A DNA stretch of 64,000 bases from assembly GCA_030265395.1 (NCBI GenBank), contig JARFYF010000001.1:101261427-101325426 (forward strand), in the 5' to 3' direction. A model generated the notes under the pieces. The model was not told the origin of the DNA, made no database searches, and saw nothing but the letters and a program-made list of their open reading frames with translations. Position numbers and translations under genes: made by a program. Position 1 is the first letter of the stretch, and each line of letters starts with the position of its first letter. The stretch is from Rhina ancylostomus. Its lineage: Eukaryota. Below are positions 1 to 64,000 of the stretch, in pieces.

Positions 1-270
1 TCTGGGAGGCTGGAGTTAATGTGTGCCATGACCAGCCTCTCAAAGCACTTCATGATGGTGGATGTCAGAGCCACTGGGTGGTACTCATTACAGCATGTTA
101 CCTTGTTTTGCTTAGGTACCGGAATGATAGTGGTCTTATTGAAGCAGGGAGAGGTTAAAAATGTCTGCAAATATCCCCACCAGCTGATCTGCACAGGATC
201 TAAGGACATGGCACCATCCGGGCTAGATGCTTTCCATGGGTTCACTATCCAGAAGATTGATCACATGCAT
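1..270 (-). mobile_element. Rex1/Babar-type LINE, reverse transcriptase fragment
   Basis: Minus strand reads VPKQNKVTCCNEYHPVALTSTIMKCFERLVMAHINSSLP, typical of Rex1/Babar RT; boundaries approximate. Confidence 0.8.
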
Positions 271-459
271 TGGAGGCTGTCGGGGTGGGTGGTGACATAC
301 CAATGCCAGTTAACATTGACAAAGAGTTGCACATTGAAGTTTAATTCATATGTGTGTCTGTTTTAAAGGTTGCAATGCATTGCCAAGCCAGGTGTTGCAG
401 GTAAATCTGTTTGAGGAGATGAATTGCACTGGTTTAGACCAACTGTTTCCCTCTCGGAT

Positions 460-610
460 ACAACAAGACTGCAGATACTGGAATCTGGAGCAACAAACAA
501 TCTGCTGGAGGAACTCAGCGAGATGCAAGGTTTTGACCTGAAGTGTCGACAATCCCTTTCCTCCTAAGCAATCTGCCCACTGAGTCCCTCCAGCAGATTG
601 TTTGATTCCT
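460..610. repeat. Penelope-derived terminal repeat pair forming an inverted repeat
   Basis: caaacaatctgctggaggaactcagcg (about 494-520) is the reverse complement of cactgagtccctccagcagattgtttg (about 578-604) with 2 mismatches. Confidence 0.75.
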
Positions 611-2689
611 CTAAGCTCTAGCTCTAATCTACTATGGACTAATTGGCCTGGTTGCCCTTTGATTACCATTTGGTCTCGACATCTGAGCAGCACTGGCAAA
701 GGTGCATTTACTCTTAAACCCAAGTTGCTTTACAAAGTTAGTGCAGGACCTTCTGCAGTTGCTTTTGCAACTCCTTTAGGCCACTTCAGAAAGTTTATTA
801 ACATAAAATCATTCCATTTTCTGGTGCCAGATCACAAATTACATCATTTATTGAAAACAATATGATATCTTCCCATGTTATAATTTGGATTTTTGACCTC
901 TGAATGATATCGGTGAATTGCGTGCAAAGAATTGGATCAATGTGATCCTAGCCCGCAACAAAGAAAAAAGCCTCATGTTGGCACTAAAGTGGCAGTTTTG
1001 GTCTGAGAAGCCTGAAGTTAGCTGATATTGAAAATGAAGAAGTTCACACAGCTTCACTAAGGGACTTGTGAGATTTGGAGTAGTGTGCAATAGTCTGCAT
1101 GAATCTGTTGATCTGTGTTTCATATGTTCAAAGATGAACATGTACTATGTGTTTTCTTTAGTTCAAACTAAATGTTTTAAGTTCTCTGCAATTGAGACTC
1201 AGACTTATGGGATGAAACTCCTGTCTGCTAACTGAATAAAGTGATAACTGCTCTCAACCTCGTTCTGCTACATGCAAGACCACAGAAAAGTACTGAACCA
1301 TGTTCAACACTAACTACTAATCTATTCAAAGTAGCAATGCAAGCACTTAGCAAGGGAATAGGAAGATTTGCAATGTAGCTGCAAGGAACGTTGCACTGAG
1401 TCTAGGACTTTTAAGAGCACAGTGTTGCCACAGTGAAGGAGTTTGGTTCAGTGGCTGCTTAATATTTCTGTCCCGATGCAGGTTGTTTTGGACCCTAGGC
1501 TGATTGGCTCAGAGAGAAAAATAAGTGATCTTTTCCCAGGCTTATTGTAAATCTGCTGCAAAATGCACAAAGTGATTTTTTTTTTGTTTGCTGTATGGCT
1601 ATAATGTGCCAAGTTTTTCAATTTATGATATAGTTCTTCATCAGAAAATTAAGGTAAATTTTGCAGACATAAACTCAAGAATCTTTATCAGAATAACTCA
1701 TTATTGGCACCATTTGTTTGAGCTGGATTTCAATCCTCATTCAAAGATGAAGTGAATCTTTGAGCTGTTTATTCCACCAAATCACGTGGCATATCATGGG
1801 CTGGTTTGTCAAATCATATTGGCGGCTCTCAACTTAGAATGTGTTTTGCAGGCTTTGCCATCCTATCCAAGTTCACATGCCTGCTCTGTCCACAATGACT
1901 GGAGTTCCTCTGGGATGTGAGAACTCTATGTGTGTTTGCAACTGACTTCATCAGAGCTGTTGAGAGAAATCTGAAATGATGGATTCTTATGAACCATGAA
2001 ATTTGATTTTTTTTGGTAACAAATAATATGTTTCTCCTCTAGACAGTCTGTTCAGCAGTAAAGTAATTCAAATAGAAAGCATTTCTAGAATTTTACCATC
2101 CTGGTTCCCTCATGAATTGCATACTTTAAAATCTTCTTTTCTAAAGAAACTGACCAATGCTGGGGTGTAGATCCACAGGTATTCACTGATTTATTTGCCA
2201 ATTAAGGTGAAATAACTGGCATAATTGTCTCAGGGAATATCATAATTTGATCCTATGCAAACAAGCTGTACAACAGCTAGAGTGCTAATTACAGATAAGA
2301 AGCAAGTCTCTCTTAAAACTAACCCAGGGACAAACCGAGCAATTGTAGTATCTTGATTAGTAACCAGACCGAGACCAGTAAACTCATCACCCGAATTGAA
2401 CTTGTGTGACAATTTCCAACAATACAATGTATTTACTCGTGAAGCTGACATCTGAACCTCTTTTTTTTAAAGTTTCCAGATGTGACTTTAAATTTCACTT
2501 GACTTTTCCAAATCGTATTAAAGATAAAATGTACTGAATCACACCAGTGGATTTAAAGGATAAGAACATAAGAAGTAGAAGCAGGAGTAGGTCATGAGGT
2601 CACTCATCCTGCTCCACTGTTCAATGAGTATACGGCCGATCTTTTACCTTGACACTGGTTTCTGTGTAACCCATATCCACAATATTAAT

Positions 2690-3270
2690 ACAAGAGTGAC
2701 CCTGAGCTTCTAGTTGACTGTCACTTTAATTCTCCATTCCCACTTCAACTCTAATCCCCATCTTCAGCTTTCCAACAAAACTCAAGGGAACAGCACTTCA
2801 TCTCTCATCTAGGCAGGTTACAATCCTCAGAACTTGACATTGAATTCAACATTTTCAGATGTTTGTATTGGCACTGGCAGCTCTGATATATGATCATTCC
2901 CCTGCAACTTTAATTCATTTTATTTTCTCTCTACGCATAGGCTGCCTGAACTGCTGGGTATTGAAAAAAATATTATCTCTCTTTTTCAGATTTCTAGCAG
3001 TAGCTCTGTTCTGCATCTCACTGTTCCAGTAATTTGTTTTTGTTCTCTTGAACTGCCCTCATTTGTCTATTAAATAACATTGTGTCACCTGGCAAATCTT
3101 GTTCGGCACGCTATCTTGGACATTCCCTTTATTTTCTCTGCAGCTTGAAACACACCTGCTTCTCATGTTCCCAGCTGTGGTGAAGGATCATTTGCCTGAA
3201 ACATTCGTTCTCCATAGCTGCTGCTGGACCTGCTGCCTATTTCCAGTACTTTGTTTTTATTTCAAATTTC
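2690..3270 (+). mobile_element. Penelope-like element 3' fragment (GIY-YIG C-terminus) with decayed terminal repeats
   Basis: 2788-2860 reads EQHFISHLGRLQSSELDIEFNIFR, resembling the end of fish and shark PLE ORFs; followed by gctgcctga...ctgctg repeats at about 2935 and 3215. Confidence 0.65.
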
Positions 3271-4000
3271 CGATACATACCGCTTTTTTAAATTTTCACA
3301 ACTTCCACCTTTTGATTTCCAAACATATGAACACAGATATTGCTTTGTATCATCAGCAAATTTGGATTTATTACATTTGGCCTTATCATTCCCATCAATA
3401 AAATAAATTGTGAACAGTTCTCCCCGGCACTGATCCCAGCTGCACCCCATCAGTTACAGTCATTTAACCTGAAAGTATTCATATTCTGTTACCTGTCCTC
3501 TCCCTTTGGCTATATATTACCCCAATCTCATGTGCACTAATTTTGTTTAATTGCATCTTATCAAAAGCCTCAAAGTCAAATACAGTGCTTCCACTAGTTC
3601 CCCCTTATCTGGTTTGTTAGTTACAATGCCAGAAAACTATTCATCAAACATGATTTCCCTTTCATAAATCCATGTTGAGTTTGCCCAGTCATATTATTTT
3701 CTTCCAATATACTTGTTACCACTTGTAATAATAAATTCTAATATTTTCCTTATTTCTGATAAGGCTAAATGGGCTATAGTTCCCTTTTTATTCTCTTCCT
3801 CTTTTAAATAGTGGGGTTACATTTGATACCTTCCTTTCTACCTGTGGAAGCAGTTCTGGAATCTTGGAAACATCTTTTATACTATCAGATACAGATCATC
3901 AGGTCCTCAGGATTTATCATTTTCAATTCTACTAATTTTCTTTTCCAGTTTTTTTAATTAATGCTGTTTTTTTCAGCTTCTCATTATCCCCAGACGTGTA
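3270..4000 (-). mobile_element. Decayed CR1 LINE ORF2 fragment (its 3' tail is at about 2560-2680, split by the PLE)
   Basis: Minus-strand ORF 3262-3450 contains LFTIYFID...SKFADDTK (CR1 RT catalytic motif); taagaacataagaagtagaagcaggagtagg tail at 2561. Confidence 0.7.
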
Positions 4001-4894
4001 ATTCTCCACAGTTTCTACAAGATTTTTTTCATGTTCTTTGTGAAGGCAGATACAAAATGCTTTAATTACTCTACTATATCTTTATTCCCTGATATTTTCC
4101 TTGTCTTATTCTGCAAAGGGCCATATTAACCGTTGCTAATATTCTCCATNNNNNNNNNNNNNNNNNNNNNNNNNNNNNNNNNNNNNNNNNNNNNNNNNNN
4201 NNNNNNNNNNNNNNNNNNNNNNNNNNNNNNNNNNNNNNNNNNNNNNNNNATTCTCCATTTTTCACATGTATAGAGGATTTTGCAATTTGTTTCTTTCTCA
4301 CTGGCCTCCTCATTTTCTACTTCCTTCTTCCTTCTGAATTACTTAGTCTAATTTGGGAACATTTTCCAAATTCTGAAATTCTCAGTCTTGCTCTTTGGTG
4401 AAATTTGGCAGCCTTTTCCTTTGATCTAACACTACCATTAACTTGTGGTTCACTTTTCCTTTTTGGTTTCGGTGTCCTTAAAGGATAAATATTTGTTTCA
4501 TACCATGTATTAATTCTTTGAATCTTAGCCACTGCCTGTCTGCTGTCATACCATTTGTTATTTTCCCAATCTTTCGTAGCCAGCCTGAGCCTCACTTGGG
4601 GCAACATCTGTGGGTCTGCCGAGCATTTTCTGTTTTTACTTCGGGTTGCCACCATCTGCAGTTTTTTTGATTTCTTGCCTGTTAGTACATCAAATGAAGT
4701 GGATTGATTTGTATATATTTAATACCTAGGTTTCAGATTAAATGAAATAGTTTTCACTTTTAATATAAAATACAATCATCATGATCACTTTTCGCATATG
4801 GAATGCCAGTGGTGCTAATTCATTCTACAAAGNNNNNNNNNNNNNNNNNNNNNNNNNNAACATATTATCATCATAGTATATTTTGTTTTTGCAG

Positions 4895-5034
4895 GATTTT
4901 CATTTGAATAGAGTGAACTTGGAAGAAACTCCAGGAATAGAAAATTCTTCTGCAGGGGCAAGACCAAAGAAAAAAACTAAAAGAACTTATGATTTAACAG
5001 CTGCTGATAATTTTTGGCAAAGGCACAAAGGCAG
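4895..5034 (+). CDS. SCFD1: SCFD1 coding exon (first in window; about exon 11 by recalled human numbering), 140 nt, starts phase 0, ends phase 2
   Basis: ttttgcag|GAT...GGCAG|gtaata; translates DFHLNRVNLEETPGIENSSAGARPKKKTKRTYDLTAADNFWQRHKG(S), matching vertebrate SCFD1 DFHLNRVNLEE...KFWQKHKGS. Confidence 0.97.
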
Positions 5035-6073
5035 GTAATACATTTCAGGATTGTATTTTATTGATCTTTTCATGAAAAAATCCTACTGGGAATATTTGCA
5101 TTGTAAAACAAATTAGTTGTAAATAATGTATAGTGTGATGGGCATAAATAGAAATATGTAGTTGTTAATTCTTGCATTGCTTATAGTGATTTGAGAGCTT
5201 CCTGTTTTATAACAATTGGGTTGTTGGTAATATAATGCAAAACATTAGAGGTAAAGTGTTTCTGTGTTCCAGGTGATGTTGCCATGTTCTCGAACCCTTG
5301 ATTCTACCTCTTCTGTTATTGTTACTTTTGCATTTCTTTTTGCACTGCCTCAGTGTACACTACTATACCTTGCACCATTCCATTGTTTTTGTACTCATTG
5401 CTGCATTTATTATTACCATACACACTGTTTACACTGTGAACTTCAAGCAAGCAAGGATTTTCATTGCACCCTGGCATGTATGACAATAAACTAATCTGAA
5501 TCTGCTTGAATGATCATATCATCTTTAAGGAGAGATTAACTGATACATTGGGGTTTGAAGCCCACAACTTTACCAATTATCTTTTGAAAACAATAAGTAA
5601 TAGTATTATGTTTATTTGTCTTGTGTTCTTAATTTATAATCTTTTACCATTTTGAAAATTCGCAATTAACACAAGGAGCCCTTGTCGCCAAGGAATTAAT
5701 ATCCACTCTAATCCCACTTTGCATCTCTTGGTTTGTGGTGTGGGTTTTGATACATCAAGTGCTTTTTAAATGTAGTGTGGATTTTTCCCACTACCACTCT
5801 TTCAGGCAGCGAGTTCAGACCCCCATCACCCTTTTGATTATTGTCCTAGCTATTTTGTTCCTGATCTTTGGTAAAATTAGGAATAACCCTGGAGTTTGCT
5901 GTTCTTGTGATATCATTTGATATTTGCATCCTTTGGCAAACACGTTCACATTCTGGGGAGAAGTGAAAATGCATGCTGATCAACATGCTTTTCATTTAAA
6001 TTGTGATCTTGTGTATCTAATAGATATTCTTGACTGTGATTGCACTGTGAATCTCTGATCTTTTCTTCTACAG

Positions 6074-6164
6074 TCCCTTTCCAGAGGTAGCTGAATCAGT
6101 CCAACAAGAACTAGATTCTTACAGGGCTCAGGAGGATGAAGTCAAACACTTAAAGAGCATCATG
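6074..6164 (+). CDS. SCFD1: SCFD1 coding exon, 91 nt
   Basis: ttctacag|T CCC TTT...ATC ATG|gtaagg; PFPEVAESVQQELDSYRAQEDEVKHLKSIM; phase continues the previous exon. Confidence 0.97.
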
Positions 6165-6295
6165 GTAAGGAATGACACAATAAAGTGAGGAGATCAATTA
6201 ATAATAAAAATAAATAATCTATACAGATTGATGCACAGCATTCACAACCATAGTAAGGGAACTGAAGGCCAAAATTCAAAACACACAGCCCCTGA

Positions 6296-6488
6296 TTTTA
6301 AATTTAAATTTTATTTACAGTGTAGTTACAGGCCCTTCCGGCCCAACGAGTCTACGCCACCCATTTTAAGCTCCAAATTAACCTACCCGTACGTCTTTAG
6401 ATTGTGGGAGGAAACCAGAGCACCCGGAGGAAACCCACGCAGACACGGGAGAATGTACAAACTCCTTACAGACAGCGATGGGAATCGA
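6296..6488 (-). mobile_element. V-SINE (HE1-like), 5'-truncated, with CR1-type tail
   Basis: tgtgggaggaaaccagagcacccggaggaaacccacgcagacacggg is the reverse complement of the V-SINE core; (tttaaa)n tail. Confidence 0.8.
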
Positions 6489-7126
6489 TGTTAGAGAATA
6501 ACTGAGAAAAACAATATAAGGAATAGGATGAGTAATTAAATATTACATCTTTAACATAATGAAAAAATTATGTACGAGCTTGAGGTAATGGCAGGAAAAA
6601 AACTAACTAACGAAACGAAAATTAAGATAAAATGGCGTAAATCAATTCTTTTGATTGGATTATTCTACAATCTGCTTTATAGTATAATAGAAATGGAATT
6701 GTGGAAGATGAACTTGAAAAAGATATTGACAAAGAGGGCAAATAGCAGAGGAAAGTCCTCCTTAGAAGCAGAACAATTACAGTTAGATTGGAACTTTTTT
6801 GAGAGCAGGAGACAGATCTCAATTAGTTCAAAGAGACAACTGTCTTCTGATGTAAGTGAATTGTTACATTTAGGATAAAAGGTGAAGGTCGCCAACAGCA
6901 AATTTGAGTTTTACTTTACCTGTAGAAAGTTAGCTGAAATTCAGCTATTGGCTCACTGTTCTTAAATCTATAATTAAAACGACTCTCGTTTTAAGGGTTC
7001 TTCATTGGAGGCTGAACATGCCATTTCCTAAGTTTCTGTCTCTTTGACCGGTCCAAATTTGTACTGTGCTGCATTAGATACGACTTTGGAGTTCACTGCT
7101 GACCATGTTTATGACTGTTTCCACAG

Positions 7127-7200
7127 GGACTGGAAGGAGAGGATGATGGTGCTATTAGCATGCTTTCTGATAACACTGCAAAGCTTACATCTGCAGTAAG
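7127..7200 (+). CDS. SCFD1: SCFD1 coding exon, 74 nt
   Basis: ttccacag|GGA CTG...GTA AG|gtgagt; GLEGEDDGAISMLSDNTAKLTSAV(S). Confidence 0.97.
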
Positions 7201-8114
7201 GTGAGTATTGACTCGAAAAAGCATTACATTCACAAGTATGTATTTTGCAGAATTAGTATTTGCAAATAAACCAATGAAATATTATGGAGGTTATTTATTA
7301 CTAAATGTGATTAACTCAGCTCCATAGCCCCAGTGCTTAAGTTTGATGAAAAATATTGTAATATTAAACAGCAATACATCATGTTCTGGACATGCGAGCT
7401 GGCTAAAATATCTCTATTGATTTCATTTGCTCCAAAAGAAATAATGAGGATGAAGATTTTTGACCAGATTGCAACATGTTTTCCTGGAATTCTATGCTCT
7501 CAGTTATTTGCATGGCCAGTCTGAAGTTGCAGCCCCGCTGCTTCCAATGGAACATATTTGTCATATTCCAACAGAGACAAAAGAGGGATGTAGATCCAAA
7601 CAGAGAGTTCTGGACTGGCAAGAAACTTGCCATTCAGCCAAACAATCTATTATTTTTATCTGGAATGATAATATTTTTTAATTTAATGTTCTCTTACTCC
7701 CTGCTGCCTTAAATTTGTTCCCCTCTTTAGCATTGTATGGCTGCTTCTGAACTGCTTGTTCATATTGTCCAAAGATGGGGAAAAAAAAGTACATTTAGCC
7801 AGAACTATCTGGGAAATGCCAGTACTTGCACAGTCAATGCTGGCATTTGCGACCCACAAATGTCAGAAAGCTTGGGATTCCTGCAAGTCCAAATCTTACA
7901 GGCTAAGTTCCACTGGCAGTTTCTTGGTTGTGCTCCAGATTTGAATTCCTGATGGAGTCTAATGGCGAAGCATAGTCCTGCTGAATTCACCAGCCATTGT
8001 GTAGGTTCCTGTGAACCTGCACTGTTTGTGAGCCGAATCATTTGAATGAAGAAGAATGGCTGTGATTGAAAAGGGTAAGTATAAGGTAATTTACATTTTT
8101 CTATTAAATTAAGT

Positions 8115-8640
8115 ATGAACATAGAACAGTACAGCAAAGGAACAGGTTCTTTGGCCCACTATGTCTGTGCTGAATATGATGTTGAATTATTAAACAAATC
8201 TCTTCTGCCTGTACCTGATTCACATCACTCCATTCATATGCCTATCTAACAGCCTCTTAAGTACCACTGTCGTATCTGCTCCTACCACTCCCCCACCAAC
8301 AGCCCATTCTACTCTGTGCGCAGAAAAAAATTCAACTTGTCCTGCACATCTCCTTTAAACTTTCCCCCTCTCACCTTAAATTCATGTCCTCTACTACTTG
8401 ACATCTCTTCCCTGGGAAAATGATTCTGACTGTCTCCCCTATCTATGCCTCTCATAATTTTATAAACTTCTGTCAGATCTCCCTTCAGCCTCTGCCGCTC
8501 AAGGGAAAACAACCCAAGTTTGTCCAACCTCTCCTTATAGCTCTTACCCTCTAATCTAGGCAATATCTCGGTAAACGTCTTTTGTACTCTTCCCGAAACC
8601 TCCATATCCTTCCTGTAATGGGGCAACCAAAATTGCACAG
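8115..8640 (-). mobile_element. CR1 LINE, 5'-truncated 3' end
   Basis: ORF 8309-8638: QFWLPHYRKDMEVSGRVQKTFTEILPRLEGKSYKERLDKLGLFSLERQRLKGDLTEVYKIMRG; aacatagaacagtacagca tail. Confidence 0.9.
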
Positions 8641-10320
8641 AGAATTGCTTTAATGTTTTTAATTCTTTAGTAGTATTTTCAGTGAAGTTTTCACTTTTTT
8701 ATTATTTTTATATTTTAATTTTTAATAATTTTTGAATGCTTCCAAATATTGGGAATGCATATTGCATACATATATGCTACAATGCATATAGAATGCATAC
8801 TGCTACAATGCATAACCAGTCACTTGACCAGCTGACCTTGCCTGTCAACAAACCAACAAGATCCACCAAGATAATTACAGACATTTTGTGTTTGTGAGCA
8901 GCAAATGTGATAACTCACCTTTGGTAGCAATATCTGGCCCAATATCAAATTCTGGAATAAATGACCAGACACGGGTTCTGTTATGCATAATAAACAATGA
9001 TGTTCTACAAACTGTAGAATAGAGAGCAGTAAATGTTCTTCAGAATCAGATCAGTGAATAATTTTCAATTTTTCCCCAATGTGGCTGCCCCTTTCATCTG
9101 TGCCATTGCAATCAGTAGTAAAATTAAATTATTGAAATGTTGTTAGACCTGGAAGAAATTGTATCTTGGAAATATAAACTTATTTGCAAGCTAATAATAT
9201 CTAACAAGACACCTAAATACTTAAAATTACAGCAGTAAAGAGGAGGGTTGGTCAATGTTGTTTCCGTGAACTTTCAAAATTGTTTTATAAAATTTCATAC
9301 AGAGGTTACCAGCAAAGGTTAAGTTGCAACCAATTCAAAATGGCCTTCTTGTGCAAACAGGAAATCAGCTGAATGGTTAAATAGAAACAGTAGCTATCAA
9401 AGGGGTAATTCTTAAATAAGTGAGCAGTGACCAATGATGTTTCTTTCCCAGGAGTCCTAGCTTTTTACCTGCTTGCATGTAACCTGGGTTAGGGACAAAG
9501 ACGGTACATAAAGTTTGGTGATACTTGGGAGATTCAGCAAATTTGGAAAAAAATGGAACAACAAATTGCACAAAACTGTATATAGATGAAATGAGTGCAC
9601 AAGCAAATAGAGTGCACAATGCACAAAGTTGTTGTTTAAGTAACACCCTCTTGTTCTAAGAATGATTGGAGCTCACAGAATATAGTTTTTAAAGTGGAGA
9701 CTCCAACATCACCCAGACTTTATGTGCAGTGAATAGTGTGATCTGTTCCATTATTGATACTTCTCAGAAGGTGTATAAAATCAGTGAGTTTGATGAGGAT
9801 TACCAGATAAATTTTGCTGGAAAAATGAAAAATATTGGTTGCTAATGTCATAGCCTGAGTTATTCGGTGATGGTGGTTGTTCAAGAAGCCACCATTAGGT
9901 CTGGATGGAACTTTAAACTCTTGAAATAGCTCTTTGGATTGATCAATTCTACTGGATAAATCCCTCTATAATCTGGAATGAGGATTTTTAAAATGTACAT
10001 TTACTAAACATGTCTATGTAAATATACAGATTCTGCATAATTCTTCATCTAGTTTTCTCAACTGCATAGTTTAGAAAAATCAATTAGCAATTTCTTTTTT
10101 TGCTTTAATTGCTATCCTATTGCCAGTCAGAATTTTTTTAAATACAGTATTTCTGTTCATCATATGAGATGTATTCTTCAATTTCTATTTGTGTACCAGA
10201 ATTTTAACTAGATCTTTTAATCCAGCCATCTTTACCAGGAATTTTTGAGTGCTAGCCTACTATCAGAAATGTAATTTTCATTCAACTGTAAATCATATAA
10301 AACACATAAATCAGTAAATA

Positions 10321-11645
10321 GGTTTATTATTGTCACTTGTACTGAGGTACAGTGAAAAACTTGGTTTTGCATGCCATCCATACAGATCATTTCATCACGT
10401 CAGTGCATTGAGATATTATAAGGGAAAAATAATAACAAAATGCAGAATAAAATGTTATAGAGAAAGTGCAGTGCTGACTGATAATAAGGTGTAAGGCCAA
10501 TAAGGTGTGAGGTAGATTGTGAGGTCAAGAGTCTATCTTATACAAAGGGACCATGCAATAGTCTTGTAACAGCAGGATAGAAGCTGTCCTTGAGGCTGAT
10601 GGTACATGCTTTCAGGCATTTGTTTCTTCTGCCTGATGGGCGAGGGGAAAAGAGAGAATGTCTGGGGTGGGTAGGGTCTTTGATTATGTTGACTGCTTTA
10701 CCAAAGGAGTGAGAAGTGCAGACAGAGGAGGGGAGGCTGTTTTCCATGATGTGCTGAGCTGTGTCCAAAACTCTGCAGGTTTTTGCAGTCTTGGGCAGAG
10801 CATTTGCCATACCGAGCTGTGATACATCTGGATAGGATGCTTTTTATGTTGCATCAATAAAAATTGGTGAGGGTCAAAGGGGGTATGCCACATTTCTTTA
10901 GCCTCCTGAGGAAGTNNNNNNNNNNNNNNNNNNNNNNNNNNNNNNNNNNNNNNNNNNNNNNNNNNNNNNNNNNNNNNNNNNNNNNNNNNNNNNNNNNNNN
11001 NNNNNNNNNNNNNNNNNNNNNNNNNNNNNNNNNNNNNNNNNNNNNNNNNNNNNNNNNNNNNNNNNNNNNNNNNNNNNNNNNNNNNNNNNNNNNNNNNNNN
11101 NNNNNNNNNNNNNNNNNNNNNNNNNNNNNNNNNNNNNNNNNNNNNNNNNNNNNNNNNNNNNNNNNNNNNNNNNNNNNNNNNNNNNNNNNNNNNNNNNNNN
11201 NNNNNNNNNNNNNNNNNNNNNNNNNNNNNNNNNNNNNNNNNNNNNNNNNNNNNNNNNNNNNNNNNNNNNNNNNNNNNNNNNNNNNNNNNNNNNNNNNNNN
11301 NNNNNNNNNNNNNNNNNNNNNNNNNNNNNNNNNNNNNNNNNNNNNNNNNNNNNNNNNNNNNNNNNNNNNNNNNNNNNNNNNNNNNNNNNNNNNNNNNNNN
11401 NNNNNNNNNNNNNNNNNNNNNNNNNNNNNNNNNNNNNNNNNNNNNNNNNNNNNNNNNNNNNNNNNNNNNNNNNNNNNNNNNNNNNNNNNNNNNNNNNNNN
11501 NNNNNNNNNNNNNNNNNNNNNNNNNNNNNNNNNNNNNNNNNNNNNNNNNNNNNNNNNNNNNNNNNNATGGACCTGTTTTGGTGTTAGGTGAATTGCAGTG
11601 GGTTGAGGTTGCCTGCGAGGCTGGAGTTGATGTACGCCATAACCA
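10321..11645 (-). mobile_element. Rex1/Babar-type LINE spanning an assembly gap
   Basis: FLRRLKKCGIPPLTLTNFY and IIKDPTHPRHSLFSPRPSGRR on minus; 3'UTR 10321-10540 is the reverse complement of 58545-58750; RT piece resumes at 11567-11645. Confidence 0.85.
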
Positions 11646-12800
11646 AAATATAATCCACTTTATAATGAAGCAATTTGGGATCCTGAGGAATTCAACATAA
11701 TTTTGAAAAGTGCTCATCTTTGGAAGCAATCTGATTTTTTTTTCTTGCTGGAGCAGAATACGGATAAATTGTGACTGGTTTGTGAAAATTTTGATGAAGA
11801 TATCAAAAAACACAGTAACAAGATTTGTAAATAACCAGGTAATATAAATATTAATGTAAAGTCCCGTGGTAAAGGAATATAAAGCAGTAGAGGGATACAC
11901 AGCAAAAACAAATGAAAGCCACAGTGATCAAGAGACTTAATCATTTTGTATGTTTATAATATATTCAAAGCCTTATCTGGGCATACTTAATCATTGCCAG
12001 ATCTTATAACTTCATCAACAATTTATCCCCATAGCAAGTCTTGTCTCAGCCTGTCAGAAATTTTCCCTTTGTCTTATCCATCACCTCCCCCATTTAACTT
12101 CTTAAGGCAAACTTATTTTCTCTCTGTCCCAGTTCTGAACCAGGGCCCTGGACATGAATCATTAACTCTTTCTCTTTCCACAGATGCTGCCAAACCTGCT
12201 GAATGTTCCCTGCATTTTCAGCATCTGCATTTTCTGTCTCTCAAAACCATATTTGTGTTTGACTTTTTGTCAACCTTCCACCATCACAAATTTCTGTGCT
12301 AACTTTTAAAATAAAAATAGTCAATGTAAGCACAATTAAAGCTCCCCAAAGGCAGAGGTGCTAACTCCACACCCTCAACTTTTAATCCATTCTGTCCCTC
12401 TTTCTTCTAAATTGTTTAAATTTGCTATTCAACCATATTTAATATAATTAATGTTTATACTGAACATAATTTTTGAAGTTGTTTTATCTGCCCTGTTCTA
12501 TTTATTTCCTAATACCACTTCTGAATACTACGGTTTCGTCATGAGTTTTTTAAATGTAAGAAGTCTCTATTTTGCTAATTAAATTCAATCCTCTGTAAGC
12601 TCGCCATTTCCTTGCCAGCCCATTAAATCCACTGAGGGAAAAAAAAAGTGATTTTTGTACTGCCTTTCAAGCTACTGAAAAGAGTAAACTAATCTTTATC
12701 TATTCCACAAAATCAATAGTTAGGAACTGCAATTAAGCTAAATTTTATAATTCCTAGAGGGAAGATTTGCCTTTTAATTTTGTATCCATTTTCCTTAAAG

Positions 12801-12882
12801 CTCTCTCCCTGAACTGCTGCAGAAAAAGAGACTTATTGATCTTCATACAAACGTGGCAACAGCTGTCTTAGAACATATTAAG
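12801..12882 (+). CDS. SCFD1: SCFD1 coding exon, 82 nt
   Basis: ttccttaaag|C TCT CTC...ATT AAG|gtatga; SLPELLQKKRLIDLHTNVATAVLEHIK. Confidence 0.97.
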
Positions 12883-13639
12883 GTATGATATTTATTGCAA
12901 TGTGCAATTTATAGTAATTTTATCAACAAGTTCTTTATCATATAATGTCATTTTTAATTCCACCTTTGCTTGAAATGTTGCATCATTCAGTGTACATAAC
13001 CAATATGTTTACCATTTCTGAATCTCTGCATCTGAATGTAATAGAGTAGGTTTTGAATTTTACTGTATCTAAATAACCTATTTTAATGGATTTGTGATAT
13101 CCTGCAATGCATAACAATTTTATTAATGGAAACAAATATTAATAAACCATATTTTAAAATAAGGACAAATATAAGTAAGTTAAGCAGAAACTGTTGAAAA
13201 TAAATGTATGAAAAATTAGGTAACAGAGTGATTTAGAACATGGTCTGTTTGAACCCTGTTTGGAGTTTTGGTCGTTCCTTCTCCAATGGCATCAAATATG
13301 TCTAAAATAAGCCTGATTTTTTCCTAACTTACATTTTGCTTCTGTGTAATTTTGCAAGTTTGCAGTAGTGGGTCTGAATTTAGAGCTAAATTGGCGATCT
13401 CAATTCAAAAGGCGGTAAATGACTGGGTTGGGTCCACTGGCACAATAAATTAAGATTAAAAAATATATTTTTGAACAGAATACAGGGAGGTTTATCTGTA
13501 ACTAATTCATGGTACACTTGACTGTTGACACTGATTGCTACAAAAAATGCTTCAATTTTGCTTCTGATATTCCCTTATTTACAAAAGAAATTTAATATAA
13601 TTGATAAGCAATATAAATGAAATAATTGCTGCATTTCTA

Positions 13640-13900
13640 ATAAGAACATAAGAAATAGGAGCAGGAGGAGGCCAGTTATCCCTTTGAGTCAGCTCCACCA
13701 CTCAGCAAAGTCATGACTGACTCTCAGCATTACTTTCCATGTCCCATATCATTTATTCCCTTAATGCCCAGAACTCGATTGATCTCTGTTTTTGAATGAA
13801 CATAATGACTGAGCATCTACATCCATCTCAGTAGAATATTCCAGAAATTCACCACGTTCTTCATAAAGAAATTGCTCCTCAGTCCTAAAGTGAAGACAAA
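13640..13900 (-). mobile_element. Decayed CR1 LINE 3' end
   Basis: taagaacataagaaataggagcaggag tail, same family as 2561. Confidence 0.65.
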
Positions 13901-15582
13901 TTATTTCTGGCAACTTTGTAAAATTTTTTTTAACTTTTGAATTGCCTCTGGACAATACATTGTTTAGTGTTAGATTATATTTTATAATTTTTCCCTTCTT
14001 TTGTATACTGAATACCATATTGCCTTTAATCCAAACAATGGAAGTTTTCATGGCTGTTGTCATAATTATTTTCAAGCCAACGAGAGGCAATTTATTAACT
14101 TTGTTAGGAAATTAGATGGGCAGCAGGAGACAGCATGGGGAACACTCACAGCCAACAGTCACAGGCATGGTGTGACTGATCAGCTACCTCAAGGATTGGT
14201 ATTGGGGCCTCAGTCACCAGTTTATTAACCAAGATGATGAGATGAAAAGCCATGCCAGATGAACTCGGGCAGGACTGGAACAATATTAATGAAAGCACTC
14301 CATTACAGAATAAACTTATTCGGCTTCAGGCAAACACGAGATCATTCAATTTACTCCTAAGGCAAATTAAAAGACATCCAATAAGGCCATATGCACTAAT
14401 GAAGATTAAGTGTCATGGACAAGTAAAAAAAAACAAAAATCAAATGGTGGTCTTCATATCAAGGAGTCGGGGCTATACTACCACAGTGCAAAGCCCCTAT
14501 TAAGCCACAGCTGGAGTGCTGGGGGATATCATGCTATACTGACTTTGGATAGAGTGATGCATCAGAGACAGAGGGACATAGAATGGAAAATACAGATAAA
14601 TCTGTTAATTGCAAGATAACCAAGGCAGCAATAGCAGTGATTTCAACTTCCCCAACATTAGCTGAGAGAAATCGTGCTAAAGGTATAGAGCATAGAATCC
14701 TTAAAGTCCAATCAGGAACCTACACAAGAACGAATGTGTTTAACATTGATCTAATTTAATATCAACATTAAATTAGAGAAGCAGTCATTCAGGACAGCAT
14801 TAGGGAATGAAATGGAATAGGTGGGACAATAGTTACCATAAGTCAGAATTCACAGAGTTATGAAAAGGGGCAAAGATAGACAAGTTCTCCATTGGGTCAA
14901 GGCCAATTTTGTTTGTGAAGTTCACAAAAATGGACAGGGAGCAGTTCCCTGAAGTTAAGGCAGTGTCAGAGCAACAGAGGGCTTTCCAGGAGGAAATACA
15001 GGGGGCCCCATACCAAGCACACTACCACGTNNNNNNNNNNNNNNNNNNNNNNNNNNNNNNNNNNNNNNNNNNNNNNNNNNNNNNNNNNNNNNNNNNNNNN
15101 NNNNNNNNNNNNNNNNNNNNNNNNNNNNNNGACTTTGCAGTCTTCTGACTGAATGGCATTTGTCATTTCATGGTGCCATTGTAGCAGGCAAGCTAAGTAC
15201 TGGGAAATCTTCAGCTGATATGAGCAAATACAGTAATTTTCTGACTAAACTGCAGTGTAATTCCTGTCAAGTTTAATCCAGCTGCAGCGTTTGGAGCATT
15301 AAGCAGTACACATTGTCTTGGATTATTCGCCAACATTTCTGTCAAAAGGAAAGAAGAAATAAACTGACTTAGGCCCTTGACAGCTATTTTGACAGAAAGG
15401 GTTTGGAAACATTTTTGGAAACCTGGGAGATTTTGAGGTTATTTATCCCAGTGTACTGAAAACAAAACCTGCAGTGTGGAAGTATTGAGCAAATCTTCCC
15501 ACGTTGGAAGAAATTCTGAATGATTAGTACATAAGTGATGCTTTCAAGACCCAACTTTGGAAACTGCTGGACTATATTGTCA

Positions 15583-15845
15583 AAATCAGAATCAGATTTA
15601 TTATCGATGACATATGTTGTTTTGTGCAAGATTTATTATCGATGACATATGCAGTACAGTGCGAGACATAAAGACAAAAATTACTGTAATTTACAAAATT
15701 AGTGCAAAAGAGGAATAATGAAGGAGTGTTCATGGACCGTTCAGAAATCTGATGGTGGAGGGGAAGAAGTTGTTCCTAAAATGTAGAATGTGGGTCTTCA
15801 GGCTCCTGTACCACCACCTCAATGGTAGTAACATGAAAAGGGCAA
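15583..15845 (-). mobile_element. Rex1/Babar-type LINE 3' tail with an internal 23-bp direct duplication
   Basis: aatcagaatcagatttattatc tail; agatttattatcgatgacatatg at 15594-15616 and 15629-15651; a related + strand tail ends ctgaatctg at about 5300-5484. Confidence 0.6.
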
Positions 15846-17544
15846 AGAAAAGAGAAGTTTAACCATGCTGAACCCCCCAATTGTGTTTTGATAAAGTGTT
15901 TCTTTCCTGTGAGGTTAATAATGAAAGAAATTTTATCTGTGAAATTTATATAGGTTCATTTATATAGGTTCCCTTCATAACTAAGAACACTAGAGAATGC
16001 GTTAAGGAAGATATTACCTTAGTAGGGTCAAGGGTGTAAGAGCAGTAATAGAAAAAGGAAACATAAAATTGAGTTCGCTCATTGAAAAAGTACAGCAGAA
16101 CTTTAAGATTCATATTCCGAGGAGCTAAGTGGTACTATGTTAAATCAAATAGTCCAGGGTTAGATTCCTGGTTGTAAGTAATAGACAGACCTAATAGGCA
16201 GAGCTTATCATGGTTAGCTAGCAAAGTTAAAAATAAGCTGGCATCCCCTTTCCTGATTTCTTTCCTGTGATCATTCAAGGATAGTAAACCTGTGGCAATT
16301 TTGCGTGAATTGGACCTTTTTGTAAATACCCTGCTGCCCTCTCAGTCTATGCTCTAAATTACAGCAACGATGTTTGAGATACTGAAGAGCAACCATACCT
16401 ACCCAGCAGAATTGATTTATGTACGAAAAAGAGGAAGAAAGCTGAAGGAGGGAATTGGGCTGATTAAACTTTGCTTAATCATTTAGGTGCTGGGATGCCT
16501 TTGGCAGAAAGTCAGCCCTAGAGAATGTTTGTTTGAAAATCTGTAGCATTATAACCCCATAAAGTGGCAACAACATCAAATATAGTTTTAAAAACTTGTG
16601 CACAAACACACAGCCTACCGGATGAACACTGCTTACTTTTCTATGTTGATCGATTCATTGTCACTTACAACAGACTACCATTCCATTACTTCAATTATTG
16701 TCCTTTGCTCTTATCATTTTCTGTTACCTACTATCCATGAGAAGTTTCTTCCAGTATTTTTCTGCTTGAATTTAAATGTATCTACATACAGTATATGATA
16801 TTGGCTACCTATCTATTAATAGTCATTTCAAAATATTTAACTGCTGAAACCAGATCAGTTTGTTTGTAATAGAATCATACTTGTGGCCTTTTTTCTGATG
16901 TCAGTGTTTGAATCTAGATCAGTGTAATGGAATCAAAATGCTTTTATTGTCAGTTATTAGTACCTAAATAAAGGATTTTGACAGATACAGTCCAGTTCCA
17001 ATTAATTTACAATCCTTGAGGGATAAAAAAAAACCTTTAATAGTCAGTTTTGGAGACTACAAAATAAAGTGCCTCAGGGAAGGATTAGGGTTGCATTATA
17101 GATGCTAGATGCTGGATTCTGGATGTATTTAGTGTTCTTAACAGACTCCTAATGAAAATGAGAAATATTTCAGTTCAGAAAGGATGTTTAACTTTCTGTA
17201 TCTTTTGAGGTTAACATTTTTGGATTGAGTAAAAACAATAATACTTCAATGCTAAATTCATTGATCCTTTGAACTTTTTGATGGAAGCTGCACTTTTCTT
17301 CCAATTTCCTTGTCTGATTTTTATTCAATTGCTTCTTTTTCTGTTGCCCAACTATTTAATCAGTTGCATCTGCTGTATTAGATTTCTTTTTGAAAAATCT
17401 GCTTATCTGCTTCTCCCTATTGCATCATTATCATCCACATTGTTGCTCATTTTTTGTGAAAGTTTATTTCATTTATAATTACTTTCACCTACCAAAAGTA
17501 TTATGTGGAAATCCTAAAGTTGGTAATGTTTTTTTTCCCGTTAG

Positions 17545-17641
17545 GCTCGAAAGCTGGATGTCTATTTTGAATATGAAGAAAAGTTGATGAGCAAGTCCAC
17601 ACTGGACAAATCCCTACTGGATATGATTTCTGATCCTGATG
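17545..17641 (+). CDS. SCFD1: SCFD1 coding exon, 97 nt
   Basis: cccgttag|GCT CGA...GAT G|gtaact; ARKLDVYFEYEEKLMSKSTLDKSLLDMISDPD. Confidence 0.97.
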
Positions 17642-17990
17642 GTAACTATTGCATTTAGAATTGAAGACTTATCTTCAGATCTTATGGAACTTTGGCAAAA
17701 ATACAGAATGTATGCATTGACTCGCTGCACAGACAGAATTTACATCTTATTGCAAAGTGCCATAAATTGCTTGTATGTAGTATTTTTTTAAACTTAAAAG
17801 GCAGAAATGTATTTCAAAGTTAAGAACATGGTCCACATTCCATGAATGAATAAATTAAGCTGAGAAATAAATTTGTTTAAACATCTGAATCTTATTATTT
17901 TAACATTAGTTCTGATACAAAGTCTGCAAAATAGCAATTTCTTTGCTATATTCTCATTGTTCTGAAAAATGTTTTGTTTTCATTTTGTAG

Positions 17991-18061
17991 GAGGTACCCC
18001 TGAAGATAAAATGAGGTTGTTTATCATTTACTACATCACTGCACCACAACCACCTTCAGAG
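17991..18061 (+). CDS. SCFD1: SCFD1 coding exon, 71 nt, followed by a non-canonical GC donor
   Basis: ttttgtag|GA GGT ACC...TCA GAG|gcaagt; (G)GTPEDKMRLFIIYYITAPQPPSE; this end gives the phase-0 join to the next exon. Confidence 0.93.
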
Positions 18062-18254
18062 GCAAGTTTTAGCTTACTGTTCAGCAACTAAAATTATTTT
18101 CTACTTTATTTTGAAAAGTTTCTGAAAAGCTTGCAAAATGCCACCTAATTCTAAAGACAATTTTTCTGTATTCTTAGCTAAGTTACTCGTGCTAACTTTA
18201 TTATCACCAGTCTAGTTGATTATTTCTTAAATGGTAATAAAAAAGTGTCCACAT

Positions 18255-18622
18255 TTTCACATTGAGCAATCAATAAATTCTTTTTGAAATACTGTTCCTG
18301 TTGTTATGCAGGGTAACCTACATCTGCAATCTCGATTCCACATCAGTAAATTAGTTGTTCCACAATTTAAATTGATTTTGGTGATATTGATTGAGAGGTG
18401 AATTTTGGCCACCTTGCAGTTCTTCAAATATTGTGAGGTTTTCATATCCATCTGAGCAGCAAAGTGGGACCTCAAGTTAATGCCCCATCAGAAAGACAGC
18501 ATGTCAGACAATACAGCATTCCCTCAGTACTGCACTGAAGTATCAACTTAAAGTATGTGTTTAAGTCCTGGAGGAGTACTTGATCCACAACTTTCCCATT
18601 AGGAGTGAGATTGGTACCACTG
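18255..18622 (-). mobile_element. Deu-domain SINE (SacSINE1/AmnSINE1-like), decayed
   Basis: Reverse complement cagtgcagtactgagggaatgctgtattgtctgacatgctgtctttctgatggggcattaacttgaggtccc resembles the Deu core as recalled. Confidence 0.65.
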
Positions 18623-20937
18623 TAAGGGGAAACATAAGGTAAATAAAATACCTGCATTCAGCCAACTTCCAGGACTTTATTTGAAAATTGCAACACCAAG
18701 AACGTGCCATGCACCCACACCAATGAGAAGCCATGTTATCGTGGCACTAATCAATTTAAAGATTTTTACCAAATGTATAGGTGATTTTCTGTACCTGTCA
18801 TGATTCCACGAATACTTTCACGAACATGCACAATAGTTTTGGACAACATTAGCTCTGTTATAATGATCAATGAAATGTTAATCAAATTCTGGCTGAAATG
18901 TTTAAAATTATACAAGAATAATATCCACTCAGATTAAGTACCATTGGGCTAGCCCTACTTTCAGCAGAAACAGAGAGAGAGAGACAGACAGAAATTGATT
19001 TTCTTTAACCATGGTTGTCTCAAATTAAGCAAAGAATGTAGTTATAAATACCATCAAGTCTCTTTGGTAATTTTGATATCGTTGCAATATCTCCAGAAGT
19101 TAATGTAATTCTTTCTATCAATTTCATTTGTGCCAAATAAATCTAAAGTTCCAAGCTTATGGCAATTAGAATGTGCATTTAAAAGTAATAATGTTGTCTG
19201 CTTTTCTGTTATTNNNNNNNNNNATGAAACCTAATAATGTGTTTAAAATTTTTGTGACTGATAGTTTGAAGCTGTGATTTTGCCGCATTTTATCCAGAAC
19301 TGGCTTGATTTGGTGTCATTTAAATTTTGTCATTCTTTCTGGCTGTTATATACATAGCATGGTGTATTTATTCCGAAACAAGTTGAAGCCACCCATACTA
19401 CTGTTGTAGGGAATGATCAAGGAAGATTAAGTTCAAGATTGTTGACCAGATTAAGGTTGTGTATTTTGAGATATATGAAATATGTTTACTTGTTGAGAAA
19501 TATTCTGTAATCTCCTCAAATCCCTTATGTTTGTCCAGAAATAACAATACTTCACATTGGGTTAGCATGCCAACATTTATTGTTGCAGGTTACACTGCAG
19601 CTAGTCAGTGGCTTTAAAAGCGCTCTGTAGTTTTGCATTGTAAAGCTTTTCCCAATTAAAAGTTCAAATTTTATCTTTGAGCAAATCAATATTTTCAATC
19701 TCTTTTGAAGATCAAATTGCCTATCTTATTCTTGAATTGAAAATCTTGATTTTTATTTAAAACAACTATTAGTCCCAAATAAATGTTTCATTGAATAAAA
19801 ATGAAGCTGCAAGTTAGATGTCAAGATACTTGGCTGTTCTACTTAATATTCTTTTAAAGATCTTGAACTTCATCAAAAATATCTATCTTTATGGCTCTCA
19901 ATGCATACTGGAGATGGTTGTACTTCAGATCTTCCCATTAGCTTACTTATTCTATCAGTAATAATCAATCATATAATTAAAAAGGTATGTAAATATATTA
20001 CAGTTTTGGTATGCAGTAAAATAAAAATACCATCACAAAGTTAGGTCAAATTTCAGGATAAAAATAATTGCACAAAATTTCCTTTATTTCAAGAATGTGT
20101 ATTGATATCCTTTACCTTTTAATCAGACCAACTAATGGCTGAGATTTTGCTGGGGTTTGCTGGTAGCTCCATGTGGAAATGGTATGAATGTGAAATTATT
20201 TTCATGTACTTGTGTTTGTCTTAATCTTTTTAATTTGATTTGAAATGTTTTTGCTTTTTTTTTGCTATTGCTTATTTTTGATCCAGGGGTGAGGGTCTGT
20301 GTTACTGAGCCAAAGTGCTCTGGGCTCAAGCAGTGAGGCCTGAGCAGGAGCAGTGCTTTCAATAATGCACTGAAAAAGCCCTGGCCTCAGCTCCCAAAAA
20401 AAAGCTGCGATGACTAGCTCTTTTTACTAGCTGTTTTTCACATTCTGAAATATTTACAAATTATTTTATAAAAGCTGTTAGAATGAACCATTTAAGTAAT
20501 TGAAAGCATAAAAAACTGATTTTTTTTTAAAGTAGCCTTTCTTCCTTCCTGTACTAAAATCCTAATGAGCTATATACACATGATCAGGGATGCTTCATCA
20601 GGTTTATCCTGGTGCAAACTCCAAGAGTCAAATTACACTGGGGAATTTCACCATGGTGGGGCTCTGTTGCTCGACTGCATGGACAAACTGCACAAGTAAT
20701 GCAAAATCAAAAAGTGCAAGTACCGAAGATCTGAAATAGAAACAAAAAATGCTGGAAGGAGTTAGCAGGTCAGGTTGCACAAATGGAAAGAGAAACATTT
20801 CAAGTCCAGGACCCTTTGTCAGAATGGGAAAGAGAGTAAAACAATTTACTTTTTCTGGAGCAGTGGAGGGATGGTTAGAATAAAGAGAATGTTTCTGATA
20901 GGGTGAGTCAAAATGAGTTAATGAGGGCAATAATAAT

Positions 20938-21490
20938 TAGTCATAGAGTTATACAGCACAGAAACAGGTCCATTAACCCAACATGTCCATGCCAACCAAG
21001 GTTCCTTGCTGAGCTAGTCCCATATCCCTCTAAACCTTCCTATCCATGGCACTATCCAAATATCTTTTAAATGTTGTAATTATACCCACCTCTATAACCT
21101 CCTATGGCAGCTTGTTCCATGTACCAACCCTCTTATGCAGAAAAACTTGCCCTCCAGGTCCCCTTTAAATCTTTCCCCTTTCACCTTAAAACTATGCCCT
21201 CTAGTTTTGGACTCCTCTACCCTGGGAAAAAGACTGTGACCACCCATCTTGTCTATGCTCCTAATGATTTCATAAATCTCTGTAAAGTCATCCTTCATCC
21301 TCCTTCGTACCAAGGAAAACAGCCCTAGCCTATCCAGTTTCTCTTTATAACTCAAGCCTTCCAATCCCAGCAACATCCTGGTGAATCTTTTCTGCACCCA
21401 TTCCAGCTGAACTACATCCTTTCTTTAGTATGATGATCAGAACTGCACACAATAGCTGTAACATCATGTCCCAACTCTTGTATATCATGC
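20938..21490 (-). mobile_element. CR1 LINE, 5'-truncated 3' end
   Basis: ORF 21092-21397: QKRFTRMLLGLEGLSYKEKLDRLGLFSLVRRRMKDD...SKTRGHSFKVKGERFKGDLEGKFF. Confidence 0.9.
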
Positions 21491-22189
21491 TTCTTTCTGT
21501 AATATGTGGCTAATTGTGAAGCTGTGGGAAGCTCAGAAGGCCAGACTATACAAAGAGAGTAAGAAAAACTGAGACAATGTGATAACAGGCAGTAATGACC
21601 AGTTCTTATAAGTGTAAGATGATTCATCTAGAATGTGATGAAGACAACTGCAGTATCAACCTATTGCAAATTGATTATCAAAGTAAATTCAGATCTTCCT
21701 CTGTGGAATTCTGTCTTCTAAACTGGATTTTCAAATGAAAGAGATGGAGTTCTAGCCTATAGTTTTGTCATGGCTAAGAACCTGACAAGAGCATCCCATT
21801 TGAAAATTAGTGTTCTTGTCTTCGCTGATGGTTTCCTAACTTCATCAATCATCAGTGCCTGAATGCAATAAAGTCACTTTAGTACTAAAACTTAGTTAGG
21901 TGCGTGAGAATATTGAGTAAAAACAATACTCACAGTTCATCAGATTTGACCTTGTGCTCCTCTGACTGCAAACTATTTTATTTTGGGTTATCACACAAAA
22001 TGACCTGGCAGGTGATGGGTGAATCCAGGTGAGGGGGGATGATGGGCAGGTGGAGGAGGGGGAAAGGGCAAACAATGTAAGAAACCAGTATTACCCTCCA
22101 GCTCTTGCTCCACCCCCTCCCCTATCCTTTTATACTGGCTTTTCCCCTCTTTCTGTCCACTCCTGATGAAGAGTCTTGACTCTAAGCGT

Positions 22190-22543
22190 TGTTACCGTCT
22201 AGGACTATTAGTGAGGTTCCTTTAAGATAGTGTGTGTGTGTGTGGCGTCAACAGAAGATAACGAACGTCATGACGTTGTTGTTGAAACAACCAGTCGGAG
22301 TCAGTCTGAAGGAGAGAGAGAGAGAGACAGAAGAACGAGAGAGAGACACACCAGCCTGCTTGTTTTTTCTATCGATGGATGAGAAACAATAACTGTGACT
22401 GTCACTGCAATCCACGTATGGATTNNNNNNNNNNNNNNNNNNNNNNNNNNNNNNNNNNNNNNNNNNNNNNNNNNNNNNNNNNNNNNNNNNNNNNNNNNNN
22501 NNNNNNNNNNNNNNNNNNNNNNNNATAGTCCTAGTCCGTTACA
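22190..22543. mobile_element. LTR-like element (probable solo LTR), TG..CA ends, 19-bp imperfect terminal inverted repeats, 4-bp TSD GCGT; interior partly in a gap
   Basis: gcgt|TGTTACCGTCTAGGACTAT ... ATAGTCCTAGTCCGTTACA|gcgt; internal (GT)n and (GA)n tracts. Confidence 0.75.
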
Positions 22544-23029
22544 GCGTCAACGGTCCATTTCCATCCATGGATACTCCCTGACCCACTGGGTTCCTCCAAC
22601 ATCTTATGTGTTGCTGCAAATTTCCAGCAGCTGCACCCCCTCGTGTCTTATTTTGGATTATCATCTGACCACTGGAGGGAATAGATAACAATGGAATCAT
22701 GTATCTTAAAAGAACCACTCCCATCAAGAATGACATCTCTGTTCCCCCTTGATGTTTGCATTGCTTGGGAAACCAGCCATGTGCTCCTGCTGGCCTCGAT
22801 CAACTATGTTTGATACATTTATGGACTGAAAGTTGCAAGATGTAGAAAATATCTCTTGGCATGAGCCAGCTTTAACATTTACTGCAAGTGATTGGAATAC
22901 CTGTGGCAGATTAAAGATTTTGATAGTTTTTTTCAGAAACCTTGCTCACTGTTGGCAGATTTTGTCACAGAGGTCCCATGTCCATAATAAGCAAATAGTC
23001 CTTATTTACTCGATCTCCACCCCTCATAA

Positions 23030-23390
23030 CTGTAAACCTTAATCAAATCTCCCCTTAGGCTTCTCTGTTCCAAAGAATTAGACCCTAACGTACATAAACT
23101 TTCCTCACAGCTACAATTTTTGAGTCCTGGAAATATCTTCATAAATCTCTGCACTCTCTCCAATGTATCCATCTCTTTCCTGTAATTTTTTATATTAAGA
23201 ATATCTGTTTGAATGAGACCTTGTAAAACTATACCCAGTAAGGTTCAGTCACTTATGTTGATTTTCAGATATTTCCAATGTGCGGACCAGAATAGTTTGC
23301 AGTGCTCAAATGTTACATACTGTTCTCGCATAACCTCTCTGTTCTTGTATTCTGTGTATTGGCTAATAAAGGAGCAAATCCCATATGGGA
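23030..23390 (-). mobile_element. Decayed CR1 fragment interrupted by a 92-bp insertion
   Basis: tccatctctttcctgtaa | insertion | tgtgcggaccagaat parallels 8601-8632 tccatatccttcctgtaatggggcaaccaaaat. Confidence 0.65.
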
Positions 23391-23738
23391 AGAAACTTTA
23401 TTTAAACAAAAATGCCATTATTATTGAGCTCTGCAGACAGTCTGTGCCCGGTTCCAAGTGGATATAGCATCTCCCCACTATTTCATGCCCTGTACGTATA
23501 TTAAACAAAAATGTCCCTGGGCTGTATCTTTTCGTGCCATATGATCAGTTGTATAGCATGATATTTATTTATTTGTTGACAGCATTTGGATTATTTTTTC
23601 CAACATTAATTTAACAGTTGAAATTTATTAAGCCATATCTCCTTGCTTGGAAATATCTGAAAATCAACATAAGTGGCTGAACCTTACTGGGTATAGTCTT
23701 ACAAGGTCTCATTCAAACAGATATTCTTAATGTAAAAA
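23187..23738. repeat. 92-bp inverted repeat (arms 23187-23278 and 23647-23738, 3 mismatches, 368-bp spacer)
   Basis: Direct base-by-base comparison of arm 1 with the reverse complement of arm 2. Confidence 0.95.
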
Positions 23739-24087
23739 GCTCAGGCAGTTAAATGTCATCTGGCTGCTTACCATGGGGAGGAAGGGCATGTATTAGTAAT
23801 GGTGGAAACCTTGGCCATGTCTGTTATTACTGTACTGAGCCATTAGGTTCTAGGGCAAATCGATCTTAATTCTCTGATGTTCTCCTGTGCATTCTTTGTT
23901 CCACAGCATAATTTAATAAGACCTTTGTTAAAAGTATTACTGAAAAGTTTCAAATTTATTTCCTTCAATATCCCTTCTCTTTCCAAGAGACTAGCAAAAC
24001 TTGTTTTGTAAAGCAAATCTGCAATGAATTTGGAACTCTGGAGTTCATTGTTCTTTGTCTTCTAAGTAACATTATTTATACCAACAG

Positions 24088-24167
24088 GTTGACCTAGAGC
24101 AATATAAAAAGGCACTGACTGACGCTGGATGCAATCTGGCTCCTTTAAATTACATCAAACGATGGAA
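24088..24167 (+). CDS. SCFD1: SCFD1 coding exon, 80 nt
   Basis: ccaacag|GTT GAC...TGG AA|gtaagt; VDLEQYKKALTDAGCNLAPLNYIKRW(K). Confidence 0.97.
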
Positions 24168-25084
24168 GTAAGTAAGATCAGCACAGACAATAGTTTTATT
24201 ATCAAGAGAACAAAAACTTATTGGACAGCACATGACTAAAGACCACTAAAGCAAAACACAAAAATACAAAAAGTGCATGTGTTACAGTTTTAACCATTTA
24301 TTCAACTGTTTATAAAAATTGTCTGATTGTTGATGTCAGAATTGAAAACCAGTTGGAAAATGAAAAGGTGAATCTGAGACTCAGGGTACTGGAGAATAAA
24401 GCACCAATTGAGTTTAAATGAATCAAAAGTATATGGTAGTATTAATGACTCCACAGAACAAACCTCAAAGACTCATTCTGTGTTTGGCAAAGCAGAAAAA
24501 TGTTTTTGGAAACATATACATAGACGCAAAAGGACAGCAACTTTAATAATATGAGAACGCTGTGACTGTTAGCACAATGGAGAAGAAAAATCACCTGACA
24601 ATTGAAAGTCTAAAGGTAATTCCTGTCTACCTATCGTCAATCCAGGAAAGTGAGGAATTTCCAATCGCACATTGATTGAGATTGAATATTAGTCAGGGAG
24701 TAAAACATACGACACCCTCTTCAAGTAATTACCATTGCCTGTTCTCATTTCATGTGAAAATACAAAGTAATGGTGCTGTCTTTTAAACTTTTTTGAAGAT
24801 TTTTTTTGATGTTGTAAGAATGGAATGCACTGCATTGAGCTCCATTAGCATGCTTCACCCAGGAATTTGAAGTCACAGCCAATGAAAAATCCAATTAATA
24901 AGAAGTGCACCTGGTTAAAATTTGAGGCTTTCCCCCATCCCTAATCTAATTGTCCAGCTTGGGTAAATAATTCCAACAGTTTTGCCTTCCCAAACTACAT
25001 TTCATAAATCTACAGCTCTGGGAAGATTGAGGGAAAAATATTTTCTTATTCTTAGATTCTTTGATCATTTGTCTTCATTTACAG

Positions 25085-25147
25085 AGCATTTACCAAAATG
25101 GCATCAACTCCTGCTAACTTCGGAGGCAGTGGACCAAAACCAACAAG
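25085..25147 (+). CDS. SCFD1: SCFD1 coding exon, 63 nt
   Basis: catttacag|A GCA TTT...ACA AG|gtacat; AFTKMASTPANFGGSGPKPT(S), compare human AFTKMASAPASYGSTTTKPMG. Confidence 0.95.
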
Positions 25148-25692
25148 GTACATGCTGTTACTACAGAATAATTCTGCTGCAATTCTGCTCAGTCACAGAA
25201 AGAAGTAGTTAAAATACTCTATTTGGGAAGTATTGAACCTACTAGTAATTTGATGACTGAATAGCCAAAAAAAGTAGATGCTGGAAATCTAAAATGCTGG
25301 AGATGAGCAGAAGGTCAGCAGTGACCTATTGACCTGAAACATTAATCTGTTTCTCTCTCCACAGATGCTGACTGACCTAATCTGTACCTCTAGCATATGC
25401 TATTTTTATCTAATTTGTTGACATTTGTTTATTCAAAATAAATGAAACATCCAATACATGTGTCTAGCATAGACATTTGGCTCATTAATCTGTCATTAGT
25501 TTGTTTCTCCATGTCTGATTCCATTCTCGTCACTTTTCATACCTTTGAATCTGTTTTTCAAGAAACATTCTATTTCTCTTCTAAAATACTGAGACAACAG
25601 TGTGAGGTGTGGAATTCTATACCTGAAGCACTGTCTATAATGGCTTTTCTAAGCATTCCTTTGATCTAAGACATTAAAATTCCACAGACTAT

Positions 25693-25894
25693 TGTTACGG
25701 ACTAGGACTACTAGTGAGTGAGTGCCCCTTTTAGATAGTGTGAGTGTGTGTGTGGTGAGCTTACGTCAACAGAAGATAAAGAACATCATGCTGTTGTTGT
25801 TGAAACAACCAGTCGGAAGTCAGTCTGAAGGAGAGAGAGAGACAGAAGAACAAGAGAGAGAGAGAGAGAGACACCAGCCTGCTTGTTTTCTCTG
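25693..25894. mobile_element. Second copy of the LTR-like element at 22190; right end lost in a gap
   Basis: TGTTACGGACTAGGACTAC...gttgttgttgaaacaaccagtcgga...gagacaccagcctgcttgtttt is highly similar to 22190-22370. Confidence 0.8.
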
Positions 25895-27334
25895 NNNNNN
25901 NNNNNNNNNNNNNNNNNNNNNNNNNNNNNNNNNNNNNNNNNNNNNNNNNNNNNNNNNNNNNNNNNNNNNNNNNNNNNNNNNNNNNNNNNNNNNNGTGTCA
26001 CCACCCCCCCCCCCCCCCTCTTGGGAGCACTTCATCTACTTCACTGTTTTATATCTTTGGTATAAGGGGATGACTAAAGCTGCAGGTAAGGTGAAGTTTA
26101 AGTATTTGTACTAGATTCAAATTTAATGCTTAGTTTTGCATTCTTACATCTCGATACAAAATTACAACCATACTTTAACACATCAGTTTGTTATTTTACT
26201 GCCCTTACTGCAGTTTTCAATTACTGTATCCATTGAAATCAATGCACAAGTATGAGCATAACATGCAAGTTATAGTTTCAGGAGCCTTTCTTATATCCTT
26301 AAGAATAATTCTTCTGCTTTGAAACCTAGCAGTGGTATTGTAACCATTAAATGAATTTGCCCTCTCCCTATTTTGATTGTTACCGATATATTAGCTGAAT
26401 CATGCTATTGGCTGTAAGGAACAAAGTTTTGAAGCAGGAGTTATAAAATTTTTAAAAGACTGAAAAGCAATGAAAATTCAAAATTAGCAATACATAATAA
26501 AAAGAGCATTTAATTGCCAATTCACAAATGATACCTTTCTTTAAGAAGTCACTTTAGAAGAGGTTATCCACATGCAGCTCCACTTGTTTTAGATAAGTAA
26601 AGAATGAATAAGAAAACCAACTGATGAGACTTGTGCTGATCTCCACAGTATCCTGAGTCAGTGCCACAAGATGTGGTGAGATGGATGATACATCCATTTT
26701 GCAATTGAAAGAAAATAGCAACAGTGTGCATATGTTTAATCTATTGAAAATATGTATGCTCAGAAAAAACTTGCATTTATAAAACTTGCATCTTATACTG
26801 TTACATGGTGAATTATGTTCTGTAGCTACATAGAATTTTGTGCAGTTAGAAATGCAGATAAAAAGATTTTCAGTATTTGAATTGATCGTAACTGAGAAAT
26901 TGGCTTTGCACAAAAACTATCTTTAGCAAATTAAATAATATTAACAAAGTCATATTTTATGGTTTTGTGTTGTAAAGTTATATTATTTTGAAACAGCTTA
27001 ATTGAGTATGTTGTGGCTGCCTTTCAAAATGTGAGCAACAAAAATAACATGTGACTGGAACATTTGTACAACTGCTATCGAGAGTAGCCATAGCTTTATA
27101 ATTGAAAGCAGCTCCTGTGTTATAGCAGATCTTTTGTGTCATGCTTATGACTTGTAAGCAAAACTACTAGAATGTTTCAGAATTTTCTAAACTCACAAAA
27201 ATTGAATCAGAAACATTTGCAAATATGGAAGATCTCAATGTACTCTTTTGTTTTGAGAAGAAAAACAGTAATCTATAAAGGTTTTGCTGGGCAAATTGAA
27301 GACAAACAACTATATGCATGTTTCCTACTTTCAG

Positions 27335-27410
27335 CTTGCTCTCACGTGTAATGAATACTGGATCACAGTTTGTGATGGAGGGAGTTAAGAATTTTGTGCT
27401 GAAGCAGCAA
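27335..27410 (+). CDS. SCFD1: SCFD1 coding exon, 76 nt
   Basis: ctttcag|C TTG CTC...CAG CAA|gtgagt; LLSRVMNTGSQFVMEGVKNFVLKQQ. Confidence 0.97.
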
Positions 27411-30400
27411 GTGAGTATATTTATTTTAGTTAATCCAAGTGCAAAACAGTTTAATGGTAGAATCAAAGTAATATTAGGCCACAAATTGAAGAATCCAGGC
27501 ATGATTTGATTTAAAATCTGCTCAAGTGCCCCTCTTCGCATCCAGCTTTGCAGTGTTGGAGTTTTGCTGCATCTGCAGGTTGTACCAGAAAAAACTGAAT
27601 TTAAATGTAGCCTATCCGTGAAAAAGATTCATTTCAGTTAATAATGCCACAAAGGTGTCTTCATTTGTCTGAGCAGTGCTGCAAGGCACTATCAGAATTC
27701 TGTATTGCATCCTCTGCCTCTTGTGTACAATAGCAGCATTGTTTCCTATCTAAAGGATACTGTATGTAACAGCAACCCATGTCTACTTGCAGAATAATTC
27801 CAAGTCCCAAAACTTCTACAATCAAGGGCAGGAACTTTCCAAGAACATCTGCAAGTTTCCTTCTTAAACCATACTTTCATTATTGCCAAGCCAGTTCCTA
27901 TTTCGTATATTCATTGGAGTGCCATCACTACAAAAAAACTGCATGTTAATTTCTCCTTGCCAATCCAAAGCAACCTGAAGGTGCAGTTATTCAGATTATG
28001 CAATTATTGTTGATTTGACATAAGCATTTGAAATGGATGGAGGAATCAGGAGAGTTTTTTTATTGGATTCACCCTATGTAGGAATGCTAACAGTGCTATT
28101 CCATTTTACAACTGCCTTCAGGTTGTTCAGATACTACTTTGCAGCACTGCTCAGACAAATGAAAGCACTTTTGTGGCATTATTAGCTGAATTTTTTTTCT
28201 TGGATAGGCTGCACTTAAATCCAGTTTTTTCTAATACATCCTGCAGGTGCAACAAAACTCCAGTGCTTCAAAGCTGGATGCAGGTAGGGATGCTTGAATG
28301 GATTTTAAATCTAATCAAGTCTGTATTCATTACATTAGTGTTCCTTGGAGACACAAGAGACTGCAGATGCTGGAATCTGAAGTAAAAATACAAACTGCTG
28401 GAGGAACTCAGCAGGTCAAGCCGCATCTGTGGAGGCAAAGGAAAAGTCAATGTTCGGGTCAAGACCCTGCATCAGGAGTTCCTACAGCAGTTTGTTTTTG
28501 CTACAAGTATTCCTATATTGGTTAGTGAGAGTGCAAATGTAACACTGCAGCAATAATGGAGCATCTGTTTCAGCCAGCAAGCCAGCTGAAAGTTTTCTGT
28601 GGTTTGACCCCAGCACAGTGTAAGTGCTTCTACTTAAGGATCACCAGTTACACACTCCAAAGGACAGGATCACACTTGAATGAACTTGTGCTAGCCACCA
28701 TGCTTTTCTCATGGCTGCTGGGTTCCAATTGAATTCGGGGCCTGGTTACAGCGGCTGGCCTGTGAGACGAAATAGGTTGCAAATGGCAGCAGAGCCTCTG
28801 TGATAGCCTTTTGGACAAATCAGAGACATAGAAATCTATCTGAACTCTCTCTAAATGATATTAAAAGGATGTTTTTTCTAAAAACAATAGATTTGCTTAA
28901 ACTTCTAGAACATAATTAAAGGCAAGGTAAAGAAGCTTTAATAAAGAACTTATTTACACTTACCTTTTCAATCAAATGAATGTGGTTTTACCTTTACACC
29001 AGTAAACCATTGTGTAAAATTGAGGGGCTGGGTGTAAGGTGCATCCAAACCCTCAGCTCAGTATGTTCATGCTCCACTTCTGAACTCAATGCTGAGTTCA
29101 GCTGCAGAGACTGGAAGCATCTCATCTCCAGTTTATCTGTGACTTGCACATTGCAGTGCTCAGTCTTGTTAGAAATCAACTGACCAGCAAAGAGGAAATC
29201 ATCAGCAGTTCCCTATGGAAAAGCCGGCCAGAGGTGAGTGTGTTTTGGCCCAATCTTACCACGTATTGTCCAAGCCCTTGGGGACTGTTACAATTGTCCG
29301 TTGTCAAGCCTCTGAGAAGTGGTTGACTGCATGCCCTGGACTTTGTTAACACTACATTGCTTGGGAACTGAAGGAGTGTTAAGTATGCTGTATTTTCTGA
29401 ACCGTGAGCTTTAATGCCAGCAGAGCTACCATACGTTTGCCATTATTTCTGAATTCTCACAGCATTAGCTCACAGATGCCTCCATTTGAAAATATTATTG
29501 TGTTAGCTTGTTTCCAGCAAGTAAGACTTCCCAAATATTCAGTTATTCCTAGAGGATGACTATCAATTGCCAGCCCACCCAATCATACTTAACACCTATT
29601 GTAATATAAGTTTTCCCTTGGAAAATAAAAACAGAGGAGCTGGAAATACACAGCTGGTGATGGATTGGAAACAATAACTCTGTTTTTTCTCTCCACAGAT
29701 GCTGCTTGTATTTCCAGCATTTTGTGTTTTTATATAAGATTTCCAGCATCCATATGGTTTTGGCTCTCTCTTTGGGGAATTTTGTTTGCAACAGATTGAA
29801 ATTGTGCTTTTTTTAAAAATATTTGAATTGTATCATATTGTCATGGTATTGGTATTTTTGTGAGATGTGAACCTGTTTTATTAGTGAAAGCCAGGATGTA
29901 AATCAGTGTTAGTTGTGTGATATATTTATACATACATGAAATGATTGGACTCCATCTGAAGTAATGCAAGCAATATGGGCTGTCCAGTTATGAAAAAAGT
30001 TATTCTATCTTTTAATGGTTAATGAACAGTTATCAGCTAAGCTATAAGGTCAGAAAGAAAATGATTATTGTTTCAAAAAAAGGCAATTTGAAGGTTCTAA
30101 GGAAAAAATTGCAGTGAATCATTTGTGAGAAGGATCATAAATCTGTAGAATAAATTATGAAGGTAAGCCATTGAATAGGGCAGTATAGATAGGTCAATGA
30201 GAAGATTAAGTTAATTTGTGAAGGTATCATGAGGCTTTAGAATAAAATGACTAGATGAGACTGGCGTGTTTCTCAAATACTCTGGATTGTTCCTTATTTG
30301 TTGCTTTCTAGTGCACTTGATAAACTGCTGTACTGATAATTATCTAGTGTGCCCACTAATGTGTGAGCATTAGCACTTATGTAGCAGAACCTGGTCTCCA

Positions 30401-30489
30401 GATGGACTCCCTTGCCACTGGATCAAAGCCTTGCTGTGTGAAGCTTGTGTGATACAGCAACCTCATGTTAAAAGAAATCACACACATGC

Positions 30490-33382
30490 AATTTCCATTC
30501 TACAGTATGAAGTTCAGGATCTGGAATGTCAGGACTCTTGTGGACAACCTGAGTTGCCACTCTTCTATCATAGTTCAGGAGCTCAGATGCTTTGACATCA
30601 GCGTTATTGCACTGAATGAGATCGGACAGGTGGTAGAAGACAAATCTACAGAACAAGACTGTGTGTACACCTTCTGGAGGGGCAAACTAGAAGGGAAATG
30701 CTGCCCTCATTAATTGACCTTTCCATCATGAATGACCTGGTCCAGCATTTCAGTGACCTGCTCTTCAGAACAACTGAATGCCTGATGACCCACTGGATCA
30801 CTCACAGAATCAACACACTTTGGTCATCTGTGCATATGTGCAACCTTTGAAGCTCTGGACAAAGCTAAGTAGGACTCCTGCTCTGATCTTGAAAATATCC
30901 TGGTCTGCATCATGCCATCTAATCCAGTCTGATATCTCCTTCAAGTTGGCCCCAAAACAACATTACAAATGGAAACATCACAGCAAGAAGATCAACTTCA
31001 ATGCTCTCAAGGACCCCACAAAAGTAGTTCTTCTCAGACAGTTCCACTTGCCTGTCAAATCGCAGCCTACAAAAACCTCAAAATATCTAGAACTTATGGT
31101 CTCCTGTAACTGGCACCTGTAAATAGACTTTTAGCTTCTCTACCGACAAGAATCAAGACTTGTTTGGTAACAATGACCATGAGATTGAGGAGCTAATTAA
31201 CTGCAAATGAGGCATTCCTGGATTGGAAGTTCCACCTTAAGGAAGAAGGGACAGGTTTACAGGCATTTGATGGCAGCGATCTGGCAGAAAACCTGGTACC
31301 CAAAAAGAAAGATGGTAGATGGAGAGAGAGCAGAGGTTACTCAGCAACTTGTCAACAGCCGTCTTACACACGGATTTTGAAGCACTATAAAAACAATCTA
31401 CAGTCCATATTCTCAAGGTCTGACCTCACTGAGAGCCAGGAATAGGGGGTGAATATATCAGAGGCAGAAGAGCAGTCAATACTCACTAGAGGGAATGCTT
31501 CAAAGACCTCCTCAGATGTGACTCTGGCCTTGAAGCGAGTGCCCTTGACCCCATCTTAAAGCAACCTATCTGATTCAGCTTTTGCCCCACCACTGACCAA
31601 CAAACTTGAGAAAGCCATACCCCAACTGAAAAATAGCAAGGCTTTGGGGACAGACAGTATCCCCGTTGAAATCCTCAAACTCAGTGGTCATGAGCTACAG
31701 TCACAAATTCATAGCCTCATCACCCACATCTGGCAAGTGGAAAAAATATTCCATGGGACCTCAGCAATGCTGTAATTGTGAGCATGTTGAAAAGCAGAGA
31801 CGATTTTGACTGTGGTAACTATGGAGAAGTCTCTCAGCTGTCCGCCACAGTGAAAGTCATTGCCATGGTCTTCCTCTACCACATTCTCCAAGTGGCTGAA
31901 GAGTTGTTCCCTGAATCACAGTGTGAATTCCAGAGGCACAGTGAATGTGATTTCACCACGCATCAACTCGAGGAAAAATGCAGGGAGCAGTGCCAGCCAC
32001 TATACGTGGTCTTTTTTGATCTCCATCAATAGGGAACGCACTCCACATGTTCGGCTGCCTATAGAAATTCATCTCAATCTTATACTTGTTCCATGATAGC
32101 ATGTAAGCCATGATGTCAAGCAATGTGTCTTCAGCAGAATCATTCTGTGTGATGATTGCTATCAACAAAGTCTGCATCATTGCCCCAACACTTTTATCAA
32201 TCCTTCTTTCTGCAATATTGTATCTGACCTTGATCAACACAAGCATTTCCCATGGCAGTGGAGGTAACCTTCAGAAGTAATAGGGTGCTGTTCACCAATG
32301 GGAATTTCATCTTACGACCAAGTTCACCCAACCTCAGTGGTCAAGTTGCATATGATGCCTATCTTTGTGCACACTCAGAGGTTGAGCCATTATGGACTCT
32401 TTCACTTGTGCATCTGAGAGGGTGGGCCGAAAACTGGGCATGTGCAAGAAGTTGTTCCTCTGCCAATTTGCCCCCTACGCGTAACACTGCCCCCCAACAG
32501 TAAAGGTTCGTGATAGAATCCTGGAAAATGTGGGACTCCCGCCTTGGGGAAGACTGACACTGATTAACTTCATTTCCAGCTCAAATTCACCAGTGTGGCC
32601 TTTGACTGATTGAAGAAGGTGTCTGAAAAATCAAGACCTCAAACCTGGCACAAACTTATGACCTATCTAGCAGCAGTGATCCCTACCTTCTTATACTCTT
32701 CTGAGACCTGGACCACATTTGGCAAGCATTTCAAGACACTGGAAAATTTCCACCAACACTGTTTCTGCAAAATCTCCAGATTCACTGGAAGGATAGTAAC
32801 CTAATGCCAGTGCCCTCTCCCCAGGCCAGTGTCCCCAGTATTGAGGCCCTGGTCACACTTGGTCAGTTCCATTGGGCAGGGCCATGTCTTTTGCATGCCC
32901 AACACCAGAGCCTTGAAGTGCAAACCTTATTTTGAGCTCTTTCATGAGAAGAGATTACTAAGTAGACAGAACAATGATTGAAGGANNNNNNNNNNNNNNN
33001 NNNNNNNNNNNNNNNNNNNNNNNNNNNNNNNNNNNNNNNNNNNNNNNNNNNNNNNNNNNNNNNNNNNNNNNNNNNNNNNNNNNNNTTATTTTAAAAGCCT
33101 CCTTGAAGAAATGCACCATCTTTGCCGTCAAACCCATGACTTCTCAAGGTGAGGAGTATTCAGTACTGAGAACCTCGACAGTGGGAGCCGCAGAGGCCCT
33201 GTGTAAATACCAGAAGGTGTGGACCACCTCACAAATTACCCACCCACCCAATCCAGGAGCCGGCACCTGCCCCATCTGTAGAAAAGTTTGTGGTTCCCAT
33301 ATTGGATTCATTAGCCGCCTCAGAACCTACACCATCTGAGCAAAAGTAAGACATCCTCAATCCTGATGGCTACCAAAGAAGT
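30490..33382 (+). mobile_element. Long, heavily decayed RTE-clade LINE (APE endonuclease, RT, C-terminal Cys/His motif)
   Basis: FRIWNVRTLVDN..ELRCFDISVIALNE (endonuclease start); DCGNYGEVSQLS..AEELFPESQCEF..LEEKCREQCQPLYVVFFDL (RT); FLYSSETWT..LENFHQHCFCKI; TCPICRKVCGSHIGFISRLRT; many stops and frameshifts. Confidence 0.88.
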
Positions 33383-33974
33383 AGCGCTGTAATTTTAAGC
33401 ATCTGTCCTCCTGTAGTTTGTGTTCATTGTGATTCAAAGTTAGTTCTCTGTAAGATTATGCATGCTTTCTCTTAGCTCATGAAGGGAAATTGTTTCCTTC
33501 TGCAGCATGTTTCAGTAATTCTTATGGATTTCTTCCCAGACATTAATTAATCCACCTTGACATGTAATTTTACAAAGAATTAGTCTCCTAGGAATCATTT
33601 GATGAAAGCTTAGGCATTGGTGATGTATGTCTCAACAAAATGTTTTCAATAATCCAAATGTTATTTAATCATTTTAAATGAGATTATAAGAATCCTAGAA
33701 AATATTTCTCCAAAGGAAGATTTAATTTTTGGAAGAATAAGCAATGGTAGAGATTTTATTTTGGCTGAGTATTTACAATACCAAACAAGTAGCAGGAATC
33801 ATTATAGCCTTGCAATTTATTTTCTAGTGGAGCTTGAATTTTAAAAATGCAATTGGTTGAATTTAAATATCATAATACAAATTATAAACACATTAAAATA
33901 CAAGTTTCTTTTGGTTTTTGTGACTTGTTTAATATCAAAGCTAGATTTTGTTTTAATCCTTAGTATTTGATCTG

Positions 33975-34790
33975 GCATTTATTTCTCCATCAATAATTGG
34001 CTTTGAGAAGCTTTTTTGAACTGCCACAGTCCATGTGATGAAGGTGCTTGTGTGTGATTGTACAGTGCCAATAAATTGGAAATTCTCTAGCTCTGTCCTG
34101 CCATGATGGCAGCATTATATTTTCAATTGCAAAGGTATGTGACTTAGGGGTGATATGTCAGCTGCTTTTGTCCTTGTGCATAGTATAGTTGACAAATTTG
34201 GGAGCTGCCATTGGGTTTGAAGAAGCCTTGGTAATTTGCTGCAATGCATTGTACAGATGAGCAGTGCTCACTGTGTTGTGTTTATTATAAAGGGAGTACA
34301 TATTTCTTTGGTGATTAAATGCACTTCTTGGCCATGGTGATGCTGAATATCCTCAGTGTTATGAAAGTTGCATCCCTGACTTTTGCCTTGTAGTTGGAAG
34401 AAGGGTATGACATGTGGGTGTCGGGGGAAAATGTCGTGGTTGGAAGTAGGGTGCATTGGTGGGTATTGTATCATTAGGAAATAGAGTGTAGTTGCTGGGA
34501 TTAAAGGCCATGGATTGATATTGGTCTATCAGGAAATGAGGTGGGGTTTTTCAGTTAGGTACTTAGAGAAAATAGGTGGATTTTGGGCATCATGAGTTGG
34601 AGCACTGTGGTGTGTTGTTGTGAGTAAAAGACATTGGTGAGTTTTGGACCATTAGGAGATTGAGGAGGTGCATTTGTTGGAAGTGAAGGCCATGGGTGGT
34701 GCTGCTCTATCAGGAGATGAAGTGGGGTATTGCAGTTGTTAGTAGTAGAGGGTATTGGTGGTAATTGTGTCATCAGTAAATGCATGGAAC
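33975..34790 (-). mobile_element. Old LINE remnant (CR1/jockey group, subfamily not assignable)
   Basis: gaagccttggtaatttgctgcaatgcattgtacagatg shared with 49380-49790; endonuclease-like text on minus at 34555-34785. Confidence 0.45.
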
Positions 34791-37789
34791 ATCCTGTGAA
34801 GGGATGTCAGTAGTTAAAATATCTAACTTCGTGCTCTACAAATTGCTAATGAATTCTTCAGGTAGAATTAAAGGGAAGCAATTTAGATTCTCAATTAACT
34901 TAATATGTCTTTATGTCGTGGGGTGTTTGTACAGTAATGATTTGCATGTTTGTAAGATGAATTTAATGGTTATGCCTTTTCCATATCAATGTATACATAT
35001 GATTTTGAATGTAGAAACGAAGCAGTTTCATTTCAAGCACCCCAAGTGAATGGTACTCCCCACAGATAGCTCATTTCCTATGCAAACAGCCTTTTAGCAG
35101 CCCAACTATGAGCAGATCTCCAAGCTACTTTTATATAACACAGATCACAGACTATTTGTGTCTTATTTCTCCATCAAATAATAATTTATATGGAAGTCTC
35201 ATCCAGTTCACTTTAACCCTTTGTTCAAGCTGACTGAATATCATGCAAATCTGCGTAAAGTAGATTGTATATTGCAACTTATCAAAGAGCATATTGGTAT
35301 GATTTAGCCAAATTACCATTAGTTTATTTCTTACAACCTTTCTGGCTTTACCCCTCGAATGAAATGATAAAATTATTTGTAAGCGAAAGCAGATTTCTAC
35401 TAAGATGGCTCATTGATGCAACTAAATACTAATTTTGGGAATGTGAAATGCTGTTCTTGCAACTTTTGTGCTTTAATGCCACCAGAAATTTTGCACTATG
35501 TCTGGATTATGTAAGAATTTCTGCTTTATGAAATCTGAAGCTGATGTACATAATATTTAAATTATCTTTGTTTAGTATAACTGATACTGTATTGCTTGAG
35601 TTAGAATGGAACTCATAAGAAATGTGCAGACATAATTATACATCTGTTGTGTACATTGTGCCATATCTTTCACTGGTATCACACTCAAATGATGATGTGG
35701 ATCATGGTCTGCTGATTCATGAAATACAAAGTAAGCATGCAAGTACATTAGGCAATCAGGAAGACAAATTGAATGCTGGCCTTTATTACATCTTTATTGT
35801 AAAGGATTTGAATGCAAAAGCAAGGTATTCAATTTGTTGTTCATTAATCTTGCTAAGTCATCCTCCATTCAAAGCAACCAGAACCTATAACAATATTACA
35901 ACATAATTCTAAATTTTATATTTGATATCAAAACACAGCCACTTTGAAAGAATGGATTTAATAATTTTCAATGGTTTTGCTAATATTTTGAATTACCAAG
36001 GAAGCTTCATTAATTATATCATACAAGTTCCAAAAAATGTTAGTTTATTCCATGTAATAGTGGAAATTTCCCAAGTTTCCACTGTGGTTAAACCAAGCTT
36101 GCAGTCAGCTTTGATGATTCTGGATTTGATGATCCTATTTCAGTCATTCCATATCAGAAAACTTTGATGCTTTTGCTCTAGTAGGCACCTGTTAGGTAAT
36201 GTGTAATTAAAGCAGATAAGCAGTAACGTTATGGCTTACAAGGAAAATCCAATTAAAGGGATGCTGAAAAGACTTTGAGTGGTTTTTTTATGTCAGAGTA
36301 AAACTAATTTTGAACATTTTCTTTACATAATATTTGCAATTATTACTGCTAGTGAGCTAAAGCTGCTTTTGTTGAGCCAACTTTTGATGTCAATAGTTCC
36401 AACTTGCCAGCCATTTACCAACAGAGCTTTGATATTGTAACTCAGCAGTGGAGTACAAAGTTGTAGTGGACCTCCAGATTTAAGATGGACAATTGCCACA
36501 ACTGCCTGTAAAACATGCACCACTTAAGAACTGGTGCAGGAACAGCATCTTCATTAATTTTAAAGGAGAGGAAAACCTATGAGGGGCAAAGGTAAATATT
36601 AGGCCTTTTTAATTTTTGAGTTTTGATTTAGTGTAAGCATTCTTAAGTGTTCCTTTTTTAAAAATATGAATTAAGTTCTAGTTTTGATTTTTAAGTTACA
36701 TGTTCTTGTATGTTTCCATATGTTAGACATGCAGAAATATTATAGGTTTTTGAAAGGAGGAATGGCCAGCTAATCCAGGAAGTGTAAGCTTTTTTCAGCT
36801 GTTTCATGAATGGGGCCTTTTCCTTCTTTGCTATGTGACAGCAATAATGTGCACAGGACCCTGTTGTTCTGCAAGGCCTGACAGATGAGTATTGGGATGG
36901 CTTCAGTCAGGAAGTTTCCTCAAATGGGTCCACAAAAAGTATGTTTGTATTTAGTCCATGGCAAGCACAGGTTGTTTGCTGCCGACAGGAAATTCTAGAC
37001 CATTAATGTAGTATTACTTAGCCAAATTGAGTTAATAGACTGTTATACAAGTAAATGAAAACAACCAAAAAAATAAAGAAAATGGCATTTTACTCTCTGC
37101 TTGGCTGAACTTGAAAGCATAGAACAAATCTTTTGGTTTCTGCAACTATATTTACATGCTGTTAGTTTAAACCACTAAAGTACATTCTTTTTGTTCCAAA
37201 GCTGCCATTTTATTCATATGTACATTTTTATAATGTATTAATGGTGTTGAATGCCCTTACAAACCACATTTCATTACTTGTAAATTCATTTGATCATTGC
37301 AATATATAAAATATTCCACTGGTAGAATAATAGATTGTCCACATCTGTGTAAATATGATGGTATCTGTATCTGGCTGCTGGAAGCAGTTCACAGGAATGC
37401 CGAACAGAAGTATTTTTAATGTACTCTTCCTTTATTTAATCCTCATCTATCTCTATTTTTTTGACTAACTACCATGTGAACCCAGAGTCCTCTTATACAA
37501 AGAACTGGCTCCTACTCCATTGTTTCTACTTCCAAAAAACAACAGACCACCCAAATGGCTGTCATGATAATTGATGGTGTAAACAATTCATTCTCCTCAG
37601 TTAGTCTCCCTTTCAAATCAACTTCTTCAAACCCTTTCATTCTGTAACATTTCTATTTTTTTCTTCTATCTCATCTCTTGCCCTTGCTGAGTGTTGTATT
37701 CATGAGACCACCTCCTGCTGTCTTGCGTCTGTCCATTATCAATCTGCTGATCATTTAACTTCCCTTCCTGGTCCCCAGTTGTAGGTGGC

Positions 37790-39170
37790 TGAAAATCAAA
37801 AAACAAACTGCATATGTTGAAAACCTGAAGCAGCAGAAAATGTTGGAAGCACTCAGCAGGTCAGGCAGCAAATCTGGATAAGAAACAGAATAAGGTTTCA
37901 GGTCAAGGACCTCTCATCAGAACAAGTTCATATCAAGCTGCAGGGAGGGTGAGGCCAGTATTTCTAAAATTATTCCAATGTTTATAGAGCTGTCTGAATA
38001 ATAAATTGATAAAGGCAGTTGGAGAAAAAGAAAATAAAGGGGCAGGTCAGAGCTGCTGCTGAAATCTGATGCCAAAACGTGAGTATTGGAAATGGCCACC
38101 AGATCAAGCAGTGTTTATGGTGAAAGAAAAACTGAGTTGATATTACAGGTGAATAGCCTTATAGCACAACTGATCGGTACTGATACAGGCAGGAAAAGCA
38201 AGTGATCTGAAATAGCTGAATTTAATATCAAGTCCCAAGGGCTGTAACATACCTAGATGGAAATTAAGGTGCTATTCCTTACATTGGTATTTGATGGAAC
38301 GGTGTACAAAACCACAGGCTGATGGGATGGAGTGGGATGGAGAAGTAACATGACCAGTAACTAGGAAGGCTCTACATTTGGTTCTTCAATATTAGAAGAT
38401 ATTAGATTGTAAGCGCTGAATGCAGCATACTAGTTTGGAAGAACTACAAGTGAATTGCTGCTTCACCTAGGAGAATGGTTTGGGTCCCTCGTTGGTGGAA
38501 AGGGTGTTACATCTGCTGCAGTTATATGGGTAAGTGTTGCGAGGAGTGGAGTGGTTAATGGAGATGAAAGAGCAAACTGGGGGTCACAAATGGAACGGTC
38601 CCTTTTGGAATGCCGAAAGGGAAGGTGGAGAGTGAAAATGTGTCCAGTGGTGGAATCTTTTTGAAGGTGGCAGAAATTGCAAAGGAAGATTTGTTGAATG
38701 CGGAGGTGGAAAGTGAAGGATCGCAGGAGCCCTATCCTTGTTCTGTCGAGGAAGACAGAGGTGAGAACCAAGGTACATGAAATGGATGAGATGCAATCAA
38801 GGACTCTGTCAGCTATAGTAGAGAAAAGCTACATTTAAGGAAAAAGAATGACATCTCGAAGGCACCTGTGCAGAAAGTCTCATCATCAGAAAATGGACAA
38901 ACTGGGAAAATGTCTTTGCAGAAAGCAGGAAGGGAGGAAGCAGGATTGAGATAGCTGTGGGCTTGTAGTGGATATTAAATGTCAATATATCCCCTGTGAT
39001 GGCCACACAGAAATCCAGAAAGGGAAGAGTTGGAGGTAGACCATTTGAAAGTGATAGTAGGGTGGAAATTGGCAGCAAAATTAATGGCATTTTTCTGTTT
39101 TCTGCAAGTGTGGAAAGCAGCACTACAACAATCATCAGTGAACTGGGAAAAGGCGCAAGCTGTCCCCATG
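37790..39170 (-). mobile_element. Penelope-like element: RT and GIY-YIG remnant with two tandem terminal repeats (about 37795-37925 and 38050-38172)
   Basis: Minus strand TLPFLDFCVAITGDILTFNIHYKPT (RT) and LRIQQIFLCNFCHLQKDSTTGHIF...RDRSICD; 38205-38280 encodes the HLxFHLGMLQPLGLDIKFSYFR-type terminus. Confidence 0.8.
37888..37924 (-). ncRNA. Minimal type I hammerhead ribozyme motif (relic) in a PLE terminal repeat
   Basis: Minus: GTT-CTGATGA-G-AGGTC-CTT-GACCT-GAAA-CCTT-ATTC; both core boxes and helix II intact, helices I and III eroded. Confidence 0.6.
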
Positions 39171-39224
39171 TCTCAGAAGAAATTCTCTTTTCAGATCTGC
39201 TATCATTGTCCGGCTTAAGAAAAG

Positions 39225-39780
39225 GCACCCCTCCAGTCAGGCTTCCTGTCTTTCCACAATACTGAAATGGAGCCAATCTGGATCTCAAATTATTTCCTTT
39301 ATATGCCATCTCTTCTCTCCATCTCAATTTTTCTTCAGACTTTGCCACAATTGACACCATATTGCATTCACTACCTTGTTACTATTGTTCATCTGAGCGG
39401 AATTCTCCCTGCCTCACTTTTGCCTATCTATGATAGCTACAGAATCTCCTGCACTGTTTTCACTTCTTTTCCCTGACCATTATCTCTAAGTCCATCAAGG
39501 GTTTATTTTAAGTCCTCTCTTTTATGTCTCATCAATATGCTGCCCCTTGTTGACAAAGGAAGATGACTGCAGAATCCACAGGTACTCAGCCAAGACCCAT
39601 TGTTACTTCATCATTTCCAACCCCACCTTATCAATTTCCTTTGGCTAAACCATACTGTTTGCACCAGGAGCCAAACTTCCATCTCTTTATCCTTTCATTC
39701 ACAAGGAGTCTTATTTCTTCTCTATAATATCACCAGTATATCTTTTCTGTAGGTATCTTGTTTCATGGTATCTTAACTGG
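39225..39780 (+). mobile_element. Decayed L2-like LINE RT fragment
   Basis: ctc cag tca ggc ttc ctg tct ttc cac aat act gaa = LQSGFLSFHNTE, compare QSGFRxxHSTETAL. Confidence 0.5.
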
Positions 39781-40913
39781 GAGCATATGTCAAAAACTAG
39801 AACTGTTCCAATGAAAGGACTTTGACTTGAAATGTTGACTCTGTTTCTCCTTCTGCCTAAACTTACTGTTTCCTGAATTGTCTGTTTTTAATGTTTTTAG
39901 ATTTAATTTGCAACCCATGTTTTGTGTTCTTATAAAACTGCAGTTAGATCTACACTATTATTTGATTTGCTTCATGTTCTTATTCCCAGGGTGATTTTAC
40001 CAGTGTAGTTGTAATAGCTTTCAAATAAATCTCTGATTGGATAGAAGTTGAAATAGGGCAAGGAAATCTTGCGTCACAAAAACAGGCAAATCCACAGCTG
40101 CATCTAAGAGAACTTAAAAGAAAAATGTTGGAAAAATATAAAGTCAAGCCATCAGTCTATTAGCAGTCTGTCAGCAGAAGAAATGAGTTGAAAGAGAACA
40201 GAACATCCCAAATGACTATTTCATATGTAGCCTGTTATATGTGGATTCATATTAAATTTTGTTTTGTATCCTGTAAAGTTGGGGCAACAGTGGAAGTTTA
40301 TATTTCCTTGGGCCAAAGACCCTGGTTGTCTAATTGCAGGAAGAATATTAATGACGTAAGTGAGCATAATGATTATCCAGGCTCTTGGTTAAAAAAAATT
40401 AAATATCTCTTTTGGTAAATATGAAATTTAGAAATGTTGTAACTGGTGTTCTCATGATTATGAAAGAAATTAAATTTATTATCAAATTTGCCTACTTTAG
40501 TGAAGTGTTTAAATGCAAAACTAATGCTAAATTAAAGATTAGGACAGCGTAAGAGAAGTCGGGTATAATTTTTCATGGTATAAGCTGGAATTCCCTGGAA
40601 TCTAATGTAATGAGAGCATAAAAGCAACATAGCACAAGAATGTTTTACCCTGAAACTTATTCTTGTAAATTTATGCACTGTTTCTGAAATGCCTCCACCA
40701 AAAGCAACTGCTTTTTTTTATTTATACCACGTAAAGTGGGAGTTCATGATATATTTATGTGATTAACACATTGAAGTAGATTTATAGCTATAATAATGAT
40801 AGAGGGAAAAAAGGGAAAGAGACTATGGCACCAGGGAAGAATATAGCAGCACCATTGGTTAATATCCCTATTGATGGCTCTGCATTTACATTTGTTTCAG
40901 CCCTACTGTGTAG

Positions 40914-41097
40914 ATAATATAAGATCTTTATTAGTCACATGTACATTGAAACACACAGTGAAATGCATCTTTTGTGTAGAGTATTCTGGGGGCAGCCCAC
41001 AAGTTTTGCCACACTTCTGACGCCAACATAGCATGCCCACAACTTCCTAACCCGTATGTCTTTGGAATGTGGGAGGAAACTGGAGCACCCAGAGGAA
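40914..41097 (-). mobile_element. V-SINE with Rex1/Babar-type tail; 5' part in a gap
   Basis: cccgtatgtctttggaatgtgggaggaaactggagcacccagaggaa core; tail tttattagtcacatgtacattgaaacacacagtgaaa. Confidence 0.78.
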
Positions 41098-41763
41098 NNN
41101 NNNNNNNNNNNNNNNNNNNNNNNNNNNNNNNNNNNNNNNNNNNNNNNNNNNNNNNNNNNNNNNNNNNNNNNNNNNNNNNNNNNNNNNNNNNNNNNNNNNN
41201 NNNNNNNNNNNNNNNNNNNNNNNNNNNNNNNNNNNNNNNNNNNNNNNNNNNNNNNNNNNNNNNNNNNNNNNNNNNNNNNNNNNNNNNNNNNNNNNNNNNN
41301 NNNNNNNNNNNNNNNNNNNNNNNNNNNNNNNNNNNNNNNNNNNNNNNNNNNNNNNNNNNNNNNNNNNNNNNNNNNNNNNNNNNNNNNNNNNNNNNNNNNN
41401 NNNNNNNNNNNNNNNNNNNNNNNNNNNNNNNNNNNNNNNNNNNNNNNNNNNNNNNNNNNNNNNNNNNNNNNNNNNNNNNNNNNNNNNNNNNNNNNNNNNN
41501 NNNNNNNNNNNNNNNNNNNNNNNNNNNNNNNNNNNNNNNNNNNNNNNNNNNNNNNNNNNNNNNNNNNNNNNNNNNNNNNNNNNNNNNNNNNNNNNNNNNN
41601 NNNNNNNNNNNNNNNNNNNNNNNNNNNNNNNNNNNNNNNNNNNNNNNNNNNNNNNNNNNNNNNNNNNNNNNNNNNNNNNNNNNNNNNNNNNNNNNNNNNN
41701 NNNNNNNNNNNNNNNNNNNNNNNNNNNNNNNNNNNNNNNNNNNNNNNNNNNNNNNNNNNNNNN

Positions 41764-42325
41764 TCCCCTGGCAGTGGATTCCAGGCACCTATCACTCTGT
41801 ACTTTTGGAAAAAAAGGACCTTAAATCTATGTCCTCTGGTATTTGACATTTCAACCCTGGGAAAAAGATTCTCTCTACCCCATCTATGCCTCTCATAATT
41901 TTATATACGTCTATCAGGTTGCTCCTCAGCCTCAGACGCTCCAGAGAAAACAATCCAAGTTTGTACAATCTTTCCTTTTAGCTAATAGATCCAGGCAACA
42001 TCCTGGTGAACTAATTCTGCATCCTCTCCAAAGCCTCCACATCCAACCCACAGTGTGGGGCCAGAACTCCTCACAAGACTCCAAATGTGGCCTAACCAAA
42101 GTGTTATAGAGCTGTCACATGACTTCCTGACTTCTATATTCATTGCCCCGATCGAAAGGAAAGCGTGCCATGCACCTGCTTTACAACCCCTGCTTTTAGA
42201 GAGCTATGGACTTGCATCTCAACATCCCTCTGTGTATCAGTGCTCCTAATGGCCCTGCATTTACTATATACTGTCCCCTTGCATTTCACTTCCCAAATGC
42301 ATCACCTCACACTTCTTAGGATTAC
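41764..42325 (-). mobile_element. CR1 LINE fragment
   Basis: SNTRGHRFKV..RVIGAWNPLPG on minus; tccaaatgtggcctaaccaaagt (LVRPHLE region). Confidence 0.85.
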
Positions 42326-45300
42326 ACTTTATCTGGTATATGAACATTGAATTTTGCAAAATTCAGGTAATCCTCACCCCCAGTGTCCTCCATCACCCAC
42401 ACTCACCCCTTCACCTAGTTTTCTTCTCCCTTTGTTCATTTCTCCCATTCTCCTCCCCCACCTTGCTTTATCTGCCCGTCACCCCCTCCCCATCTGGTTC
42501 CACCTTTCACCTACCAGTCTCTATCGCACCCCCCACTCCCACCGTCCTGTTATAAACTAGCAATCTTTCCTCTCCCATGTCAGTCCTGATGCCTGGTCTC
42601 AACCTGAATCAACTTGCACCTTTTGCTAGTTAACCCCCTGAGTTCTTCCTTTCATTCTGTTTTTTGTTCTAGATTTGGGCGTCTGCAATCTCTTTAGTCT
42701 TCAAATTCCATCTTCCATTTCTCCACCCAAATTTCCAATTGATCTATNNNNNNNNNNNNNNNNNNNNNNNNNNNNNNNNNNNNNNNNNNNNNNNNNNNNN
42801 NNNNNNNNNNNNNNNNNNNNNNNNNNNNNNNNNNNNNNNNNNNNNNNTCTGGTTATCATATAGTCTTAGGGAAGTCAGTTTACTTATGACTTTGTGACTG
42901 ATGCACTATCTAAACCTATATCACTTTGAACCCATATTAGCTTGCAAAAATCTTTTATTTTTGGGTTTGACAAATTACAATTTGACCTGACACCCATGGC
43001 TATTTACCAAAGAAGATTCCAAATTTCTTCCTCCTTTCTGTGCAGTAGAAAAGTTTAAGTCTAATTGTGGGCCCTTGGCTTAGCTGCTTCGACTAGTGGG
43101 AATAATTTCTCTCTATCTAGCCTATCAATTTCCCCTCAAAATCTTTGATCAAATCACCCTTAACCTTCAAGTTCAAGGACTGCTCCCCTGTTTAAGTAAT
43201 CATGTCATAACTTAACCTTTGGGATTCAAATATCATCCTGCTAAATCCACCCTCCACTTATTCCACAACCTGCAAATGGTGCCAGAGCTTTTCTGAATAC
43301 GCTATGTGTTGTTCAAGCAAGGCTTTGTATGCTGTAACTTCCATTCTTTTGTATTTTAGTTATCCAAGGTTACCCATTTTGATTATTTGTTTTAACTTCC
43401 CTTTGTTACCAGTGTAATGTAATGCTTTCACCTGCATTGTTTACAATGCCATATATCCAAGTTTGTCCATGATGCAGAGAATTATGGCCACATTGTAAAC
43501 CTTTAATAAAGTTATTGCATTGGATAATTTAATAAGGTGATCATCATATTGCAGTAATCCATGAGGAGACTTTTAATGTATCTCCATAGGATGCGTAACT
43601 TTTTCTCAGTCAAGAAGTAGAAGAATTTACAAAGATACCATGATCTTTAGGTATTGATGGAGCAGTTGGGGAAAGTCATAAGCAAAGATAAGAATGGCAC
43701 TTTGTAATGAATTATTGGGAGACAACTATAATGTTAAAATGTTCAAATAAAAGTTGTTACTTGAACAAAATATGACCAACTTGGTTGCTTACTTCGAAAT
43801 ACTTGAGAAGGCACTGGGATTTAACTGAGAAAAAGCTTCCTGGTAAAAGTATTGGTTTGACCGATTATCAGGCTGAGTGTTATAAATGGGTATTTTCTAA
43901 ATTTAGGGTTGCTTCTGGCATCAAACTGCATTCAAGAAATTGTGCCACTGTTAACTCCCTTGGGCTAATTACAAGTGGTCAATCCACTTCTTAATGTCTC
44001 AATTTCATTTGGGATGGCAAGCACAGGAAGAGAAGCAAGAAGATAGATGGCTAGGAGTCTCAGGTCAAACCAGTATTTATACACCATTTTCCCTTTCACG
44101 CTTGTTTGAGTTGGTTGCTTTAAGTGGTGGTGCTGGAGAAAAATTGTATCTCAACAAATCTTAAACCAAGCCTAAACTCATGTAGAAACCCTAACTAATG
44201 CAATTCCATGAAAATGTTTCTATGCAGCGTCTCTGACTGCTGAGTTTCATGATTGCAACTGACTGACTTTACAACGTTGCTTAAAGCCAGCAGGTAGGAT
44301 AGTCCATTAGTGGACTGGGGAGAAAAAAGCCTAAACTGACTTCAAACAAGGGTAGAAATTAATTTCTGTACATCAGCAATTTGTAGCATCGTACATCAGG
44401 AATATAGTTATTATTATTGTACAATATTTTAAGGAAGACTGAATTGGAAGTAAAATTACAGAAATGCCCAAGAGTAATTACAAGTTAATTTGGTTGTTCA
44501 TGTGTTCCTTAACTTCCTTGAAAGATTGCATTTGGAATTTTGGAAACTCAGGAAAAGGTCTAGGCCACTACTCTGAATACCTCCTCTTAGAGGAAGTTGA
44601 GTGGGTGGCTACTTGGCTAACTACAGTACATGGCTGTGTACAAGAATGCAGCTCCAAGCAATCAGTGTAAGATGTATTCTTTGGTTTGGGGTAGGGAAAA
44701 TCAGATGCTGTCCTTGGCATGAATAAAATTATTCTAAACCCCTCCCCATAATTAAGACGTTTACAAAAATCACCAGTTATTTTTCGCATTAAATTGGTAT
44801 AAAGTGTAAGTTGAATGCTGTTTGGTAGAGCAAATATGGAGATGAAAACTGAATACATTAATTTCAGAAGAAATTTATCTATTAATTAGTGAATTCACCC
44901 AAGAATAATATAGGATGACTCAAGTATTGAATGAATTGCTGAAAAGGGAATGGAATCATATGATTTCAATTAAAAGCACCTGTTTATGAAAAGAAATAAT
45001 ATGATATAAATTTGTGAGTAATATCACATTTTGAATGCAGACATTGTCTCACTAGGCTTAAAATATGCAGTCTTCTGCCAGTGCTGCTAAGACTGGAAAA
45101 TTTCAGTGTAGTAACTACTGCCAGTATAAAACCAAAGAGGCGTTAAACACTGATATCTTTGTAGTTTACTACAGCACCTCTTTATGATAAAGTTATATAA
45201 GGGAATCCATGTGAGCATTGCATACAGCAGCTTTCCTTTTTATGCCTNNNNNNNNNNNNNNNNNNNNNNNNNNNNNNNNNNNNNNNNNNNNNNNNNNNNN

Positions 45301-47329
45301 NNNNNNNNNNNNNNNNNNNNNNNNNNNNNNNNNNNNNNNNNNNNNNNNNNNNNNNNNNNNNNNNNNNNNNNNNNNNNNTTGATGAATCAAATGCAGATAA
45401 TGGATTTTTAGATTGTTTCATGAAAATGGACAACTTTCACATTTAAAAATGAAAAGAAATACTGTTAACATTTGGCAACTATGGCTCATGACCAGAGATA
45501 AAAAGATTAATTTTGTAGTTGTGTATGCTATTTGAACTGTTGTAGGAGTTCCTCATATGCATCCATAACACACGACATGGAGCAGTTTGCTTTTATTGGT
45601 ACTTAACACCATCATATTGGCTTGCATGTAGGATCTTTTTTTGTGGCATTCTAAAGGGCCTTTTAGTACTTTTGCATCTGTTTGAATTGAAGCTATGTTA
45701 AACTGAGCAATGTAGCTGATGTTTATTTTGTTTTCTTGTGGCGTGAGGAAGAAGATTTGAAGTTGGAAATGTATATGATTTTTTTCCCCCAGAAGTAACT
45801 GGCTAATGCTGTGAAATCTATTGATGGAAACTGAAAATAATTATTAATTAATGTGAATTTAATTGAGTATTCTTGATTATTTATGTTGATAAGAAATATT
45901 CGAGGAAAACATTGGAACCTAGAAACTGGAATAAGCATTTGAATGCTTGGGTCTGTTCCCTCATTTGTTGATCCATGATTAATCCTTATTCCTTGATATC
46001 CTTATCAATACATCTCATATCCCAGATATATTACATCAACCTCAAGGAACTATCATGCCTGTGTTTGTAATTAAGCTTGCAAACCCTGTTATTGTTCAGT
46101 TGATCGTTCTGTGCACTATTCCTCCACCAAGGTCAGTTTATCTTTGAGTTTGATGCCCAAGACTCAATGCAGTGTTTGCGAAAAAATTTTTAGAACATCC
46201 ACTTTGAGTCTGAATGAGGCAAGAGGGCATAATTTTTTTTCTGAGCCCAAGTGACATTCTCTTACCCCTTAATACCTTTATGAAGTTTCTGTGTGCAAAT
46301 ATCAACTATCAAGAAAGATTCTTTAAAAAGTGTGGAGCTGCAGTCTAGTAAGAATCTTAAGGGATAGATAAATTTAGATATAGATTATTAAACAATATGT
46401 AACATAAATCTGAAATATTGCATTGGCTAGTAGTTCAAGAGGGCATGAATTGTAATTATAGAGAATCAAATTAAAAACAATCTGGGAGGAAATAAATTTG
46501 TTAGAAAGTGTATATTTGACACAGAATTGAAGACCAAAGGAGAGTTCAAGATGTATTTGAAAATTCCTTATCTACCTGCTTAAAATGTTTTGTTCAAATT
46601 AATTGACTTTTTTGGAGGAAGGAAGAAATTTTCTTCATAATAAGCACTTTATGTTGGATGGAATGCTGGACACTAGATATTCTGGAAAGATTTGAAATGA
46701 ATTAAAAAATAGGATGAAATAGTGACAAGCTTTGAGGGTTTTTCATTCTCGAAAAAATATTTAATTATTAAAGTGGCATTTTACTTTTCTTTAAAAACTA
46801 CTTCTTTCAACCTCCAGCCAATTATTTAACTCATGAGACAAATGTTTTCAGTAAGAGGCAAAATGCCTTTATCTTTACAACTGATGCAGGGTTCCTTATA
46901 GTATTTCACCAATCATTGTCAGCAAGCACACAAAGCAGGCTAATTTGACTTCTAGAGGCCCATGTGATTTGAATATATGAACCTGACATTGGCACATACT
47001 GTTGCTAAACATCTCCTGATCACTCATACTGCTACCATCTTTACACTTTGTGCGGGCTGGGGATGGAGGTAGAGTTCAGTGGAGATGGCAAGGTTAGTGG
47101 GGTTTAGGATGAATTGTTGATGGTTTAGTAGGTGGTGGGATCGTAGCACTGTTGATTTGTTTGGTATGGAAAGAATGGGTTAAGTAAAATGTTCAGCTGA
47201 GTTGCACTTTCAGAAATCTGACTGCTATTGATAATAGTTTGTGCTGTTTTTCTTCTGTCTTCACTTGCAGTCCAGTCAATGGTAAACTGCAAAATAATAA
47301 CACAAGTAATATGCATGGAGAAAATTAAA

Positions 47330-47575
47330 TGGCTGACGCTGTTGGAAATCTGAAATCAAAAGAGAAAATGCTGCAGGTACTCAACAAGTCAGGCAGCATC
47401 TGTGGAGAGAGTAAAAGAGTTAATGTTTGAGGCTATTGATCTTTCGTCAGAGTTGGACAAGTGAGAAAACCAAAACACTTCTCTCCCTGTTTCATCGACC
47501 TGAAACATGAACTCTGTTTCTCTTTCCACAGATGCTGCCTGATTTGTTGAGTGTTTCCAGCATTTTCTGTTTCTT
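47330..47575. repeat. Penelope-derived inverted terminal-repeat pair (about 70-bp arms)
   Basis: agaaaatgctgcaggtactcaacaagtcaggcagcatctgtggagagag is the reverse complement of ctctttccacagatgctgcctgatttgttgagtgtttccagcattttct with few mismatches. Confidence 0.85.
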
Positions 47576-48094
47576 TTAATATTAAAAAATCTTATAGTGA
47601 ATTAATGATTATTCATAGACCAATGATTGGAAATGGCTATGAGGAAATAGGCTCAATCATGTGTTAATTCTGTACTATATACCCTGTGGAAAGAACTGAA
47701 GTAGCTGCATCTGAGTGTTATCTAAAGATTCTCACCACATTTCATTCCTTTTAGACCAGCTAATCACCTCTCGTGTTGCACAATGGAGTCAGGACCATGT
47801 AAAATCTGAAGTGGCATGGTTAGAGGGAGGCAAGAGTGTGCTGAAATAATTCAGTAATTGTCTAAAGCTGTACATTCTATTCATTATTTATCTTCATTTG
47901 TTTTGATGTTATTTATATTTCTGCAGTTTAGGAAGCAGAGTAGGAATGGTCCGTTGCATAGGAGTTTACAGTATTGGTTTGAGGAGCCTGGAGATGCAGA
48001 ACTAAATTGCTAAAGACCTAATGAACTTTATAAATATTTCACTGTCATTCTTCATAGCTAATAACTGACAAAATTCTGCTTATCTCCTTTTCAG

Positions 48095-48148
48095 AATCTG
48101 CCAGTGACTCGTATCTTGGATAACTTAATAGAGATGAAATCAAATCCT
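48095..48148 (+). CDS. SCFD1: SCFD1 coding exon, 54 nt, after a 20.7-kb intron
   Basis: ccttttcag|AAT CTG...AAT CCT|gtgagt; NLPVTRILDNLIEMKSNP. Confidence 0.96.
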
Positions 48149-48934
48149 GTGAGTAAAGATTAAGTATTAGCCTTGATGAGAAATACAAGATAAAATTACG
48201 TGACTATATGTACTTCAACAAAAATCATCAGCATTTAACTTTTCAAGTTTGTTCCATTACTTCCCTGATTACCTAATCTGTAAACTTCATGTTCTCATTT
48301 TTGTTCTTTTGACAACTTTCAGCTAAAAATTATAAAATTATGTGAAGTAACTTTCATAATATTCCATTCAAAAAGCATGTGTTTATTATTGCGAGTGTTG
48401 TGTTGAAGTATTTGGATGAAAATCATATTAACGTTAATCCACAAATGAATAATAGAGACCTTGTTTTATTTTTCCCTTTCTAATGCACAGTTTACTTACT
48501 TATCACAACACAGAAGGATGATGTTCACAAAATGCCAGTTCCACAATTACTTTTGAATTAATAGGTCCAGGTATCTTCTGTCAGATCTAACTTGCTGCAG
48601 GATTTGAGAACAATTTCCCAAGTATAAGCGCTGGTGAATCACAGCAAAATCCAGCTTCATTTCTGGACTTGGAAGGGTCCAGGGAAGCAAGAAAACCAGG
48701 AATTGGCCTGTGGAGCTAGTCCAGTAACTTAGGGCCTTCTGAGTTTGCACAGAAATCCTAAAACTCATTGGCACTTAGACTGAGAAATGCTGACAATTTG
48801 GTGTGGAACTACCACCAAAAGTTGCATTAGTGTCTGTCATTTGGTTATAGTTCAGCCTGGCTGAGTGAGAGATTAGGGCAGAACTTGGGTGAATGCTCAT
48901 CAGTAGGCTGGCAAGAATATTGAATGAAAATGAA

Positions 48935-49345
48935 CAAAAACTGCTGATGTTGGAAATCTGAAACAAAAATAGAAAATGCTGGAAACTCTCAGTAGATCAG
49001 GGTGCATGTATGGAAATACAAACACAGTTAAAATTTCAGGTTGAAGACTATTCATTAGAACAGGAAAAGAGAGAAAATAAGTTGGTTTCAAGTGGCAGAG
49101 GCTGGGGGAGTCACAGATAGGACAAAGGAAATATCCCTGATAGTGTCAACCGAGGATTGCTGTTACAATAAGCTATTGATGAAGATCCTCACCAGACATA
49201 TTCCCTTGTCCTATCCATCCACCCTCCACCATCTCTGCACTTAACTTGTCTTCTCACTTTCCCAGTTCTGATGGTCGTTAGCTTGAAACATTAACTGTTT
49301 CTCTTTCCACAGGTGTTGACTGATACTTTCCAGTGTTTTCTGCAG
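48935..49345. repeat. Penelope-derived inverted terminal-repeat pair with a hammerhead relic on each arm
   Basis: Left arm on minus CTAATGA..GAAA (49025-49062); right arm on plus CAGTT-CTGATGG..GAAA-CATT-AACTG (49263-49297). Confidence 0.7.
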
Positions 49346-49379
49346 AATATTGAATGTACCTTGTATAATTTATTGATGA

Positions 49380-49790
49380 AGCTTGATACATTGACGAGGC
49401 TTTGTTAAATCCTCCTTGCCCTTGGGGAAGGTGATTGTGAGCCGACATCTTAACCCTCTTCATTCTTTGTGGATTGCACAGTATTCCCACAATAGTCAGG
49501 TAGTGAATTTGAGGATTTTGATTCAGTTATGATAAAGGATTGATGGGGCTTTACAGTCAGTGTAACCTGGAGGGTGATGGAGGTCATTGGTTTGGAACTG
49601 CTGTCGAGAACGCATGGAGAGTTGTTGAAGTGCATTTTTTTAAACAAGGCACTTTGCAGCCATGGAACTACGTGGAGGGAATAAATGTTTAAGGTGGTAA
49701 ATGAGTGCCAGTCACACAATACTGCTTCATCCTGGGTGGTGTTGAGCTAAAGTTCTAATCACTGAAACAAATGGAGAGTATTCTCTACTT
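49380..49790 (-). mobile_element. Old LINE ORF2 C-terminal remnant (same family as 63790-64000)
   Basis: Minus strand TTLNIYSLH...KKMHFNNSP; tgactggcactcatttaccaccttaaacatttattccctccac matches 63835-63879. Confidence 0.55.
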
Positions 49791-50179
49791 GTAACTAAAT
49801 AGCTGCTCATAATAAGACTCTATCTGTGTATAGAACTGGGAAAGAATAGAACGTGTTGTTTACGATTTGTGATAAAAATTTTGCTCTGAAATGCTATCCA
49901 AATTTTATCAATCATATGCTTTCTTGCATTACCAAAAAGATAATTACAGGCTCGAAGAGCAGGTTCTCAGTCAAATGACGCTCCTTTGTCTGTGATTATG
50001 GAAAAGAGAGTCAAATAAACATTTACAGGGGAAATTAGTGATAAATGGTTTACTCTATGAGCCAGCATTGTCTAGATGGGCCAAAATGGCCACCTCCTAC
50101 ATTGTAAGGAAACATGAAATATGCTTTTAATTTGCTGAGGAAATTACCTCTGATTCTTAATATGGAAATATATTCTAAT

Positions 50180-51345
50180 TTGAAGATTTAGTAGAATAAG
50201 TAGATAAAGATAGAAATTGCAAGATATAGTTGCCACCATTTTCCAGTCTATCTTGTATATAGGTGCGGTGACAAAGTACTGGAGATTGCAAATGTTGCCC
50301 CTTGCTGAAAAGCAGAGAGAAAGATAAACCTGTCAGCTACAGGACAGTCAGTTTACTTTGGTGCTGGGGTAGCTCGAAGCAATAATCCAGGAGAAAATTA
50401 AAAACTATTCTGACAAATAATGAAGAGCCACCATGGACTAGAACACTTTGTACTGGTAAGGGGTGAAAAAACAGAGGTGGGAGCACCTGTTTATTTTGAA
50501 TTGGTGAGCAGTATATAAGGTTCGATATTAGAATATGATGTTTTTGATAAATATTAGTGACAATTTGAGGGCATGGAAGATGAATTGACAATTTGAAGAT
50601 GAAACTGAACTAAATCGTAGAATCAAAAGGAAGATGGTATTCAAAGTCAAGAGGACAGACAGGTGAATCGGTAGAATAAGTGGCAGGAGAAATTTAGTTC
50701 TGTAAAGTTAAAAGTGATGCATTTTGATTGAATGAAAGGGGAGTGAGAATTCAGGTAGGTTTAAGCATTTGATACTATAACAAGGAGAGAGGGGGTCTTT
50801 GTGTAAATCTTTGAAGGTTTCTAGACAGCAATACTATTTATTCTGAGCTTAATAAATACAAGGGTAAAATAAAGCAGGAAGTTTTGATGTACCTTTATAA
50901 ATTAACTTTGGGGCCCATCTAGAGTATTGTGTCCAACTCTAGGCACTTAATAAGGATATTGAAGCTTTGGAGTCAGTGCAGAAGAGATTTACGAGGGTGA
51001 AGGATTAGTGTTGTGGATAATCAAGAGAAACAGGGGTAGTTCTCCATTGAGCATAGAAGGCTGGGAGAGAACCTGATAGAAATATTTTAAAAAATGCAGA
51101 CGTTTTAGAATAAATTAAGAAAATGTCTAAATGCCTAATGTCCAAAAGGTTGATAATGAGAGGAACAGATTTAAGATGATCCTCAAAACAATCCCGAATC
51201 TTCAAATGCAACCAGTAGTTAGAATTTGGAGTGCATGCAAGTTCCAGCTTTTGAATGGTAATTTGGTTGATGCTTGATGTGATGTGTGAAAAATCATAGT
51301 GTGTGGGTCCAACTCAATTGCAATAGAAGTCCAGTGCAGATAGCT
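50180..51345 (+). mobile_element. Highly decayed CR1 ORF2
   Basis: gtactggagattgcaaatgttgccccttg (WRIANVxP), ctacaggacagtcagtttact (YRxVSLT), ccatctagagtattgtgtccaactctagg (HLEYCVQ). Confidence 0.7.
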
Positions 51346-52909
51346 ACCTTATGTGCCGTTTTATTTTCATTCCATGACCTTTATTTTTTGTGCTTTGCTG
51401 CTGATGCCAAAAATAGTGAATGAGGCTTAAAAAAGGATGCTCTAAATCACAGCTTGAAATGAGTATTTAACTACTAATTTCATTGTGCATGTACCTTTCT
51501 ATGCAGGCTCATATTATGCAATTGGTAATGAAGAGCCATTGCTCACTGACCTCAAAGAAATTTACCCACAAAGCTTCAGTGGACTCTGTGGCTTAGGATT
51601 CCCTCTTTCCTAACATAAGTTGCTATCTGCCAAGTTCTATAGCAGAACCTGAGAATTTAGGATGACTTGAAAGCAGGCTGAGCAATGAATCTCACTGAAG
51701 AATTTTGACAGTCATAAAAATCAGGAAGTAAAAAACTTACATTTTTATATCTGTTTAAATATTTAACTAAGAAGAAGAAATAGAAATGCCTTAATCTTTA
51801 AAACAAAATTTTAAAAAATATTCTATATAAAATTAGCTTGTTGGGGCCAGAAAAGTGGTTCAATGATTGAAGTTTAGAATGCCTCATACAACATTTTTGG
51901 ACTAAAAATGGGAAGCAAAAAATTGAAGTTCATGTCAATTCACTGAACTTTGCTGAGCATTAAAGCAGAGCCAGTGGGGGAGCAATGTATTGCTGATAGT
52001 TGGTTCTGGGTTTCCATATTTAACTGCTCAGGTGCACACTGCAGAAATTGTTGTCATGTTTCCCACTTTATAACGGTGAGTACTGAAAGCCTTTATTATT
52101 TTAATAGGAAAAATCACATCATGGGGAATGAAAGTTACGATGCAGTTTTGCACGTGGTGACTTGGCTTTTTCTGAGTGTAAAGATACCTTAATGTTTCTG
52201 GGAGTAGGAACAATTGGAAATTATGCATTCTAATCTATTCACGTTTGAGCTCTCTTCTGGGGAATCCAAATAAGAGAAGACAAAGTGAATTAACATATTC
52301 TTTCATAAAATTTAGCTAATGCTTGCTTTATATGTTTCATTTCAGGTATTATATGTGTAGCAGTTAGTTAGATGAAACCTCTTTTGAGTTAACCAACAAC
52401 TGGAACAAGCTTTAGGTTCATGCTTCAACTTCAACATTATGTAGCCAAGGAAGTCTTTCTGAGAACGTAATGAATTATTTTAGCGATGGTTCGTTAGTCT
52501 TACCATCTGTGGAATCAATTAAACATCCGAATGCCAACAGGGCATACATTGTGCTTCCATAGCTGGTGACTTGATATATGTTCTTTCTTCTTGCTTATGA
52601 CATTCATCTTTGCAAGGGTAGTTTTGAAGAAAATTGCTGCTTAAATATTGGGAAGGCTTAAATTTAACCAAAGGTGAAGATGTGCTCAAAAATCAATAAT
52701 TCAGCAGCATAAAATTTCAGTGGCTCAGTAGCAAAGTAGATAAGAACATGTCAATAAACAGTTATTCTTGTCAGAAGACACAATGTCCCACCTTCACCAG
52801 TCAAGGTAAAGAACATTAATTATATGTAAATGATAGGTAACAGTTTTACAGAAATGCCTTAGGAAGTAATTCTACCTTGGAATTAAAAGCCTCCTCATTG
52901 TTTCTGTAG

Positions 52910-52962
52910 GAAACCGATGATTACAGATACTTTGATCCAAAAATGCTTCGTGGCAGTGAGAG
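52910..52962 (+). CDS. SCFD1: SCFD1 coding exon, 53 nt
   Basis: tttctgtag|GAA ACC...GAG AG|gtaagc; ETDDYRYFDPKMLRGSE(S). Confidence 0.96.
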
Positions 52963-53844
52963 GTAAGCTCAGTACAACTCATCAAGTACCTCTAGCACTA
53001 AATGTAGGTTACATTTTGAGGAGCAAGTGTTCAAAGTTTAAGAGAATAGTTGGATTTTACATGTTGAAAGAATTCCTGCAGAGAAAGTTTAAAAAGAAAA
53101 CTGCAAAGCTGTTGTGTAAAAGGAGTAATTTACAACATTTTGAAAATTGGGCACTTGTATAATATTTACTTTGTTCAATTAATAGAGGGTAATTTCAAGA
53201 ACTTTGGTCACTTTAAAAATCAATAACAAAAATTATAACTCTTAATATTCTTTAGTATTTGTTCTTATTGTTAGTAAAGGACATTTGCTTTTAAAAGAAG
53301 CTTTGATACCTGTGGACAAGTGATTTCCCCAACACAGTAATTGAGATTAACAAAACCACTTTTGAGGTTTGATACCATCCACTGTTCTATTTTTAATCCC
53401 TGACACAATGCTATGAACTTCTTCCACAAATTGTCACCATTCTAATACATTGGAGTTAAGTTCAAATTTATTACAAAATTAACTTGTTTCATAGTGTACA
53501 TGAAACTATTCATTCTTGGATACCCAACTGAGTATCCACTTTGGTCATGAGCCAAATGAATTGATGGATGAGTAAACCATATGATGTAGTACTGAGGCAT
53601 ACCATTGACAATGATTCCAAGTCCAGCTGATCTTGGATAAGGCAACTAATAGCATTAGTGTCTCTTTGATTCACTTGATAACAATAGAGAAATTATTCAT
53701 TGTTTCCACTCCTAGTTGTCTGGTGAAGCTGTGTAATGGTGTGTACATTTTTGGCTGTAAAGTGTCAACAGGTTGAAACTTAACCATGATATCTCTGTAG
53801 ACATCCACCATTATAGCTTCCTTTGAGGAATAGGTATTTCAGAA

Positions 53845-54436
53845 AAGTAAAGACCTGTGGGATCATTCTTCTTTGGCAATCCCTCAGATTGAGGCTGACG
53901 TACCTCCAGTCTAGCTTTGTGTGTTCTGAGGTCACTAATGGGTTCAATATGGGGAGCCCACACGCTTTCACTGATGGAGCAATTGGTGGCTATCAGATGA
54001 GTTAGCTGGGTAAGTTTGTGAGATGTCCTGCTCCTGCCACCCATGCAGTGCAGCTGTGTCGTTCTGATGTATGGCTTCTCGGTTTTCAATATCATTTCAA
54101 ATACTTTTTTCACCACTTTGAGTAGTTATAAGCCAGAGGGTCTCAGGAATCAGTGGGAATTCCATTTCACCTCAGAGTAACTATAATCAACAAAGGAGGT
54201 GTCTGATTGTGGCACTGAAGGAGTGGACTCCCTGCTGTCGGTCTTGGGGGAAGTCATGTCTAGGATCCTCCTCGTCCCCCTCCTCCCATTGGCCAAAGAA
54301 CTGCCCCTCGAATCACAGTACAAATTTCATCCATCTGGAGGTACAGGGGACATGATCATCACTGCATGATAACTCCGAGAAAAATGCAGGGAACAGCATT
54401 AGCCACTATAAGTAGCTTTTTTTTTTAACCTCACTA
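53845..54436. mobile_element. RTE LINE fragment with internal inversion (3' end on minus at about 53860-54170, RT piece on plus at about 54195-54436)
   Basis: Minus TNCSISESVWAPHIEPISDLRTHK matches 33260-33335; plus LAKELPLESQYKF..LREKCREQH matches 31890-32025. Confidence 0.7.
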
Positions 54437-55620
54437 TAGCTGGTCACGGAAATTAATCTCAATCTTATTTGAGATCATATCTTACAATGAATTACTACCT
54501 TCAATGGAGAAAAACAGGTTCTCAGGAAGTACAGTCTTGCTGAGAGTCTTGCAAAATATCTTTTTGGGGGGGAAATGCAATTTTAGAGATATGGAGATTA
54601 AAGTCCAGGGTTCTCAAAAATCAGTAATAACTGATGGCTGTAAATCACTTTTAATAAAGTGCTGGTTTAAACTTCTTGAGCATGTATCACACACCAAAAA
54701 TGTAACAATGCACCCAAAAAAATCTCAATTTGTAGATCTGTGCCACGAGAAAATAAAAAGCATTAGAGGAAGCAGGTTTGCATTTTCAAACTCTTTTTGC
54801 ATGAGTTTAAGTTTTGATGATCATGGTTGAAATATTTTAATAAATGAAATCCATCATTCTTCAACTGTTCTAAAGTGGGAGCACACAAAGGACAGATTTT
54901 GTGCTAAATGAGTGTAGTGCATGATTAAATTTATAGAAACACATGTCAGTTACAGTGCAATTGCTTTATTTTGTTCATTGGCAAATCAGCTTCAATATAA
55001 AATGTGCATCCATCATTTGTAATCCTAACTCTGGAACAGATTACAAGCATCATCTTTTGCATTGTGCGATGCACACGAATAAGTGGATTTAGAAAGCCAA
55101 GTGTTGAATTACAATATCATTTATCAAACTAACTTTGGAAGTGCACATGGATCTTAACTTATTTTTGGATGATATACAGATTGTCTGAGCATCTTAAAAT
55201 CTAGAAAAATAATATATTTCATGGAACTTTTGAACATTGGACTAGCTAAATATCCAGTATATACCATTAAATATATACAAATCCATGAATAACATTATTA
55301 AATTACTAATTAATAGAGTTAATTTTGAATCCTTTTTTATTAAGTAGTGAAACAAAAATATCTCCATGAAACAGATTTTGCTGCTTTACAACTCTTACAC
55401 TTGCACATGAATCAGCAGTCATTTGTTACTTTTATAGCCATTAGATTCATGAGAAAAAATTGACAGCTGCTGAAAATGTAGATGAAGCTTCATTTTAGTC
55501 TAATATTTTTTCTTGTTGGAATATATTTTCAATGCAATCATTTTCCATTGATAAGTACGTATTGCCATTAGTCTTATAGCTTTAGTCAATAACTTTGTTT
55601 GCCGTGCTTTTGCTTTGCAG

Positions 55621-55654
55621 CTCTGTTCCAAGAAACAAAAATCCATTCCAAGAG
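55621..55654 (+). CDS. SCFD1: SCFD1 coding exon, 34 nt
   Basis: gctttgcag|C TCT GTT...CAA GAG|gtaagt; SVPRNKNPFQE. Confidence 0.96.
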
Positions 55655-56819
55655 GTAAGTATGCTGCTCTCATAGTTTGGAGATACTCAACCACTTTTGC
55701 AAATTGTCTTAATGAATTTTGACACAAGCACTGAGGATACTGGAGAACTGTCAGGATAGTTGCAGCTGGTAAGCTACTGGAACCACATTGAAGCTATTAA
55801 ATTTGGATTTGCAAGTGGAAAGTCGTATCCTATGATAAATTTAGTGAAATGACGTTTTATAGCTGCAAAGAAATATAGTTGGGATATTTTCATATGTATA
55901 AACTAAATCAATAAGTGTCATATGTTCTTTTGCTGTCACTATGTGCTGGCTAAATGTTTCAAAGTACAGCAGTTTATTTTTACTTTATTCTGATATTTAT
56001 TGTTGATTTAGGTTGCATTGGAGCATGATGCCTCAGTATGTGGATGTATTAACATTTAGGTGTTAACACTGAGGGACTTAATTTTATTTATCAAGTAATC
56101 TCTAATCTTGTCTAACCTCAAATATCCTCCATCACAGTAGAACAGAAGTTCAGCCAAGATTTATCCCAGTTTCTGCACCAATGTTTTTTGATGGGAATAA
56201 TTTGCTCCAACTTTTTTGAGGAGCTGATTAGCCAATGTTTTCCAGTAGCTTTGTTCTGATTTGTATGTAGCTTGGGAAGGCCATGCCGTCTGTTTAGTTC
56301 ACCTGAAAGCAACAAAGTATATCTGTGAGTTTTTGCAGTGAGACTAAAAAAGCATTGGGTAAGTGCAGGTTCAGTAAGTACCTATTTTAATGCACTCAAA
56401 TTCACAACAGTGGTTGGATTATTATTGACCTGCCTGCTACACAAATGTACTGCTCTCATCCCTGTACACCCACAGTGTGGTATGATGGAGGCATACAAGT
56501 TGATCCCCGGCAGCATCCCTGAGCAGTCTCATGAGGTGAAGTAGTAGCAAGCAGTTAGCATGTCCTGGGGCCTTGCTCCAGAAAAGTTGAGCAATTTTGA
56601 CAACTTTCCAACCACAAACATTGAGAAATTATTGAAATAGATATAAATAATAAAATAAAAATGAACTAAACTAATCAAAACTTTTTAAATAAATAAATAC
56701 ATTAAAATACAGTGAAATAAGTCAAACACTTGCCTGCACTTCTTTTCTTCACAGCATCACAGACTGCACTGAAGTGAAGTAATGCTATTACGAGAGTAAT
56801 GGTATTCATGGTAAACATT

Positions 56820-57171
56820 ACGAGAGGTAATGTGCAGCTATGTAGGACCCTGGTCAGACCCCACTTGGAGTACTGTGCTCATTTCTGGTCACCTCACTAC
56901 AGGAAGGATATGGAAGCCATAGAAAGGGTGCAGAAGAGATTTACAAGGATGTTGACTGGATTGGGGAGCATGCCTTATGAAAACAGGTTGAGTAAACTCG
57001 GCCTTTTCTCCTTGGAGCAACGGAGGATGAGAGGTGACCTGATAGAGGTGTATAAGATGATAAGAGGCATTGATTATGTGGATAGTCAGAGGCTTTTTTC
57101 CCAGGGCTGAAATAGTTGCCACAAGAGGACACAGGTTTAAGGTGCTGGGGAGTAGGTACAGAGGAGATGTC
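56820..57171 (+). mobile_element. Relatively young CR1 LINE, 5'-truncated, running into a gap
   Basis: TLVRPHLEYCAHFWSPHYRKDMEAIERVQKRFTRMLTGLGSMPYENRLSKLGLFSLEQRRMRGDLIEVYKMIRG. Confidence 0.92.
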
Positions 57172-58104
57172 NNNNNNNNNNNNNNNNNNNNNNNNNNNNN
57201 NNNNNNNNNNNNNNNNNNNNNNNNNNNNNNNNNNNNNNNNNNNNNNNNNNNNNNNNNNNNNNNNNNNNNNNNNNNNNNNNNNNNNNNNNNNNNNNNNNNN
57301 NNNNNNNNNNNNNNNNNNNNNNNNNNNNNNNNNNNNNNNNNNNNNNNNNNNNNNNNNNNNNNNNNNNNNNNNNNNNNNNNNNNNNNNNNNNNNNNNNNNN
57401 NNNNNNNNNNNNNNNNNNNNNNNNNNNNNNNNNNNNNNNNNNNNNNNNNNNNNNNNNNNNNNNNNNNNNNNNNNNNNNNNNNNNNNNNNNNNNNNNNNNN
57501 NNNNNNNNNNNNNNNNNNNNNNNNNNNNNNNNNNNNNNNNNNNNNNNNNNNNNNNNNNNNNNNNNNNNNNNNNNNNNNNNNNNNNNNNNNNNNNNNNNNN
57601 NNNNNNNNNNNNNNNNNNNNNNNNNNNNNNNNNNNNNNNNNNNNNNNNNNNNNNNNNNNNNNNNNNNNNNNNNNNNNNNNNNNNNNNNNNNNNNNNNNNN
57701 NNNNNNNNNNNNNNNNNNNNNNNNNNNNNNNNNNNNNNNNNNNNNNNNNNNNNNNNNNNNNNNNNNNNNNNNNNNNNNNNNNNNNNNNNNNNNNNNNNNN
57801 NNNNNNNNNNNNNNNNNNNNNNNNNNNNNNNNNNNNNNNNNNNNNNNNNNNNNNNNNNNNNNNNNNNNNNNNNNNNNNNNNNNNNNNNNNNNNNNNNNNN
57901 NNNNNNNNNNNNNNNNNNNNNNNNNNNNNNNNNNNNNNNNNNNNNNNNNNNNNNNNNNNNNNNNNNNNNNNNNNNNNNNNNNNNNNNNNNNNNNNNNNNN
58001 NNNNNNNNNNNNNNNNNNNNNNNNNNNNNNNNNNNNNNNNNNNNNNNNNNNNNNNNNNNNNNNNNNNNNNNNNNNNNNNNNNNNNNNNNNNNNNNNNNNN
58101 NNNN

Positions 58105-58756
58105 TGGTCAAATCACATGGATGCCATGGCCAAGAAAGCTCACCAGCGCCTCTACTTCCTCAGGAGGCTAAAGAAATTTGGCATGTCCCCTTTGACACCA
58201 ATTTTTATTGATGCACCATAGAAAGCATCCTATCTGGATGCATCATGGCTCGGTATGGCAACCACTCTGCCCAGGATTCCAAGAAAATGCAGAGAGTTGT
58301 GGACACAGCCCAGCATTTCACGGAAACCAGCCTCCGTTACATGGATCTGTCCATACCTCTCGCTGCCTTGGTGAAGCAGCCAGCATAATCAAAGACCCCT
58401 CCCACCTAGGTCATTCTCTCCCCTCTCCCATCAGGCAGAAGATACAGGAGCCTGAGGGTACATACTGCCAAACTCAAGGACAGCTTCTATTCCACGGTGA
58501 TAAGACTATTGAATAGTTCCCTTATATGATGAGATGGATTCTTGACCTCATAAGCTACCTTGTTATGACCTTGCACCTTATTGTCTACCTGCACTGCACT
58601 TCCTCTGTAGCTGTGACAATTTACTCTGTATTCTGTTATTGTTTTTACCCTGTACTACCTCAATGCACTGTGTAATGAACTGATCTGTACGAACAGTATG
58701 CAAGTCAAGTTTTTCACAGTACCTTGGTACAAGTGACAATAATAAACTAATACCAA
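58105..58756 (+). mobile_element. Rex1/Babar-type LINE 3' end
   Basis: WSNHMDAMAKKAHQRLYFLRRLKKFGMSP; AASIIKDPSHLGHS; 3'UTR ending gtgacaataataaactaatacc. Confidence 0.9.
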
Positions 58757-61700
58757 AGTTAGATAAATGGACTTCAGAGAGTTCAGCAGGCACATTTCTG
58801 AAGTAGTGCAAATGATTGAATTTCATTAAATTACTTGGGTGAAAAACCTTAATAAATCAAGGAGGAGATAGTATAATATCATTCTTGCACTGCAGTTACC
58901 AAAAACTTATAGAAATTTAATGCCTGTGTTCAAATGCTTTGTGAAGTTTTTAATTCCATCCATTGTGCTTTCTCCAATGTCATTAATTCTCTTTCTGTTT
59001 GTCTGAGGTAAATTTTTTACGCATTGTACTGTAAGAAGGTTATGAATAAGCAGATTAGAGGAAATAATTCTACCAACACAGCTAATTCACCTTTCCATCC
59101 TTCATTATCTGTCGAAGGAATTTGGTTTTAATGTAATTGTAGTATGACTGTAGGCTTAAAAATTAATGTCATCAAAGTAGTTACACAATGATATTGCCAC
59201 CAAGATGACAGCTTCAATCACTTACAGTTCATATATCAACAATCCTTTTGAATATTACACGGTCTAATGCTTAAGCATCTGTGGTATTCAATTCTTACTA
59301 ACTTCCTATTTTGTCTTGGGTCCAAGTTTTGAACTCTACCAGCAATTGTAGAACTTATTATAAACTTTCCTAAACCTGTATTCATTATCAAGTCCCATCC
59401 CCTATGTTGTTTATCTCCTTATGATAATATGCGTGCTTCAAAGCTGCACATGATGAAATCTATAGCATTTCAGAACACCAGAACAAAAACAGTTCATAGA
59501 ATAAAATAATATATAGCTTGTGATATTTGGTCATTCAGGTTATGAGCAAGGAGCTTTTAGCACTTGAAAATTCGTTCACTCTTTGAATCATCTCAAGCCA
59601 AGGCCGTCAGAGATGAATGAAAGAATTGTTATAGATACTTTTGAAGGAGAAGGACTTCTGGAATTATGAAGGTTTGAAAGCCCAGCAAGGGACACCTGGA
59701 GAAATGTCTTCCAGATATGTGTTTCTGTGGCTATAGAAATGAGGTCAAAGTATGCACATACAGTATTGCCAACTGTTAGTAAGTTGTGTTGGTGATGAAT
59801 GAGATCTCAGACTTGAGGCTCAGTTCTAAGTCAAATAAAATGCTGCATTTCAACACTGATCAGGAAAAGGAGGAACTTTCTTCTTCAATGAGAGATATGT
59901 GGCAGGAACAGATGACAATTGCTTTGCTAATCCTGGTTGTGTTCTGGCTCAGCCTTGAATTAATATCAAGTTTGCAAGCTAACATTTTAAAGGGACAGTA
60001 AAGGGAAACAATGAAGATCTGGACTGAGAGATTGTGATGATGCACATGGATTGTGTGACGGTATCAGGAAAAGAATAGGAATGGGTCAAAAATGAATGTT
60101 TATGAAGCTTGGAAAGCAACAGAGTTGGATGGCAAATTTGTTGTTAGAGATAAAATAGCTGAATTGAGAGTTTTGGACAATCCCAGGGAAAGAAATCAGT
60201 GGAGAAAATATGTACATGGTCAGTGATGTGATTGTTTCAGAATGTCTGAGAACCACAATAAAGTTTATCCCTATGGACATTGAGAACAAAAGATAAAGTT
60301 AATGGAAAAAGCAAGCTCTGATCAAAATAAAATATTAAAAATATGTTTCAGATGTTACTGGTGGTTCCCAATGATTCCCAATGTATAGAGTTTGATCTGT
60401 TATATCATCTGTTGTGACCAAAGCTCAAGCACTAGTTGGAGCTGAGGGATGCTTTCTGTTGACTATTCTTTTGTCTCTGGTCTGTTGATAAATTGATAAA
60501 GGTTCACCAACAGCCTTCTTGTCCTTCCTCCTAGTCTTGTATTAATGTATGCCACAGGGCAATAAACCTGAACAGAAGGAAGTTAATACATTGGGCTGGA
60601 TCATCCTTGACTTGATCCACTGCTTAGATTTGCTGCCTATGGTGTCTACTCACTTGCACTTTTTTAAGATGCAGAGGGCTGGACTAGCTGACCCTCCACA
60701 CACCCAACAAGGCACTGTATCCTGAGATGTAACCCTTGAATGTGATGACAGCATTTGAACTGTTTGAAAATATCTCTGATAACCAGAGACATTAAAAACT
60801 ATTCAAATAGATTTGAATAATTTAAAAAGAATAAGTTTTTACATCTTTGTAATCTTTTAGGAAAATACCTTAAAATAATTAAAAACATAAAATGAAATAG
60901 CTAAAGCAGTTATCTGCAGTCACCATTTTTCCATTGGAGTCCAGAGCCTCTCCTCAGCACTTTAGTGCTCCACAGTTGAGCTGAATGGTGAGTTCGGTGA
61001 TAGAGCGAACAATCAGATGCTTTGCCCTCAGGCCTGCAGCTCATCTTGGACACGTGGGGAAGTTCGAGACCAGCTAAGGTCTGAAGGATAGAAGGGTCAC
61101 TATCTGTCAATTGCGCCTTTTGCAAAAAAAACTACATTTATAATAACCATGCAATCTTTTTAGGCTGGTTTGCCTCATGCCAGATTTCTGGTGTGCTGGG
61201 AGAATCATAAGATAACACCTACACTATGAACTTATAATAATTTATTGTATCTTATAGTTGCTTTTTTGTCCTTTTTTAATATATCCTGATGAAACAAATA
61301 CTCCTAGATATGTGCATTTATCCTTTGTAATAGACTAACACATCATGATTGGATTCTAGTAATTCAAAAACAACCTTAAAAACATTCTTATATCTTTTTT
61401 CACGATGCTAAATTTATATTTAAGACCTTCACTATCAATTATTATTGTTGCGTTTTACATTGTATATTTGTTTCTAATGTCTCTTTCAAATAGAGCTTTT
61501 GCAAAGAGATTGAAATAAAAATCCTTTAAGTAGCTTTATGTAGCCAGGGAGATAAAGCAGTTGATCTAGTGTTGTTTACTGAATAGTCCTTTACATCCAT
61601 TGTCCCTAATCTGGGATTATTGATTCATATGGAGGTTTATGTGTTTTCTGAGTTCAATTCAGTTTGAACTAGTTTGAGTGCAGCTTTCTCTGACACTTTT

Positions 61701-62627
61701 AATCACAATACATCAATAAACCAGCATTAAAGAAAAAGACTAAGATATCAAATAATATTCCCCTCAAGTTTATGCTTTATTTTTCAAGGGATTGTCAATC
61801 ATTAAAATTGACATCAAAATTCCCAAGTAGCCTAGTGGGTAAAAGCACCATTCCCACAAAACCTCCCAGCTTCAGATCTGTGTCAAATTCATTGAGCTTG
61901 GCAGGAAGTTTTAAAATTCTGCCCTTGGCCTTAACATCTATGGGTGAGGAGGGGGACAAATCAGCATGTTTGCAGCTGTTGGTGGTTGTCCATTTACCCT
62001 GTTGTAAAATCCAAGTATATAAATGATGGGTAAACACAGATCTACATTACTCTTGATGGTCACTTTGCCTGTCAACATTTTTTGTTTACAGTAATTACCC
62101 AAGGAATGACATTTTGGGGCTAAGTGTCAGCATCCACAAACTTGACAAGAATCAGAAAGAAAAACATTGGGTGGGAGAAATTAACAAAAACTTCATTAGG
62201 AAATAATAGTGGTGTGTAAGTTTTATCTATTTCACAATATTAACTATACTTGCATCTTTAAAATATAATAAAAGCATTCCATGCCAATACTGATCATTAA
62301 AATTGGGATCCAGGCAGTGATATATTCAGTTAGCAACAATATGTTCTGCCTTTCATGCAAAATGCAGTGGTAAGCTTTAAGAAAAATAATTTTTAAAATG
62401 GAAAAAGTAATTTAACATCATACAATCCCTATTAGTGTAATACCATAAGAATTATATAATCCTATTTAGTTCCAAGTTTTGGCAAATTTATCTAGGTTTG
62501 AATAATTGAATTTTATTTTCCATGTAACTGAAACAAGGAAATTGGGCATAATTGTTGCTGCTAGTTGTAATGTACTCCAAAATGTTTTTCACATTTTACA
62601 TTTAAATATTAGAAATAATTGTATTAT

Positions 62628-62992
62628 CTTAAAATAAAAATAGAAAATGCTGGAAATACTCAATATTGGGAAGAGAAACAGAGTTAATGTTGCAAGTCAA
62701 TGACCCTTCATCAGAACTCTTTTGGCCAATACCTTAATAAAGATAAGAAAGAGAGACGATGGAGGGTGAATAAGGCAAGAGAGAAAGATGAAAATCCCAT
62801 TGGAGAGCAGGGTAAAGCATCAGTTAAGGCATTCCTGGCAGTGAATTCAATAAGTAAGAGAAAATAAAAATAAACTGCAGTTGCTGGAAATCTAAAACAG
62901 AAAATGCTAGAAGTACTCGGCAAATCAGGTCACGGTCTGTGGTAAGAGAAAAAGAGTTAACGTTTCAGGTCAAAGACCCTTCAGTAGAACAG
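62628..62992 (-). repeat. Two tandem Penelope-type terminal repeats, each with a hammerhead relic
   Basis: agaaaatgctggaaatactca...gagttaatgttgcaagtcaatgacccttcatcagaac, then agaaaatgctagaagtactcg...gagttaacgtttcaggtcaaagacccttcagtagaac. Confidence 0.75.
62680..62720 (-). ncRNA. Minimal type I hammerhead ribozyme motif (relic; GAAA mutated to GCAA)
   Basis: Minus: AGAGTT-CTGATGA-A-GGGTC-ATT-GACTT-GCAA-CATT-AACTCT; 6-bp helix I closes the motif. Confidence 0.55.
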
Positions 62993-63204
62993 CTTTGTCT
63001 CTCTTTCCTTGCTTGCCCTCAGTGGTGTGTCATTCCCTTCTTGTCTTTGATAATTGTATGAGCTTGTCTGTCTTTGCATTCACCTTGATCTTCATTTAAC
63101 CTTAAGAAATCAGTTAAAAACTTTACGTAGGGCAAAAGACACTAACATTTCACTAAGTATCGTGTTATGGTCCAGATGACAATATGAGTTTGTTTATTTT
63201 CTAG

Positions 63205-63270
63205 GCCATCGTCTTTGTTGTTGGTGGTGGAAATTATATTGAATATCAAAACCTTGTTGACTACACAAAG
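63205..63270 (+). CDS. SCFD1: SCFD1 coding exon, 66 nt (last recognisable one in window; gene continues beyond 64000)
   Basis: ttttctag|GCC ATC...ACA AAG|gtaaga; AIVFVVGGGNYIEYQNLVDYTK, containing the Sec1-family VFVVGG motif. Confidence 0.97.
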
Positions 63271-63665
63271 GTAAGACAATATTTAATATGGGGATAAGCA
63301 TAACATACTTAAGAATGCATAGTGAGCAAAGAGCCAGTATCTTTCAAATGCCAATAGTCCTCAGGAGAAGCAAGGGACAGTGAAAGTTCCATTCAACTGA
63401 AAAAATAAACTTCAAGCTGCTTCGTGTGTGGAAAGGTAAAATAGACTTGGACCAATGGAACTATTAATTCCACATTAGTAACTTGCAAAATAAATACTAA
63501 AAGAAAGTTGAGTATCTAAATGGAAATAACTCATCAACAGCACTGATCATTGTTTCAGTTTGTGTGGACTACAAAACCGTCACGGATCGCATGGGCTGTT
63601 CATTCTGATGTTGTGCTGCGTATCTTGTGTGATATTCTGAAACTAAGAGAGAATTTGCAAAACAT

Positions 63666-63789
63666 AAAAAATCAATTTAAAACTTCATGGCAGATAAAAA
63701 GGACTAAAGTTTAAATGAATATTGTGTTATGGTCCAGAAGAGAATTTGAGTTAGTTTGTTCATTTTGTAGGCCATTGCCTTTGTTGCTG
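63666..63789 (+). pseudogene. Diverged tandem duplicate of the SCFD1 intron end, acceptor and first about 6 codons of exon 63205-63270
   Basis: gtgttatggtccagaagagaatttgagttagtttgttcattttgtag|gccattgcctttgttgctg aligns with 63162-63223 gtgttatggtccagatgacaatatgagtttgtttattttctag|gccatcgtctttgttgttg. Confidence 0.85.
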
Positions 63790-64000
63790 TACTCCCCACT
63801 TGCCTGAATGAGCATGTAGAAGATGTAGCCAGGTTGACTGGCATCTCATCCACCCACCTAAACATTCATTACTTCCCACAATGTAGTTTAATTGCATCTA
63901 CATATGCACTGCGTAGGCTACTCTGCCAACAATTCCAAAACTGGCAAACTTTACCACTGAGGGGGAGAATAGCAGCAGGCATGAAGGAACACCACCTCCT
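63790..64000 (+). mobile_element. Old LINE ORF2 C-terminal remnant abutting the duplicated exon start
   Basis: VARLTGISSTHLNIH...RRLLCQQFQNWQTLPLRGRIAAGMKEHHL; nucleotide similarity to the reverse complement of 49670-49715. Confidence 0.55.

Follow-up and report, generated by a model that had tools for sequence, protein, structure and literature searches.

The window, that is, the whole stretch of 64,000 nt of Rhina ancylostomus DNA, carries a host gene of the Sec1 family and a family of short dispersed repeats, which the initial annotation described as relics of minimal hammerhead ribozymes (min-HHRs) in terminal repeats (pLTRs) of Penelope-like elements (PLEs) scattered throughout the introns of SCFD1.

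6074..63270, plus strand: host gene, SCFD1/Sly1-type, Sec1 family, 11 exons found

The exons lie near positions 6074, 7127, 12801, 17545, 17991, 24088, 27335, 48095, 52910, 55621, and 63205. Two out of five exons tested match the Pfam Sec1 domain (E 3e-4), and one exon weakly matches Sly1 (1mqs, E 0.08). Judging by its motifs, the gene is probably SCFD1, a housekeeping gene. The intronic location holds for most copies of the repeat, since they are spanned by the Sec1-family gene with its 11 exons, but not for the copies upstream of 6074, which precede the first exon found.

The hammerhead family is indeed the commonest short repeat in the window, with 15 linked loci as compared to five for the next family. 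The latter occupies 8334-8640, 21144-21454, 41815-42126, 56824-57170, and 50952-50999, and its translation presumably resembles the 3′ end of a CR1/L2-type LINE. Other repeats include a degraded LINE-like remnant at 30450-33400 (plus strand), which weakly matches RVT_1 at 31715-32029 (E 0.0026), and related pieces at 53868-54422; a dispersed 600-bp repeat pair, 10322-10915 and 58154-58747, 77% identical; and two local inverted pairs, 27491-27697/28126-28328 (80%) and 23187-23278/23647-23738 (97%), which may be transposon ends.

All 14 stretches listed in the initial annotation are found at the coordinates and on the strands given there, and we name the copies by these starting positions. The features of the family are as follows.

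462..640, both strands: head-to-head insert, subfamily B; tail on minus arm, none on plus arm (copy 522)
2690..2860, plus: second PLE ORF remnant, C-terminus (start approximate), tblastn E 0.038
2877..3007, plus: inner core-dead hammerhead copy and flank of the second ORF remnant, absent from the initial list
3168..3293, plus: outer hammerhead relic (copy 3175) with flank and tail, 294 nt after the inner copy
4622..4667, plus: tail-only fragment (profile match)
12010..12260, plus: 5′-truncated pLTR with hammerhead relic (copy 12131)
20704..20911, minus: 5′-truncated pLTR; hammerhead relic (copy 20795) without the 3′ strand of helix I
22153..22638, plus: subfamily-B pLTR (copy 22160), split at helix III by an insert of ~350 bp and resuming at 22543
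25262..25411, both: head-to-head insert with half a hammerhead only; tail on minus arm
28351..28507, both: head-to-head insert, subfamily B; minus arm with hammerhead relic (copy 28446) and tail, plus arm short and tailless
29619..29750, both: head-to-head insert starting at G12; tail on plus arm
37797..37886, minus: pLTR 3′ flank plus tail, following the hammerhead of copy 37888 (profile matches)
37887..37925, minus: outer min-HHR relic (copy 37888), C3 at 37920, position 17 at 37892
38050..38172, minus: inner core-dead hammerhead copy and flank, ~40 nt past the end of the ORF, with the outer copy 247 nt downstream, absent from the initial list
38204..39157, minus: PLE ORF remnant, 5′-truncated and frameshifted, with RT motif C region, thumb, Zn-finger linker, and GIY-YIG endonuclease
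39797..39929, plus: pLTR piece with hammerhead relic (copy 39805)
42576..42698, plus: subfamily-B pLTR piece with hammerhead relic (copy 42581)
47323..47583, both: head-to-head insert; minus arm (copy 47418) tailed, plus arm tailless, with a deletion of the first catalytic box
48931..49343, both: head-to-head insert; copy 49025 (minus, tail) and copy 49263 (plus, no tail)
62625..62996, minus: direct pair of hammerhead relics (copies 62954 and 62680), 273 nt apart

The 14 copies align over ~140 nt, comprising the 40-nt hammerhead-like part and ~100 nt of 3′ flank. The profile derived from these copies yields 22 matches in the window at E<1e-3, with the best match in the reversed window at E=3. 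When each copy in turn was left out of the profile, 11 out of 14 were regained at E<=1e-9 and two weakly (22160 at E 0.034 and 42581 at E 0.019), whereas for copy 522 the match returned was the neighboring inverted arm. A profile of the flank only, with the hammerhead part removed, retrieves the same loci, and thus the family is not an artefact of selecting hammerhead-like text. Apart from the 16 copies used for its training, a covariance model detects nothing in the window below E 0.1; its best match outside the training set, 43409-43446 (plus strand, E 0.11), is possibly a very old copy or a chance match. The density is about 16 hammerhead relics per 61 kb of called sequence, and, as the window contains 3017 N in 12 gaps, copies in or near gaps may be missed. 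The 14 copies do not represent 14 insertions (see below). By our own grouping, there are two subfamilies; subfamily B, comprising copies 522, 22160, 28446, and 42581, has loop II shorter by one base.

Copy 37888 had been claimed to cap a PLE remnant with RT and GIY-YIG domains, and this is the case: the remnant lies upstream of it at 38204-39157. A phmmer search with the remnant against 1.84 billion proteins produced three matches (best E 1e-6), assigned by their sources to a stingray and the whale shark, and tblastn of the relatives back to the window recovers the remnant with E 6e-20. A profile of 50 relatives covers it over positions 499-854 out of 856, in three frames. The relatives are ORFs of 730-960 aa with RT (PF00078) and, in part, GIY-YIG (PF01541); the motif CX2-5CxxC precedes GIY-YIG in 48 out of 52 full-length relatives and in six out of 10 chondrichthyan ones, and in the window remnant itself this linker is eroded. 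The frames of the remnant have no Pfam match, and a word-indexed homolog search with it gave 496 candidates, none of them at E<=0.001. The element was an endonuclease-bearing PLE, and its linker, judging by the relatives, was probably of the Neptune/Nematis type. A 7-bp repeat flanking the ORF unit is within chance. The second remnant region aligns with the unit at 37780-38364 with 59.6% identity over 621 columns (E 2.5e-22), and at both ORF ends found (two out of two) a pLTR with a hammerhead lies downstream of the ORF.

The anatomy of the other copies provides evidence of PLE origin that is independent of the ribozyme, namely, inverted inserts and a one-sided tail. In all six head-to-head inserts, the tail of about 25 nt is present on one arm only, the tailed arms scoring 30-38 and the other arms 13-20, with the background 99th percentile at 25. 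Among these six inserts, target duplication is clear in one, likely in one, and not convincing in four. The clear case is the exact 13-bp duplication at 48914 and 49344 around 48931-49343, a result obtained in two out of 3000 draws of random window pairs; it follows that copies 49025 and 49263 are one insertion. The likely case is the insert 25262..25411, flanked by a 12-bp duplication with one mismatch (25246/25411). An 11-bp repeat with one mismatch, at 62614 and 63049, brackets copies 62680 and 62954; it is a possible target duplication, which would make this pair one insertion.

Except for the interrupted copy 22160, no family match starts or ends at the cut site, suggesting that the template RNA was uncut or re-joined there. 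This is in line with the uncut RNA template described for the PAc element of Anolis (PMC11167929). The sequence interrupting copy 22160 (22191-22542, plus strand) lies exactly in helix III and is solo-LTR-like, with TG...CA ends, short TIRs, and a 4-bp duplication; a second copy of this ~350-bp sequence starts from about 25693, and both copies contain an assembly gap.

The consensus flank contains, ~25 nt past the cut site (e.g., 47400-47420, minus strand), a pyrimidine tract ending in CAG and followed by ATG. The frame led by this ATG is stop-free to the element end in subfamily A, and it is stop-free in subfamily B as well. By analogy with other pLTRs, the tract and the ATG may be a candidate splice acceptor and ORF start, respectively. 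Compared with the collected proteins of the PLE relatives, this frame yields no meaningful match (best E 1.6).

To assess the hammerhead layout, we wrote a strict descriptor from the min-HHR layout described in 2014 (PMC4209133). The family consensus has the CUGANGA, GAAA, and U16.1 core, at least 3 bp in helix I and at least 4 bp in helix II. The majority consensus satisfies the descriptor except for the 15.2-16.2 pair, and restoring this one CpG produces the full fit. Random sequence with the same composition as the window (266 Mb) contains seven matches to the descriptor without the 15.2-16.2 pair and two in full, so that the fit of the consensus to the min-HHR layout, as had been proposed, is far beyond chance. 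Among 20 rows, the 15.2/16.2 states are CA in 10, CG in three, TG in three, and other in four; two out of the three rows with CG come from the same copy, leaving two independent copies with CG. The presence of CA or TG in place of CG in 13 out of 20 rows, together with the CpG observed-to-expected ratio of 0.18 in the window, is the pattern of methyl-CpG decay. Thus, the loop-less palindromic ACGU helix III of the initial annotation is obtained if CpG decay is assumed, CG being the inferred ancestral state, but the majority state is CA.

Hammerhead identity holds for the consensus and not for any single copy. The strict descriptor has no matches among the window copies, a relaxed one has two matches in the window vs. 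0-2 in each of 12 shuffles, and an exact two-box pattern has two matches, a number reached by seven out of 100 shuffles. The Rfam hammerhead models have no matches at the gathering score in the window; the six weak Rfam matches at 37700-38300 do not include a hammerhead model. None of the 16 two-half copies combines an intact core with all helices, in agreement with the earlier statement that every copy is lesioned. Copy 37888 had been named as having the best-preserved core, and it is the only one of the 16 to keep all 11 invariant bases; it retains five out of five pairs in helix II, has lost the helix III pair (C.C), and retains two out of five pairs in helix I, and in its predicted folding the first box is drawn into another helix. 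Copy 62954 keeps all three helices and has two core changes. As all copies carry lesions, the doubts about their activity were justified: the copies in the window are inert, all of them being relics.

The initial annotation also held that the pairing in helix II survives sequence change. As covariation, this does not exceed shuffles: 69.1% of cells are paired among the copies vs. 67.9% in shuffled data, with 132 out of 500 shuffles as high, and the covariation score is equalled by 54 out of 500 shuffles. RNAalifold on the copies predicts zero consensus pairs, and folding z-scores of six copies, ranging from -0.98 to +0.79, carry no information. At the same time, controls with a slid register have 15-43% of cells paired vs. 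69% in register, and thus the pairing is real at the level of the consensus. The closing pair of helix I is swapped between the subfamilies (U-A/C-G), with the basis of one or two copies only, because the partner base in 22160 belongs to the insert, and 522 sits at a junction. The helices have decayed without compensation among the copies. When two strands of the consensus are folded together, an extended duplex (-24.5 kcal/mol) is preferred over the double hammerhead (-9.7 to -12.1 kcal/mol), which leaves the dimer without thermodynamic support, although two-strand equilibrium models favor duplexes of any hairpin, making this result weak either way.

Taking all this into account, we consider it very probable that the repeats are dead-on-arrival pLTR 3′ ends of at least two subfamilies of endonuclease-bearing (EN+) PLEs with a loop-less min-HHR, decayed after insertion. 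The core of the earlier proposal, min-HHR relics in PLE terminal repeats, is borne out by the linkage to the ORF at both ORF ends, by the inverted and tailed anatomy, and by the consensus fold. The active element would have carried the loop-less min-HHR in its pLTR. By comparison with other PLEs, cleavage of PLE transcripts by this ribozyme was most likely weak and dimer-dependent, with tandem pLTRs pairing via the palindromic helix III and perhaps with assistance from the protein of the element. New copies would have been made by endonuclease-primed reverse transcription of RNA uncut at the ribozyme site; reverse transcription may have started at one of two points ~25 nt apart, resulting in copies with or without a tail, and early truncation and inversion would have produced short solo and head-to-head pieces. 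The inserted copies would then have accumulated CpG losses, core changes, and indels with no compensation.

The two ORF-bearing loci have a further feature in common: downstream of each ORF end there are two units of hammerhead plus flank, with a spacing of 247 nt in one locus and 294 nt in the other; a third direct pair (62954/62680), spaced by 273 nt, lacks an ORF. The inner copies of both ORF remnants have G8>A and A9>U in common and a pyrimidine at A13, and out of 66 pairs tested, these two copies share the largest number of derived states, four in the hammerhead and 10 overall. These shared changes and the common layout indicate that the doubling and the dead inner core probably predate insertion. 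The plainer reading is that of an old pLTR duplication that decayed in the master element. A quite unlikely possibility, which builds on two loci, is a progenitor whose 3′ region had an asymmetric double hammerhead built in: the inner copy, located after the ORF stop, would have lost G8, A9, and A13 while keeping the cleavage triplet and the helix I strand, and the intact outer copy 250-290 nt downstream would have cut it in cis. If so, one element would supply its own dimer partner and cleave at one site only. More generally, a family in which the ORF is followed by two hammerheads would be a natural cis-dimer substrate.

The direct pairs are also relevant to the suggestion of the initial annotation that the family includes retrozyme-like non-autonomous derivatives. 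According to this explanation, the short copies form a separate retrozyme-like or SINE-like family spreading via circular RNA produced by double cleavage. Indeed, most copies have no nearby ORF, and the spacing of the three direct pairs (247-294 nt) falls within the range of retrozyme units, the retrozymes reported in one chondrichthyan averaging 363 bp (bioRxiv 10.64898/2026.07.22.740005). However, two out of these three pairs sit on ORF ends; TRF finds no array in the window, only three unrelated 14-27-bp repeats; there are no runs of more than two copies, and no two neighboring hammerheads are both complete. Nor are there units bounded by the cut site: the 5′ ends are variable, copies span the cut site, and the short copies, with their PLE tail asymmetry, are 5′-truncated or head-to-head pLTR pieces. 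The suggestion of retrozyme-like derivatives is therefore not upheld, and a separate family of this kind seems quite improbable.

Still less probable, and in our opinion very much so, is that some copies, e.g., 37888, are under selection as ribozymes used by the host or as intronic signals in SCFD1. Two observations could be taken in its favor. In subfamily A, the core is better kept than the flank (13/108 vs. 109/518 changes, p=0.03; p=0.10 when the two inner copies are added), which is not predicted by pure neutral decay. Among the 14 listed copies, core lesions are more numerous in those oriented sense to the host gene than in the antisense ones (18/77 vs. 8/77, rank test p=0.007). However, the flanks of the sense copies are also more diverged (98/350, 28%, vs. 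79/381, 21%, p about 0.02), and core-specific erosion on the sense strand was rejected, as the excess over the flank has p=0.24. Further, no copy passes the strict descriptor, one intact core in 14 copies is expected by chance (0.16 per copy), and 37888 itself is antisense to SCFD1, with helices I and III broken and the core folding into another helix. We read the core retention as selection on several active progenitors, combined with ascertainment, and not as selection on the inserts. The copy density is sufficient for a genome-wide test of whether introns are purged of ribozyme-bearing inserts on the sense strand.

Finally, the 3′ end of a LINE or SINE could resemble a hammerhead by chance, given that single copies are not above chance, there is no Rfam match, and the copies were hand-picked; this least probable explanation is largely refuted by the retrieval of the same loci with the flank-only profile, by seven descriptor matches in as much as 266 Mb of random sequence, and by the linked ORF being that of a PLE.

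The preferred reading, decayed pLTR ends of EN+ PLEs, can be compared with several known systems. The literature search, which was conducted outside Repbase, Dfam, and subscription journals, found no paper on this particular hammerhead. Penelope is listed in the whale shark (PMC8455134). Retrozymes have been reported in one chondrichthyan, and the window family may already be present in the supplements of that report (bioRxiv 10.64898/2026.07.22.740005). As in the non-LTR retrozymes described in PMC7229834 and bioRxiv 10.64898/2026.07.22.740005, the hammerhead is of type I and originates from a PLE pLTR, and the distance within the direct pairs is comparable to the unit size; unlike them, the window family has no tandem arrays or two consecutive complete hammerheads, and it lacks the canonical helix III and the contacts between loops 1 and 2.

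The closest relatives share with the EN+ PLEs of the Neptune/Nematis clade (PMC8557442) the C-terminal GIY-YIG and the CX2-5CxxC linker, and the window family shares with the elements described there the 5′ truncation, the head-to-head inversion, and the one-sided tail, which is about 25 nt long as compared to the published 30-40 bp. The tail on one of the inverted pLTRs is a published PLE trait (PMC3846280, PMC8557442).

PAc (Poseidon_Ac) of Anolis, as described in PMC11167929, is similar in having a hammerhead in the pLTR, a tail, copies spanning the cut site, and an ATG-led open frame in the pLTR consensus. However, PAc is a member of the Penelope/Poseidon clade with an ORF start at stem II, while the ATG in the window family is ~25 nt past the cut site. 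In PAc, uncut RNA serves as the template, cleavage is dispensable for insertion in vitro, the ribozyme needs the protein of the element, and the tail lies between two start sites of reverse transcription (PMC11167929). The role of PLE hammerheads is regarded as unsettled in PMC8557442 and PMC11167929.

The min-HHRs themselves were described in 2014 in thousands of dispersed, truncated PLE copies, and were reported to cleave weakly and only as dimers (PMC4209133). The window family has the same short helix I, CUGANGA followed by one unpaired base, helix II of 5 bp, GAAA, and NUH, as well as, if the CpG is restored, the loop-less palindromic helix III; GUU triplets and U at 11.1 are also present in the alignment of that paper, and its elements likewise occur as thousands of dispersed, variable, and truncated copies per genome. 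Two features set the window family apart from the min-HHRs presented there, namely, the helix II loop of only 2-3 nt and the second, core-dead hammerhead at the two ORF ends. Table S1 and Figure S3 of PMC4209133 contain no chondrichthyan, and the relics described here extend PLE min-HHRs, at high density, to a lineage, probably cartilaginous fishes, that is missing from the 2014 survey.
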